NCBI GenBank assembly: GCA_039621445.1
Contig: CP154954.1
Coordinates: forward strand, 13,744,387-13,808,386
Source: Euglena gracilis
Taxonomy: Eukaryota
Direction of reading: 5' to 3'
Length of the DNA: 64,000 nt
Shown: one piece after another, positions 1 through 64,000 of the stretch
Numbering within the stretch: position 1 is the stretch's first letter
How the letters are laid out: every line of letters starts with the position of its first letter
The notes under the pieces: generated by a model
The model's input: only the letters and a program-made list of their open reading frames with translations
Told to the model about the DNA's origin: nothing
Databases searched by the model: none
Translations under genes and position numbers: made by a program

Positions 1-411
1 AACCAATTGTGCCTCATCGGCGTGGGAACTGGAAGCACTTTCACATAAAAGCTTCCAATCCCCATTTTCTTGGTCAATATCTTGCAATGATGCCTGTAAT
101 AAGGCATAGTTGAATTGATGGTTGGGGCCTGTGCTTTGCATCTTTCTGATGACAAAAACAGCAAAAACCCACAAAACTAAGCAGTTGTGCTGGCACCAGA
201 GGGGCTGTAACGGGTAATACCGAACAGAACCTTCCGGAGCCTGCTCGTCTGCTTAGACGTTGACTAGAAGCCGGGAGCTGACGCTGCGACCGTGTAATAA
301 CGGTGCAGGGGATCTCCGCTGCCAGTCAGCGTAGGATCGAACAAATCTGCTACCAAGTGTAATACCTGGTAGCCTTTCTGTTTGTGAAGTGTGTATAGGA
401 TCGTAACCAAT

Positions 412-420
412 CTGCTACCA
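412..420 (-). promoter_or_regulatory. Primer-binding site (initiator tRNA-Met type); a second copy lies at ~347-355
   Basis: TGGTAGCAG on the minus strand abutting the LTR; complementary to the 3' end (CTGCTACCA) typical of eukaryotic tRNAi-Met. Confidence 0.75.
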
Positions 421-728
421 AGTGTACGTCTGATTCCCAATTCCCAATTCCCAATTCCCAAAAGCCTTCGCTTTCGCCTTGGCGCACCTACTTGGGAACT
501 GAAAATAAGAGTAACAGTAAAATCCCTTTTCCCACTTCCCAAGAAGCAAAGCACAGAGCAATGCAGGGAGGACGGACTGGATAACCAAGTCCGTCCGGAG
601 AAAAGGAAAGACAAAACAGAATACCACCTGTGGAGAGAGAAGGGGCACCCATTAGGAAATCCTAATAGGATCTGCTTCCATCCTAACTTCCTCAACGGAA
701 GGGGACAGAAGCATACGCCTGGTACACA
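421..728 (-). mobile_element. 5' LTR of a minus-strand LTR retrotransposon whose body runs off the left edge (same LTR family as elements E and D)
   Basis: Starts AGTGTACGTC and ends GCCTGGTACACA like the LTRs at 5250-5692, 16213-16656 and 30590-31016; directly preceded by CTGCTACCA (reverse complement TGGTAGCAG, a PBS). Confidence 0.8.
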
Positions 729-1545
729 GGAGGGCCATGCCATCGTGGTGGTACGCTGCCGTGGCGCGCCTCTTCGCTCTCGTGGAACAACAGCGCCGCT
801 GGCCCCGGAGTGTCTGCAGGCCTACGTGGCCATGGTGCCCGTGTCCTCTGGCGGCCCGGCCCCAATACCAGCGGCCCATCACGGGTATCACCGTCCTGGA
901 GCTGATGTATCGAGTGTAGGCCAAGGGGATTATCACCTCCTGGGCCTCCGCACTTGAGCAGTTCGTGCTGAGTGATGCCGCCTTCGGCTTCCTCTCGCAG
1001 GGGGGTACTCTGACGGCAGCACAGGTGGTCGCGGACCTCATCGAGCGCTCCGCACGCGAGGGCTCCGAGTTGTGGCTCGCGTCCTTCGACGTGATGAAGT
1101 GCTTCGACTCCCTCCCGTGGTGGGCGGTGTTCGGCACCCTTCGACATGCGGGTGTCCCTGCAGCCACGGTGGACTGCTTCGAGGCATTTTACACCCCCGT
1201 CTCCCGTCGCTTCCGGTATGGCCACATCGACGGCTCCTCTTAGCACGCAGCCAATGGCTTGGCCCAAGGTTGCCCTTCCTGCCTTGATCTCTTGAACATC
1301 CTGTTTGAGGGGTTCCACCGATGGGCCGCCACCTGCAGCTGCGGAGTGCATACCGCCGGGCACCGCGTGGCCTCCCTCAGCTTCGCCGACGATCCGGTCC
1401 TGGTGGGCTCCGGCCGCGACGCTGCCACCTCCCTCATCTCCGCCGACCTGCGTTGGTGCGCCTTGCTGGGCGTCCGCGGGACGAACGTGCAGCTGTGGTT
1501 GTCCCTCGGCGCGGGCCTCTCCGTCCCTGTCCAGAACATGGTCCT
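729..1545 (+). pseudogene. Non-LTR retrotransposon (LINE) reverse transcriptase, segment 1, with in-frame stops
   Basis: Motifs RPIT..LELMYR, DVMKCFDSLPW, GLAQGCPS.L.LLNI and SFADD across ORFs 737-919, 965-1243 and 1259-1545; stops at 917-919 and 1241-1243. Confidence 0.9.
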
Positions 1546-3510
1546 GACCTCTGTTCCCGCCCATGAGTGTTTCATTTCGGCTTCTCGGCTTTTTGACACA
1601 TTTTTTTTGCGGCTTTTCGGCTTTTTAGCCGTTGTTTTTCGGCTTTTCGGCGATAATGCCGTTCACGTTTGGCTTTTCGGCTTTTTTGCCACTCATTTTT
1701 GGCAATTCGTCTTTTTAGCCCAATACTGCTGCGATTCTGCACTTTCTGTGGCCGTCTTTTGTCTGGTCCTTCTTCCCTTTGTGCTTTGAAGGACTTCCTT
1801 ATTTCGGACGTGAAACGTTCTGCGCAAGACATTCAGTTTTTCACCATGGCACGAAGAAGCAAGAAGACAGGAATTAGTCGTGTGACTGAGTGGAGAAGGC
1901 TGAAAAAATTTCTGGCTTCTGTTAATCAAACGTTTGGTGGTATTTGGGGGCTGGCTGAACACACCCCAGGACGTATTGTCCTTGTTGACACCAAACACAA
2001 GCCGTATGTGGACGATGTGAAAAAAAACGCAATCGACATGTGTTTTGAACGACGGTACTGTGGTATATCCGGACGAACAACACGTGACGTCGCATTGGGA
2101 AGAACTGTCCCGTGGACATGTGTTCAACTAACGTGGGAGTATTTGAAAGGTCCAGAAATGGAACGCCCCTTGAGCCGATATTCTGGTGGGTGGCCTTCAG
2201 CGAGTGTGGACCTTGTGCGAAAACTGGCACATGTACTCAGCGTCATGGAAGGTGGGTGGACACAACCTGACTGGCCCAAACCAGGTGAACTTTGGGTACG
2301 CTGGGGTGTTGATGGTGTTCCTCGATGGAAGACAAATTACCTCACCTTAACAATGGCCCTCACGGGGAAACACCAGCATTTTAAGTTGCATGCAGTGGAG
2401 CGGTACGCTCACTGTGCCGTTCTTCTGGGGACAGAAAGTATGGCTTCTGTGAAAGCCCTACTTCAAGGAGCTGGTTTTGATGCCGCTTTGGAGCATTTAG
2501 AAGGCTTTCCCAGGGTGCTTTTCATTGATGTGTTGTTTGTGACGTCTGAGGACAAAAAAGAAAACAGATGTAACCTGCTTGGCCCCAGACACCTCTTTGA
2601 AAGGCACCCTATTTGCAACAGCCACTGTTGGAGGAAAACAACTGCGAATACGAAATTTCTTCGTGGGTGATCACATGGTGGAATACAAAGTGACAGGTGC
2701 AGATGGACCCACAGCAACCGCAGCCGGTCGGGAAATTTGCCCTTTCTGTGCTGCACCACCCGCTGAGGTCACCAACTGGAATGCACTCCCACGAGAATTG
2801 GAGACAGCGTCACGGCCGTCAGCAATTCTCACAGCTCTTCCACGAACCCAAGTTCTTCCAGATGCAATGCATGGTGCACACAACGTCCTCCACAACATTG
2901 TCATACCACTCGTCTTACACCTACTTGATGGCAAGCTGTTTGCCACTGAAGCAAGACAGATAGCTTGGACGGGTATGACAAAAACAGACGGCGGTGAGGA
3001 AGAAGAGAAGAAAGCAATTACACTTTCACTGAATTATTGGCGGCAGTCAAACTGGAATTACATGCTGCAGCGTTTGGGGCCTCATGTGCCACAATGGCAA
3101 CGCCTGCATCTGCAGGCATTGCTTCAAGACGGTTCTGCCATGGTTAATTTGGCATATCAGGAAAGTGTGGGTGCTGAAGACTGGATAAGATTCAAAGAAA
3201 TATCAAAGGATATGCGGCAAAGACTTGCTACGTTACATGCGCCAGCCACCGTTTGGGGTCATGTTTGGACTTCACACCTGCCCCTTGCAGGGTTCCTCCC
3301 CTTTGCGTTTTTTCTTTCACATTTATCTTACCCAAACCCTGGGGGTGGGGAGGGCTGGACGATTTGCCAGGTTTGCCAGCCAACTGGGGATGATTTGCCG
3401 CGTTTCGCACGGGCTGGCAGCCGGACCACATTTGCCGGCCGCAAGGATGGGGCTCACTGGATTGCTGGGTTTGTTTGCTGTTTACGCCAGGGCGTTGGAA
3501 CTCTGAGGTC
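1546..3510 (+). mobile_element. DNA transposon inserted in the LINE RT, with imperfect terminal inverted repeats
   Basis: LINE frame stops at ...NMVL and resumes at ...SFRFVGIELG. Left end GACCTCTGTTCCCGCCC versus reverse complement of the right end GACCTCAGAGTTCCAACGCCC. No clear TSD, so boundaries are approximate. Confidence 0.6.
1846..3283 (+). pseudogene. RAG1/Transib/CMC-like DDE transposase, 3'-truncated, with candidate intron 2504-2603
   Basis: Ordered motifs WGVDG (1st D), FVGDH (2nd D), ICPFC (CxxC), LPDAMH (cf. RAG1 DALH), WGHVWTSHLP (HxxxxH); catalytic E not seen. Removing GC...AG 2504-2603 joins the two ORFs in frame. Confidence 0.7.
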
Positions 3511-4972
3511 CGCCGCGAGCTTCCGCTTTGTGGGTATCGAGCTCGGACTACAAGTGCCCGCGGCGGGTGGAGAAGGCCTTGGCAGCTGCCCACCGCCTCT
3601 GCTCCCTGCCGCTCCCCGCCGCCATCTGCTGCACCTTGTGGCGCCGTGGCCCCCCTCGCCGCCGGCGGGAAGTCCCTGCTCCACAAGCCCCCGCTGGAGC
3701 TCAACCTCTGGCGCAGCCCCGACGTGGACATGGGCCTCCCCCTCGGCGCCTCTGCCGTCCGCGAGCCCCTCGCGGAAGCCCGCCTGCTGCAACTGCAATG
3801 GCTCCAGCTGATCGCAAACTCCTTCGACCTGTCGGCTGCCTCCAACACGCCCCGGCCCCGACTGGCTCGAGTACTCCGTCGCCCTCCGTGCCGCCCTCCA
3901 GGCCGTTGCGTGGACCGTTCGCCTTAACCAGGCTTTCCCCGGAGCCTCGCAGTGGCCCGCGCTGTCTCCTGAACCCCCGTATCCAGCAGAAGTAACCTTG
4001 ACCGCAGTGAACAGCCTCCCCGCCCCTGGTACGGCTTTCGTCGACAGATCGCTGAGCCACCGAGGCGGAACCGCCACGTGGTGCTCCGACACCGAGGACT
4101 TCTCCTTGGTCAGTGTCCCCGCAACCCACAGCAGTACCCAATGTGAGCCGGCGGCCCTCGGCGATTCCATCCGGCGCTGCCCCTCAAAGGTGTTCTCCGA
4201 CGGCCTGTGCTCCCTCCAGCTGCTGCTTCGCTGGGGTTCCCGCTACACCGCCACCGCCCTCCACTGCGTCGATCGCTTCGATGTCCGCCACGTGCTGGAG
4301 CTCGCCCGCAGCTGCCCCTGCGCCGCTTCCACCCCGGTGCACAAGGCGAGAGCACACCAGGAGGACGCCATCGCCTCCGGTCACCCCCACGTTATCGACA
4401 TTGGTCAGGCCGACGTCCTCGCCAAGCGGGACACCCGAGACACCGGCCTCCCCGTCTGGGATCCGCCCCCCTCCTGCCGCAACGCCGTCGAGCTGCTGGA
4501 CCCCTCCAGCGCCCCCGTCATTGACGTGCTGTCCGCCTTCCCCGTGACCTGGTGGCGTCGCCAACGCCGCTCCTGGGGACCACCGGACACCCGCCCCTGT
4601 CGCGAGCTGTTGTACCCCGCGGAGATGGACTTCGACTGGTCCTCCTCGGTCGCCTGCTTCCTGTGGCCTTGCTGCGCGTCGGGCCAGTTCCAACACCCGG
4701 TGGCCCCAGCAGTGGTGAAGTGGGTCGCCCGCTTCCGGAGCGGCTGCCTGGCCACCAAAGCCCGCCGCCTCCGATGCCTCTGGGTCGACTCCGCGCTGTA
4801 CACCTGCTGTGCCGAGATGGACGAAGATGACCGCCACCTCCTAGCAGACTGCCTGGCCACCGGCTCACGTGTTTGGCCAGCGCTCCCTGCACCTTCCTCT
4901 CATGGCGGCCCTGAGCCCCATGTACACCATGCGGCACCACCCCCCCGACTCGGCTGACGCGGTACGCTTCCT
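3511..4972 (+). pseudogene. LINE segment 2: RT C-terminus, RNase H and C-terminal zinc knuckle
   Basis: FRFVGI thumb-like motif; RNase H pattern FVD.S, SSTQCE..AL, VFSDGL, HKARAH, QADVLAK; then Y/CTCCAEMDEDDRHLLADC. Confidence 0.8.
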
Positions 4973-5249
4973 GGAGCTGGGGTCCCCACGGCCAGCCAGA
5001 TACCGGCCAGACCTCCTCCTCCTCTTTTTTTCACATGCCACCAGCCAGACGTCCTCCTCCTATTTTCTCCCAGCCACCAGCCACGGCTAGCCGCGGCTGG
5101 CCGTGGCTGGCCGCGGCTGGGGCTCCTCCTCCTTTTTGGGCCTACCCGGAGAGTGCCAAAACTAAAAGTAGGGCAAAAGTCACCACGGCGCCACCGCGGC
5201 GCTTATTATTACGCTCGGAGGCTGCGCTCGCCAGGCTTAATCACAACAT

Positions 5250-5692
5250 AGTGTACGTCCCGCTCTTTCTCTTTCGCTTTCCCCTTTTTCCCAGAAAAGG
5301 CGCGGGAGTAACAAAGATAAAAATTATAACCCTTTGTCTCCTTTATGCAGAGCACAAGGCAAAGGGAGGGAAGGCTTTGTTTTGAGACCGGAGTCCCTTT
5401 TCTGTTGTTCTTGTTGACCTCTTCGGTTCTTGATAAAGAGAACAAAAATAATTGTAAAGATTGGGGTCTTCGCCCCTCAAGAGAAAACCTACTTACAAAA
5501 CTATCCCAATAAAACCTCAAGCTAAGTAGGAACCAAGTGTTTCTTATTCTGCAGGAGAATTCCCTAACTGGGACGTCATCGCCAGTTAGTGCAGAATCAC
5601 ATAGCACTGTGTGCAGCTGGCCAAAGGCCAGTTAACAGGCATTCGCCCTTTGTAGCAGACAATGCCATCGCATCATGGCTGCCTGGTACACA
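5250..5692 (-). repeat. 3' LTR of element E (443 bp)
   Basis: Direct repeat of 16213-16656; followed on the + strand by TCCCCCTCCC (reverse complement of PPT GGGAGGGGGA). Confidence 0.9.
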
Positions 5693-6339
5693 TCCCCCTC
5701 CCAGGGCTATGCCCGATTTCCCTCCTGGACCAGGCCAGTTGGGATGCCAGGCACAGTCCTGTGTGGGATGGGCACCAGGAACTATGCTTGGTTCCAACTT
5801 ACCTTATGGTATAGTATGTCACCCAAAACCCGAAAACGCGCAAAAGAGGTTACCGCTTAGGGGGCTACCTACCTTTTTTGCGTTAAAGGGTTGGGGACAA
5901 GAATAAGCCCAAGAAAAATGGGGCTGGAATGTTTTCCATTCCAGAAACCCATCCTCCCTGTTTGGGTGTGCCAAAGGCACTTGAGGTGGTATATTCCAGA
6001 AGTCAGAAAATAATTCTGGGGTGGGTGTGAAAGGGGGGGGCACCTGGCCAGTCATACCTGATCAGGGAGGGAAGAACTACTTTACAGAACCAACTGCTGG
6101 AGCCAGCTTTTGCCCAGGGGGGGAAATGGAGAGGAGTGGGGGGCTGGTTTTAGGACCGTGAAAAGGAATTTTTGCTGGCGGGCAGCCTTATGGGCCTTAG
6201 GGCCGAAAAGAAGTTGACTACTTATTACGGCGTGCGCGCTGCACGCTGTGCTGTAGTCTTACTAGCGCCGTGGCGCTTTTGTGGTTCTTCGGTCTGCACC
6301 AAGACGATGAATTGCGCCGAAGCGCTGTTGGGACTTCGC

Positions 6340-6500
6340 CCTTTTTGAGGGGGGGGACATTCAGCCGAAGGTGATTTTGGGACTGCGCCCTTTCAGGGGG
6401 GGGGGGGCTTTCAGCCGAAACTGATTTTTGGGACTGCGCCCTTCCGGGGGGGGGGGGGCTTTCAGCCGAAGCTGATTGGGGGGGGGGGGGCTTCAGCCAA
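6340..6500. repeat. Short tandem repeat of ~50-bp units (TTCAGCCGAA..TGATTTTTGGGACTGCGCCC + G-tract)
   Basis: About 4 recurrences of TTCAGCC(G/A)A separated by poly-G. Confidence 0.75.
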
Positions 6501-7034
6501 TTGTGTGCAAAGCGTTCAGTATTCAGCCGAGGCTGACTTTTTGTGTAAAGAAAACGGAAACCGTTTTCTGGTTTGGTTGTAGTTGTGACTAAAAACTCGA
6601 AAAAATTCCAAATTTTAGTAAAGACCTTTTTTAAAAAAAATTTCGTCCGAAGACGATTGTAACGGTTGATTGTGATGTTTGAAGATGGTTTATTTGTAAC
6701 ACATTGTATGAGTTTGTTAAACCCTAAACATTTAGTGCATATCCATGCTTTGTACGCTTTGAGCCTGTCGGCCCTCGTGGGGGGGGCATGCAAAATGCTG
6801 TCCATGGCATGTTTTTTAAAACAGAATTTCTAAACAACATTGGACAATTCGCAACGCAAAGTAACGTTGTATGTTACAGCAGTGCAGTGAGGCATAAGCC
6901 TCCAAAGAAGTAAATTATAAAGAATAAACCTCGTTCACGGATATGAGTATTATACGTAACATACTTGTCCACGGCTGTCCTGCAGAGTAAGTAACAGGCA
7001 AGGATCAGCCTTTTTGTAGAAAAAATTGTGAGTT

Positions 7035-7655
7035 CGGGGGGGTGTGACTTCTCACTGTCAACGGGGGCGGGGCTGTGGCTTCGCACGTTAGTGGGGGGGT
7101 TGTGACTTCGCACACTTGGGGGGGCTGTGACTTCGCACATTCGGGGGGGGGGGGGGCTGTGACCAGGCACTGCCGGGGGGGTGGGGTGTGGCTTCGCACT
7201 TCCGGGGTGGGGGGGCTGTGGCTTCGCACATTCGGTGGGGTGGGCTTTGACTTCGCACATTCGTGGGGGGGGGGGCTGTGGCTTCTCACATTCGGCGGGG
7301 GGATGTGACTTCACACTTTCAGAGGGTGGGTGGTGACTTCGCACCGTACTGCCCGGGGGGGGGGGGCGGGTGACTTCGCACCGCACTGCCAGGGGGGGGG
7401 GGGGCTGGTGACTTCGCACCGCTCTGCGGGGGGCGGGGGGCTGGTGTCTTCGCACCGCACTGACAGGGGGGGGCTGGTGACTTCGCACCGCACTGGCGGG
7501 GGCGGGGGCTGGTGACTTCGCACCACACTGCCAGGGGAGGGGGCTGGTGACTTCGCACCACACTTCCAGGGGGGGGGCTGGTGACTTCGCACCGCACTGC
7601 CGGGGGGGGGGGGGGGGTGGTGGCTTCGCACCACACTGCCAGGGGGGGGGGCTGT
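7035..7655. repeat. G-rich minisatellite, ~25-38 bp units with core G(A/G)CTTCGCAC
   Basis: Roughly 18-19 cores, each followed by a G-run. Confidence 0.9.
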
Positions 7656-8009
7656 GTTTTTTTTCAGTGTTGCTTAAAATAACGTCCGGGGGGAGGCAGC
7701 TAAAAAATTTGCAACCGTGGTCACTTGTAGTGGAATAATGTTGGAGAAAGTCAAAAAATTTTTTTTTTAGTTTATGCAAAAGAAATCTTGCATTCGCAAA
7801 CAAAACCTGCCTTTCTGGCAATTATGGCTGTCCAGCCTCGAACACAAGCAAACTGCACACCTAGAAACAGTGTGCGCTCGGATTTCACGTGCATGTGGCT
7901 GTTCCGCCTCAAAGCAAACCACACACCTGGAAACAGTACAGGTGCAAATTTCACTGCCCTTCATTATACTGTGGTGTGTTTCTGTGTGGTGTGGTTCGGT
8001 GTGGCTGTC

Positions 8010-8432
<423 letters not shown>

Positions 8433-11400
8433 GTGTACCGTTTCACCTGTGCGGCGCTTGTGCGGGTTCACTAAAAAAAGTATTTTGATGCAGATTGTAC
8501 GCATTGTATCGCATTGTACCACATTGTACGTCAGGACATTATATCACGTTGTACGCCAAGGCATTGTATCTCATGACCACAATGTATGTCAAGGCAAACT
8601 TGTTAAAAAAATTGCAGTTTGAAAAAAAATCACTGACTTTTGTGTTTTGGTGGACTTTGGCTACGGTCCAGTTATTTTCGGTGTCCTGCCTTTAAAAAAT
8701 TTCGCCTCCTTAAAGGCTTGGAAACGGTGTTTCGCCTCCGCAAAGGCTTGGACGGTTGAGCAGTGAGGAGGAACACAACTGGAAAAATGCATCCAGTTGG
8801 TTCAGAACACACCTCTGCGGGTAATGACTCCAGAGTCACTTGTACAGTTGAAGGCACCGTAAAAACGGTTCTTGGACTGAGGTAAAGCATCCTGCACATT
8901 CTGAAACAAAACAAAATTGTGTTTTGGAGTAAAAACATACCCATAGCACCGGAGATAGTTGTTTGGAGTATGAATATGCAGTTTCTTGGACAGAACCAAT
9001 GACTTTAGTGACAGTTTGTATCGTTTTCATCGCATTCTGCGCGTTCACACCCGAGGATTTTGTTATCTCAAAATCCGCGACAGTGAGTACAGCTTTCTGC
9101 TGATTGTGGGACAAAAATGTCACTAAAATCATAGGATGCAGCTGGAAATATTACCGTTTAGAAGGAATTGACTCCAGTTTCACATGGCTGTGGAATCATG
9201 CGGTAATTTGTGCATACTGCACTTTCTGGGGTTAGCACCATCTCCAAAAGTACGTTGGTCAAGGTGTTGTCCGCGAAAATCACAAAAATGTGCGAATTTC
9301 GCTAAAATTGTAAGAAAAAAAAGTGTTTTTTCAGAGACATAAATCACTGAAAACAAAAGCAAGGCTGAAAAATTTTGGTCAGTGTTATGTCCTTTGGCAC
9401 AGAAGGCTTGCTCACAGAACTTTGTAGGGGTTCAAGCGTATTTTTTTTGCCAAGGGGTGGTGCTCATCCAAGCTTTACCGATAAAATCGGTGTCACTATA
9501 CAGTGATTGAAAATACGCTTGAATCATTGTGAAAAAAAATGAAAATTTGTAGAAAAAACTGCTGCGGTGTATTTGCAATCAGAGAATCACAAATACGAAA
9601 ATGCATCCTTGAACCTGTGACAGCTTGTCCATTGTACCATCTTGATAATTGATAGTTGACCCGAAGGCCATTGGACCATACTGTCACTCTTGATCCGACC
9701 GTAGTCGGTTGTATGAACAATCATTGTGAATTCTTCGCATTGTCAAAAATCATTATCTATTGGAAGGAGAGGGAAAGAGGACAGAAATTTTGCAAAACGG
9801 CAAATTTTTTGAAAAAATGCAAAATTTCTGAGAAATCGCTAACATTTTTGGAAAAGTCAAAATTTTTAGGAGGTTTGAAGGTAATCATGTATGTCACAAC
9901 TTTTGCAGCGACATACGCGATTTACATATTGTTCACCACATTCGCGATTGTTGTGTGCAATACTGCATTTGAATCACGAATTGTGATATTGTTGTAGACA
10001 GTTGTTGATTCACAAAAATCTTGATTTTTATTGCCAAAAGAGAAATTTTTTTGAAAAAAAATCACTATGTTTGTGTTGAGTGGCACCTAAATGCCTTTGT
10101 ACATAAGGAAAATTCTTCAGGTTGCTATTTTTACACCATGAACCGCGAATTTCACGATTTGGAACGCGAAAAGCGCAATTCTCGCATAAAAATTGCAATT
10201 TTGTAAAGAAATTGCAAATTCACAAAAAAAAGTTCATGATTTTGGAAAAAAACGTTTAATTGTATGTAGGTTGTGCAATTCGCGTTTATTTTCGCAACAA
10301 TAATGATATTCATCACATCGTTCGCGGTTCCAGTTGTAGGATTGTGCACCTCCTCAGAGGTTTGTCCGTACATCCGCCCATTATGGTTGGGGAGAGCATG
10401 TAAACGCGAATTTTGTGTTGTACATTGTCAAAGTCTGGTTTTTGAGAAATTCTTCACCATTCCAGAGATGAAAAACACATTTTCATCCCCAAAACGGTGA
10501 TATTGTAGGTAAGAAGCAAAAATTTTGACTTATACGGTTGAAAAGGTGATTATCACCACTTCATCAAGACTTTGGTGTCTGAATTCACCACAGTCGCGTT
10601 TCGATGGTGGTTCTTAATCCCGTAGGATCTTTGGACATGCGTGATCACTGCGGATGCTTGGGGAAAAAGGTTGTGTGTTGAAAATTATAGCGGTAAGTGG
10701 GTATTCACTTGGATTTTGGAAAACCAAGATTCCAAGACGCGTTATTGTAAAAAATTGTAAGGATTCCAGATGAGATTCGCGAAAACTGTCGCTTTCAGAC
10801 CGGTAGAAGGCTGAAAACATAGTTTTCCGAACCACATTTGAGAATTCGGTGTGTACTTGGACAATTGTGTGGGAATACTTCCCGTTGTAGTCCTGGGGGA
10901 GTGGCATTCAGCCCTTCATGGTAAAATCAAAAAGGAGGGGGTTGGAATTCGCGACATCCGCGATTCCAATCAAAGGTGCGATTCTCGCTTTTGTGTTTCA
11001 GAACGCTTTTCCGCACAAGAGCGGTTACATAACCAAGTGTATTTTGTGAGCTTCAAGTGTATGCACTGTTCACAAGGTACTTTGGATGGCACCAAGTGTA
11101 CCAAGTGTACAATGTAGTTCAATGGTAGGTAAAACGGTAAGTTGTGGACGTTTTAACAGTTCGGAATCAGGTTCTGCGTAAATTCTCCAACGGTGTGCGC
11201 ATTGGCTGGGTGTGCAAGTGTTGTTGTGCATGTCGGTCTGGTGTCGCCCATACAAGTTGGTGTTGAAAGTTGTAGCTGCTGGGGGGTCCGAAATCGACAC
11301 ACCTGGTGGAAAACGAAAAAGTTTTGCAGCTGGGCGGTTACTCGACACCGTAATTACTTCAGGCCTGTTGTGCTTTCAACTTGGAACCCAGTGAAACGAG

Positions 11401-11686
11401 GGGGGTTAAGCTACTTGCTTTCCCTAACGCATGGAAAACGTCCGGTGAAAAGTCAGTGGGTAGGGGGGCAGCTTTCTCTTTACCCCTGGGGTGAAAAACG
11501 GTTTTTTACGGTTGTAGAAAACGTTGTGGCTGGTCGGGGGGCACGTCATCAGAGACGCAAGGGGAGAAATTCGGTGGTGAGGTACGTGTGCAAGGTGTGC
11601 AAGGTGTAGTGAACAAACCATGGCTGGGAATTTCAACAAAAAAATGCGGTTGTTAAATAAATAGAAAGAAAACTTCCAGAAATATG

Positions 11687-14600
11687 TCAGAACCTGCAAC
11701 CAGATTCAAGATGTAAGTCTCCGTATATGTGTAAGTACGGTAGTGGTTGTCGTTTGGGTAATGTAGTTGGGTATAGGTAGTTGTATGAGTTTTGAGTATG
11801 AGTAGTGCGCAAAAGCACATTTTGCACAGCGGTATTCCTCCTACGAGGATTTAGGGTTCTCATCCCCCTCCCTGCCCAAAGCCGGGGTTCCCTCCTCCAA
11901 AGAGGAAGTTTTAAACCCGTGCTTGTGGTGATGGGAATTGTAACGCGTTTTATCACCGCGATTTGAATCGCGATGACTTTGACTTGTACAGGGGGAATGA
12001 GAACGGTGACATTTTGTAGAGTGGTGGTTGTGTGATCCACAAAGAGAACACTGTTGTCGGTCTTGTGACTTGGATGGGCCTTCACCCGGCTGTCGTTGTG
12101 TCGAACGAGGGTCTGTTCGACCATGGGTGTGGTATCCCGGTTTCTCGAGTTGTAATCGCGAAGGGGGGGATCGACTTCGCGAACGGGATCGCGATGACTC
12201 GCGATTTGAATCACGGTTTATATGGGATCGGGATGACCGACCTTGAGGTTCACGATCGCGTCCGCGTTCGCGGAACGGTGATCGGGATCTTTGTCGGTAC
12301 TTTGTGTCTTGTGGTTTATCAAGTTTGTACAAAAACGTTGAGTAGTCTGAACTGCATAATGAATTTGATCCTTGTGGGCTGTGATGTCGCTTCCGTGCAT
12401 CAGGATTGGGGCAATCACGGGACTTGTGCCCCGATTTGTTGCCCAAAAAACATAATTTATCCGAATGTTGGTGATGAAAAAGAATTGTGCGTTTTGGAGT
12501 CTCGCTTCCGAGATTTGGAAGTATTTGTGAATTCCCGTGAGGATTTGTGCGAATTCTTCGCTTTTTGTAAGGCGTGACCCGAAAAATTGGGTATTCCTGC
12601 GGTGGGATGGTGGCTGAACGCCGATTGTGTCTGATTCAGTAGTTGTTTAAGCTTCATTTGTTTGGAAACGTAATTCCACCGTTGTTCAAGTGAAAGTGCG
12701 TTTCCTGCAAGCTCCTCGCGGTGAACTTCTCTGATGAGGTTGGGGATGAAATTCAAAAGAACAGCGTCAAACTGTTCCTTCGTTTGGTTTTCACCCAACT
12801 CATCAACTTCACCGGCCAATCCCAACCATTTGGAATACCAAAGGTCAATGGGCCTCCATTTCCGGTCACTTGGCGCGAATTGCCGCCATTTGTTCTCCAG
12901 CACAATTCGCGATACCAAACTTGAACAGGTTGACGCATATTGGTCAACCAGTTCTGGGAAAGAAATCCGATTCCGGATCACAAGTTGTTGGGCGCGTTCT
13001 TTTTCTTTCTTAGGGAGGCAATCAATGAACTACATTTTGATTACCTCGGGATTCCCGTCCTGGGTTGGACCCTTCAGGTCCCAGTAATATTCCCAGTCGC
13101 GCCAAAACTGTTTCCAACTTGTGGGATCTCCGTCACATTGTGGCTTAACTTTGTTTGCAATTGTAATTGTACCTTTGAAACCGCGTTGTGGTGCGTGATG
13201 TCCGTCATGGTTGTTGGTATAGGGTTGTGACTGTGGCATGCGCGAATGCGCATCCAGGTTGTTACTCATGGTACCACAGGTACCATGGCTGTATGGTACG
13301 TCGCGATTCCGCGAATTTGGTGGTGGTATGTTGCGATTCCGCGAATCTTGTGGTGGTATGTCGCGATTCCGCGATTCTTGCTGTAGAATGTCGCGATTCC
13401 GCGATTCTGATTGTACAGTGTCGCGATTCCGAGATTCGGGGTGTGGTAACAATTCAGGGGGGTAGAAACCTCGTTGTTCACCCGCAAATCGGGGAACCGC
13501 GGTAGATATCGCGTTTCGCATTCACGACCAATGACCAATCCGCGGGGTAGGGGTATGGCTCATTCAGCGAATTAGTTCCGATTCACGAAATTACTGTTGT
13601 TTAAACCGGGGGATTCACGGTTTTAGAGGCAAAACCCGGTTCCTCGTCCGAAGATTCACCCTTATGGGGGGGAATCTTAAGTTGTGGTGTAAACGGGCGA
13701 TTGTAATCGCGATTGTAAGCATGTTCCTGATCATGCGCATCCCTGGATGCTTGTAGGGCATGTTCATCCGAGGATGCTTGTAAAGATGCACGTACTGCGC
13801 CTTTGGAAGGATTAGCATCCCACGAGCCGCGAATTTGATGCACAATGTCGGGAGTTGGATGTCGGGCATCCGAAGATGTTTCGGATGCTGCACAAACAGC
13901 GCTTTGTGAGCTGGAAGTTGTATTTTGACCACTGAAAACTTCGTTTACATGGGCAAAGTGCAGGGGGTTGCGGGATTTTGCATGAATCTCATCCAAACTC
14001 AATGCAAAATCTTGGATGCTTTGTTCCAATGAAAAAACCACTTGGAAAAGGTCCGAAATTCGTTCAACATCACACTGCAAACACTTAATATGTTTCGGGT
14101 TTGAGGGTAGTTCTTCCAAAAGTGGTAATTTGTCAACAATGGAGTCAAAACCCGCTGAAAGCTTTGAAAAAGCGGTGTCCAAGAATTGGACCCGTTTGTC
14201 CAAAGTTTCCATTGCGGTTGTAATGGTGTTCAACCGTTTCTTGGTTTGTGTGATTGAGGTACCCAACGTGGGTTGGGGTACCCCTACCGCATTTTCAGCG
14301 GTTTTGTCGTCCATCGTTGTAGAAAGTCGGTTGTTGCTGGGTGACCGAATTTTCGGTCCTCATCAAGGTTTCACAAAATTTTTGTAAGTTTTCCTGATTT
14401 TTCGCGAGCATTTGGTCATAAAATGCGAAAATAAGGGGGTAGTTCGACTTCGCGAACCGTTTGTATATCCGAAGATGGTTGGAGTCCGGAGACCCTTGTA
14501 GAAAGTGCTTGTACGTGTTTTTGTGAATGGGAAGTGGTTGATTGTAAGGTTTTGTGTTGGGTATTCAAATCCGCAAGCGCTGTTTCAGTGCCGGTGACAT

Positions 14601-15983
14601 CCGGAAGTTAATTTTGAATACCGTTACACCGTTTGTGCAAATCCGCAGACGCAGATTCGATTTTGTTCACATCCGCTTGTAACTGATTGTGCAAATTGGT
14701 TACAGTAGATCGTAATTCTCCCATACTGGGATTTTTGGTGGAAGTTTCCGCAAAGCGGCGTTGTAAGACTCCAATTGCAGTTTGTAGTCCCGAAACATCC
14801 GCAAAATCGGTTTTCACGTCTGCAAATGCAGTTTGGAGGTCCGCATTCGCGGTTTGTAATGACCGTTTCTCGGTCTTGGAGTTCCGCATTCGCGGTTTGT
14901 AGGCTAAGAATAACCGCATCGCGGGATTGGAGCTCCGCCGTAGTGATTTGTAGCGCATTGGAAGCAGTTTCAAGTTTTGTATATCATTTTGCAACGTTTC
15001 ATGGAGGAACTCCTGCCGATGCGCGATGTCCGACACTTGAGTGTGCAATGTGGTCAAATGGTGGGGAACTTCACCGCATTTGGAGGAAGTTTGTTCCAAA
15101 CGAGCAATCTGCTCTTCCAGTTTTTGAGCAAAAGCTCTTTGTACATAGTTTTCGCGTATTTGTTAAACGTTGTGATGAAAACTCGCGTTTTCATCACCGA
15201 AACGCAAAATGCGTTCTTGGGAATGTTGTACAACATTGCACAAAGTTAAAAAGTGCTCATATGACACATATGAGCCAATTTTCGCACCAGTAGGCGCTTT
15301 ATCCCGTTGTTGTAACCGGGACTGCATGTCTTGCATTGTATAAGAAAAGTTTTCCAGTTGTGTAAACAGTTGTTGTAGATTTTGTTGTAAATGTGAACGT
15401 TTTGTGTTATTCCGCGATTCCGCGGTTTGGAGGGTCTCTTGTACCTGTTGGAAGTTTTGCACCAAGGTGTCGCGCAAAAATGCGTCAAAACCTTGGTGGA
15501 GGTTCTGAAGGTCCATTGTAGTGGAGTTGAAATTCTTTTGGCAAAATTGTCCAAATTCTTGGATATATTGCCAAAGGAAATCCAGCTTGCCGAAAACGGC
15601 CTTGTGACTGTCTTCATCAAATTGTAGGACTTGGTTCAGTGTTTTAGCGCAATTCTGTACACATGCTTCGATTTGTCGAAATTGCTGTTGTAGTGGGCGT
15701 TCTCCGGTAAATTTGCGACTACGCGCTCAACGGTATTACTGGAGAACTCATCCCGGTCTTCCTGGGAGTCATTGTCCATGGGAACAATGACACCGGCAGT
15801 GTCCGGGACCCCCAACCACATTTCAGCGGACCAAGGTAGAACTGGGATTTCTCCCAATTGTGGAGGGGGGGGCAAGTCCTGAATGGGGCTTACGGGTGGT
15901 AGGACCTGGGGGGGGTTGGAAAAAACAAGGTGTTTCCAACCCGTCCTCGTAAGGGGGGGACTCTGCTGGCAATTGGGTGCCAA
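11687..15983 (-). pseudogene. Degenerate gag-like gene of element E (coiled coil, capsid-like region, zinc knuckles)
   Basis: Heptad-rich fragments 14608-15620; PQCDGDPTSWKQFWRDWEYY; knuckles ..GNKSGHKSRDC and CSLCGSHNHHSTKC; many frameshifts. Confidence 0.75.
13299..13440. repeat. 30-bp coding tandem repeat in E gag (encodes ESRNRDI...)
   Basis: Five copies of (G)TCGCGATTCCGCGA(A/T)T. Confidence 0.85.
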
Positions 15984-16203
15984 AAAGCACTAATTGCCAA
16001 CCACGTTCGGGCATTCTGCCCACTTGTGAGTCAGACTCCGCGGAAGCGGAGGGGGTCCGTAGACCCATTGTAGGGTTATGTTGTGTCTATATGGGTCCGC
16101 GAATGCGGGTTGGGTCCGTAGACCCCTGGAGGTGGGGGGCACAGCCGAAGCGGCTTGGGTCCGAAGACCCTTGGAGGGGGGGTCGTAAGACCGTTTACCT
16201 AAT

Positions 16204-16212
16204 CTGCTACCA
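16204..16212 (-). promoter_or_regulatory. PBS of element E (TGGTAGCAG)
   Basis: Abuts the 5' LTR. Confidence 0.8.
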
Positions 16213-16656
16213 AGTGTACGTCCCGCCCTTTCTCTTTCACTTTCCCCTTTTTCCCAAAAAAGGCGCGGGAGTAACAAATATAAAAATCATAAACCCTTTG
16301 TCCCCTTTACGCAGAGAACAAGGCAAAGGGAGAGAAGGTTTTGTTTTGGGACCCGAGTCCCTTTTCTGTTGTTCTTGTTGACCTCTTCGGGTCTTGATAA
16401 AGAGAACAAAAATAATTGTAAAGGTTGGGGTCTTCGCCCCTCAAGAGAAAACCTACTTACAAAACCATCCCAATAAAACCTCAAGCTAAGTAGGAACCAA
16501 GTGTTTCTTATTCTGCAGGAGAATTCCCTAACTGGGACGTCATCGCCAGTTAGTGCAGAATCACATAGCACTGTGTGCAGCTGGCCAAAGGCCAGTTAAC
16601 AGGCATTCGCCCTTTGTAGCAGACAATGCCATGGAATCATGGCTGCCTGGTACACA
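16213..16656 (-). repeat. 5' LTR of element E (444 bp)
   Basis: Direct repeat of 5250-5692; followed by TSD AACAT. Confidence 0.9.
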
Positions 16657-16970
16657 AACATCCATGCCGGCGGATGTTGCAACGGCGAGCAGAGGGAACC
16701 GCGGTCATTGGAACTGGAAGTGCTTCTCAGCCGGTAAAACACTGTAGGACAAGACAATTTTTCCGTTGGATAAACATTTTTAGGAACATATTTCACGGCA
16801 GCATCATGACTACGCCGGAAGAAGGGGGGCAGAGAAAAAATAACCGGGCGGCACGGAAAAGCCCCCCAAACAACACAAATTTTGCCAAAAAAAAAACACA
16901 AACAAAACGCTTTTGTGCCCCCCCTTTCCAACAGAGTCCCAAACAACTCCTTCCTGAGAGAAGCCTGTTG

Positions 16971-17130
16971 CCCAAAACTGGCCACCACATCTGGCCCAAA
17001 ACTGGCCACCACATCTGGCCCAAAACTGGCCATGACCTGTGGCCCAAAACTGGCCACGGCCTGTGGCCCAAAACTGGCAATCACATCTGGCCCAAAACTG
17101 GCCACCACATCTGGCCCAAAAATGGCCACA
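16971..17130. repeat. 24-bp minisatellite CCCAAAACTGGCCACCACATCTGG
   Basis: About 6.5 head-to-tail copies with no spacers. Confidence 0.9.
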
Positions 17131-17904
17131 AGATGTGAATCAAACCAATGAAAAGCACATCAGAATGAACCAGAATACCATGACATTGCAAAACAAAAGT
17201 GAAATGCAAGATTTTGGGGCCCAAAATTTGCATTTCACACTTTTTTTGCAAAATTTGGGCCATTTGCTTGATTGAAAAACTTCTTCCACAATTTTTGGTT
17301 TCCTTGGGCAAGAATATTCGTTGAACAACAAATAAAGAAGGCAAGAAACAAAAGTCAGCCAGCATCTAAGGATAAAACGTCTGTGAAATCTGTCTACAGA
17401 CTTGAAACGTGTGATCCCACCACCAGTAGCTTAAAAAGTAGCCCCACCAAGGGCCTGTCACCATGTTGCAGGAAGGCCTCTGCTCGGTCGAGTGTGGATT
17501 CTTTCAGAGCAAAGGCCTGAGTTGACTGCATGTGGTGATACCAGCCCTCTTTCCAATAGGTTCCTGTATTTCCACTCATTTCAGCAGCCTGTACTTTCAT
17601 CATAATTATCCCACACAGCTTCCACCCGAAATGACATTGCGACACTGAAGGAGAAGGATTAGGAATGCAAGCAATTTTTTGTGTATGGGTGAATCATAAT
17701 TTTTTTTGACAAATTCCATCACGGCCAGCCAGACCTCCTCCTCCTTTTTCAGATCCTCAACACTGAATCCAGCCAGACCTCCTCCTCCTCTAAATCTCCT
17801 CAGCCAGCCGTGGCTGGCCATGGCTGGCCAGACCTCCTCCTTTTTTTTTTTGCCAGCCAGCCAGCCGCGGCTAGCCGCGGCTAGCCAGATACCCCAGCTC
17901 CCCT

Positions 17905-19866
17905 GAGCCGCCTCCACGTGGCGTTGGCCGAGCGCCTCGCCGAGCTGCTCAGCCGCCGCTACACTCTCGAGCTGGCGGATCCTTCACCCGGGCCCCCCCC
18001 CCCCCCCCCCGGCCCATCGGCTCCACGCCTCCATCGTCCATGCCCGCTCCCCGCCTCACGCCAGCCCACCGTCCCCACCCTCCGCCAGTGAGAGATCTCC
18101 GACCGCGCAGCCCCCCGCCCCCCTCCAGGCCCCGCGCCAACCCCGCCACATGGCGAAGCCCGTCGGCTGTGGCTGCGCTCCCGCCTCGACGATCTCCTGC
18201 GCAATGAGATGGTGGCCTGCCCGGCCGCCTGCGGCTGCTCCGCCGTCGCCGTCCTGGCCCTGTTCGAGACAACCACCGGAGAGCCTTTCACCGCCTCCCC
18301 CGGCACACCGGTCAAGGACCGTGTGTCCGGTGTGGCCCGCGTGCTGAGCAACTTGCTGGTCGAGTCTGCCCTGATGCAGCCCCCCCTCTCGAGAATCCGG
18401 CGTAAGGGCACGTTCTATTACAGCCGTGCCCCGAAGGCCTTGCTCGACGCGGACCGGTGGAGACGCTACACCCAAGCCCGCGAGGCAGCCCACCCCACGG
18501 CCGCCCTCCACCACCGGATGACCTCCGCGGACTCCACCTTCGTCTCGTGGATCCGCAATCACCGCTCCCTCACCACCCTCAGTACCCCCGGACCGGGGCG
18601 AGTGCAGCATGGCCCTGTTGCTGCTGTGGGAGATCGACCACGACCGCCCCTTCCCCTCCACCAGCGCCAACCTGTCGGGCTTCACCTGCCGCCTACAGAC
18701 CCGCGTGCGGCAGACCCCCGACCTGGACTGGTTCTTCCACAAGGACGTCTACCTCCCCCGCGCCCGGGGACTCCCGTGCTCCCACCACGTCCGCTGGTCG
18801 GTGCAGGTGGTGGAGCCGACAGCCAGAGCGGGGGCCGCATGGTGCGCGCCGGAGCACCATCTACGTAAACGGTGCCTGCCGGTTATATCCGCACACTGCC
18901 TCACGAACTGTATAAATCAAAAAAATTACTTTCTCAGATCACCTTCATACTTATGGCACTGGGAGGGGAGCAGGATCTGGCCTGGGGGGGGGGGTTTGTG
19001 GGCCGATCCTAGGGTCGGCCCACGGTCGCGAAAGGTCGCCAAAGGTCGCCATGGCCGCCAAAGGTCGATGTCAAAATATGCGCTCCAGGGCAAAATGGCG
19101 CACAACTTACACACAAAAGGAGTTACACACACAAGGGATTTGGTTATTTTAGGGCCGCCGAACAGTTGCCTACGGCGCTACAGTGCAAAAAAAGACTGAG
19201 TAGGAAATACCCACAGCGACAGTTGGCGACCTTTGGCGACCGTGGGCCGACCCAAGGGTCGGCCCACAACCCCCCCCCCCCCCCAGGCCAGATCCGGGAG
19301 CCGCAGTGGGAAGTGGCCGACTGGTCGGTGGGAATCGTGCTGCCCGACTGGAATGGGAACATTTTTTCCCAATCCGGCACAATGTGTGATGAGTGGCAAG
19401 GTTGAAACGATTCGTGGCACATTGGCAGCTGTACCTCCGCAGCTTGCTGGCCCCCGCCCTTCCCCCGGTGACCCCGGCAGCCCCGATGTCCTTGCTCCTC
19501 CCGGCGCCATCGTCATCGCCCCCTCCATACCCAGCGTCCAGGACCGTGACAATGCCGGCCGTCTCAGCGAACGCCCCCGCACCGGCAGATGCAGACCCCC
19601 CCAGCCCGCCCGACCCATCCAGGCCGCATCAAAACGTCGTGCGGTCTCCTCCGAACCCCGCCTCCAACCCCGGCACTCTCCGGCCGACGACCGCCTACCT
19701 CCCACAGCCCCCTAGCCACGGATGTCAGATCGTCTGCACGTCACCCCGCCCGGCTGCTGGCCCACCCACCCCTTGGAAGCAGCAGGCCACCTTGGCCGAC
19801 TGGATGCATCCCGCTCGTCCCCGGCCGCCTCATCATGGGCTTGCCACGGAGGGCCCGCCCACCTAG
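17905..19866 (+). pseudogene. LINE segment 3: C-terminal extension of the ORF, interrupted ~18870-19420
   Basis: In frame with segment 2 across the TIR element; same C-rich composition; ends ...HGLATEGPPT* at 19866. Confidence 0.6.
18957..19308. mobile_element. MITE with CACTG...CAGTG ends (CACTA/CMC-like), ~85-bp imperfect TIRs
   Basis: GGATCTGGCCTGGGG...GGGTCGGCCCACGGTCGC..AAGGTCGCCAA mirrored at 19223-19296; possible 2-bp TSD GG. Confidence 0.8.
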
Positions 19867-20142
19867 CCCGGTGGGCAGGGGCGAGGGAATCGCGGCTTGG
19901 GTTCGCGCCTAGGCCGTTGAGCCCACTCAGCGCCCGGTGATGGACAGCTCCATCGCCAACCGAGACCCCCCCCCTCCTCCGTGGACCCGAGACCAAGCGC
20001 CATGGAAAGGTTCCAGCCCAGGAGTGCAACCAGCCCACAGGGTGGGAGGAGTTCCGAAGGAATAAGCGTCGTGCTCGACTGCTTCGGGGGAATCAGCAAG
20101 GAAGGCCGTACTCTGATGTCCACCCTCCTCTGTATCAAGAAT

Positions 20143-20220
20143 TGCGTCTTAAACGCAGACTCTGACCTTAGTCTGCGTTTCGAAACGGAGACTCAGGTCA
20201 GAGTGTGCGTTTAAGACGCA
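20143..20220. repeat. 78-bp near-perfect palindrome
   Basis: TGCGTCTTAAACGCAGACTCTGACCT...TTTCGAAA...AGGTCAGAGTGTGCGTTTAAGACGCA with 3 mismatched pairs. Confidence 0.9.
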
Positions 20221-20229
20221 GTTATTTAA

Positions 20230-21241
20230 GGCTGTGTTTATAAAGCAACATGGCTTTGGTCAAAGTCTGTGTTTCTCAACCTCGACGACGGACGGCAGAC
20301 TGACGACACATTTTTGGGTTTTAGCGAAGCTGAATTAGGATCCGCGGCAAAGATCTGGGGCCGGAAACCTCGGAATAAAAATATGTGGCCGTCGGGCAGT
20401 TTTTGGCCGCCGTCTGTGGCCTTCCGAACTAGAATCCTTTCGAAATAGTGGTAGCATTACCGTTAAACATGGGGAACATATGTGAAAGATGACACAATAT
20501 TTACATCGTCTCCTTCCATTTGCATACCCCATTTTACCTGCTGCACTTTGCAGCGTTGATGAGGGTGCTCTGGGCGCTGCACCCACGATCCAAGAGTTCT
20601 TTGGTATGCTCCAAAAAGTTGATGAGCACCACAGACGTTACCTAACCTTGTATAGTTATATTTTTTGGAACCACCCTCTGGGCCACTTGGGACATAAAAA
20701 AACACCCTCAAAGTGCCCTCCACCCTCAGAGTTGCTAAGGTTTTGACAAATTTGTCCCCCCCCTCAAAGTGGGCATTTTCTCTTGGCGGCGAATGCACCT
20801 AAGCCCCCCCAAAGAGTCCCCTCCCTCACAATGGCCGTTGTGGCAAATTTATTTCCCCCCCCCCCTCAATGTGGTCATTTTCTCTTGGCGCCGAAGGCGC
20901 CTAAGCCCAAAAATTGACCCCCCCCCCAAAGTGTCCCCTCCCTCACAATAGCCGTTTTGGCAAATTTGTTCCTCCCCCCTCAAAGTGGCCGTTTTCCCTT
21001 GGCGCCGAAGGCGCCAAAGCCCAAAAATTGACCCCCCCTAAAGTGTCCCCTCCTTTATTTCTGCATCGTTGGGCTGTTTCGGGGTCCAAATATTGTGAAC
21101 ACAATTTTCTAGGTTGGAGTCCGTGTTTAAAAACACGGACTTAGGTCAAAGTCTGTGTTTCTAAACACAGACCTTGGCACGCCAAAGTCTGTGTTTAGAA
21201 TCGCAGACTTTGACCAAAGCCATGTTCCTATAAACACAGCC
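20230..21241. mobile_element. ~1.0-kb non-autonomous TIR element flanked by TTAA (Kolobok-like ends), with internal ~115-bp triplicated repeat at 20750-21050
   Basis: TIR GGCTGTGTTTATA..AACATGGCTTTGGTCAAAGTCTG at both ends; TTAA at 20226-20229 and 21242-21245. Confidence 0.8.
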
Positions 21242-24200
21242 TTAAAGCCCTACTGGGGCAGAGGGAGGGCTGGCAGCAACGCCAAACCGAAGCAGAGGTT
21301 TGGCAGGGTCTCTCCTTGACACTCGCCAAAGAGATATCGAAACAACGTGTGTGGTGCTTCTACACTGGGCCGTCGGTGAGTGCTGACACCTCCCCCACAG
21401 GCTCTCACTCTCCCAATTCAAACTAAATCCAAGCCTCATTTCACCAGCACCATTTCACCGCAACCGTGCGAACGACGGCAAGGACGTCGTAAGGCTGGGC
21501 ATCAAAGTCACCAAACATCAGCACGGGCACCATAGTCCCAATAGAATACAATCCAAACCAGGCACAAACAGTCCGTGGCAACCCCATCCCAACACAACTC
21601 CGCTCTCCTCTCCCTCCCCTCCGCCCACCATCCCCCCCCATTATGTACCTCACCCCGGGAGGCCGAAATAGAGGGGGAGGTACATAATGGGCGGGAGGTA
21701 CGCAATGGGGGGGGTACCCAGGTCCCATTCCCAGCCCCGACCGAACAGCCCAAAAGGGGTGATTTTTTGGCAAGTTTTTGGATGCTCGCAACAAAATGGT
21801 CAATTTTCAGCACATTTGTCAAATATTACTTTTTGAAAACGTCCAAAAAAATGGATTTTTGAGCATTTTTTGGGGCCAAATTATATAGAAGAAGTGTTAT
21901 GACAGTGAGCTACTAGCGCCCCATTATGTACCTCCCCCAAGGGGGTACATAAAGGGGGGGTACATAATGGGGGGGATAGTATGCTTGTTAAGGCTGACGC
22001 CTTCTGCCCCTTTACGTCCCATAGCCGAACCCAACCAACAAGAGCCACACACCCCTCCCCCCCCAAAGGCTCTATATTGAAGGCGAGCCTCGCTCTTTTT
22101 CCACTTATTTCTTAACGACCTCCAGCCGTGTTCTACATGTTGTAGCATAGAACGCCCCACTGAGTCCCCTTGGGACGATGTGGAATGTATATTTCTGACC
22201 GACTTCTCTCTGGAATCAAGCTCTTCTCTGATGACAAAGGTTTGCAAACAACGCTGTCATGGAATGATGTTTTTTCTCTGTTGCAGATCTCTGACAACGA
22301 TTTGCCAAGTCTTTATGCAGGAGTGGCTTGCAACTGACGTGCTTTTGCATATGACTTTCAAGCATAATTTGCTGAGACCCTGCACACAGGTGGCTTGAGG
22401 TCAAATGGACTTATTGGAAGGAGTTTGTTACCTTTCTGGACCTGAGCGTGTCCCTGCTAAACAAGGCTGTATTGAAGTGGCGGGTGAATAACAGAGATTG
22501 AAGTTGAAGTGAAGTGAAGGTCAAATTTTAGAACTTCTTCAACAATTCTCCTGATGATTGATCCTTTCCCATGCAGGTTTTACCATGGACCATGCACCTC
22601 CTACAAAGAAATTGTGCTTTGTCAAGGGCCAGCAAGGGAAGAAGTATGAAGATTTACACAAATATTATGAACCTTCTGGCAAACCATATCGACTTCGATG
22701 CAAAGAGTGCTATAAAGTGTGGTTTGATGAGAGGTTGAAAGAGTTAGTTGCCAGTGGTGTGGCCGAAGGTGAAGCATGTCTTGTCATGAAAGAGAAAAGT
22801 CCAACCATGGTTCGATTATGTGTCAAATTACCCACTTTCTTTAAAATATGCAGAAATTTTTGGAAACACACTTGAGAAATGCTCTTCAAGCGGGACTTTC
22901 CATACCATTGAATGTGTTTTTCAGGCACAAGGGGGGTGTTGGCTCAAACCCGCAAGTTGAATTCGACTGTGGACTTTTTACGCCTTTTTCCGACACTTTT
23001 TCATTGGATTTTGGGGACTTGGGAACTTGGGGCGGGGGGGCACGGCGGAATATTGAAGTCAACAAAAGCAGGGCGTCCATCAACCGGACGACCTATCGCT
23101 CTGAGTAAACCACCTTTCCCCGAATATGGGAAGTGCCCGCTGGAAAGATAAAATTGTCCAAGCTGCATTGTTTGTGAGGATTAACCTTTTGCACTTTGGG
23201 AATGCCTCCCTCATTCCTCCTGCTTTGCGTGAAGCTGTGCAACATCATTATTCCCAAGGTCCAAGGGTTTGTCCCCGCACTTTGCATTTTCAGGGACATC
23301 AAATCCTGTCACAAGTTTGGACGCAACGTTCACCCGCATTTCTTTTCACAGGGTGTCATGCTTCATCTCGGTTTTTGGTAATCTTTTTTTGTGGGTTTTT
23401 TATATCCGATGCGCGTAGAACTGTGCCTTCCTTGGCATGTGGTGCTTTTCCGTGTGCTAACCAACTCCTCGTTGTGGGATTTAGTAAGAGAAAAAAGAAC
23501 CCTTGATTAGATTTGGAGGCGGATGATCCACCTGAAGTCGCACTTGAATTGCACGACACTGCCCTGTCATTTTGGCAAATCTGACCATCTCGTCCCAAAA
23601 ACCACTCCTTGGGGCACATTTGGATGAATTGGAGCCTTTTTTGTTTGCGTTTGTTTCCATGCAGAGGAAAGGATTGAGGTTGAACAGATGTTTAACAGAC
23701 GTTGAAGTTCAAGTGAGGTTGAAGTTTAACTTCTTCTTCTAACTTCTTTCCAGCCGTGCTTCTAAACTGCTCCATTTTGTTGGGATTGGCCATCGTGATG
23801 TCCTGCACAAGTAGTTTGCTTCTTTCGTGCTTCAGCTGTTTTGCCTTGCCCTGGGAAAAGCTCCTTAAACAGTTTTTTGTCAACCCAATCACCTGCAACA
23901 TTCACCCTCAGTGCGGTGCCACACCTTGGCCACAGTTGGGGGAAACTTTGCACATCTTGGCAAAGAAGGAAGCTACGTCTTGTGTCCACATGGCGGCAGT
24001 TTGGTGCCACAGGTTGGGGCAAAGTTTTGGTGAAAGCTTTTTGGTTCCAACTTTTTGGCACACCTTGGGCGCCCACATTCTGGGGCGAGTTTCGTGCCCC
24101 CATCTTTAGGCAGTTTTGTTCCCCAACTTGGGCACAAGTTTTGTACCACAGTGTCCTGTCCTGGGGGTCCTGTTTTTTTTTTTAGCTGGGTGGTACATGT

Positions 24201-25139
24201 AAAACGGTCCTTTCTCTCGGGGGCGGGGGGGGGGAACAAAACCCTAGGCAGTGTCCAAGGACGGGATTTTTCGAACTCTGGGTTTTTTACGGTGACCCCT
24301 GTTTCCTTCTGCTAGGAGCAGGCCTGGAAAAAGGCTAAAATAAAGGTCTTTTCCAAAAAAACAAGTTTTTGTCGAGTAAGAAAACGATCGGTTAGAAACG
24401 AGGGCCATCCCTTAGCAACTTCCGACTGCTCAACCACTAACCGGCCTGGCTGGTAGCGACTGGCTACTGTTCAACCACCGTTGGTCGTTTAATTTCCTAT
24501 TTGACGAAAATTACAGGTCTTATTTCCAAAGTGACTGACGCCCTAAATGCCCTAATTGACGACCTATTTGCCGGTCGTCTATCTGATGACGGAGAAGCCT
24601 AGGAGAGGCAGCCGGACACGAGAGGGCCGCCGTGGCCGCCTTGCTGGCGATGCAGGCCCCGAGGGCGACGCCACACATATTCCCCCCACCCGGGGAAGTT
24701 GGCACCTTGGGGCCTGTAGCGGCTGGCGTGTCACGTTGGAAACCACCCCAACTTACCCGTTTTAAAGGGTTTTGAGTCAATTTTGGGTGGGCGGGGTCGC
24801 CAGAGGGTGGGAAGGTCCTTGTGTACTGGGTGTGCAAAAAAAGTGGATGGGTGGATTTCAAAATTTCAAAACAACAAAAAATGAATGCATGAACATTGCT
24901 TAAAAATTCAAACAAGGACATGCCAACCTTCGCACACAGACCCTTCCCTGGCGTGACGGGGCGCGCTGTCACGCAACAGGCGGCAAAAATGCAGCGGTCA
25001 AGGTTCAGGGCAATGTGTGGGCGGCCAACCAACCCCCCACCCCAGGAAATGAGAAGACTTCATGCCTGACAACTTCCCGAAGACTTGGCCAGACTCACCC
25101 ATGGCACTGTAAAACAAAGAGCCCAGAAACCCTGAAACC

Positions 25140-25226
25140 CCCCCAGGGGGTGTCACTTATGAGGGGGTGTCACTTATGGAGGGGGGTGTCACTAATGTGG
25201 GGGGGGTGTCACTTATGGGGGGGGTG
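25140..25226. repeat. Minisatellite GTGTCACTTATG(G)n
   Basis: Four tandem units; related units at 25515-25600. Confidence 0.75.
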
Positions 25227-25711
25227 ACGCATATGGCGGTCCAAGGTGCAAAGTCAAAGGTGAGGATCAAGGCCTGTCTACGAACCACTAGGTCCGCAAA
25301 TGAGACTCTCAGTCTCGGTTCTCAACAACACGCCAAACACATGCCGGAGCTTGAAACACTCAAGCATCCACTGTGATACCAAGCATACACTGTGGTTCAA
25401 AACCCAATTGCAGTTGCTTCATTTTGGGTGCCACGGCTGTCAAAGAGAGACAAAGGGAGAAAAAAACAACGCGCCTTAGCATGCGGTCTTAAAAAAATTT
25501 CTGGCGCCGGGGGGGGTAGTGTCATTTATTGGGCGGGGGTCATTTCTGACGGGGGGGAGGGTAGTGTCACTTATGGGGGGGGGTCATTTATGGGGGGGGG
25601 GGGTAATGTTAGCGCTTAGTTTTTGGGTCAATTCAAAGACATTGCAAACAAATGCAAAGACGTTGGAAACAAGGTGAGAAGCGTCCAAGACATATTTTCA
25701 CTTGACACTGG

Positions 25712-26067
25712 TGTGACGCTTTTCACTGAACACTGGGGTTTGAGCGGGTGTTCGATGCCCCAGGGCGGGCCGGTGCCTTTCACCGTCCCGAGCCGGACGC
25801 CAATTTTCGACCCGGGAATCGAACCCACGACCTCCCGGTTCCTCGGCTGTCGTCATGCCTCCAGACTACCGGTGGGGACAAAAAAGGTCCTCGCCTGGCG
25901 GTTCACCGGTCTCCCGCCACGCAGCCTCCTGAGTCCCCAGTGCTGCTCTGGGGTATTCCTTAGTGGTGGACCAACCCAGAGCGATCCCCACACTCCCCTT
26001 CCTAAGGAGCGACGGGAGTTCGCTCTTCACGACTCCTTTTTGATCGCCATGAGACCCTTTGCTACCA
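25712..26067 (-). mobile_element. TRIM-like relic: one 281-bp TG...CA LTR with a tRNA-derived core, plus PPT and PBS within a ~75-bp internal region
   Basis: Candidate LTR 25712-25992; PPT reverse complement CTCCCCTTCCT at 25993-26003; PBS TGGTAGCAAAGG at 26056-26067 (-). Second LTR absent. Confidence 0.5.
25808..25878 (-). ncRNA. tRNA-derived sequence with Pol III A- and B-box (not a functional tRNA)
   Basis: TAGTCTGGAGG (A-box-like) and GGTTCGATTCC (perfect B-box) at tRNA spacing; acceptor and anticodon stems do not pair. Confidence 0.65.
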
Positions 26068-26516
26068 TCTTGGTAGATTTTGTCCCGCAAGACCAGTCCT
26101 TCATAGTCCTGTTCATACACCAGTTCAGCCACCTTTTCGCCTTGTGTTTCCTGTCCTTCTGGCACCACCACAACACCGTGAACCCTGTAAGATTTTGTTT
26201 GCCGATTTCCGAAATTTTTTTTCCAGTGTTTCCAGTGTTGTTTCGTCTTCGAACAGTTTTTCCTCGTCCTGGCCCGCTTCAGCAGGAATCTGCAAATTCA
26301 TTGCCCGCACTGCCGAAATGTTTTTCTGAAGTTGGTGTATTTTCCGTTCCCTGTGTTTTTGTTCCTTCAGCTGGTGCCAACTGGACAGCAGCCGCAGTGG
26401 TTCACCTATGAGGATTGTAGGTTTGGGAAAACCCCCAGTTGGTGTTGTTCCATCCACGGATACCCGAGGATGTCATCCACTTGGATGTCGGCGTCATGGA
26501 ATGTTCGAGTGGTGGA

Positions 26517-26849
26517 TCATTCCCTTGATCTGTCCGTTCGAATGGTGGACCATTCCCTTGCTCTGTCCGTTTTGTGCACCCGTGATGAAAACAGCAGTTC
26601 CAGTGTGACTTCGTGTAAACCTCCTTCCATCCTTGTTCCGTCCGCTGTGATCAGGGCCAGGGGTTTTTGTGAACGTCCGAAGTTTTGTTGGGGAATAAGG
26701 TTCTTTTTCACCAGGGTTGCCTGTGCTCCCGTGTCAATCGGGGCCGGTAGGAACATTTTTTTGCCGTCCGGCAACACAGCACGGACATCAACGAGGAGTT
26801 GTTTTGCTTTCTTTCTGCAGACGACCTGCCCCAGCAGGAGTTTGGACAC
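26517..26849 (-). pseudogene. Aspartic protease of element C
   Basis: IDTGAQATLV...LITADGTRMEGG. Confidence 0.85.
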
Positions 26850-27035
26850 CGGTTTACACAGTCGTTTTGAAAGCCGAATGTTTTGGTCAGGTTCCGTTTT
26901 GTCAGTTGAATCTGGGTTTGGCTTTTGACATGTCAGTTCTGGGCTGGGCCGTGAGAGCGTATTTTGTCGTGCAGTCTGGGCAGGGCTGGGATTCTGCAGC
27001 GGTTGTTGCTGCGCGGCCTGGGCTTGGCTGGTCTG

Positions 27036-27639
27036 CTATAGCCGTTCGTGGAACCCCGCCAGGTCCTGAATCAGTTGTTCTGGGATCCTGAATTTTTTGA
27101 AGGCTGGAATGTTTTGTTCGTTGCTGAGTTTCACCGGGTGACCTCTACTGTTCGGGTCCAGGTTTTTGCAGCTTTTTCCGTCACACCGTTTTGCTGGTAC
27201 CTGCAGGATTTCAGGGCTGCCCCAGATTAGTGTTGGTTTTTTGTAACCACAGTCTGTGTATTGACAGTAATCCACGTCAATGTACGGCTACGGTTTCATG
27301 TAATCTCGTTTTGCCAGGTATCGGTACCTTGGGTTTTCCAGACCACAATTTCTGCGGCTGCAGAAATTCCACAATTTACAGGGCTTTCTTTGCAAGGCTG
27401 TCTCCCTTTTCCAGGTTTCTGGGTCTTGTCGTCAGTGCAATGCTTAATTCTGTGCATGGAACTCCACAAACCACCGAGTGGAATTCGCCAGGTTTGAAAT
27501 GCTTTCTGACGTCCCAGTCCAGTACGTCCAACTGGTAATCCGCTTTCCACCTGTGGTCTGAATCCACCGTCACCACCTCGAAACCCATTCTTTCATACAC
27601 CTTGCTGACCGATTTTGTTCCACAGAACAGGTCCAGCAT
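27036..27639 (-). pseudogene. C5-cytosine DNA methyltransferase of element C (frameshifted)
   Basis: MLDLFCGTKS, GVPCTELS, LENPRY (shifted frame), DYCQY..GYKKPT.IW, FRIPEQLI. Confidence 0.9.
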
Positions 27640-27893
27640 TTTGGTTTTCGATTTTACGCTGTGGCCCGTTCTGGTGTCGCTGTGGCCGCCTCCTGCAGTT
27701 TTCTGATGTGTTTCTGTGTTTTTTCTGTCCCAAGACCAGCTTTTTGTTCACCACCCTCCACCTCGTCCTCCACCGGCGGGTACTGGTGGGCTGTGCCAAA
27801 CCTCACCTTGGATGTCGGGTGTCGGGGAGTGAAAAGTTTGTGGAAATCAGGTAGGTACTTGCACCGTGTTCTGTGTCCGCATACCAAAAACAC

Positions 27894-28290
27894 TTACACA
27901 GGCCACGGTGTATTCGTGCAGTTCTTGTCACCGTGTCCGAACAGTTTTTTTCCCGCTGGGACGAACATTGACGTCACTGCCATTTTTTTAATTTCCCTGT
28001 ACCATCGTCTGTGGACCAATCTCGGTACCATGAGGAGTGCATGTGCCTCGTCCGTTTGAATTTTTTTCACCACCTGTGAAATTTTGCTGAATGGGGGGTT
28101 CATCCACAGTAGTTTTCCGTACCATTTTTTTTTCAAAGGCGTCAGTTCCATCCGGGCTGCCTGATCCACACCATCGCGGGAATCTTTTGTTTTTTTTTCT
28201 GTTGCAAAAGGCATCCAGCTGGGGCTGGACCCCGAAGTGTGAGAGAATTTCTGTCATTTTTTCTTCCTTCATGTGGTAGTTTTCAGACAC
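27894..28290 (-). pseudogene. N6-adenine (Dam/DIRS-MT-like) methyltransferase of element C (frameshifted)
   Basis: LDAF...NKRFPRW...DAF...LWMNPPFSKI..VVKKI..DEAHALLMVP. Confidence 0.85.
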
Positions 28291-28526
28291 CCACCGTGAA
28301 GTTGCTCTGCCGAACTTGCAGCTGACCTGTTCCCTTTTCGGTTCTGGGCTGTGGAGTCGTTTTTTTTTGTCAGGATATGTTTCTTGTGAGGTTTTTTCTT
28401 ACCTCCCATACCCAGTGTGTATGACTGCTGCGGCTCTGGACCTGGGTCCCTTGTTGTTTTCTGTTGTTTCGGTTGTGTCTGCAGAGAGTTGCCCCTCTGG
28501 TCCCATACCCTGAGGCCGCAGCCCCT

Positions 28527-30300
28527 TCACTTCCGTTCTGCGTTTTGAACTGGCTGCCAGCGATTGCTGGAAGATGCTTCTGCCTTTGGCTGTCCCTGTG
28601 GCTGGTTAGCTGGCTCCTGTGAACTGGTTTGCTGTGGCTGTGGTTCAGTTTTTGTTGCTGCTGGCTGTCGCTGTGGCTGCCCTTTGCCATATCCTTTCCC
28701 GCTCCCCTTCCCAGAATCGTATCCTTTCCCAGAGTTGTATCCCTTTCCTGACTCGTAGCCTTTGCCGTAATTCTGATTCCAGTTCTGGTTCTGGTTCCAG
28801 TTTTGGGTTGAACCCCAGTTTTGACGTTTCCTCTTTCCTTTGCCTTTGCCCCAGTCGTTTTGTCTCCAGTCTGACCAGTTGGTGTACCGTCCCTGGCCAG
28901 GCTGTTCTGAAACTGCCATGGGCACCTGCTGCCGTGGAGAAGGGGGTCTGGGTTTTTCATGTGTTGGGGTTCGAGGTCCAGGGGAGTTGGGTCGTGATCT
29001 GTAAGGTGGTGTCCGCCTTCTAGATTTTGTTTACTCCTCCTCCTTGACTTCCCTGACGTAACCCCTGCGGTCCATCGACCGTGACCTGTTTTCGCGAGGT
29101 TGGTTCTGCCAGCCGTTGTACCCCCTACTCAGGGAGTCTGAATGTTGTTGGAACCTGAGTTCGGTTTCCACCCGTTGGAACAGTTCGTCCAGAGTCAGTC
29201 TTGCTTGCACTTGTGTGAAGTGTGGTTTATGTCCAGTCAGCAACGTTGAACCGTTTTTCATCAGGAGCAGTTCAGCAGCTCTGCAGCTATGCAGTTGGAT
29301 CCTGAAGATTTGTCCGTCTCGTGCTACCTGAAACTTCTCACCTGTACCCACAGTTGCTGCCACCAGGTCACGAACGTCTTGCGTTGTTGCATCGGGTACG
29401 TTTGCAATGTTCGTGACCCCTTTCAGTTTCAGTGTTGGTCTGTCCTTTATTTCTGCGGTCCTGTTCCCTGATGCAGCTTCTGCGTTGCGTTCCAGGCATT
29501 TTTTCAGCCACCAGGTTGTACACGTCTTCCTCTGATGGATTTTCCAGCCTGCTGTAGGGTAGTTTGAAATGGGCTTCAAACGACCTCCACGCCTCCAGTG
29601 TCAGTTTTCCTTCCGTTTTTGGTGTTAGGTTTTTCAGTTCGTCTTTGATGGCTGATTGTGTGTCTCCACCGTATTTTTGGCACATCCAGTTCCAAAATTC
29701 CTGGTATTTTATTTTCTCACCGCCTTCCTGTCTGCGTTGTAGTTCCAGTTTGCTGGCACTGTCCAGGCTGCCCTCCAGCTGTGACAATTTCAGGTCATCG
29801 GTCAGGGACCCCTGACCGGCTGACACACGTTGCAGGTACATTGGAAATTTTATGGCAAAATATGCGAAATTCCCCTGCAGTGTTGGTCTTAACAGGTCTT
29901 TTGTCCTTGCCGCGCCCACTGGACCCAGCAGCAGCCCGAAAGATGCAGCCGGGGCCGTTGCCACGGGTGCCACCACTGTTTCCTCTCCTATGTGGTGGAT
30001 GGCAGTTTGGGTAGACCCCATCTGGGGTCCCACCCAGGTTGTTGTGGCTGTGTTTTGGGTTTCTGTTTCGTCTGCCCACATGAGCAAGCCCCGTGTCCGG
30101 GACTGTGGGTTTTGTTTTGCTGTCACTGGCTGTGAAGTCTGTTGAGTCGGCTGGTTTGGATGTGGTGCTGGGCTTGTCGGGTTTGTCGTAAGTGCTCGGC
30201 TGGTCGGCACTGCAGTCGGTCGTTGTTCTGTCTGTCGAGTCAGCTGGGCGATTAACGGTGTCAAGGCAGTTTTCAGTTCCTGTTGGATGAGCTGCCCCAC
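28527..30300 (-). pseudogene. gag-like region of element C
   Basis: ORFs 29368-30300, 29031-29579 and 28527-28925 align by eye with A gag. Confidence 0.8.
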
Positions 30301-30589
30301 CAGGGAAGCCGAGTTAACGGTCCCCAGTGCTGCAGCTCCTCCTTAAATTTTTGGGTGTGGTGTTTCGTTGCCCCAGTGCTGGCTGCTCTGGCTGAACATA
30401 CCTGTCAGTGGTTGTGGGGTCCCCGTCCCTGTTTGACAGGCCTGGGGTTCTGGGGTCCCTGTCCCTTGGTTTCCTGCGGGCTGGCCCCTCAGGGCTGGCC
30501 GTGGCTGGGCCAGGGGTTGTGGGGTCCCCGTCCCTTTTGGCCAGGCCTGGGGTTCTAGGGTCCCCGTCCCGTGTTGTCCTGTGGGATGG

Positions 30590-31016
30590 AATGTACGTCC
30601 AAAGCTTTCCCTTTTTCCCTTTTTGGGACTTCCTGAAAAAGCATTTGCTTTCGCCTTGGTGCGCAGCCTACTTATGGTAGGGAAAAATCTTTGGAGTAAC
30701 AAAAACTGGTTTTCCCTTTTTGTCCCCAATTCCCCAAGAGGCAAAGCACAAGACAAAGACTTCAGAAGTTTCCTCTGAAGTCAAGTTCAGTTTTTTCGAG
30801 GGTTTTCTCCTCGGACAAAAACAATGGTGCAACTTGTGAAGCTTGACAGTAAAGAATACCACCTGTGGGGGAAGGAGAGAAAAGTGCTGACGTGTCCAGG
30901 GGCAGATCCCAGAAGGGTCTGCCAAGATCTTACGAACTGTGGTTTCCACAGTGGTGCGATCGTCACAGAACCCACTCTGCAGATATCCTTCAGACCTGGG
31001 ACGTGCCTGGTACACA
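30590..31016 (-). repeat. 3' LTR of minus-strand element D, with PPT at 31017-31026 and a 3' UTR (to ~31605) homologous to 5703-6250
   Basis: TGTACGTCC...GCCTGGTACACA followed by TCCCCCTCCC; downstream ~580 bp parallels element E. Confidence 0.8.
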
Positions 31017-31891
31017 TCCCCCTCCCAAGGCTACGCCCGATTTCCTTCATGGACCAGGTATTCCCAGGTCCAGTCAGGATATCTGACGCTTCCCCGGTGG
31101 GGTTCACTACTACTCCATTTGGTGTCCTTTCTGCACAGTGGCATCCACCCAAAGCCCAAAAACGCGCAAAAGGTTAGCCACGTTTCGCGGTTACCTATTA
31201 GCCGTTTCGGCTTAGGTGGGGTGTGAAAAAGCCCTCTGTTGGAAACGGGGCTGGCAGGTTTCCTGTAAACGTATCCCATCCACCCACTTTGGGTGTGCCA
31301 AAGGCACAAGGGGTTGGTCAAGCGTATTCACCGAAAACCCGAGGGGAGAGGTGTGGAAGGGGGGGGCAGGCTCCTATCCTGGTAATACCCAGATAGGGCT
31401 CCTAGGCGGTCATATCCGCACTAGGAAACAAAAGCCTACTTACAGAACCGACTGCCGGCGACAGCTTTGCGGGGGTGGAGGGAAAGTAGGGAGGAGAGGG
31501 GGCGGGCTTAAAACAGAATTTTTGCTGTCTGGCAGCCTTAAGGGCCCTTAGGGCCGAAAAGTGACAAATTGGCCTATTATTACGGCGTGCGCGCTGTGTG
31601 CTGTGTGTCACTTAGCGGCTGGCCAGGTTACCCGGCTGCCAAAGTCTTCACAGCAGCAGATCCTTCACGACGTGATAAGAGGCGCTTAACTCCTGCAGAC
31701 GGTTTCCGTCCGCACAGCCAATGTTGTGGGGGGGGGGGGGCTCATGGATGCTTCCATCCAGAGCTCGTGACACACCTGGGTTCATCCCAAGGCTGCTTAG
31801 CGGTTTCCGCTATCAGTATATACTCCTCCAGGGGGTCCAGGCTCCATGAAGGCGATTACCTTACATGGGGTCTGGTAATGCCATTTCGGCA

Positions 31892-34800
31892 TTATTTCCT
31901 TTCCAACCGCCAAAAATCATAGCGGGAGTCGAGTTGATCTTCCACCAGGACCATCCGAAATTGCGGTGGTGGTGGCCTGTCTACGAGCCAGGTTTCTGGC
32001 GATTTGTAATCGAACTCGGGTGCCACCCAATCACGAACCCATCCGTCGGGGACTGTGTGCTTGGTTGCACTTGCACTTTCCGCGAGGAACCAGTGCAGCT
32101 TCTCCCAGAATTTCCTGGGCAGAGTGGCTGGCCAGATGAAGTAGTTCATCCGTGGGCGATTGGCTGACACCTGCGGGGCATTCCCCGGGTGGAAGTCAAT
32201 GGGCATGTGATGTGCACATTCCGCGCGGACTGTATGGGGTCGTAATACGGCCCCAAGCCAGTCTTTCCTGGTCAGCCCGTGGTTTTCGGGTGGCCATTGT
32301 GGCAGGTACCAGCGACCGTTTTGGTCCTGGGTTTTGAACAGACGGAAAGGTATCTTTTCCCTGTCCGCTGTCTCCCAGAGGTAAGGTAATCTTACCCATG
32401 CCTCCTCAGCAGCGAGGCGTATCGCCCCACTGTCGATCTGCCATCCACGGGCCATTCCCGTGTGGCGGTAGTTGTCAAGCTTGAGTTTGGAGTACTTGAA
32501 AAATTCCTTGTACTTTTTGTGCAAGGTGGAGTATTCCTCCAGTGGCTTCTGAGCGTTTGGCACGATTGTGCGAACTGCACCTTCCGCAGTTTGCCAGAAG
32601 GTACCTCGAAGGCAGTTGACGCAGAGCAGTGGTACATTCGTACCATCTCGCTCCGTGTAGTGAAAATTGTGCTTGTGGGTCCAACTGTCCACGCACTTGG
32701 CGCATACCAAGGCGGCACAGTTGGGGTCGTATACATCCTTGTGGAACGATTTCCGATCCACAGGATTGCACACACGGACGAGGGGTAATCCCAAGTCAGG
32801 TGCACTATTGTACGTCATGTGGCAGACAGTGCAAAGCCATACAAAACGGTTTTCCGTCGTTCTGTCGACGAAGAATTCCTCGCTGAAGTATTAGGCCAAA
32901 ACTTGTGGGGATCTGGAATTGTAATAATTCAATGTCACGTTCTGATCAAAGTACCATTTTCGGCCCTGACAGAACAGTGGCTCAATCCATCGATTGAGAC
33001 ATTGACTTGTCCTCATCTTGTGGTCGATCATCATGTACCTGTTTTTCAGGTCATGTGTCTCAGGATCATCCTGAGTGATCGCGTTCCAGTCGATGATAGT
33101 GTCTCAGCCGTGGAGGCGCGGGATTTTCCCTGCCCCTTTGACTGATGTTTCGGCTGTGAGGTTTTCCCATAGCCGTATGACGCGACGTGCGTGAATCCTT
33201 GTCCCGAGGTTGATCCCCGAGAAGAGGATGCAGCACCCTGGCTGCCAGCACCACCACCGCCTTTCGGTGGAGGCTGGTCACCAGATTTTGTGTGGGTTTG
33301 CAAGGTGTGGCGCCCGGCTTTGATTTGGCCGGGGCCTTCGGGCTTCCGGTTTCCAGAGTATCCGAGGGTCGCCGTTCGGCGTCGCACTCACTTGCCCAGG
33401 TGCGTGGTGACGCTTAGGACGGGGGTCTTTTCCCCGAAACCGAGAGTCGTTGACCTTCAGCAGGGGTTTCCCGAGCTGAGGGTCGCCCTACACGTTCCTT
33501 CGCAGCACCCGTGGGTTTCCCAGCGGTAGCCGTGGGGGACGGTGTGGGTGCAGGCGTGGCCGGCGCACTTCGCTCTGGTTGAGCCTGTGGTGGAGGCATG
33601 GACGTCCGCTCGGCCTGTTTTTCAGGCGCCGGTGTCCGTGTGCCTTGACGCTTCTGTGCAGTGATTGTGTCTGTGCCCTGAGGTGCGGGTTCATCCCGTG
33701 CCTCTGGTGGCACTGCCGGTGCTGGTACAGGTTCATCCTGTACTGGCACAGTGGGTGTCGTCTCCACTGCCATTGCTGTCCTTTCGTCTTCCGTCCGTGT
33801 CGCTTCCGACTGGCGGTGGCGCCGCCGCTGGGGGAGGTTCATCCTCCACCATGGCTGCAGTGTCAGGTGTTTCTTCCGCCGGCTGGGCAGTTTCCGCCGC
33901 AGCTGTGGAAGAACTGGCCGCCGTGCCACGTGGAGTGACAACTGCGATCAGTGACCGCGAACTACCAAGTACACGTCCGCCGAGCGAGGTGCGCCGCTCA
34001 GGTCCTTCACCTGAAGTGGGCTCCTCCGCTGGCTCCTCTTTCGACGGGGATTCCCCGGAAACAGGGAGCTTGAGGCGTAATACCTCAGGCGTGTGGGGTA
34101 CTGTCTTCGGCGGGTTTTCCTGTGGAGGAGTTGCTACACCTGTCGTACTCAGTGACGTGGGTGACAGTGGGACAGGTGTTATTGGCCCTGAGCAGTTTCC
34201 GCCACAGTGTCCAGCATCACGACAGATGGGCTACGGGTTTCCCGTGCCGGAGGTTCTGCTGGCTGAGGTTCATCCTCGGCCATGGGGACCGCTTCCTCCT
34301 CCTCCTCCGCTTCCGGAGGGGATTCGGTTGTCTGTAGCTGAGCTGCAGAACGCGGATCTTTTCCGCTCCTGTAGCACCCTTGTGCTTCTGCCAGGCGGTA
34401 AAAGCTTATACTTTCACTCCTGTCAGAGTTGGGGTATGGGGGTGGCCATGACGCTCTTACCCAGCTTCCGGGTAGAGGTTCTGGCTCGTCCTCAATGATC
34501 AAGCAGAGGTCTTCCCACTGCGACCGACGGTTCCAGCCCATGCCATATTCTCCTGTGTCTTCCAGGAAAGCAGGTAACGGCAGGGCATGGCGAGGCTGAC
34601 TTACCGCACGTGCCGCGAAAAAGGCCTCGAAGTCCTCCCAGATCAGGATATTCCCGAACTGGGTGTCGAGGTGCTCCCGGAGACCGATTTCGGCTTCCTG
34701 CCAGTCCGGACGCAGGTTCATCCTGCGTCGGTCTGGGTCATTCGTCCTGGCGTCCACCTCGATGTATCCCCGAGGTAGCCACTTCCTGTGGATATCCACA

Positions 34801-36631
34801 TCAGTGGTCATATATTCCAGGAAATAGATATAAACCTCCAGGACGTAGGTAATCCACGCCCTGTGCCAGTATTGTGGCAGCAGAAATATTTTCTGCCGGT
34901 GCTGTTTCAACACCTTTCGGTCCTGCGTTCCGATCTGGGGATTCCGGCACTGACACAGGAGAAATCTCCTGGTCGGCTGGCTGCGGGCATCCTCGGCAGT
35001 CGGAGGCGGTTTTCCGCGCTCTCCGAATCCCCAGAAGTCAACAATGTGTACTTCTTTGCAATACTGGCATTCCAGTTTGTACCGTTGGGGGTACGCGAGG
35101 TCGACGTCCAGGACCTTGAACAGCGTGCCATACATGCTGTCCAAGTAGATTTGGAGATTGCATGTGAACATTACCGCGGCCTGCGCCTGGAGTTTCTCCG
35201 GCAGGCGGTAATACTTCCACTGGATTCCCAGTGCTCCGACGGAATACATGTGCGTGAAGATTTCCTTCAGCTGTGCTACGAACGTTTCGTCGTCGGCACA
35301 TGTATTCATACAGTCGGTGTACGTCAGACTGTTTCGGTCGGTAAAAATGCCAAAGTTCTGGCAGGGGTATTCCAACCAGAACCACAGCTCCCAGAAACCG
35401 GACGTACGATCCAGGACGACTTCATCCGAATGAGGGTATCCCTCAAATGCATGAAGTTCGGCACTGTAGAAAGATCTTTTGCAGTGATCGTACACACGAT
35501 TCTGCACCACTTCGAGCACCGCTTCCGGTGGGCGGTGGATCACGTTGCCTGCACGTGTGTACATCTGGAGATCCCCGTCGATTTTCGACCAGATCTCCTC
35601 AAGGTAATCGAAGACGACGGCAACGTCATAATCCTTCGTTTTCGAAGGTTCGGCCTTTTCCTGCTGGGGGGCCGGCAGATTTCCCGCCTTTGCCTGGAGC
35701 TGGCCATGCGGCTTTTCTGCCTTTGCCAGGTGGGGCTTTCCCACCTTTCTCCTGGCCTTTTCCTTTCCCCTTACCCTTGCCTTTCCCTTTTCTCTTACCC
35801 TTCGAGTTAGACAGCCATTCGAATGTCGCCCAGAAATCCCAGTATTCTGCATCTTCCGCAGTGTATACCGGGTAAGTCACGTATTCCGTGCTGGGCGTCC
35901 GAGCAAATTCCTGCTCAGCGTCACCACGATTCGAGTAAACCGGCGCGACCGGGGGTGGTCGGGTTTCCCGACGTGTCCGTTCTGCCGTCACTTCTGGCGC
36001 TGGCGAAGCTTCCTCATCAGCGTCGACGTGCATCGCCGCGGGCGGATTTTCCGACCTCGGCGAGCGGCGCTGTGGCTGCGGCGTCAGATTTTCCGGGCCG
36101 TGGTCACGCTTGCCGGCGGCAGAGCTTGTGGGTCGTGCCGATGGCGCTTCCGCCACAGCAACACCCCGCTGTCGCGCTGGTTGACTGGATCGTGATGAAG
36201 CTGGGACTCCGGTGAGAGACGTCACAGCAGCGTCATACTGCTGGCGCTCTTCGATCGTCATTTCCGGCCGGGCAGGGTATCCCTGTCCGCCGGAAACAGG
36301 GGGTTGACGTGCGATTTGTCTCTGGATCGTCACAGCATATTCATGCTGTTGACGTTCCTCCTCGGTATCGAACGGCCGGCCAGTCCACGGGTTGACGGGT
36401 TCATCCCGCACCTGGTGGACCGGCGCCGCACGAGGCGCTGCCGCGGCTTCCCGCGGGCGACCGCTCCGGGCACTGTCAGACGTCGCGGGAGGGTTTCCCT
36501 CCGCGTGGCGTCTTGGCATAGGCTCAGGTATGGTAGGGTGGGGTTGAGGTGGATACATGTACTGATTTCGTGGCACCGGTGCGTCCTGGGGATAATCCTC
36601 AGAGACGGTGTACTGAGACACATGCTCTTGC
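31892..36631 (-). pseudogene. Large extra 3' ORF of element D, unknown function (distal part; proximal part at 50499-51143)
   Basis: Chain of overlapping minus-strand ORFs (418, 557, 175, 113, 308 aa) with Pro/Ala-rich linkers and two globular Cys-rich regions. Confidence 0.65.
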
Positions 36632-36635
36632 GCGG

Positions 36636-37316
36636 TGTGCGCGGTCCGAGGGTGCCCGCCCCAAGGAGGGGTCCCAAGGGGGCCCAAAGGGGCCACGAAG
36701 GCCCGCGAGGGGGCTCCAAGGCCCCCAAGGGCCTTTTGAGGCCCCACTGGCCCCCAAGGGGGCCCCACAGCCCATTTTGACCAAGCCAAGGGAAGGTAAA
36801 GGAGGGGGCAGGTTGAGGGGGCCAACAGGCAACCCCCAAGGGGATGCGCAAGCCCTGCTGGGCTTTGCGCAAGCATGCGCACCCCCTTGGTGGGCGCTCA
36901 GATGGCGCAATTCATTAAGAATTGCGCAAAGTATACCAAGTAGCCCCCCCAGCTGTAGCCCCCTCCAATTGTACATTTTCTGTTCACAGGGCTCTGTTCA
37001 CACTCTGTTCACATCATTTGTGTCACCAATTGTTTGCTTGCAAGCCAATTCAAGGAAATCAAGGAAATACAAATTACAAATTTCAAGTTCAAGTCTCATT
37101 GATTATTCAAGTATTCAAATTCATTTGTTGAAGCAAAAGTATGTCTTTTCCCAATCCTACAGCTTCACCTACACCAACACCAACCCCTACCCCTCTGTTT
37201 CACCAAGGGGAAAACCCCCACCAGGTGGGCCCGACGGGCTCAAATTTAAACGATCCTACGCGGGTTGTGCCGCCAGGGGTCCCTTCACAGGGACCTCAGG
37301 AGGGGCAACCCCTACA
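36636..37316 (+). repeat. 5' LTR of element A (681 bp)
   Basis: Differs from 49813-50494 by about five substitutions and one indel by eye. Confidence 0.95.
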
Positions 37317-37335
37317 TGGTCGCAGAGGAGGGTTT
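37317..37335 (+). promoter_or_regulatory. PBS of element A (tRNAi-Met-like)
   Basis: TGGTCGCAGAGGAGGGTTT immediately after LTR CA; two differences from the canonical TGGTAGCAGAGGATGGTTT. Confidence 0.85.
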
Positions 37336-40300
37336 GAGCCCTCTGGGCTCACACTATGTGAGCCTGGGGAGCCCAGACTCCCAGATTATGAATCACAGGA
37401 GGACAGCGACGAAGAAGCAAGCCACAGCCATGACAGCCCCAGCCATTGCGGCCAGGGCCAGCAGCTCCTGGCCATTGCCGGGCATGCCCAGCCGGACCCC
37501 CAGCAACCAGAACCATCTGGGTCCGGCATGGCATTGCCCAGCAGCCTGGGAGGGCTCTCCGGCATGCCCAGCTTTGTGCCAGGGTTTGTGCATGACATGA
37601 CCAGGCAGGTCATGTGGCAATTTGCAATGCGAGGGAAGATCAAAGAAGAAGAGGAAGAACCGGCAGAAGAAGAAGGCGAAGAAGAATTTGCAAGCCATGC
37701 CCAGCCACTTTTACTGGAGGCGGGGCCCTGGCAGAACCCCGGGGATGCCGGGCCGGCACATGCGCCGGTGGGCCATGTCGGGTCTGGGCATTTCTCCGCC
37801 GGACCCGACCATTGCTCGCTGGTGCATGCCGGTCCCGGGCATGATGGGCCCCAAGGACATGCCCCAGACCCAGCCACCCAGTGGCAGCTGCAGGAGCTGC
37901 CCCCAGCAGGGGATTTGATGGAGGACGAGGACCAGACAGCCCAGGGGGGGTTGGTGCCAGAACAGAGCCCGAAGGGGAGGCACCCCCCGCACCCCCCCCA
38001 GAGGTTGTGGGAGGAGGCGGAGGCACAGGCCGCTGCCTCAGTGGTTCTGGGACAGGAGATCCAGCGGTTGGACGGTTGGGGTGGCGACCTGCAAAGTCGG
38101 CTCGCTGAAGCGGGGGTCACCACAGCTGCTTCAGTTAGCCGCCTGGAGCAGTTGGTGTCCTTGCAGTTTCAGCGGGTCACGGAAAACTTTCAAGGAGTGG
38201 TGCAGCAAATGGAAAGAACCCAGGCTGGGCTAGCGTCCCAGCTGGCTGAAAATTTTCAAAATCTGCAGCAGAAGCAGATGGAAAATTTTTCTGGGGGGAT
38301 GACAGCCCTGAGCGAGCTGGTGACCAACCGGCTGGGCGAAAGCCTCGGGACTGTGGCCCAACTAGCCCAGAGGGTCCAGGGGCTCGAGGCCATCGCCAGC
38401 CAGGGTCACCAGCCAGCTGAGGGGCAGGGGTTCAACGAGGCGATGGCTGGGCGGGTGAAAAAATTTGAGGAGCTGCTCATCACCTCCGTCCGGACGACGA
38501 AGGAGGTGATGAGGAGCCAGGAGCTGGCCAGCGGGCCCAGGCCGAGGCCCTGGACCAAAAATTAGACCAGCTGACGGGTGAACTCGGGGGGCTGCGAGAA
38601 AGAAATGCAGGGATTGCACAGGCCCTGCAAAATTTTCGAGCAGAGCTGGACGGACAGGCCACAGCCATCGCTGAACAACAAGGGACCATAAGGGAAGACA
38701 TAAGGGAGCTAAGGGCCAGGGCTGAGGGGCAGGGCCACAGCCTGCAGGAGCTGTGGGCCGAGGTCACCACCCACGGGCAGGTGATCCAGGCCCACAACGC
38801 CCTGCTCCTGGAGGTGGACTTAACAATAAAGAGGGTACCAAAAGAAAATGCCGAAATAAAAAATCGGCTTTTGGTTTTAGAAAAGAAAATCGAAAATTTT
38901 GAAATTTTTTGCCCCCCCATCCAGGAGTTACCGCAGCCACCCAGAGGAGTGGGGCCGGAGAGCGAGGACCCCCGAGGCCCCGAAGCCAGAGTGCCCCCGG
39001 CAACCACGACTCCCAGACCCAGTCAACGCCGGGGGCCCAGAGTGCCAATGGCTCGGGTGCCGCGGGGGGCAATATGCCTCCTGGCCCCCAGCACCAGCTC
39101 CCAGTCCATCCCGGCGTGCTGGGAGGCAAGGGGCCCGTGGCCCCCCAGGGGCTCTCTGCTGGCCCCAGCAGCGGGGCAGCGGGGGCAGTGGCCCACACAC
39201 CCGGGGAAGTGGTTTCCCCGGGCCCAGCTTCTGTAACTGCAGTTTTTCCCAGTGGGTTCTCGGGTTCTGGCCCCCAGAGGGGCAGGAGTGTTGTCCCTGA
39301 TTCTTCGGCAGAGGGGAATGCAGCACCCCCAGCCAGCGGGGGCCCTTCGGCACCAAGGGGCAGCCAGCCCCAGGGTCCCATGGCTGCGGGGGGTAGCCAG
39401 CCCCAGGGCCCCATGGCTGCGGGGGGCAGCCAGCCCCAGGGTCCCATGGCTGCGGGGGGCAGTCCGGTCCAGGTCCCCGCTGCTGGAGGGACCCCAGCTG
39501 GCCAAACACCTGGCACGTTCGGGTTCCAGGGGGTGGATTGGGAGGAAGCGGAACACCAGATTAAGGCTCACGGATTTTTTAATTTTTTGGCCAGGTTGGG
39601 AGCCCAGGAGCAGCAGCAACAGTCTCAGCAAAATTCACGAACAACGGGACAGTCCAGCACAGCGAAACCACGGGCAGCAGGCACAGCAGATCTACAGGGC
39701 CAGGGCAGGGGTCAACCAGGGGTGAAATCAGCCGAGCACCAGTGGCCCCCCCAGCCCCGTGGGTTCCCCGCAGGAGGGGAGTTCACGGGGGCAATGGACC
39801 CTTTCGCCTGGGCCCCTGAGGCTGGGGCAGCATCGTGCAGCGCTGCCCCTCTGGCCTTTGGGTCCCAGGACACGGGAGCCTGGGTCCGGGGGGTCCAGGC
39901 AGCTCCGGTCCACGTGGCACCAGCAGCCCCCAGCCCAGCAGCCAGCATGTTTTTGGGGCCGCTGGCGACACTCCTCACCAAAGACCTTGCAAAACCAGAG
40001 CTGAAAGGTGATTTTCATGATTTTTCAGTAAAATTTCAGCTCTACATGCAGCAGGTTTCCATGGGACGGCCAGTGGGGGAGGAATTTAAAATGCTTGTTC
40101 TGACCGGCTGCCTGGACCACAGCAGCCGGCTGGAACTCCAGCGGCGACAGGAGATGGGGGAACGGGTCAGGTTCCAAGATTGGCTGGCCCAGAAATATGG
40201 CGGCGACATCCAGGCCTCGCTGCATGAGCAGCTCAGGAGCCTCAGACCGGTCAACACAGGCAAGTTGACCCTCCCGGCGTGGCGTGAATATGAAAGTCAG

Positions 40301-41281
40301 TCTAAATTAATTTTATGCCGGATGGAAAACCCCTCTGAGGAGGAAGCACAGGCTCTGGTTCTGCAGCAGCTCCCAGATTCCATGCGTAGGGCAATAATCA
40401 GGGAGCAGACCCGAAAAAATCAGGATGCGCCCACAGTGCGGCTGTGGCACATCCCTGGGTTGACGGCGGAAAAGGCAACACAGCTCGCCCAGGAGGCTGT
40501 GGGTGAGGGGGAGCCGGTGACAGTCAGGGCACACCGGGACTCCTTCCTCATCAAGCTCTACAGCCGGCCGGCGCTGGAGAGGCTGATGATGAGGAACGGG
40601 GCCACGCTGCAGGGGGGCAATACAGTGAAAATCACCCCCCACGAAACAAAGCTGGGATTGGAAGAGGTTTTTCGACACGCTGAAAATGAGCTGCGGTGCC
40701 AGGAACGGTCTGACAGCTATGGCCGTTCTTGGGGTGGACGGGGGGTCCCAGCCCACCAGGAGGACCACTGGGCTGGGGGCCTCGACAATTTTTCAGTCTC
40801 TGAGGTAAAATCCCAGGAAGCCAGGCCAGCCCAGCCCCAGAAAACGGTTTCACAGCCAGCTGAGGGAGGAGCAAAGGCAGGACCCCCCAAAGGCCCTGAG
40901 GGGCCACAGGACAGGCAATCACGGCACCGGGGCGGGTCTCCTGGAAAGGGACGGGAGGGACGCAGGTCACCCAGCCCGGGGCAAAAGGGGAAGGGGTTCG
41001 GCAAGGGAGCTGGCAAGGGCGGCTCAGAGTTTCGCCCAGCCAGGTCCCCAACCCCTCACCCAGCCACCAACAGGGAACAAACCCCCCCGAGGAGCCCCCG
41101 GAGTAGCCCCTCGGTGGACCAGCCCTGCAGCCAGTGCGGGGCCACAGATCTCTGGTCTCAGGAATGCCCTGGAAAAAAATGTTATGAGTGCGGGAAAACG
41201 GGACATCTGGCACGATATTGCTGGTGGAGAAAGGGAAAGGGGAAGGGGGCGTCCACACCCCCACGGCGGGGGAGTGCCTGA
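37336..41281 (+). pseudogene. gag: gag of element A: acidic/coiled-coil N-terminus, GSQPQGPMAAG repeats, capsid-like region, two zinc knuckles
   Basis: ORFs 37141-38565, 38781-39236 and 38909-41281 joined by frameshifts; CSQCGATDLWSQEC and CYECGKTGHLARYC. Confidence 0.85.
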
Positions 41282-41941
41282 AAAAGCGGGGGCCAGAAGG
41301 GAGGGGACGGGTGCCCAGGGTGCCCCCAGCACGGCCCTCGGAAGGGGGGTAAGGAACAGGCTCACGGAGAGGGTTGGGTTTTGGTCAAGGGCAGATCCGG
41401 ACCTGGACCTGCACGGTCCCCCCAGCCCCCCCTGACTGAGACACGAAAAGGGGCTGGGGGGGGCCAGCAGGCCCTCTCATTCGACTCTGCCAACCCCTGG
41501 TCTGCGCTTTTCACCAGTGAGGGCAGTCCAGGGGGGGGCTCGGGTCAGAATCCAGGCACGGGACAAAGGGAGAAGGGACACAAGGCGGCTGGCCCTCCGC
41601 AGCAAGCCGCCCAGGGGTCTTCGGGTTCCAGCACACCCAGTCTACCGCAGATCACAACACCAGGAAGGGAGGGGAGAAACACAAAACAAAAAAAGAAAAA
41701 AGAAAAAAACAAAACGCTCTCACAGGCATCAATCAGGGAGGCAGCAAGGGAGGTCATCAACGTTCCCCAAACCAGTAAGGGCACGGATGAAACCGCCCCC
41801 AGCACGGAAAGGGATTCAGAGTTTTTGATTCGCCAGGTGAGGTGCGTCAGGACCGCACCTTCCACCTCAGCCCCCACACCACAGCCAGCCCCAGCACCAC
41901 TCCCAGCCCGTTCCTCAGGGTTTGGGAGGTCGCCCTCCCGG

Positions 41942-42360
41942 TGGATTTCCCAGGACTACCACGTCCGGGAGGAGTACGTCAGGGACGTACTCCGCCGCCT
42001 GGGAGTCTACCCGGAGGTCGACGCCTTTTCTGCCAAAGAAAACCGCAGGTTCGTCCGCTGGTGGGGCCAGGGAGCAGGGAGGGAGAAGATGCCTTCAAGC
42101 AGGACTGGGGCAGGGAGGTTTTGTGGATCAACCCACCTTATAAAAAAATAGAGGAGGTTCTCGGAAAAATCAGGAGGGATCAGGCCCATGCCATCCTGGT
42201 GAGCCCCAGGTGGCCGGGGCGGCGTTGGTACAGGGAGGCCAGGGGCTTGGCTGTGCGCCAAGTCACGTTCCCTCAGGGAACACGATTTTTCGGCAGAGGG
42301 GAGGAGTTGTGCCAGGGGACCAAGTGGCCCATCACAGCCTTTTTGCTGTGTGGGCACCCA
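41942..42360 (+). CDS. N6-adenine DNA methyltransferase domain (Dam/DIRS-MT-like) of Pol; 1-bp deletion in a G-run at ~42065
   Basis: VDAFSAKENRRF..WW, DAFKQDW, LWINPPY (NPPY 42130-42141), ILVSPRWPGRRWY; frame is intact in copy B. Confidence 0.9.
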
Positions 42361-42519
42361 GACCGGTGCACGCTGGAGGAGGTGACACGAAGAGGGAGGG
42401 AGAAAAAAACCAGGTTCGGGACACATTTTTCAGGGCCACCCCCAGGGACCGGGGGGGCCACAGGGGAGGTCAAGCCGGCACACCTGGGGCAGGTGGGGAG
42501 AGCGGACCAGCCCAGGCGG

Positions 42520-43120
42520 ATGCTGGACCTGTTCTGCGGGACAGGTTCAGTAGGGGACGTCTACCGCAGCCTGGGTTACCAGGTCACGTCGGTGGACGTG
42601 GACCCCAGGTGGCGGCCAGACATTTGTGTTGACGTGCTGAAATGGAATTTTAAAAAACAGTTCCAGCCTGGGGATTTTGAGGTGGTGGTGTGCGGGGTCC
42701 CCTGCACCGAATTCAGCCTGGCGCTGACCACCAGGGAACGAGATTTAAAATTGGCTGATCGGCTGGTGCAGCGGGCCCTGGCCATCATCAGATACCTCCG
42801 CCCACGGCGGTGGTGGCTGGAAAACCCCCGGTACGGTTACCTGCGGACCCGCAGGTACATGGCAGGGATCCCACACGTGGATGTGGATTACTGCCAGTAC
42901 GCTGACTGGGGCTACCAGAAGCCCACCAGGATATGGGGCAGCCCCCATGTCCTGGGTCTCCGGCCACAGGTGTGTGACGGCCGGACCTGCACCAACCTGG
43001 AAAGCCCAGTACCTGAGGGGGGACGAAAGGGACGGCACAAAATTCGGCTCAGCAGCAAACACCAAAACCTTCCCAGGCACCTGAAATATCGGATCCCAGA
43101 GGCGCTCATCCGTGACCTGG
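42520..43120 (+). CDS. C5-cytosine DNA methyltransferase domain of Pol, apparently intact
   Basis: Motif I DLFCGTGS, motif IV GVPCTEFS (PC 42700-42705), motif VI ENP (42820-42828), DYCQY..GYQKPTRIW, C-terminal YRIPEALI; in frame with the N6-MTase C-terminal half and the protease. Confidence 0.93.
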
Positions 43121-43239
43121 CCACAGCACCAGCACCGGAGGCCCACGCTGCCGGGTCTCCGGAGCCAGAGCGGGACCCCCAGACAGAGCGAGGGGTGCCC
43201 TCGGTCTTGCTCCGTGAGGTGGGGCAGGGTGCCAGTGAA

Positions 43240-43620
43240 CGGCAGCTGCTGATGCGGGTGCAGGCCAGGGGGCCAGACGGACAGACCCACTTCATCAACG
43301 CCCTCATTGACACAGGGGCAGAGGTGAACCTGGTCCGAAGAGGCATGCTACCCAGCACATACCTCCTGCCTGCCCCCAAGCCCCTGTCCCTGGTGACGGC
43401 TAGTGGAGCCAAGATGGAAGGGGGGGAACGTGAGGCAACCCTGGGCCTGGTCCTCCGGCGGGAGGGGGGCCTGGGTCAGGGGGAAGGGGCCCTGTGGACG
43501 GCCCCAGCCTCCTTCTATGAGGCAGACATCCACGTGGAGGCCATCATCGGCTTTCCGTGGCTGGAGGAAAACCAGCTTGGGGTGTTTCCACATCTCCGAG
43601 CCTTGGCATTGAGGGGAGAG
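43240..43620 (+). CDS. Retroviral-type aspartic protease
   Basis: ALIDTGAEVNLV...AIIGFPWL. Confidence 0.92.
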
Positions 43621-43713
43621 CAGGTGGTCCTCCTTCGGGGACGTGATGCGGAGGGTGAGCAAGTTCAGCCAGCAGCCCACAAAAAGGCACAAAAGTGAGC
43701 GAGATACCTGAAA

Positions 43714-45550
43714 ATGGTGGAAAAAGTCAGAGCACTGCGGCTTGCTTTGCCAGAGGCAGCCCTGGGGGAGGACACCGAGGTGCCTGAGTGGGAGGAAAAC
43801 CCCCTGCACGAGGATGAGGCGACCCAGGAGACAGTGGCCAAGGAACTCCTGCGGGCAGCCCGGGAGGTCGAAGCACGGGCAGCCCAAGGGGTCATCCTTG
43901 TTCCCGAAGGGGAACAGGTGACCAGCCAGCGGGCTGAGGAGCTCCGGGCAGCCCTCCGGAGTGACTTCGAGGGGGAGGTTCTCCGAGACAGGATTTGGGG
44001 GGAAAGAATCGTTCGGGGGCCCCTGGGGGAAGGGAAAATCGAATTAAAACCGGGATCTGTGGCAAAGAAACAGAGGCCCATCCACCTGACGGGGGAGAGG
44101 CACAGGGCCTTGTGTGACCTAGTGGATGAGTGGGTTCGGGACAAGAAGGTGGAGGAGGGGGTGCCAAGTGCCTGGAGCAGCCCCACATTCGTGGTGGCCA
44201 AGAAACAGGGGAAGTGGCGTGGGGTTGTGGATTTCCGGGCATTAAACGAGGCCACAGTGACGGATGCTTACCCCCTCCCCAGGATTGAAGACATCCTGGT
44301 GAACCAGGGACGGAGGTACCTGTTCTCCGTCCTTGATCTCAAGGATGCCTTCCATCAGGTGCCCCTGCACGAGGACTCACGCCCATACACCTGCTGCAGC
44401 ACCCCCCGAGGGTCCAAGCAGTGGTGTGTGGTCGTGATGGGCCTGAAAAATGGAGTGGCCATTTTTCAGCGGGTGATCGAGTACTCGCTGAGGGAAGTGG
44501 CTGATGTCGCCAACCCATACGTTGACGACATCATCGTGGGGACAGAGTGGTGTGGCACGGAGGAAGCTACCATGGAGGCACACGACCAGGACATCAGGCG
44601 AGTGTTAGGGGACCTGCGGGAACACCGCCTAGTCGTGGACAAAAACAAGTGCCGCTTCTTCGTAAGAGAAGTGGAATTCTGTGGCCACATCCTGGGGGGA
44701 GGAAAACGAAGGCCAGCACCGGGCAAACTCATGGCGCTGGAGAAGTGGGAGGAGCCCCGCACGATCACAGCCCTCAGGGGCTTTCTGGGCTTCACCAACT
44801 ACTACTCCAGCTACGTGAAGGAGTATGCCCGGTATGCAGCCCCCCTGATGGAACTCCTCAAGGTGGGACGTGTGGAAGGGAAAAAAGGCAGCAAAAAACC
44901 TGTGAAATTCGGCCAAACGGAACGGGAGGCCTTCACCGCCCTGAAGCAGGAGCTCCTCCGAGGATTGGAGCTCCACACCATCAACCCGGACGAGCCATTT
45001 ATCCTCCGGGTAGATGCGAGCGACAAGGCGGTGGGGGCAGCCCTGGAACAGTTTTTGGAGCCAACAGAGGGGATGCCCACAGCCGTGGAAGCCACTACAC
45101 GGAAAACCGTGCCTGTGGCCTTCTGCTCCAGGAAACTCACGGCTGGGCAGGTGAAGAGCTGGTCTCCGCGAGAGAAGGAGACTTACGCCATCATCCTGGC
45201 CCTCCAAAAAGGGGGCCTCCTACATCGGCCTGCAGCCGGTGTTGGTCCTCACGGACCACAAGTCCCTGTAGGCCTGGGCCAAGGAGACCCTGGACACGCC
45301 CAGCGGACCTGCCGGGAGGCGGGGACGCTGGCATGAAATGTTCTCCCGGTTTGACCTTCACGTGGTCTACATCCCGGGAAAGGAAAATGTGGTGGCGGAT
45401 GCCCTCAGCAGATGGGCATATCCTGCCTCCAAGGCATTTGCCGACATCAGCCTCCACGGGAGCGAGGAGGATGATGAGGCAATGAGGGCCATGATCGAAG
45501 AAGAACGGAGGGAAGAGCGAGAATGCGGGACACCGCACGGGGGGGAGTAA
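43714..45550 (+). pseudogene. pol: Ty3/Gypsy reverse transcriptase + RNase H
   Basis: WRGVVDFRALN, YPLPRIE, LDLKDAFHQ, YVDDI, LRGFLG; RNase H VDASD, EKETYAI, TDHKSL, NVVADALSR; frameshift ~45210 and in-frame stops. Confidence 0.95.
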
Positions 45551-45556
45551 CTCCAC

Positions 45557-47533
45557 GTGGCGGTAACAACACGCAGTGGGAGAGACACAGCAGCACAGCA
45601 CAGACCTGGCCCCAGCCCCACAGAGGGGGAGGGGGCTGAGGATTCAGTGCCAGGGGGCCCTGGCCCTGACCCCACAGGGGGGGAGGGGCCTGTGGATGCC
45701 CCCTCGGGAGATTCGGGTCCCATCCTCATGGGAGGGGAGGGACCTGGGGGACCTGGGTTGGACACGCGGGAGACACGAGGTTCCCCACGTGCCCATCTTT
45801 TCGTGGATGAATTCGGGAATGAACAGCCGGCAAGAAGGGGCGGACCTGAGGAACACCAACCGGGGCGAAGAGTTCTGAGTGAGGACCTGCAGCTGACCCC
45901 CTCCATCGATGATCCCCACCGGGGGGATCTCGGGGAACCTGTGCGGGAACCAATTTCACTTTCTCCAGACACGGGGGTGCACACCCAGGAGGAGGTGGAG
46001 GAGGATCCCTCCATCCCAGTGATGGACAGGGATTGGTCACGGGCATATGAAAATTGCCCTGTGTGGGGGCCTGTTTATGCAAGTGTGCAGGCCCCTGCAG
46101 GAGAGTGGCCTGAGGGAGTCCGTCTGTACGAGGACAAAATGTACACGGACGGGCTCCTCTGTGTGCCCACCAGCCTGATGGGGCTCGTGGTCCGGGCCCA
46201 CCACGGGGACGCGGGCCACCCAGGAGCCTCCAGGCTCTGGCACCAGATGGGGCGGTGGTATAGGTTCGCAGATCCAAGGGGGGCAGAGAAAATCACCCAA
46301 GGCATCCAGCGGCAATGTGAAATTTGCCAAGCCTGTGACCCCTCTCGAGCACCTTTCAAGTGTGCTCTCGAAGCCACCCCTGTACCACCGTTCCTCATAG
46401 ACAGTGTGGCAGTGAACCTGTTTGCAATGCCTGAGGTGACCCACGAGGGCCAGGTGTATGATTACCTGGCCCTGTGCGTGGACCGTGAGAGTGGGTGGAA
46501 AGTGGCCACCCCCCACAAGTACAAGGGCCTGACAGCCGAGGTGGTGGCCAAGGCCATGTTCCGCCACTGGGACATGTTCGGGGTGCCCTCTGTGGTGACC
46601 TCGGACCGTGGCCCCCACTTTGCCTCGGCTTGGTGGCAAACAATGTGCGCCGCCATGGGGGTGAGGCGTGCCTACGGGCAGGCCTACCACCACCAGGCCA
46701 ACGGTCGGGCAGAGGTGGCGGGCCAACGGGTGATGAACACCCTGTCCAAGCTCATTGCCGACCTGTCGGAGAAGGAGGCCTCGTGGGTGGTGCTGTTACC
46801 CAAGGCCCTCCGGCACCTGCACGATGTGCCAGGGGAGTCCGGCTTGTCGCCCTACGAGGTGGTCTTCGGGCGGCACCGGCCACTCCAAGGCCTGCCCCAC
46901 CAGCCCCCACGAGAGGCCGAGGGGGCAGCCGACTTCATGGCACGGATGCGGGCTATGGACGAGAAGGTGGCCTTAACCTTGAATGCCTTGCACACCAAAC
47001 GGTGGGCTTCCCTCAACGCCAAGAGAAGGGACCCACCTCCCCTGGAGGTCGGTGCCAAGGTGTGGTACCGTCCCGAGACACAGCCGGGCACAGACAAGTT
47101 GGCCACCAAGTGGAAAAGGGGGACTGTGGTGGCCCGCCGGGGTCGCCACTCATATGTGGTGGAGCTGGCCCCGGGGGCCCGCCAAGAGACACACCGGAGC
47201 CAACTCAAGCTCCACGCGGAGGACGAGTTCTCCACCGACCCCCTCCCACTGTTCTATTTCAGTGACAAGGCGGCCCCCCTAGAGGTGGGACCGGATGAGT
47301 GGGTGGTGGAGGAGATTGTGAGCAGCCGGAACCACCCGGAAACGGGGGTCCCGGAATTTCAGGTGAGGTGGAAAAACTGGGATCCGACGGATCTCCAATG
47401 GCTGCCTTGGTCGGATTTCTTCCCCTCCTACAACGAGGATGTGGTGGATTATTGTGCAGCCAAGGGGATTCCGTTGGAGGTGGTGGGACTTCTCCGCCCC
47501 GGGAAGAGGGGGGGGCGGGGACGGGGTCAATAA
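45557..47533 (+). CDS. Integrase (HHCC + DDE core) with C-terminal chromodomain
   Basis: H..AGHPG...CEICQ; SVAVNLF (first D changed to N; D in element G), TSDRGPHF, NGRAE; chromodomain WVVEEIV...EFQVRWKNWDPTDLQWLP. Confidence 0.95.
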   Translation: MAVTTRSGRDTAAQHRPGPSPTEGEGAEDSVPGGPGPDPTGGEGPVDAPSGDSGPILMGGEGPGGPGLDTRETRGSPRAHLFVDEFGNEQPARRGGPEEHQPGRRVLSEDLQLTPSIDDPHRGDLGEPVREPISLSPDTGVHTQEEVEEDPSIPVMDRDWSRAYENCPVWGPVYASVQAPAGEWPEGVRLYEDKMYTDGLLCVPTSLMGLVVRAHHGDAGHPGASRLWHQMGRWYRFADPRGAEKITQGIQRQCEICQACDPSRAPFKCALEATPVPPFLIDSVAVNLFAMPEVTHEGQVYDYLALCVDRESGWKVATPHKYKGLTAEVVAKAMFRHWDMFGVPSVVTSDRGPHFASAWWQTMCAAMGVRRAYGQAYHHQANGRAEVAGQRVMNTLSKLIADLSEKEASWVVLLPKALRHLHDVPGESGLSPYEVVFGRHRPLQGLPHQPPREAEGAADFMARMRAMDEKVALTLNALHTKRWASLNAKRRDPPPLEVGAKVWYRPETQPGTDKLATKWKRGTVVARRGRHSYVVELAPGARQETHRSQLKLHAEDEFSTDPLPLFYFSDKAAPLEVGPDEWVVEEIVSSRNHPETGVPEFQVRWKNWDPTDLQWLPWSDFFPSYNEDVVDYCAAKGIPLEVVGLLRPGKRGGRGRGQ

Positions 47534-47630
47534 GGGGGGAGAGGGGCAGGAGGTGGAGGCGAGGGGACGGCGGGTGCGGGGATTGTGGTGGTGGCGGAGC
47601 ACACGCACATCCTTCGCTCTTGTGCGTAGG

Positions 47631-48156
47631 ATGCAGCGCTACGTGCCCCGTCGCCCCTACGTCCCTGGACCTCTCCCCGTCGCCCCCCCCGCCACCATCG
47701 GCCGCCGAGGCGGAGGCCGCCCTCCTCACCCTCTTGCCCGCCCCCAAGCGCCCCCGCCTGGACACCCCCGCGGAACCTCCCCAGCCGGCCGACTCTCCCC
47801 GACCACCGTCCCCCACACGCCCGGAGGACCTCCGCTCCCTGCTGGCCTACCTCGAGGGGCTGGCGGCGGAGGTGGAGCACCTCCGGAGCGTGGTGGGGCG
47901 GTTGGTGGGCGAGGGAGCGCCGCAGCGGGTGGATGCGGAAGTGCAGGCGGAGGCGCCTGGCGAAGGGGACGACCAGGGGAGCGAGGAGGAGGCAAGCGAG
48001 TCGGGGTCGTTGGACCTCCTCGCCGCGGCTGCCACGGCCGGGGACCCCGAGGCCGAGGACGCCGAGGGGGACCAGGTCGGGGAGCCCGGCGGGGTGCTCC
48101 AACTGCTCCTCGCGGAGTTCGAGCCCTTGTGGCCCGGCTCCGATGAGGACCCCTAA
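47631..48156 (+). pseudogene. Small extra ORF after pol in element A (NLS-like PKRPR, short coiled coil, acidic tail)
   Basis: MQRYVPRRPY... joins ...AEAEAALLTLLPAPKRPRLD... if one indel is assumed in the C-run at ~47683-47690. Confidence 0.5.
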
Positions 48157-49801
48157 GCCCCCCCCCGCCGACCCAGACGTAGCCTGGGCCGGCTTACCTG
48201 TGGAGGCTAGCCCACCGGGGGGGGGGGGGCAGAAAATGGGGTTGGTGCGGAAAACCTTGGAGGGACCGAGCTGATTTCCTTTGTTTGTTGTTGTTGTTGT
48301 GTTTCGCAGGTTCAATCTCAATTTCAATTTCAGCGAAGTCAATCCCACAGTGCCCCTTGGCTACGGGCGAGGGGGCCAGGAGGGGCGACGGGACGCCCGG
48401 GTGGGGCGAGGAGGCCACAGGAGCACACCGGGGGGGGGGGGGGCCCAAGGGTTGAGGGGGCCCACAGACCCCCCAAGGCTGGCCTCGCCCACCCGCGGCC
48501 CACATAGCGCCCCGAGGGGCAAGCGCCCCACGAGATGAGGCGCCCCACGCGCCGCACGTGCACCACACCGCACGGTGCGGCGCCCGAGGGGCCCACAGGG
48601 GGTCCACAGGCGCCTGCGGGCCCGAGGGCCCACAGGGCCACGGAGGCCCCACGGGTGCCTCGAGCCCCGGGTGTGCATTATTTTTTTCCTTTTTTTTTGA
48701 GCCCTTCAAGTGTTCGGTCGATCTCCATTTCATTTTCGTGTTGCGTTGTCATTAGGCGGTGGGGGTACCCCGTGGCCAAGTTGGCTCCGGGGGGGGGGCA
48801 CCTGCCCATTTTGTTCGATTTTTGATGGTTGGCCACACCCCTCTTCGGCCCACCGTGCCGAGGGAGGGGGGGGGGGGCGCCTGCCAATTCTTCCCGATTT
48901 TGACGGTTGGCTACCCCCCTCATCGGCCCACAGCGCCGAAGGAGGGGGGGGGGCTGCCAATTTTTGACCGATTTTTTTTTTGCGGTCGTCCACACCCCTC
49001 CTCGGCCCACCATGCCGGGGGAGGGGGGGGGGGCGCCTGCCGCTTTTCCACCAATTTTAAAAAAAAATACACCCCGTCGGCCAATTTTTGAAGTTAACCA
49101 CGCCACGGGGGGGGGGCAAGCGCCAACCCCCCTCCACACCGGAGGGAGCGGGGGGGGGGCAGCCCCCAGCTCCCCCTCTCAAGAGGACGGGCCACGGCCA
49201 AGGCGGCCCAGCCCACAACGCGGGGGGGGGCAGCCCCGACCCCCTCCACGGGGGGGGGGGGGGCAGCCCCCTCCTCCAAGGAACGGGCCCCACCCAAGGC
49301 GCCTCCCCGGCGCCCCCTCCAGCACGCACCCCTGCCAAGCCCCCGGGGGGCTTTGGCCCCTGGATACCGGGCAGGGCGGGGCGGCCGTGCTGGGTTGGTC
49401 AAATGTTTCCTTCCCAACATGCCGGAGCTTTCCACCCCGGGCCAAGCGGGGCCTGGGGGGGGGAATCACAATTACACATTGGCATCGAGTATTGCGGGGG
49501 GGGGGCAGTCCGCCCCTACCCATGGGCCAAGAAGGCTCACGGGACCAGAGGGGGAGCGGAGGGGCCCCAAGCGGTGCCTCCCCGGGTCACGAGCCCGGAG
49601 GCGCCCGTCCCCCTTCTCGCCCCTCCCCTGTACCCCCTCCCCGACAGCACGCGCCACACACGGCACGTGGCGCCACCGCTTGTGCGTTTCAACAAGAAAA
49701 AAATACAAATTTTTTCAGAGGCGGGAAAGCAAAAGGGAGGGGGGGGGGTGGCACCTCGGACCGGCAAAGGAGTCGAATTTAAATTGCACGGCAATTTTTT
49801 T

Positions 49802-49812
49802 GAGGAGGGAAG
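49802..49812 (+). promoter_or_regulatory. Polypurine tract of element A
   Basis: GAGGAGGGAAG directly before the 3' LTR. Confidence 0.85.
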
Positions 49813-50494
49813 TGTGCGCGGTCCGAGGGTGCCCGCCCCAAGGAGGGGTCCCAAGGGGGCCCAAAGGGGCCACGAAGGCCCGCGAGGGGGCTCCAAGGCC
49901 CCCAAGGGCCTTTTGAGGCCCCACTGGCCCCCAAGGGGGCCCCACAGCCCATTTTGACCAAGCCAAGGGAAGGTAAAGGAGGGGGCAGGTTGAGGGGGCC
50001 AACAGGCAACCCCCAAGGGGATGCGCAAGCCCTGCTGGGCTTTGCGCAAGCATGCGCACCCCCTTGGTGGGCGCTCAGATGGCGCAATTCATTAAGAATT
50101 GCGCAAAGTATACCAAGTAGCCCCCCCAGCTGTAGCCCCCCTCCAATTGTACATTTTCTGTTCACAGGGCTCTGTTCACACTCTGTTCACATCATTTGTG
50201 TCACCAATTGTTTGCTTGCAAGCCAATTCAAGGAAATCAAGGAAATACAAATTACAAATTTCAAGTTCAAGTCTCATTGATTATTCAAGTATTCAAGTTC
50301 ATTTGTTGAAGCAAAAGTATGTCTTTTCCCAATTCTACAGCTTCACCTACACCAACACCAACCCCTACCCCTCTGTTTCACCAAGGGGAAAACCGCCACC
50401 AGGTGGGCCCGACGGGCTCAAATTTAAACGATCCTACGCGGGTTGCGCCGCCAGGGGTCCCTTCACAGGGACCTCAGGAGAGGCAACCCCTACA
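49813..50494 (+). repeat. 3' LTR of element A (682 bp)
   Basis: Direct repeat of 36636-37316. Confidence 0.95.
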
Positions 50495-50498
50495 GCGG

Positions 50499-51143
50499 GA
50501 TGATCCCGCCGGGCATGCGCTCAGGGGACCGAAAAATACTTTCTTTCACACGTGGGTGTTCACTCCGGACAGGTGCTTCCCCTGACTCTTCCTCGGGTAA
50601 TCCGGGGGAGTGAGCACGAAAATGTGCAGTGTAAGTGCCAACTGGTGGTACTTGCCGTGCTACCTGTGGCGGGACTTCTACGCCCAGGTCATGCATGGTA
50701 ATGTCCGCCGCGAATCCCGATGTGTCCGGGTCGGTGTAATACACCAGACCGGTCATCATCGCCTGGGCGCACATACACCACAGGGCTGGAGGGGTGTTCG
50801 CGATGGTCAAAATTTGACGACAGTGGTTATCCCACAACACCTGTGTGAGGTGGTCTGGTGCCGGGTTTGCGCTCACACGCATCACCCGGTTCATCGTCTC
50901 CGCCGTGCGGTGGATCATCACACCCGCATACGGTGGGAGGCGACGAGAGCCTGATGGCTGAGATGGCCGCGCTTCCGCGGGCATCTGGGTCATCGTGTTA
51001 CTGCTGCTGGCTTCAGGGTTTCCCTAAGCCGCAGTCCGTGCAGGTGGCTGCGTACCGTATCGATACGCATATTGGTCAGGTTGAGGGTGAGTAGTGGGGT
51101 GGTAAGGCGGTCCTCCGCCTGGCTGCCTTCCACCGGGCAGCAT
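50499..51143 (-). pseudogene. N-terminal part of the extra 3' ORF of element D
   Basis: ATG at 51143 is in frame (through one TAG) with ORF 50490-50993; separated from 31892-36631 only by element A. Confidence 0.55.
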
Positions 51144-51307
51144 GATACCGCCCGGGGTTGGTACGGTGGAATGGTTAGGTTGTTGGTTGTGGGATGGTAA
51201 GGGTAACCGCTTGACTATTGTCTGGTAAAAAAAATTCTGCGGAAAGAAAGAATGCTAATAATCAGTGATAAAAAGAAAAGAAAACAGCATGGGTTTCCCA
51301 TGCGTTC

Positions 51308-51573
51308 TCAAAAACTTGTCATGGAAACATCAATGTTATGCTTCTTGTTCCACAACTTCCAATCTTGCTGGACGTACCCAACAAAACTGGTTGCTTGCTC
51401 CCAAGTGTCCTCCTCGGGCCCATACCCTTTCCAGAGGACTTTCCAAAGGTGCATACCTTTGTCGATTTTGTGATCGATAATTTTATCGACTCCAAAGTCG
51501 TCCGTCTCAGGTAATCTGGAACGGGGCTTGAAGTGCAAGCACGGGATGGGTTTCCCATCCGGCGGTGACAGGT
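51308..51573 (-). pseudogene. Integrase C-terminus/chromodomain of element D
   Basis: FGVDKIIDHK....LWKVLWKGYGPEEDTWEQ; cut upstream by element B. Confidence 0.9.
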
Positions 51574-54500
51574 TGTGCCCGCCCAAAAGGGGGGTCCCAA
51601 GGGGCCCCAAAGGGGCCACGAAGTGCCGCGAATGGGCTCCAAGTCCCCCAAGGGCCTTTTGAGGCCCCACTGGCCCCATGGGGGCCCCACAGCCCATTTT
51701 TACCAGGCCAAGGGAAGGTAAAGGAGGGGGTAGGTTGAGGGGCCCAACAGGCAACCCCCAAGGGGATGCGCAAGCCCCTCTAGGGTTTGAGCAAGCGTGC
51801 GCACCCCCTTGGTGGGCGCTTGGGATGGCGCAATTCATTAAGAATTGCGCAGAGTATACCAAGTAGCCCCCCCAGCTGAAGCCCCCCTCCAATAGTACAT
51901 TTTCTGTGCAGGGCTCTGTTCACACCCTGTCATTTGTGTTCACCAATTGTTTGCTTGCAAGGCAATTCAAGGACAAATCAAGGAAATACAAATTACAAAC
52001 TTCAAGTTCAAGTCTCATTGATCAATTACTCAAGTTCATTTGTTGAGACAAAAGTATGTCATTCTCCCATTATTCTACATCTCCATCTACACCAACACCC
52101 ACCCCTACCCCACTTTTTCACCAAGGGTAAAACCCCCACCAGGTGGGCCCGACGGGCTCCAATTTTAACGATCCTACGCAGGTTGCGCCACCAGGGGTCC
52201 CTTCACAGGGACCTCGGGAGCGGCAACCCTTACATGGTCGCAGAGGAGGGTACACTATGTGAACCTGGGGAGCCACTCCCCAATTATGAATCACAGGAGG
52301 AGGACGACGACGAAGCAAGCCACAGCCATGACAGCCCCAGCCCTTACGGCCAGGGCCAGCTCCTGGCCATTGCTGGGCCAGCCCAGCCGGACCCCCAGCA
52401 GCAACAATCTTCTGGGTCAGGCTTGGCACTGACAAGCATCCTGGGACTGCTCTCTGGCATGCCCAGCCTGGTCATGCCGGAGTTTGAGCATGACACAACC
52501 AGGCAGGTCATGTGGCAATTTGCCATGCGAGGAAAGATCAAAGAAGAAGAGCAAGAAGCAGCGGAAGAAGAAGAGGAATTTGCAAGCCACGACCAGCCCC
52601 TTTTGCTAGAATGGGGGCTCTGGTTAAACCCTGGGGATTCCGGGCCGGCCCATGCGCCGGTGAGCCATGTCGGGTCTGGGCATTTCCCAGCCGGACCCGA
52701 CCATTGCTCGCTGGTGCATGCCGGGCCCGGGCACGATGGGCACCAAAGCCATGCCCCAGACCAAGCCACGCACTGGCACCTGCAGCAGCTTGCCACAGCA
52801 GGGGATTTGATGGAGGACGAGGACCAGACAGCACAGGGGGGGTTGGTGCCAGAACAGAGCGCGAAGGGGAGGCACCTCCTGCACCCCCCCCCAGAGGTTG
52901 TGGGAGGAGGCGGAGGCTCAGGCCGCTGCCTCAGTGGTTCTGGGGCAGGAGATCCAGCGGTTGGACGGTTGGGTTGGCGACCTGCAAAGTCGGCTTGCTG
53001 AAGCGGGGGCCACCACAGCTGCTTCAGTTAGTTGCCTGGAGCTGTTGGTGTCCTTGCAGTTTCAGCGGGTCACTGAAAATTTCCACGGGGTGGTGCAGCA
53101 AATAGAAAGAACCCAGGCGGGGCTGGCGTCCCAGCTGGCTGAAAATTTTCAAAATCTGCAGCAGAAGCAGATGGAAAATTTTTCTGGGGGGATGACTGCC
53201 CTGAGCGAGCTGGTGACCAACCGGCTGGGCGAAGGCCTTGGGACTGTGGCCCAACTAGACCAGAGGGTCCAGGGGCTTGAGGCCATCGTCAACCAGGGTC
53301 ACCAGCAAGCGGAAGGGCAGGGGTTCAACGAGGCGATGGCTGGGCGGGGGAAAAAAGTTGAGGAGCTGCTCATCACCTCCGTCCGGACGAGGGAGGAGGT
53401 GATGAGGAGCCAGGAGCTGACCAGCTGGCGGCAGCAGGCCCAGGCCGAGGCCCTGGACCAAAAATTAGACCAGCTGACGGGTGAACTCGGAGGGCTGCGA
53501 GAAAGAAATGCAGGGATTGCACAGGCCCGGCAAAATTTTCGAGCAGAGCTGGACGGACAGGCCACAGCCATCGCTGAACAACAAGGGACCATAGGGGATG
53601 ACATAAGGGAGCTAAGGACCAGGGCTGAGGGGCAGGGCCACAGCCTGCAGGAGCTGTGGGCCGAGGTCACCACCCACGGGCAGGTGATCCAGGCCCACAA
53701 CACCCTGCTCCTGGAGGTGGACTCAACAATAAAGGGGGCACCAAAAGAAAATGCCGAAATAAAAAATCAGCTTTTCTTTTTGGAAAAAAAAATCGAAAAT
53801 TTTGAAATTTTTTGACCCCCGTCCAGGAGCTGCCGCAGCCACCCAGAGGAGTGGGGCCGGAGAGCGAAGACCCCCGAGGCTCCGAAGCCAGAGCGCCCCC
53901 GGCATCCACAGACCAGACACAGCACATGCCGGGGGCCCAGAGAGTGAGTGGCTCGGGTGCCGCGGGGGGCAATATGCCTCCTGGCCCCCAACATCAGCTA
54001 CTAGCCCATCCCAGTCTGTTTGGAGGCAAGGGGCCTGTGGCCCCCTAGGGGCTCTCTGCTAGCCCCAGCAGCGGGGCAGCGGAGGCAGTGATCCAACTTC
54101 CCGGGGAAGTGGTATCCCCGGGCCCAGCTTCTGTGACTGCAGTTTTTCCTAGTGGGTTTTCAGGTTCAGGCCCCAAGAGGGGCAGGGTCCTGTCTGCCGA
54201 AACGTCTGTGGTTTTTTCCCCTGTTCCCAGTGGTGCTCCCCCAGTGGCTTGGGATGCCGCTGTGGGGGGCCATTTTCCCAGTCTTTCACCAGTGACCGTT
54301 TTGCAAAACCCAGTTCTGCCTCAGCCGTTTTCCCTGGGTTCAGTGGGTTCAGTGGCCAGGACTCTGGTTTGTTTCCTCTGCAGGGGGGGATGCACCCCCA
54401 GCCAGCGTGGGCCCTTCGACACCAAGGCGACACCAAGGGGCAGCCAGCCCCAGGGTCCCATGGTTGCGGGGAGCAGCTTGCCCCAGGGCCCCATTGCGGC

Positions 54501-57010
54501 GGGGGGCAGCCAGCCCCAGGGTCCCATGGCTGCGGGGGGCAGTCCGGTCCAGGCCCCCGCTGCTGGATGCACCCCAGCTGCCCAGACACCTGGCACGTTC
54601 GGGTTCCAGGGGGTGGATTGGGAGGAAGCGGAACGCCAGATTAAGGCTCACGGATTTTTTAATTTTTTGGCCAGGTTGGGAGCCCAGGAGCAGCAACAGT
54701 CTCAGCAAAATTCACGAACGACGGGACAGTCCAGCACAGCGAAACCACAGGCAGCAGGCACATCAAATCTACAGGGCCAGGGCAGGGATCAACCTGGGAT
54801 GAAATCAGCCGAGCACCAGTGGCCCCCCCAGCCCCGTGGGTTCCCCGCAGGAGGGGAGTTCACGGGGGCAATGGAACCTTTCGCCTGGGCCCCTGAGGCT
54901 GGGGCAGCATCGTGCAACGCTGCCCCTCTGGCCTTCGGGTCCCAGGACACGGGAGCCTGGGTCCGGGCGGTCCAGGCAGCTCCGGTCCACATGGCGCCAG
55001 CAGCTCCCAGCCCAGCAGCCAGCATGTTTTTGGGGCCGCTGGCGACACTCCTCACCAAAGACCTTGTAAAACCAGAGCTGAAAGGTGATTTTCATCATTT
55101 TATAGTAAATTTTCAGCTCTATATGCAGCAGGTTTCTACGGGACAGCCAGTGGGGGAGGAATTTAAAATGCTTGTTCTGACCGGCTGCCTGGACCACAGC
55201 AGCCGGCTGGAACTCCAGCGGCGACAGGAGATGGGGGAACGGGTCAGGTTCCAAGATTTCTGGAACTGGCTGGCCCAGAAATACGGCGGTGACATCCAGG
55301 CCTCGCTGCATGAGCAGCTCAGGGCCCTCAGACCAGTCAACACGGGTAAGTTAAACCTCCCATCGTGGCGTGAATATGAAAGCCAGTTTAAATTAATTTT
55401 CTGCCGGATGGAAAACCCCTCGGAGGAGGAAGCACAGGCCCTGGTTTTACAGCAGCTCCCAGATTCCATGCGAAGGGCCATAATCAGGGAACAGACACGG
55501 AAAAATCAGGATGTACCCACAGTGCAGCTGTGGCACATCCCAGGGTTGACAGTGGAGAAGGCAGCACAACTCGCCCAGGAGGCTGTGGGTGAGGAGGAGC
55601 CGGTGACAGTCAGGGCACACCGGGATTCCTTCCTCATCAAGCCCTACAGCTGACGGGCGCTGGAGAGGCTGATGATGAGGAACGGGGCCACGCTACAGGG
55701 GGGCAATACAGTGAAAATCACCCCCCACGAAACAAAGCTGGGATTGGAAGAGGTTTTTCGACACGCTGAAAACGAGCTGCGGTGCCAGAAACGGTCTGAC
55801 AGCTATCGCCGTTCTTGGGGCGGACGGGGGGTCCCAGGCCTCCAGGAGGACCACTGGGCTGGGGGCCTCGACAATTTTTCAGGCTCTGAAGTTAAATCCC
55901 AGGAGGCCAGGCCAGCCCAGCCCCAGAAAACCGTTTCAAAGCCAGCTGAGGGGGGAGCAAAAGCAGGACCCCCCAAAGGCCCCGAGGGGCCACAGGACAG
56001 GCAATCACGGCACCGAGGCGGGTCACCTGGAAAGGGACGGGAAGGACGCAGGTCACCCAGCCCGGGGCAAAAGGGGAAGGGGTTCGGCAAGGGAGCTGGC
56101 AGGGGCGGCCCAGATTTTCGCCCAGCCAGGTCCCCAACCCCCCACCCAGCCACCAACAGGGAACAATCCCCCCGAGGAGCCCCCGGAGTGGCCCCTCGGT
56201 GGACCAGCCCTGCAGCCAGTGCGGGGCCACAGATCACTGGTCTCGGGAATGCCCAGGAAAGAAGTGTTATGAGTGCGAGAAAACGGGACATCTGGCACGA
56301 CAGTGCTGGTGTAGAAGGTGAAAGGGGAAGGGGATTTCCACGCCACCACGGCGGGGGAGTGCCTGAAAATGCGGGGGCCAGAAGGGAGGGGACGGGGTCC
56401 CAGGGTGCCCCCAGCACGGCCCTCGGAAGGGGGGTGAAGAAAGGGTTCACGGAGAGGGTTGGGTTTTGGTCAAGGGAAGGTCCAACGGCAGACCCGTACC
56501 TGGACCTGCACGGTCCCCCCAGCCCCCCCTGACTGGGACACGAAAAGGGGCTGGGGGGGGGCCAGCAGTCCCTCTCATTCGACTCTGCCAACCCCTGGGC
56601 TGCGCTTTTCCCCAGCGAGGGCAGTCCAGGGAGGGGCTCAGGTCAGAGTTCAGGTTCGGGACAAAGGGTGAAGGGACCCAGGCCGCCCAGGGGTCTTCGG
56701 GTTCCAGCACACCCAGTCTACCGCAGGTCACAACACCAGGAAAGGAGGGGAAAAACGCAAAACAAAAAAATAAAAAAGAAAAAGACAAAACGATCTCACA
56801 GGCATCAATCAGGGAGGCAGCGAGGGAGGTCATCAACGTTCCCCAAACCATCAAGGGCACGGATGAAACCGCCCCCAGCACGGAAAGGGATTCAGGTTTT
56901 TCCATTCGCCAGGTGAGGTGCGTCAGGACCGCACCTTCCACCTCAACCCCCACACCACCCCCAGCACCACTGCCAGCCCGTTCCTCAGGGTTTGGGAGGT
57001 CGCCCTCCCG

Positions 57011-57430
57011 GTGGATCTCCCAGGACTACCACGTCCGGGAGGAGTACGACAGGGATGTACTCCGCCGCGTGGGGGTCCAGCCGGAGGTCGACGCCTTTTC
57101 TGCCAAAGAAAACCGCAGGTTTGTCCGCTGGTGGGGGCCAGGGAGTGGGGAAGGGGAAGATGCCTTCAAACAGGACTGGGGCAGGAAGGTTTTGTGGATC
57201 AACCCACCTTATAAAAAAACACAGAAGGTTTTCGAAAAAATCAGGAGGGATCAGGCCCATGCCATCTTGGTGACCCCCAGGTGGCCGGGGCGGCGTTGGT
57301 ATAGGGAGGCCAGTGGCTTGGCAGTGCACCAAGTCGCGTTCCCTCAGGGAACATGATTTTTCGGCAGAGGGGAGGAGTTGTGCCGGGGGACAAAGTGGCC
57401 CATCACAGCCTTTTTGCTGTGTGGGCACCC
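57011..57430 (+). pseudogene. N6-adenine MTase domain, copy B
   Basis: Continuous VDAFSAKEN...DAFKQDW..LWINPPY; CGA>TGA stop at 57354-57356. Confidence 0.88.
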
Positions 57431-57590
57431 AGACTGATGCACGCGGGAGGAGGTGACACGAAAGGGGCGGGAGAAAAAAACCAGGTTTGCGACACATTTT
57501 TCAGGGCCACCCCCTGGGACTGGGGGGGCCACAGTGCAGGTCAAGCCAGCATTCCTGGGGCAGATGGGGAGAGCGGACCAGCCGAGACGG

Positions 57591-58190
57591 ATGCAGGACC
57601 TGTTCTGCGGGACAGGTTCAGTGGGGGACGTCTACCGCAGCCTGGGTTTCCAGGTTACGTCGGTGGACGTGGACCCCAGGTGGCGGCCAGACATCTGTGT
57701 GGACGTGCTAGAATGGAATTTTAAAAAACAGTTCCAGCCTGGGGATTTTGAGGTGGTGGTGTGCAGGGTCCCCTGCACCGAGTTCAGCCTGGCCCTGACC
57801 ACCAGGGAACGAGATTTTAAATTGGCTGATCGGCTGGTGCAGCGGGCCCTGGCCATCATCCAGTACCTCCGCCCACAGCGGTGGTGGCTGGAAAACCTCT
57901 GGTACGGGTACCTGCGGACCCGCAGGTACATAGCAGGGATCCAACACGTGGACGTGGATTACTGCCAGTATGCAGACTGGGGCTACAAGAAGCCCACCGG
58001 GATATGGGGCAGCCCCCATGTCTTGGGTCTCAGGCCACGGGTGTGTGACGGCCGGACCTGCTCCAACCTGGAATGCCCGGTACCTGAAGAGGGACGGAAG
58101 GGACGGCACAAAATTCGGCTCAGCAGCAAACCCCAAAACCTGCCCAGGCACCTGAAATATCGGATCCCAGAGGCGCTCATCCGTGACCTT
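57591..58190 (+). pseudogene. C5-cytosine MTase domain, copy B
   Basis: DLFCGTGS, VPCTEFS, ENL (P>L), DYCQY..KPT. Confidence 0.9.
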
Positions 58191-61177
58191 GCCACAGCAC
58201 CGGCACCGGAGGCCCACGCTGCCGAGTGTCCGGAGCCAGAGCGGGACCCCCAGACTTAGTCTCGTCGCTCCTTGCGGTGGTGTGTTCGCACTTTTCCCTT
58301 GGGGCTCCCTTGGGTGTGCTTGGAGCCTCCAAATCCTCAAAACCTGTGAGAACAAAGCGAAAGAGACGAGTAAGCACAAAATATGCAGGGAAAGAGAGAG
58401 AGAAAGAGAGAGAATTCATCATATGCTCCAGAAATCAAAACATATGAAAATAGTGTATTCAAAAACAAAACATGTGATGCACAAGCAATGTATATGTGGC
58501 ACACAAATAACTCGCCAAAACAGCACTTGGCCCGATTCAAAATAAGAGCCTCAAACATTTGGGCTCCCCCATACAAAAAAAAAGGAAAATGAACCGAGCC
58601 TTCAACTTTCGGCTCACTAGGGTTTCAAAGATTTTTTCAATTCCGACATCAAATCACCCCTAGATTTTTCTTCGAGCAATACCTTACCAACTCCTCACTA
58701 AACCGGTGTATAATATTCCCCACCGGCATCCAAGTTTCCTCCTCATCTTTATATCCAACCCATTTTGTGAGGAACTCCCAGGTTCCCCCCCTCTTGCGAT
58801 GATTCAGAATTTTTTCTACCTCCCACTCATCAGGCATTGCTTCTTCCTCTTTTTTGGTTCTTTTGAAACAGAACAAAGGAACCCCCTGACCAAACACTTC
58901 AGTCTTTTTGAAGTTTTTGGTGAGTGTTTGAAGTGTTTGGTTTGAAAACTTCACTCTTTCTACTCCTTAAGGAAACTACGGTGAGTCTTAATTTCCATCC
59001 CGGGCTTAATTTCAATGATGTAACTCCTCTCCCCCTCCCGGGCTTTGATAATCCCAGGTCCAAACCATCTGGAATCCAATTTTTCGCCGGATCCTTCGGG
59101 TCTCCTAAACCGCACTTGGGTTCCTAATTTTAAGGGCACCAACTCCCTCCTCCGTTGGTTGACCCAACTCGCTTGAACCCAATGTGTGTGGTTGAGCACC
59201 TTTGCAACTTTCTCATCCATATCCCTCATTCGGCGAAAAACACTTTGAGCGTCCTCACATTCCTTTGTTGGTTCATAGGGTATCCCCCCAATGGGTCTAT
59301 CCCTTCCGAACAAAATTTCGTAAGGACTAAAACCACTCTCCCCCTTGGTGTCATGAATACGATCCAAAACTTGGGGAAGAGCTTCCACCCAATTCTTTTT
59401 TTCCTCCAGAAACAACTTTCGGAGGACTTCCATAATTTGTTGACCGGCTCTTTCCACCCTCCCATTCGCTTGGTGGTGGTAAGCTTGGGAAAACGATTGT
59501 CTAATCCCCATGAGTGAACACATGGTTTACCACCATGTGTTGACGAAATGGCTCCCTTGGTCACTTGAAATTATTGAGGGTACTCCAAAAGGTTTCCATT
59601 GGGACTTAAGCATTTCCTTGGCCAACTTTGCACCCATTAATCCCTTATCAAAACATGGTATGGCAACAATCGAACCGGAATGTCGGTCCACACAAACAGC
59701 CATTGTGTTGTATTCCCCCCCCTCGTACAACTCCTTTGGCATTTTGAAAAGATCAATTGCCACACTTACCATGGGTGCGGGTGGTATGGGTGTTGAATCA
59801 ATGAGTCCTTTCAATGTCTCCCCCCTCGAGCTTGCTTGACACGTTGTGCAATTTTTGCTACAACTGTCTGTGAAAACTTTTGCCTTCTTTTCATCAGCCC
59901 GTGCATACCTCAAATTGACATGTCTCCACACCTTTTCCGGACATACATGTCCAAGAAATTTGTGGTTTTCAAGGATGATCATTTCTGGAAATCCCAGTGG
60001 AACGCACAACTTCTCTTCCCGAAACATTTAGCTTTTGTGCACTTTCTCCCCGTTTGGCCACTCACCATTTTCTTGCGTTGCTTGCCAAATTTCCTTCCAA
60101 ATGGGACATTCGGTATATGCAACCACCCAATCTCTCTCCCAAACTGATTTTGTTAGCCTAGGGGTTGCACTTGGAGTTGGTGCGGCCGAACCTTCTCCCG
60201 TTCCCCCCTTCGGTAACTCATTAGTTGGAAGTTTTGGGCTGGTCACCAAATTTCCTGCAGGGTCCACTCCATCCCAAAAGGTAACTCTCCTCTTACCCTT
60301 TTTCGAACTAGAAACTCCAGGCCCTTGTGAGTGAGCGTCTTCGGCGGTGTTCATTCCTCCTGGACTTTCTACACTCTCGGTACCCCTCCCTGATGCATCA
60401 TCCACAAACTTAGGTGCCACCTCTTTTCCGCTGCGGGTTACCACCCCCCTTATCCACATGTTACGAGCGTTAGGCTGATTTTTGACTTTGACCAACAAAC
60501 AATTTTTCTCATCTTCCCTTCTTCCCTTTTATCCTCGACCGAACCATGTTTACTAATGTCCCTTAGAGCTTGCGAAGCGGGGTACACCCACCGACTAAAA
60601 ATGTCGGCAATGGTGTTTTCCTTCCCCGGAATGTACCCCACTGTCAAATCGTATTTTGAGAAAATTTGGTGCCATCGTGCCCTCCTCCCCACCGGTCCAC
60701 TTGGGGTTTCGAGCACTTCTTTTGCCCATGCTTCCAAACTTTGGTGATCGGTCAACACCAAAATGGGTTGCAGACCAATCCAACTCTCCCATTTTCGGAG
60801 TGCCAAAATTATGGCATATGCCTCCAATTCCCGGGGGGTCCATTTTCTTTGCCCCTCGGTGAGTTTTCGGGACATAAATGCAACAGGCACCGTTTTTTTT
60901 TGTCCAAAACATCTTTGGGTGTGGGCGTACCGTTTCCATCTTTAAGTTGTTCCAAAGTTGCTTCTACGGCATACCCACTCGCATCTACTCTCAAAGCAAA
61001 AGGTTTATCGGGGTCCACTCTTTGAAGAATCAAACCGGAACGCAACCGTTTCTTTAATTCCTCAAATGCTTTGTGTTCAACCTCCCCGAATTCAACCCAT
61101 TTTTCGCTCCCTTTCTTGCTTTCCTCCCTAGACAGCTTTAACTTATCTTGCAAAGGTGCCGCAACTTGAGCATACAT

Positions 61178-61861
61178 GTGGGGGCGGCTGGCCGGCTAGC
61201 CGTCCGAGCCGTCCGGACCTCTTCAGCCGGACCAATGCTGGACGCCCAGCCTTCCGTCCGGACGAAGCATTTTTTTCGCCATCCGTCCGTCAAGCCGGAC
61301 CAATATCTGTCTTGCCAGCCGGCCGGACCAAAAAAAAGAATTCGGCGCCCCTCCCCAATCCCTTCAACGATCTTCAGGGGACTTCCACCCCTCCTCCAAC
61401 CTGGCCTCTTTTATCCACCCCAAAAACAGCAGTAAAGTCAGCTTTATTGCCGATTTGCGCTGGGCGAACGCATTCTCCAACCCTCCACCATTGCACCTCC
61501 CCTCCCTTCCCCAAATCTCCCACACCATTTCCAAATTCCCCCCCGGCACACAGTGGGCTGCCACCATCGACCTCACTAATTTCTTTTGGAGTCTCGAACT
61601 CCCTCCTGCCGCCAAGCACGCCTTCCGCACCTCCTCCTTCTACTTCCCCTGCCTTCCCTTCGGCTGGAACATGTCCCCCATACTAGCCCAACTAACCCTT
61701 CAAAACCTTATCAAGCAGGCTGTGTCTCCTCCCTCCCTTCGAAATACACCAACGGAACACACTTCTTCATCTTCACCTACTATGACGACATTCTCGCCAA
61801 ATTGCTTTTTTCACCAGCCGTCCGTCCGTCCGTCCGTCCGCCCCCCACCGTCTTAGCACGG
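61178..61861 (+). pseudogene. DIRS/Ngaro-like reverse transcriptase fragment replacing the PR-RT region of G
   Basis: TIDLTNFFW, CLPFGWNMSP, YYDDIL; opposite strand to G; flanked by CCGT repeats. Confidence 0.7.
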
Positions 61862-62060
61862 CTACTCCGTGCAAGGCACACTTGCCGTTATGACTTGAAA
61901 ATATCCACGGGGGTATTTTCGATAATTCCACTCCAGAATATCCGTAACGAGGGTTGGGTGAAATTTTGGGTTCATATCCAAAGATACCACCTGGTACCCG
62001 TTTTCCTCCAAACACCTCCCAACAGACCCTTTTCCCGAAAACAAATACAATGCCTTGGGA
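61862..62060 (-). pseudogene. N-terminal half of C5-cytosine MTase of element G
   Basis: ALYLFSGKGSVG...VVSLD...DILEW...TASVPCTE, cut at the insertion. Confidence 0.85.
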
Positions 62061-62917
62061 ACTTTCCAACTTCCCACACCTTTGATGGATGCTCTTTCGC
62101 TCAAACAACCATAATAATTGTTGAGCCTGGGCCGTTTACTCTCCTGGCTTGCACACGTGGTCCACGGTTTGCCCTTCCTCGACACGGGCTGCCATTGGCA
62201 ACTCAAAGCCTCAAGGCTCAAGGCCACTTGTCTTCTCGAGTTGGCTGTCGAGGATGACCTCGTTGAAATCATTGAATTGACACCGTTGCTCGTCTTCGAT
62301 ATTGCACTCTTCATTGCCTGATTTCGAACCTGAGGTGAAGGGACTGGAAGACAAAGACACACATTCTCCACCACGGTAATACCATGCCCCCTCCCGATAG
62401 TGTCCCCTCCCCGATAGTGTCCCATACCCCTTGCTTTTTGCCTTGCCCATGCCCACCTTGTGGTGGAGCCGGATATGGGACACTATCAGGAGGTGGGAAT
62501 GGTATTCTCCATGTGAAGATGTGGTTGGGTTATGCAAAATACTTTGGGTGTTTTCGATGCCCGAGGATGTAAACCCCTCAAAAACATGACCCCGGCGTCC
62601 CTAATGACTAATAGGGTGAGCCACCGCTGGCGTTGGGTTATTGTTATCGCCCTTCCCCCCTTTGGCACCGAAATTCTGGTCAAATCCTTTGCCCCTCCCC
62701 CTTCCCTTACCACCGTTACCCTTGTACCCCTGTTGACCACCCCCAGGGGGTGTTCCCCCCGCGTCCCCCCCCCGCGTCCCCCCCCCGCGTCCCCTCCCGC
62801 GTCCCGGATTTTGGCCAGGCAAGTTTTTTGGTCGACCAAAGGAAAATTACACACAAATTTGGGTGACGCCGAAGAAAACGTGTGGGGGCAGTTGGGCCAC
62901 GGATCCCCCCCGCGACC

Positions 62918-62954
<37 letters not shown>

Positions 62955-64000
62955 TCCCCCCCCCCCGCGTCCCGAACCACCCCACCCCATACCATTGGGA
63001 GTTGTTTGCCCCATATCCCTGGGAATTATTCCCCCCTTTCCATTGGCTGCCATTGACATACGGCTGAAAATTGTTTCTGTTCCACGGGGCTTGTCTAGCA
63101 ACATACGGTTGTGAGGGGGGTGGGATCCAATTGTGTCCCCCCCACCACCGATCTTTGCACATTGGGTGGGTTCGTTGTAAGTCCTGAAGAATTGTTTGAT
63201 GGTTGCACATTTGAAGATGAAAGCACAACACATTGATCAGGTTTTGCTGTTTCATTGGTTTGTGATTTGCTTCTGGTTGGTGTTGTTGCCGGGAGGTGTT
63301 GTTGCCCTACCAGGGGTTGACCCTGGTGAACTCTTCCGACTCCCTGATTGCCTCCCCCCTCGATTTCCAGCACCCACCGATCTTGGACGCCTGAACCCTT
63401 GACAGCCTGGGGCACAACTTTGCAAGGCATCTTGTTTGTTTCTGAGTGCCAATTTTGTTTTCACGAGGTTGAAAATGTCCTCGGTGGTCAAAACCAGTTC
63501 AATTTACTGAACCTGAAACAAAACGTTGGAATCGTCAAACTCTTTGCCATTAAAACTTTTGACTTTTTCATAGGCAGAAATGTCAGGGAAAATGACTTCA
63601 AATTCCCCCTCGTGAATTTCCGACACTTTTGTGGGTCTTTTCCTAAGTATTCTGCCCAAGCTTTCCGAAACCATTTCTGAATTCCTATTCCCTGGCACCT
63701 TCAGGCGTAAAGTTGGGTGATTATTCAGCCTCCTTTCCTCCTCATCTGAAACCCATTTTAGGATGAATGAGGGAAATTTCTGCAACAAGAGCCGTTTTGC
63801 TTCCCCCTCCCCGGCATCCTTAACCCTGCACTTGGCCATCTTGAAATCTGCCTGAAATTCCAGCCAGTGCTCAAGGGTAACTTTGCCTTGATTAAAAAGA
63901 TTCACCTGCTGCAAATTTTGTCTTGCCCCAGATTCCTGATTCTGCGAAAATGTCATTTTCAGGTGACCCCACCCGGCATTAAAATTGATCCCCCCTTCCT

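Follow-up and report, generated by a model that had tools for sequence, protein, structure and literature searches.

A decayed Ty3/gypsy-type retrotransposon copy in Euglena gracilis with putative adenine and cytosine methyltransferase domains between gag and protease

RESULTS

Four retroelement copies in the window

The stretch of DNA analyzed here (the window) comprises 64,000 nucleotides of Euglena gracilis contig CP154954.1 and harbors four retroelement copies, denoted A to D. All four are damaged, and no working cassette is present there. The copies, together with the domains identified in A, B, and D, are as follows.

29958-26068, minus strand: element C, gag > N6MT > C5MT > protease > RT stub
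36636-50494, plus strand: element A, a full-length LTR element
36636-37316 and 49813-50494: LTRs of A, with TG..CA ends, 99.1% alike
38903-41281, plus strand: A gag with CCHC
41945-42423, plus strand: A N6MT, with one frameshift
42517-43125, plus strand: A C5MT
43225-43623, plus strand: A protease (PR)
44149-45228, plus strand: A RT-RNaseH
46136-47230, plus strand: A IN, after RT
~47300-47416, plus strand: A candidate chromodomain
51575-58255, plus strand: element B, a sister copy of A (89-92% nucleotide identity) that ends just past the C5MT
57015-57353, plus strand: B N6MT
57588-58196, plus strand: B C5MT
58661-63962, minus strand: element D, a third, degraded lineage with gag, a C5MT fragment, RT-RNaseH, and IN
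62053-61865, minus strand: D C5MT fragment, outside the C5MT clade of A and C (see below)

Element A has the features of a Ty3/gypsy element, namely, the LTR ends, a target-site duplication (GCGG), a PBS (TGG...), a PPT (a run of purines preceding the 3' LTR), and the gag-PR-RT-RNaseH-IN order. The candidate chromodomain of A matches Chromo (PF00385) at an E value of 1.1e-4 and 22.4 bits, below the cut-off of 25.1 bits, which is passed by the relatives P0024 (31.7 bits), P0030 (28.2 bits), and P0032 (27.4 bits). Element B contains in-frame stops and damaged motifs (ENLW and KPTG). ARAGORN and Rfam searches of the window returned nothing, and Pfam identified no host gene among the 103 further open reading frames (ORFs) of at least 130 amino acids (aa) outside the cassettes. 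These ORFs contain additional retroelement pieces, namely, Chromo (51311-51919, minus strand), rve and RNaseH in D, and an RVT_1 fragment (61200-61853, plus strand), as well as two sub-threshold coiled-coil-type matches.

Layout and decay of element C

Element C occupies the minus strand, with the following parts.

29109-29958, minus strand: gag core, in two frames
27792-28296, minus strand: Dam-like N6MT domain; NPPF at 28100-28089; frameshift at 28125 (in an A-run), stop at 27896-27894
27643-27791, minus strand: linker 1, N6MT/C5MT; stop at 27656-27654, frameshift at ~27639
27054-27642, minus strand: compact C5MT domain, ~200 aa; DLFCG at 27633-27619, VPCTE (the PC motif) at 27462-27448, ENPR at 27338-27327, DYCQ, KKPT at 27242-27231; stops at 27378-27376 and 27290-27288, frameshift at ~27342
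26817-27053, minus strand: linker 2, C5MT/protease, rich in Q, P, and A; stop at 27038-27036
26412-26816, minus strand: retroviral-type aspartic protease; DTGA at 26735-26724; stop at 26519-26517
26068-26411, minus strand: pre-RT stub; residues 55-100 of the A RT match 26204-26073 (tblastn)

The gag core was recognized both by a profile of the A gag (E values of 2e-47 and 2e-15 for the two frames) and by tblastn with the A gag as the query, which matches 29934-29112 of the window at an E value of 3.3e-57. Visual inspection of the translated 29108-28351 segment revealed no CCHC knuckle, and neither the 5' end of C nor its LTR was located.

The cassette of C is interrupted by six in-frame stops and three frameshifts within 1.9 kb, and a further frameshift lies in gag near 29448, where other copies omit one base. 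The three cassette frameshifts (places 27341, 27638, and 28126) are absent from other copies in public runs; all of these frameshifts, including that in gag, are damage specific to this copy. In the C5MT, two near-invariant positions are substituted (W131C and R138L). At 26068, where C ends, loose ends were found in four of four public runs, and the contigs of other copies continue with unlike sequence. Element C is thus a dead, 3'-truncated pseudogene in which only the first part of RT is left. Runs recorded or guessed as RNA yielded contigs 93-95% like C over nearly the whole length, a likeness that DNA carry-over could also produce.

Comparison of the cassettes of A and C

The original prediction held that C, with a more A-rich coding strand, repeats the gag-N6MT-C5MT-protease order of A and retains the catalytic motifs NPPF, DLFCG, PC, ENP, and KPT. 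All of these motifs were located on the minus strand, in their expected places, and the cassette coding strand of C contains 32.4% A compared with 21.1% in A. With the N6MT-C5MT-PR frame of A as the tblastn query, a match spans 28181-26412 of the window at an E value of 4.4e-81. Domain profiles give the order gag > N6MT > C5MT > PR in A and C alike; on the read-through translation of C, with X at the breaks, the E values are 1.7e-70 (N6MT), 8.8e-91 (C5MT), and 6.8e-41 (PR), which are partly non-independent of C because these profiles include its close relative P0005. The latter is a metagenomic protein of 544 aa with N6MT, C5MT, and PR in one intact open frame, 85%, 92%, and 88% identical to C in the three domains, respectively. 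The broken pieces of C match Pfam protease families weakly (E values of 0.004-0.009).

At the amino acid level, C and A are 36-47% identical in gag (tblastn), 46% in N6MT, 56-57% in C5MT, and 41-47% in PR, compared with 38% and 35% in the two linkers. A and P0005 show the same contrast, with 64% identity in the C5MT core and 47% in N6MT, compared with 23-24% in the linkers. Synonymous sites are saturated between A and C (pS of 0.73-0.89), whereas pN is 0.28 in C5MT, 0.33 in PR, and 0.36 in N6MT, compared with 0.48-0.51 in the linkers; estimates of dS are unreliable owing to the saturation and the unequal base compositions of A and C. Between A and B, dN/dS is 0.32 (372 codons). The proposed check of synonymous saturation against domain conservation thus came out as anticipated. 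Across five full polyproteins, identity is 48-71% in RT, 42-59% in C5MT, 31-46% in PR, and 26-43% in N6MT.

Conservation extends to the catalytic residues. The PC, ENP, and KPT columns of the C5MT, including C63, E102, and N103, are at least 90% conserved (104 rows), and the NPP columns of the N6MT (N63, P64, and P65) are at least 85% conserved (11 rows). Of the family-conserved columns, C keeps 24 of 25 in N6MT and 28 of 32 in C5MT. These comparisons support purifying selection as the force that kept the cassette over a divergence that saturates synonymous sites; such selection worked on the family, not on the dead copy C.

The C5MT domain and its nearest relatives

The C5MT of C contains DLFCGT.S, VPCTE, and ENPR, which we take to represent motifs I (FxGxG), IV (PC, with the catalytic Cys), and VI (ENx), respectively. 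Scores against Pfam DNA_methylase (PF00145) are borderline (15.8-29.9 bits, with a cut-off of 22 bits, passed by P0005 at 22.6 bits), and a sequence search of the PDB with the cassette profile returned weak, generic SAM-motif matches (best E value of 0.0049; DNMT1 at ~0.1). A model of the A C5MT domain (pLDDT of 92.2) was compared with known structures. The top Foldseek matches are DNMT3B, DIM2, and DNMT1, at an E value of 1e-7 and a probability of 1.0. VIA-align gives Z scores of 14.8 for DNMT3B, 13.4 for M.HhaI, and 12.1 for DIM2, within a range of 14.8-11 for C5 MTases compared with ~9 for generic Rossmann MTases. The cassette C5MT is therefore predicted to have the C5-MTase fold. DIM2, presumably a member of DNMT4, is among the top fold matches, yet scores no higher than DNMT3 or M.HhaI. 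In the preprint that describes EpiLTRs, the DNMT clade of these elements is sister to DNMT4 (bioRxiv 10.64898/2026.05.21.726589).

The C5MTs of retroelements form one clade (support of 100) apart from non-retroelement ones, with A and C deep inside. The nearest non-retroelement C5MTs are stand-alone proteins of ~210 aa. The AT-rich contigs of environmental origin that encode them also bear a gene for a double-jelly-roll-type capsid or for a D5-like primase-helicase. These small proteins share 28-38% identity with the cassette C5MT over the whole length, with the same motifs, but stand alone as genes, within virus-like dsDNA contexts, and belong to a separate clade (support of 100). Leads from the ESM Atlas consist of clusters of ~210-aa C5 MTases, a few members of which are labelled viral.

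The N6MT domain and its possible substrates

The catalytic (D/N)PP(Y/F) motif of the N6MT is present as NPPF in C and P0005 and as NPPY in A and B. Dam (PF05869) matches a fragment of C at an E value of 5.4e-5 and 23.4 bits and pieces of A and B at 16-22 bits, all below the cut-off of 28.1 bits, which is passed by P0005 (31.9 bits), P0003 (30.8 bits), and P0022 (43.7 bits).

Conserved domains of this kind could have ceased to be DNA methyltransferases and could instead bind nucleic acids or play a structural role in Gag-Pol, or the N6MT could act on RNA or RNA:DNA hybrids in place of double-stranded DNA. Among solved structures, the N6MT is best matched by an RNA cap adenosine-N6 methyltransferase (6irx; VIA-align Z score of 10.7, with 147 residues aligned to residues 1-153 of P0005), although this likeness to CAPAM comes from one N6MT row in a fold list made up mostly of matches to the C5MT domain and is taken as a lead. 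The N6MT of P0022 weakly matches the PCIF1 family (E value of 0.0081), and eukaryotic retrotransposon DAMs expressed in E. coli produced no 6mA, a result for which a hybrid substrate was raised (bioRxiv 10.64898/2026.05.21.726589). Conversely, few columns are as well conserved as NPPY/F, PC, and ENP, which suggests catalysis of some kind, and the DNMTs of other retrotransposon families are described as methylating CG de novo (PMC5890265). We therefore consider a role other than DNA methylation unlikely and continue to regard the two domains as probable DNA methyltransferases.

Environmental relatives

Relatives of the cassette are common in environmental data. With P0005 as the query, 4753 of 1.84 billion representatives were matched at an E value of ≤0.001. 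The contig of P0005 itself is absent from the 80 metagenome loci retrieved, the best of which is 44% identical. Both MTases are present in 29 of the 176 relatives, in six orders relative to each other and PR, and 5 of the 10 long polyproteins contain the C5MT alone. Two findings are new here, namely, the variety of domain orders seen in environmental relatives and the location of the nearest non-retroelement C5MTs on virus-like contigs.

Probable common descent of the cassette modules

In the C5MT tree, A and B group with C and P0005 in one clade of 14 of the 66 rows (SH-aLRT of 97), and wider sampling recovers this clade with 13 of the 57 rows (support of 96). Its members have the N6-C5-PR order or are N-terminally incomplete, and none shows a conflicting domain order. 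Within this clade, the sub-lineage of P0009 and L001 shows no N6MT in the 131 aa, or 939 nucleotides, upstream of the C5MT; the N6MT-C5MT pair is therefore not obligatory. Relaxing the N6MT search (E value of ≤10, without filters) revealed nothing credible ahead of the C5MT in L001 to L008.

Resolution is poor in the N6MT and PR trees, and the tests described here cover C5MT, N6MT, and PR, as C has lost its RT. Approximately unbiased (AU) tests did not reject the rows with N6-C5 as one clade in either the N6MT tree (p = 0.477) or the C5MT tree (p = 0.259). In the PR tree, the nine rows that match the C5MT clade were likewise not rejected (p = 0.338), a group that was defined after the PR tree had been seen and carries less weight. 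A PR clade of only the five rows labelled N6-C5-PR was rejected (p = 3e-5); this result was set aside because the grouping was wrong, with N-terminally truncated proteins, which may or may not have had an N6MT, placed on the other side. A possible conflict between modules, involving P0025 and P0022 (98/97 in the N6MT tree), was discarded, as the C5MT data do not reject that clade (p = 0.439). The congruence of trees that had been proposed as a check thus stands for C5MT, with a supported clade; for N6MT and PR, the grouping in one clade is not rejected. Co-descent of N6MT, C5MT, and PR in A and C is compatible with these data.

The shared architecture could also have arisen by a sideways move, in which one of two diverged LTR families obtained the N6MT-C5MT cassette by recombination with the other family or with a third element. 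The six orders noted above show that modules are mobile in the superfamily, repeated DAM transfers between retrotransposon classes have been inferred (bioRxiv 10.64898/2026.05.21.726589), and the trees of N6MT and PR have too little resolution to rule out such a move. However, no segment of C is unusually near A, from gag to PR; the PR tree leaves the C5MT-clade group standing; and fine-scale clades coincide in the PR and C5MT trees (L009+P0010; P0027-29; P0030+L002+L004+P0016; and P0020+P0026+L008). Such a transfer therefore appears quite improbable.

Independent captures, with the lineages of A and C each gaining both MTases and converging on the same order, are disfavoured and, in our view, highly improbable. 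Retrotransposons are documented to have acquired DNMTs and DAMs convergently (PMC5890265; bioRxiv 10.64898/2026.05.21.726589), but the C5MTs of A and C lie together deep inside the single retroelement clade, and the AU tests on the N6MT and C5MT trees reveal no conflict. Furthermore, A and C have equal domain boundaries and share an N-terminal extension of the N6MT (RW[IV]SxxY) and a C-terminal tail of the C5MT (KYRIPExL).

Homology of the C cassette to that of A and B, through one common ancestor, is accordingly supported. Taken together, the conservation of the domains over the linkers, the synonymous saturation, and the tree results support shared descent under purifying selection, as predicted when the architecture was first proposed to be old and selected rather than a one-off capture.

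DISCUSSION

The reading that we favor, with a probability of roughly 80% for the whole, is that C is a decayed copy from a very high-copy family of Ty3/gypsy-type LTR retrotransposons, with a Dam-like N6MT and a C5MT between gag and PR, and that this cassette co-descended with that of A and B.

Dual-methyltransferase LTR elements, termed EpiLTRs, have been described in Euglena gracilis and Cymbomonas tetramitiformis (Fernandez-Moreno et al., bioRxiv 10.64898/2026.05.21.726589, May 2026). A DAM and a DNMT occur together in one LTR retrotransposon in each of A, B, and C. EpiLTRs, as the preprint presents them, are Ty3/gypsy-like and combine a chromodomain with a Dam-like adenine MTase and a C5 DNMT. 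The elements analyzed here are likewise Ty3/gypsy-like; A has both MTases and the candidate chromodomain, and C has the two MTases. Unlike in the Cymbomonas EpiLTR, where the DNMT is placed at the 3' end of pol, both MTases here lie between gag and the protease; the Euglena EpiLTR is compared by description, its domain order not being given in the preprint text. The elements are of the EpiLTR kind and represent a new member or lineage of an already named kind. Thus, no new category is opened, the kind having been named in the 2026 preprint and copy C being dead.

Other known retrotransposons contain one of the two domains. In DAM-LTR and DIRS elements, the retrotransposon polyprotein similarly includes an N6MT of the PF05869 type whose pocket is NPP[YF] (bioRxiv 10.64898/2026.05.21.726589; PMC5890265), but these elements, as described there, have the adenine MTase alone, and the DIRS elements have a tyrosine recombinase and no protease. 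SymbioLINE-Dnmt, SymbioDIRS-Dnmt3, and charophyte Dnmt3 elements have a C5 DNMT inside the retrotransposon coding sequence, as do A and C; they are described as belonging to other retrotransposon classes, with other DNMT families and no adenine MTase (PMC5890265).

The roles of the N6MT and C5MT we infer from their anatomy and from what is reported of related elements (bioRxiv 10.64898/2026.05.21.726589; PMC5890265). Both MTases would be made as part of Gag-Pol, joined by disordered linkers (residues 146-207 of P0005, which match linker 1, are predicted to be disordered, with a pLDDT of <50), carried into the virus-like particle, and released by the protease. The freed MTases would then mark the new DNA of the element or the DNA around it; self-methylation of cDNA has been proposed for Dnmt-bearing retrotransposons (de Mendoza et al. 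2018, PMC5890265). In this scheme, 5mC would suit a host genome methylated at CG, and 6mA would mimic active chromatin.

A broader and more speculative scenario, which is tentative and on the whole rather doubtful, is that the A/C cassette is one branch of a widespread chromovirus-like radiation in which N6MT, C5MT, and PR, all upstream of RT, were shuffled into six or more orders, each fixed in a clade. The C5MT sister group on capsid-bearing, polinton-like or giant-virus-like contigs would then point to exchange between DNA viruses and retrotransposons, and the Dam-like domain would mark the RNA or the RNA:DNA intermediate of the element, not chromatin.

The pairing of the two MTases spans two lineages with saturated synonymous sites and is not the curiosity of one family. 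Its retention in both lineages, the conservation of the C5MT, which is nearly as good as that of RT, and the abundance of relatives support a real, selected function, and intact natural sequences such as P0005 are now at hand for testing. Retrotransposons with their own putative writers of 5mC and 6mA would be parasites that handle the epigenetic code of the host.

Element C retains the gag-N6MT-C5MT-PR order in a decayed copy

Four related LTR-retrotransposon copies were found within the 64-kb window.

Elements in the window (coordinates, strand, description)
29958-26068, minus strand: element C, the copy under study
36636-50494, plus strand: element A, complete in outline
51575-58255, plus strand: element B, sister of A with 89-92% nucleotide identity, truncated after the C5 cytosine methyltransferase (C5MT)
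63962-58661, minus strand: element D, a degraded copy of a third lineage that retains part of a C5MT

Element C was read in three minus-strand frames and aligned with A as well as with a relative from metagenomic data. Its gag core (29958-29109) is followed by a Dam-like N6-adenine methyltransferase (N6MT), the C5MT, an aspartic protease (PR), and the start of the pre-RT region, matched by tblastn at 26204-26073. The original prediction, that C is a diverged, A-rich second family with the same gag-N6MT-C5MT-PR order as A, is confirmed as a whole by this domain order, by the match between the two elements (E = 4.4e-81), and by an A content on the coding strand of 32.4%, versus 21.1% in A.

The copy itself is dead. 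There are six in-frame stops and three frameshifts in the 1.9 kb of the predicted cassette and an additional frameshift in gag near 29448, and two near-invariant residues of the C5MT are replaced (W131C and R138L). When contigs of four public runs were compared with element C, the family proved to be very abundant in runs labelled "organism A" (3,557 contigs from run X1), and other copies lacked the three frameshifts: relative to C, they are missing a base at both 27341 and 28126 and have an extra base behind 27638. At 26068, the other copies continue with dissimilar sequence in all four runs, and this position is therefore the truncation point of C.

An intact relative was found among metagenomic proteins. 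A search with the N6MT-C5MT-PR frame of A yielded 22 proteins at E ≤ 0.001 among 8,000 scored candidates, all of metagenome origin, besides which 10 longer relatives were found. One relative of 544 amino acids, P0005, is 85%, 92%, and 88% identical to C in N6MT, C5MT, and PR, respectively, and scores above the Pfam cut-offs for both Dam and DNA_methylase. A single open frame spans all three of its domains, with a sense codon at five of the six stop positions of C, the sixth lying past the end of P0005. Because P0005 is as K-rich as C, the A-richness belongs to a coding, functional family and not to decay.

The methyltransferases are conserved relative to their linkers

Elements A and C were compared per region over aligned codons; linker 1 lies between N6MT and C5MT, and linker 2 lies between C5MT and PR.

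Divergence between A and C (region: amino acid identity, pN)
N6MT: 46%, 0.36
C5MT: 57%, 0.28
PR: 47%, 0.33
Linker 1: 38%, about 0.5
Linker 2: 35%, about 0.5

Both methyltransferases are less diverged than either linker, and their pN is below that of the linkers. In the methyltransferase domains and linkers, pS is at or near saturation (0.73-0.89); in PR it is 0.61. The nominal C5MT dN/dS of 0.13 is unreliable at such depth. Between A and P0005, identity is 64% in the C5MT core, 47% in N6MT, and 23-24% in the linkers. Between A and B, dN/dS is 0.32 over 372 codons (0.45 for N6MT and 0.28 for C5MT). Across five full polyproteins, C5MT (42-59% identity) comes close to RT (48-71%) in conservation and exceeds PR (31-46%) and N6MT (26-43%). 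Element C retains 28 of 32 C5MT columns conserved at ≥90% (104 rows) and 24 of 25 N6MT columns conserved at ≥85% (11 rows).

In a 66-row C5MT tree, the retroelement sequences are united in a single clade (support 100), separate from non-retroelement environmental sequences, and A/B and C/P0005 fall within a 14-row clade (support 97). With wider sampling (57 multi-domain rows), the same clade comprises 13 rows (support 96), all of them N6-C5-PR or N-terminally incomplete. Approximately unbiased (AU) tests of the N6-C5 rows as a single clade gave p = 0.477 on the N6MT tree and p = 0.259 on a C5MT tree of 14 rows. On the PR tree, nine rows matching the C5MT clade gave p = 0.338, the group being chosen after the tree was seen; an ill-chosen 5-row group was rejected (p = 3e-5). 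Small clades agree between the PR and C5MT trees, and no incongruence was found among the C5MT, N6MT, and PR trees, with N6MT and PR weakly resolved and C having no RT. The greater divergence of the linkers and the placement of A and C in one C5MT clade support the interpretation of the cassette as an old, selected architecture rather than a one-off capture.

Domain orders vary across the wider family

A HMMER scan with P0005 against 1.84 billion representatives returned 4,753 at E ≤ 0.001, with 1,463 reaching 1e-10 and 180 reaching 1e-30. Both methyltransferases occur in 29 of the 176 relatives retrieved, ordered N6-C5(-PR) in 16, C5-N6 in four, PR-C5-N6 in three, and C5-PR-N6, N6-PR-C5, and PR-N6-C5 in two each; every order clusters in the C5MT tree. 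The pairing is not obligatory: among the 10 long polyproteins, five carry only C5MT and one only N6MT, and no N6MT was seen upstream in the P0009/L001 sub-lineage, inside the A/C clade. Another relative, P0024, is ordered C5MT-PR-...-N6MT-RT-IN-chromo and includes a histone-mRNA stem-loop-binding (SLBP) RNA-binding domain within the polyprotein (residues 553-623; PF15247, E = 6.4e-23, 81 bits).

Outside retroelements, C5MT has a different setting. Retroelement domains were found at seven of 80 metagenome loci and C5MT alone at 73. The nearest non-retroelement relatives, which make up most of loci L010-L080, are free-standing genes of ∼200 amino acids on AT-rich contigs (32-37% GC); at some loci, such as L015 and L027, two copies lie in tandem. 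Three long C5MT-only contigs (32-36% GC) were scanned; C5MT adjoins a major-capsid N-terminal domain in one (L026; 37.3 bits) and a D5-like primase-helicase in the others (L051 and L064).

The model of the C5MT of A (43-row alignment) reached a pLDDT of 92.2, with DNMT3B, DIM2, and DNMT1 as the best Foldseek matches (E = 1e-7). A VIA-align search of 48,161 chains placed DNMT3B (Z = 14.8), DNMT3A (14.3), M.HhaI (13.4), and DIM2 (12.1) next to C5MT. The whole-P0005 model has confident domains at residues 1-145 and 208-430 and disordered linkers at 146-207 and 440-473. For its N6MT (residues 1-153), the best solved match was 6irx, a vertebrate cap-specific adenosine-N6 methyltransferase (Z = 10.7; rmsd 3.6 over 147 aligned residues) that has an NPPF pocket; since this was the lone N6MT hit among matches otherwise made by the C5MT domain, the likeness is taken as a lead.

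Neighboring elements and the rest of the window

The window looks like repeat-rich eukaryotic genomic DNA: neither ARAGORN nor Rfam returned a match, and Pfam identified no host genes among 103 ORFs outside the elements. The two LTRs of element A have TG..CA ends and are 99.1% identical; a PBS, a purine tract, and the 4-bp duplication GCGG are also present. From gag, which includes a CCHC knuckle, the coding region of A continues through N6MT, C5MT, PR, RT-RNaseH, and IN, and its chromodomain match is weak (22.4 bits against a cut-off of 25.1). Single TGAs split gag from N6MT, which share a frame (41279-41281), and, also in frame, PR from RT (43696-43698); these could be either read-through signals or plain decay. 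One frameshift lies within N6MT (41945-42079) and another ahead of IN. Between the IN-chromodomain and the 3' LTR are ∼2.3 kb (47534-49812), and the long open frames 47299-48156, 48904-49782, and 49061-49957 have no Pfam match.

A (39348-43184) and B (54428-58255) differ by 244 substitutions, 45 of which are transitions in CpG context, and the CpG observed/expected ratio is 0.5-0.55 in both. Several stops (R to stop) and motif losses (ENPR to ENLW) of B belong to the CpG-transition type, a pattern that fits decay through host CG methylation. The C5MT fragment of D (62053-61865) groups with the metagenomic relative P0019 outside the A/C clade (SH-aLRT 81, weak support) and is closest in identity to another, P0022 (66% over 61 columns); an opposite-strand RVT_1 fragment (61200-61853) occupies the expected place of the remaining C5MT and PR. 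Elsewhere, a direct repeat (5250-5692 and 16213-16656; 444 nt, 96% identity) flanks an 11.4-kb stretch with no Pfam domain and might represent the two LTRs of an unrelated element, either non-autonomous or of unknown type, and a G-rich tandem array (unit of ∼29-30 nt) at 7036-7654 gives staggered self-matches at 74-79% identity.

Relation to known methyltransferase-bearing retrotransposons

DNMT-carrying retrotransposons (LINE-like, DIRS-like, and those of charophytes) and DIRS elements that have a Dam-like domain have been described (de Mendoza et al. 2018, PMC5890265). DAM-LTRs are reported in a preprint by Fernandez-Moreno et al. (bioRxiv 10.64898/2026.05.21.726589), who introduce the name "EpiLTRs" for LTR elements that combine DAM and DNMT with a chromodomain; a full-text literature search for EpiLTR, DAM-LTR, and dual-methylation retrotransposons returned this preprint alone. 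In the preprint's text, the Cymbomonas EpiLTR has its DNMT at the pol 3' end, and that of Euglena gracilis is said to differ, in an arrangement that the text does not specify. By this text description, the elements in the window are of the same kind. The dual-methyltransferase LTR kind is already described, and the elements here are a new member or lineage of it. The points added are a cassette placed between gag and PR, a domain order that is permuted in many ways, and the occurrence of C5MT relatives in a virus context.

What the first reader, a model, noticed from the sequence alone, without database searches (positions are those of the whole stretch)
41942..43620. Ty3/Gypsy retrotransposon with tandem N6-adenine and C5-cytosine DNA methyltransferases built into Pol
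Seen: between the Gag zinc knuckles and the protease, the Pol frame encodes a Dam-like N6-MTase (DAF..N..F, DAF...W, NPPY, P.WP...W) and then a C5-MTase with motifs I (DLFCGTG), IV (PC) and VI (ENP), followed by PR-RT-RH-IN-chromodomain. Known: DIRS tyrosine-recombinase elements carry a similar Dam-like domain, and C5-MTases have been reported in some dinoflagellate and charophyte retrotransposons. I do not know of both chemistries in tandem in one DDE-integrase chromodomain element. Inference: the MTases would be packaged with Pol, released by the element's protease, and could mark the new cDNA with 6mA and 5mC (self-silencing, camouflage or nuclease protection), while the chromodomain reads chromatin at integration, giving a self-contained write-and-read epigenetic module.
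Basis: partly seen in the sequence, partly recalled or inferred. Interest (0 to 1): 0.93.

Follow-up and report, generated by a model that had tools for sequence, protein, structure and literature searches.

The report
Retrotransposon carrying two DNA methyltransferases
A large jumping gene of the Ty3/gypsy type really does carry an adenine and a cytosine DNA-methylating enzyme side by side in front of its protease, but this kind of element was described in a 2026 preprint under the name EpiLTR, and the copies in this window are damaged.

Summary
Element A (36636-50494, + strand) is a 13.9-kb LTR retrotransposon. Its order is gag, in-frame TGA, Dam-like N6-MTase, C5-MTase, protease, RT-RNase H, DDE integrase, chromodomain.

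- **C5 domain:** with an alignment of relatives it folds at pLDDT 92.8. It matches DNMT1, DIM2, DNMT3 and M.HhaI. Its closest match is a 218-aa giant-virus MTase (TM 0.80).
- **N6 domain:** it has the NPPY pocket and matches Pfam Dam. The window copies score below threshold. Five of 5 full-length relatives score above it.
- **Selection:** both domains show purifying selection between copies A and B (pN/pS 0.37 and 0.27).
- **Damage:** A has a 1-nt deletion inside the N6 domain, a stop after the protease, and a broken RNase H-integrase junction. B has two stops and is truncated.

The novelty claim fails. A May 2026 bioRxiv preprint (10.64898/2026.05.21.726589) describes LTR elements with DAM, DNMT and chromodomain, named EpiLTRs, in Euglena gracilis and Cymbomonas tetramitiformis.

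- The family is very large: 4415 protein clusters at E up to 0.001.
- The order of N6, C5 and protease differs between clades.
- The C5 module is a compact viral-like type.

Methylation of the element's own cDNA remains an inference.

The parts
36636..37316 (+). 5' LTR of element A (TG...CA). The 4-bp target-site duplication GCGG lies at 36632-35 and 50495-98.
   Evidence: blastn of the two ends gives 99.1% identity over 683 columns, 5 mismatches and 1 gap. Termini and flanks were read.
37317..37328 (+). Primer-binding-site-like sequence starting TGG, directly after the 5' LTR.
   Evidence: Sequence read. The assignment is an inference from its position and the TGG start.
37132..38565 (+). First ORF (477 aa, stop to stop). 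It starts inside the LTR. It looks coiled-coil-like and has no family.
   Evidence: Pfam gives only a weak Baculo_PEP_C match, E 0.017.
38903..41281 (+). gag-like ORF with CCHC zinc knuckles at its C-terminus. It ends with TGA at 41279-41281.
   Evidence: zf-CCHC E 0.0059. Copy B has the same TGA followed by the same frame.
41939..42345 (+). Dam-like N6-adenine MTase domain (DAM). It is split over two frames by a 1-nt deletion after 42062.
   Evidence: Pfam Dam: E 1.5e-5 for the copy B domain, and 17 of 20 aligned members match.
42499..43170 (+). Compact C5-cytosine MTase domain with motifs I, IV (catalytic Cys), VI and VIII, and a short Cys/His-rich target-recognition region.
   Evidence: AF2 pLDDT 92.8. 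Foldseek PDB and BFVD matches. Conserved columns.
43231..43695 (+). Aspartic protease (D-T-G-A at about 43309). It is followed by an in-frame stop at 43696-43698 that is private to copy A.
   Evidence: RVP E 0.066 plus the motif. At the stop, all other contigs of four runs read a sense codon.
43699..45336 (+). Reverse transcriptase and RNase H.
   Evidence: RVT_1 E 4.2e-30 and RT_RNaseH_2 E 7.6e-15.
45551..47533 (+). Integrase (H2C2 zinc domain plus DDE core) and C-terminal chromodomain. It is in a different frame from RT-RH, and stops lie between them.
   Evidence: rve 34 bits (cut-off 32.6), Chromo 22.4 bits (cut-off 25.1), Integrase_H2C2 21.6 bits. The junction was read.
49813..50494 (+). 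3' LTR of element A, preceded by a polypurine tract at 49801-49812.
51575..58255 (+). Copy B: 5' LTR, ORF1, gag, N6 (57009-57415) and C5 (57570-58241). It is truncated just after the C5 domain, is 92.7% identical to A, and has two in-frame stops.
26517..30342 (-). Element E, a diverged relative with the same order: gag, N6, C5, PR. It is frameshifted and truncated.
   Evidence: tblastn, ORFs, Pfam Dam E 5.4e-5.
58649..62056 (-). Element C, a related chromovirus with a C5-MTase N-terminal part (62056-61865), RNase H, integrase and chromodomain. No N6 match was found. A reverse-transcriptase fragment on the + strand interrupts it.

Best explanation
The window holds a defective full-length copy (A), a truncated copy (B), and two diverged relatives (E, C) of chromodomain-bearing Ty3/gypsy LTR retrotransposons of the 'EpiLTR' kind.

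SHOWN:
- A has near-identical LTRs, a 4-bp target duplication, and a gag that ends at a TGA shared with B.
- Pol follows in the same frame and runs Dam-like N6-adenine MTase, compact C5-cytosine MTase, protease, RT, RNase H, DDE integrase, chromodomain.
- The C5 domain has the DNA C5-MTase fold.
- The catalytic Cys of motif IV is invariant, and the ENP and FxGxG motifs are invariant or nearly so, in 51 aligned sequences.
- The N6 domain keeps the (N)PP(Y/F/W) pocket.
- Both domains evolved under purifying selection between A and B.
- The family is highly repeated in the source organism.

INFERRED:
- Pol is made by read-through of the gag TGA.
- The two MTases enter the particle as part of Gag-Pol and are freed by the protease.
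- They methylate the new cDNA, or the RNA:DNA or DNA intermediate, at adenines and at CpG cytosines.
- A fresh insertion would then carry the host-like 5mC pattern and possibly a 6mA mark that host enzymes maintain.
- The chromodomain steers integration.

The copies in this window cannot do this themselves, because they are broken.
For: - **Structure of A:**
- **C5 fold:** AF2 with a 51-sequence alignment gives pLDDT 92.8 and pTM 0.88. Foldseek against PDB gives 289 matches at E up to 0.001. The top matches are DNMT1, DIM2, DNMT3A/B, MET1 and M.HhaI, at probability 1.00 and TMq 0.47-0.60. Against BFVD the best match is the Tetraselmis virus 1 putative cytosine MTase (218 aa), E 2.4e-21, TM 0.80/0.82, 33% identity.
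- **Conserved C5 residues:** C69 (the PC motif), S73 and P110 are invariant. F12, G14, P68, E108, N109 and R144 are at 90% or more.
- **N6 domain:** Pfam Dam E 1.5e-5 for the copy B domain. 17 of 20 aligned members match at E up to 0.001, best 2.6e-11. P25, D28, F30, W57, W63, P66, P67 and K77 are invariant.
- **Full-length relatives:** five of 5 single-ORF polyproteins of 1763-1911 aa pass Pfam's gathering score for Dam, for DNA_methylase, and for RVT_1 and rve. Chromo passes in 4 of 5 (24.5 bits against 25.1 in P0169).
- **Selection, A against B:** N6 pN/pS 0.37 (binomial p 0.01). C5 pN/pS 0.27 (p 2.5e-5). Linker 0.47 (p 0.13).
- **Copy number and copy-specific damage:** 3318 contig pieces of a DNA run lie on the 1951-base stretch. 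A's stop at 43696 is a sense codon in all 28 contigs that cover it there. 13 contigs, 88,344 of 228,571 summed depth, carry one more base at A's frameshift.
- **CpG decay:** CpG observed/expected is 0.53 against GpC 0.82 in A. 68 of 422 A/B substitutions are of the CpG type. This fits a CpG-methylated host.
- **Literature:** EpiLTRs, and the hypothesis of cDNA methylation, are in 10.64898/2026.05.21.726589 and PMC5890265 (passages).
Against: - No enzymatic activity was tested here.
- In the window's own copies both MTase matches are below Pfam's gathering scores: Dam 25.2 and 22.2 bits against 28.1, DNA_methylase 18.7 bits against 22.
- A profile of the family found no significant match in PDB by sequence. 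The best was E 0.0087, to an unrelated SAM MTase over motif I only, and DNMT1 scored E 0.3.
- A, B, E and C are all broken. About 61% of the summed contig depth in run X1 lacks the extra base at A's frameshift, so the frameshifted form may itself be common.
- The pN/pS test ignores transition and CpG bias.
- Read-through of TGA, packaging and cleavage are inferred from layout alone.
- The host organism is not known to me.
Confidence: 0.8

Rival explanations
1. The domains are real folds, but they do not methylate the element's DNA. They might act on RNA. They might bind nucleic acid or S-adenosylmethionine without catalysis. Or they might recruit host enzymes such as AMT1, and be kept for that role.
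For: The preprint's heterologous DAM assay was negative. Eukaryotic DAMs align only with the TR-2 to CD-2 part of bacterial Dam and lack CD-1 and TR-1. In the 2018 paper the SymbioLINE DNMT did not methylate DNA in yeast, and RNA methylation was suggested (passage). The target-recognition region of the C5 domain here is very short.
Against: The catalytic Cys, the ENP motif, the FxGxG motif and the NPP pocket are invariant or nearly so across diverged members, which a pure binding role would not need. The C5 model matches DNA C5-MTases, not RNA m5C enzymes, at the top of both libraries. A retrotransposon DNMT from Symbiodinium methylated CG de novo (abstract of PMC5890265).
Confidence: 0.17
2. 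The tandem is an artefact. A nested insertion, a chimeric assembly, or a captured host or viral gene fragment sits inside a dead element and is not part of Pol.
For: The window is a pile of nested and truncated elements. The preprint itself warns of nested insertions and assembly artefacts in Euglena.
Against: N6, C5 and PR are in one frame in A from 42064 on. In B all of N6 and C5 are in one frame apart from two stops. The same order occurs in three elements of the window. The domains occur with the rest of Pol in single ORFs of 1763-1911 aa from independent assemblies. Purifying selection acts on both domains.
Confidence: 0.02

Closest known systems
EpiLTRs of Euglena gracilis and Cymbomonas tetramitiformis (Fernandez-Moreno et al., bioRxiv 10.64898/2026.05.21.726589, May 2026)
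   Same: They are LTR (Ty3/gypsy, chromovirus-like) retrotransposons that encode a Dam-like adenine MTase, a C5 DNMT and a chromodomain in one element. The preprint reports a host with heavy CpG methylation for Euglena, and CpG decay is seen here.
   Different: In Cymbomonas the DNMT sits at the 3' end of pol, whereas here both MTases lie between gag and the protease. I could not see the layout of the Euglena elements, because figures and supplements are not held, so I cannot say whether this is that family or another lineage. The preprint places the EpiLTR DNMT as sister to DNMT4. Here the closest structure by far is a 218-aa giant-virus MTase, and I could not test the position relative to DNMT4.
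DIRS retrotransposons with a Dam-like methyltransferase domain
   Same: The N6 domain is of the same kind: an xPxxDxFA motif, then DAF, NPP(Y/F/W) and PxW motifs. It matches Pfam PF05869.
   Different: DIRS elements use a tyrosine recombinase and have split or inverted repeats. This element has a DDE integrase (rve, 34 bits), ordinary direct LTRs, a target-site duplication and a chromodomain.
SymbioDIRS-Dnmt3, SymbioLINE-Dnmt and KnitGypsy-Dnmt3 (de Mendoza et al. 2018, PMC5890265)
   Same: These are retrotransposons with a C5 DNMT inside or beside Pol. The same hypothesis of self-methylation of the cDNA was proposed for them.
   Different: Those carry only a cytosine MTase, of the DNMT3 type or a Symbiodinium-specific type, in DIRS, LINE or gypsy backbones. 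None has an adenine MTase (passages).
Compact C5-MTases of giant viruses and phages (for example the 218-aa putative cytosine MTase of Tetraselmis virus 1)
   Same: They have about the same length and an end-to-end structural match: TM 0.80/0.82, rmsd 2.4 A, 33% identity. Language-model look-alikes are archaeal and viral MTases of 210-219 aa.
   Different: Those are free-standing viral genes. Here the module is a domain of a retrotransposon polyprotein.

Membership tests
EpiLTR (dual-methyltransferase LTR retrotransposon) | LTR retrotransposon backbone: direct LTRs, a Ty3/gypsy-type RT-RNase H, and a DDE integrase | tested here: met
   LTRs 99.1% identical, TG..CA ends, 4-bp duplication. RVT_1 105 bits, RT_RNaseH_2 55 bits, rve 34 bits.
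EpiLTR (dual-methyltransferase LTR retrotransposon) | DAM (PF05869-like) adenine MTase domain in the element | tested here: met
   The motifs are present. Pfam Dam gives E 1.5e-5 for the window domain, which is below the gathering score. 17 of 20 aligned members match, and 5 of 5 full-length relatives score above gathering.
EpiLTR (dual-methyltransferase LTR retrotransposon) | C5 DNMT domain in the same element | tested here: met
   AF2 pLDDT 92.8. Foldseek matches DNMT1, DNMT3, DIM2 and M.HhaI. Motifs I, IV and VI are conserved.
EpiLTR (dual-methyltransferase LTR retrotransposon) | Chromodomain | tested here: inconclusive
   Chromo scores E 1.1e-4 and 22.4 bits, below the cut-off of 25.1, in copy A. 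Four of 5 full-length relatives pass the cut-off; P0169 scores 24.5 bits.
EpiLTR (dual-methyltransferase LTR retrotransposon) | Placement of RT, DAM and DNMT within the Euglena or the Cymbomonas EpiLTR clade | not testable with these tools
C5 cytosine DNA methyltransferase (PF00145) | Pfam gathering score | tested here: not met
   The window domain scores 18.7 bits against a cut-off of 22. Five of 5 full-length relatives pass, at 23.2-28.2 bits. The fold test was met.
C5 cytosine DNA methyltransferase (PF00145) | Catalytic motifs: FxGxG (I), PC (IV), ENV/ENP (VI), and an arginine in motif VIII | tested here: met
   In 51 sequences C69 and P110 are invariant, and F12, G14, P68, E108, N109 and R144 are at 90% or more.
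C5 cytosine DNA methyltransferase (PF00145) | Transfer of methyl to C5 of cytosine in DNA | not testable with these tools
   This needs an enzyme assay.
DIRS retrotransposons | Tyrosine recombinase instead of a DDE integrase | tested here: not met
   The element has rve and Integrase_H2C2 matches, and no Phage_integrase match among the ORFs scanned.
DNMT4-sister clade, as reported for the EpiLTR DNMT | Phylogenetic position next to DNMT4 | not tested
   No DNMT4 sequences were at hand. Structure search ranks a giant-virus mini-MTase far above DNMT1, DNMT3 and DIM2.

The most novel reading that the evidence does not exclude
The window's family is not the Euglena or Cymbomonas lineage. It belongs to a very large, mostly unsampled radiation of chromoviruses, with 4415 clusters at 50% identity matching at E up to 0.001. 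In that radiation the adenine MTase, the cytosine MTase and the protease behave as freely movable cassettes. All six orders of the three occur upstream of RT, and each order is largely confined to its own clade of the C5 tree. On this reading the cytosine module came from a compact giant-virus or phage MTase with a Cys3-His mini target-recognition region, not from a cellular DNMT.
Probability: 0.3. Interest if true: 0.55.

Novelty: already known. Interest (0 to 1): 0.35.

Why it matters
Mobile elements that bring their own writers of both 6mA and 5mC, plus a chromatin reader, show that transposons can adapt to the host epigenome instead of only being silenced by it. That point has been made in print (preprint, 2026).

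This window adds a cleanly delimited element with LTRs, a target duplication and a gag-TGA-pol layout. It gives evidence of purifying selection on both MTase domains. It also gives three leads the preprint text does not mention:
- the module order is permuted between clades;
- the family is very diverse in environmental data;
- the C5 module looks like a compact viral enzyme.

These leads could guide the choice of intact copies for the enzyme assays that are still missing.

Tried and rejected
- **Single-sequence fold.** AF2 of the C5 domain without an alignment failed (pLDDT 31.8). It was replaced by the alignment-based run.
- **Whole genome.** A search was not possible, because no genome is held for this window.
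- **Earlier findings.** The scan's store had nothing by place or by sequence.
- **PDB by sequence profile.** A profile of the N6+C5 alignment gave no significant MTase match by sequence. The best was E 0.0087 over motif I only.
- **First N6 alignment.** A3 was spoiled by proteins with a different domain order. It was remade with collinear members as A4.
- **3' region of A.** The GC-rich stretch 47534-49811 gave no Pfam match in 5 of 5 ORFs scanned. I do not claim a gene there.
- **RNA genes.** Rfam and tRNA scans of the window found nothing.
- **Host identity.** One cluster look-up gave a partial protein filed under a carnivorous plant, only about 40% identical, which I take to be a stray contig.
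- **RNA evidence.** A metatranscriptome library (X18) gave 15 contigs on the stretch, covering 14 of 30 bins. Two runs that are only guessed to be RNA gave 4 and 6 contigs. DNA carry-over cannot be excluded, and the uncovered bins say nothing, so I do not claim transcription.
- **Careful tree.** The careful tree search did not finish in 300 s. Only the quick tree is used.
Full report
**What is there**

The region 36-58 kb is GC-rich, 0.61-0.68 against 0.43-0.55 in much of the rest of the window, and carries long + strand ORFs. Repeat search and blastn define element A by two LTRs (36636-37316 and 49813-50494). They are 99.1% identical over 683 columns, with 5 mismatches and 1 gap. The LTRs have TG...CA ends. 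A 4-bp duplication, GCGG, flanks the element. A TGG-initiated primer-binding-like site follows the 5' LTR, and a polypurine tract precedes the 3' LTR.

Inside A, in order:
- An ORF of 477 aa without a family, which starts in the LTR.
- A gag-like ORF ending in CCHC knuckles.
- A TGA at 41279-41281, after which the same frame continues.
- The Dam-like domain, from 41939.
- The C5 domain, 42499-43170.
- The protease, with D-T-G-A near 43309.
- RT-RNase H, 43699-45336.
- Integrase plus chromodomain, 45551-47533.

**The observation**

Relative to copy B it lacks one base after 42062, so the first part of the domain is in the gag frame and the rest is in the frame of C5-PR-RT.

A has further damage. 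There is an in-frame stop at 43696 between protease and RT. Stops and a frame change lie between RNase H and integrase.

Copy B (51575-58255, 92.7% identical to A over 5802 compared columns) has N6 and C5 in one frame but with two in-frame stops. Both are CpG-type transitions relative to A. B also carries changes in the ENP and GVPC motifs and is cut off right after the C5 domain.

**Are the two domains real methyltransferases?**

*C5 domain.*
- A single-sequence fold failed.
- With an alignment of 50 relatives the model reached pLDDT 92.8 and pTM 0.88.
- Foldseek against PDB gave 289 matches at E up to 0.001. All the top matches are DNA C5-MTases: DNMT1, DIM2, DNMT3A/B/C, MET1 and M.HhaI, with TMq 0.47-0.60.
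- Against predicted viral structures, the best match is a 218-aa putative cytosine MTase of Tetraselmis virus 1. It matches end to end, with E 2.4e-21, TM 0.80/0.82, rmsd 2.4 and 33% identity.
- In the 51-sequence alignment the catalytic Cys of motif IV (C69) is invariant. F12 and G14 (motif I), E108, N109 and P110 (motif VI), and T143 and R144 (motif VIII) are invariant or at 90% or more.
- In the short region between motifs VIII and X, C132 and C164 are invariant, and C159 and H180 are nearly so. I read this as a possible metal site. That is an inference, because I had no coordinates to check it.

*N6 domain.*
- Pfam Dam scores 25.2 bits (E 1.5e-5) for the copy B domain, below the 28.1 cut-off.
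- 17 of 20 aligned members match at E up to 0.001, best 2.6e-11.
- P25, D28, F30, W57, W63, P66, P67 and K77 are invariant, and N65 is at 90% or more.
- A language-model look-up gave eukaryotic clusters, mostly unannotated, with Dam on 10% of the members of one cluster. That is only a lead.

*Full-length relatives.* Five of 5 single-ORF polyproteins (1763-1911 aa) pass Pfam's gathering scores for both Dam and DNA_methylase, and for RVT_1 and rve. Chromo passes in 4 of 5.

**Selection and decay**

Between A and B:

| Region | pN/pS | Differences | Binomial p |
|---|---|---|---|
| N6 | 0.37 | 16 nonsynonymous, 12 synonymous | 0.01 |
| C5 | 0.27 | 18.5 nonsynonymous, 21.5 synonymous | 2.5e-5 |
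| Linker | 0.47 | 8 nonsynonymous, 6 synonymous | 0.13 |

These figures are; the NG86 values are. Both copies are dead, so the signal must come from the active lineages that gave rise to them. The test does not model CpG or transition bias.

CpG is depleted in A, at observed/expected 0.53 against 0.82 for GpC. 68 of 422 A/B substitutions are CpG-type.

In contigs of a DNA run, 3318 pieces lie on the 1951-base stretch, with very large summed depth. A's stop at 43696 reads as a sense codon in all 28 contigs there, and also in the other three runs. One more base at A's frameshift is seen in 13 contigs, 88,344 of 228,571 depth. So intact-looking versions of these places exist, but the frameshifted form is also abundant.

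**Relatives elsewhere**

A search of 1.84 billion cluster representatives with the N6(part)-C5-PR stretch found 4415 proteins at E up to 0.001 and 1788 at E up to 1e-10.

Among the 186 relatives fetched up to that point, 182 match the C5 domain and 45 match the N6 domain. Because the search was driven mainly by C5, this is no estimate of frequency. By motif and domain positions, all six orders of N6, C5 and protease occur. Examples:
- N6-C5-PR, as here: P0005, P0156, P0159.
- PR-N6-C5-RT: P0162, P0169, P0176, P0182.
- C5-N6-PR-RT: P0179, P0185.
- N6-PR-C5: P0012, P0037.
- PR-C5-N6: P0009, P0017.
- C5-PR-N6-RT: P0175.

Pfam confirms the Dam-then-DNMT order in three full-length ORFs and the DNMT-then-Dam order in two.

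A quick maximum-likelihood tree of 55 C5 domains used only rows for which at least two modules were seen, 55 of 117 with a long enough C5 match. Order labels cluster on it: 21 changes against a shuffled mean of 33.4, and none of 200 shuffles was as low. It puts the window's copies in a starred clade of 12 rows, all compatible with N6-C5-PR. The careful search did not finish, and truncated proteins blur the labels.

**In the window itself**

tblastn finds a third N6-C5 tandem on the minus strand (element E, 45-52% identical). A fourth element (C) has a C5 N-terminal part, RNase H, integrase and chromodomain, but no N6 match.

**What is known**

- *de Mendoza et al. 2018 (PMC5890265; search listing and passages).* It describes DNMTs in DIRS and LINE elements of Symbiodinium and in a gypsy element of Klebsormidium. 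It notes that DIRS elements elsewhere carry Dam-like MTases. No element has both.
- *The preprint 10.64898/2026.05.21.726589 (abstract, all of Results, Discussion; figures and supplements not seen).*
  - It reports DAM domains in non-DIRS LTR elements.
  - It names 'EpiLTRs', which have DAM, DNMT and chromodomain, in Cymbomonas tetramitiformis (DNMT at the 3' end of pol) and in Euglena gracilis (a different layout).
  - It places their DNMT as sister to DNMT4.
  - It reports heavy CpG methylation in Euglena.
  - It reports more 6mA on DAM-LTRs.
  - It reports a negative 6mA assay in E. coli.
- *Literature searches.* A search for the word EpiLTR finds only this preprint. The search for papers with retrotransposon, adenine methyltransferase, cytosine methyltransferase and gypsy finds three, of which only the two above bear on the matter.

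**Verdict**

The architecture is real, but it is already described.

The mechanism is plausible and matches the published hypotheses, but none of it is shown. It consists of read-through of the gag TGA, packaging of the MTases with Pol, release by the protease, and methylation of the new cDNA. For the adenine enzyme, the only published test was negative.

Noticed in passing
window 26517-30342 (minus strand): Element E is a diverged relative, about 45-52% aa identical in the MTase domains, with the same order gag, N6, C5, protease. It has lower GC, is frameshifted, and is cut off near the start of RT. Its C5-protease linker is nearly identical to database protein P0159.
   Followed up: partly
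window 58649-62056 (minus strand): Element C is a chromovirus with a C5-MTase N-terminal part, RNase H, integrase and chromodomain, but no detectable N6 domain. A reverse-transcriptase fragment on the + strand (YYDD motif, about 61200-62250) interrupts it.
   Followed up: partly
window 41279-41281 and 56364-56366: Both copies end gag with TGA followed by AAA, and Pol continues in the same frame. This suggests stop-codon read-through rather than frameshifting for Pol expression.
   Followed up: partly
window 37132-38565 and 51880-53815: Both copies have an extra first ORF upstream of gag. It starts inside the 5' LTR, looks coiled-coil-like, and has no family match.
   Followed up: no
window 47534-49811: About 2.3 kb of very GC-rich sequence (0.66-0.68) lies between the chromodomain and the 3' LTR of A. 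It holds long ORFs in several frames, and 5 of 5 scanned had no Pfam match.
   Followed up: partly
proteins P0005-P0190 (database relatives): The order of adenine MTase, cytosine MTase and protease upstream of RT differs between relatives. All six orders were seen, and the order tracks clades of the C5 tree.
   Followed up: partly
window 42892-43040 (residues 132-180 of the C5 domain): Three cysteines and a histidine in the short target-recognition region are invariant or nearly so in 51 sequences. They may form a zinc site.
   Followed up: no
window 7700-8600: Long (CA)n and (GCTGGC)n-like simple repeats and proline-rich repeat ORFs. The first 36 kb look like further degraded mobile elements, and no clear host gene was seen.
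   Followed up: no
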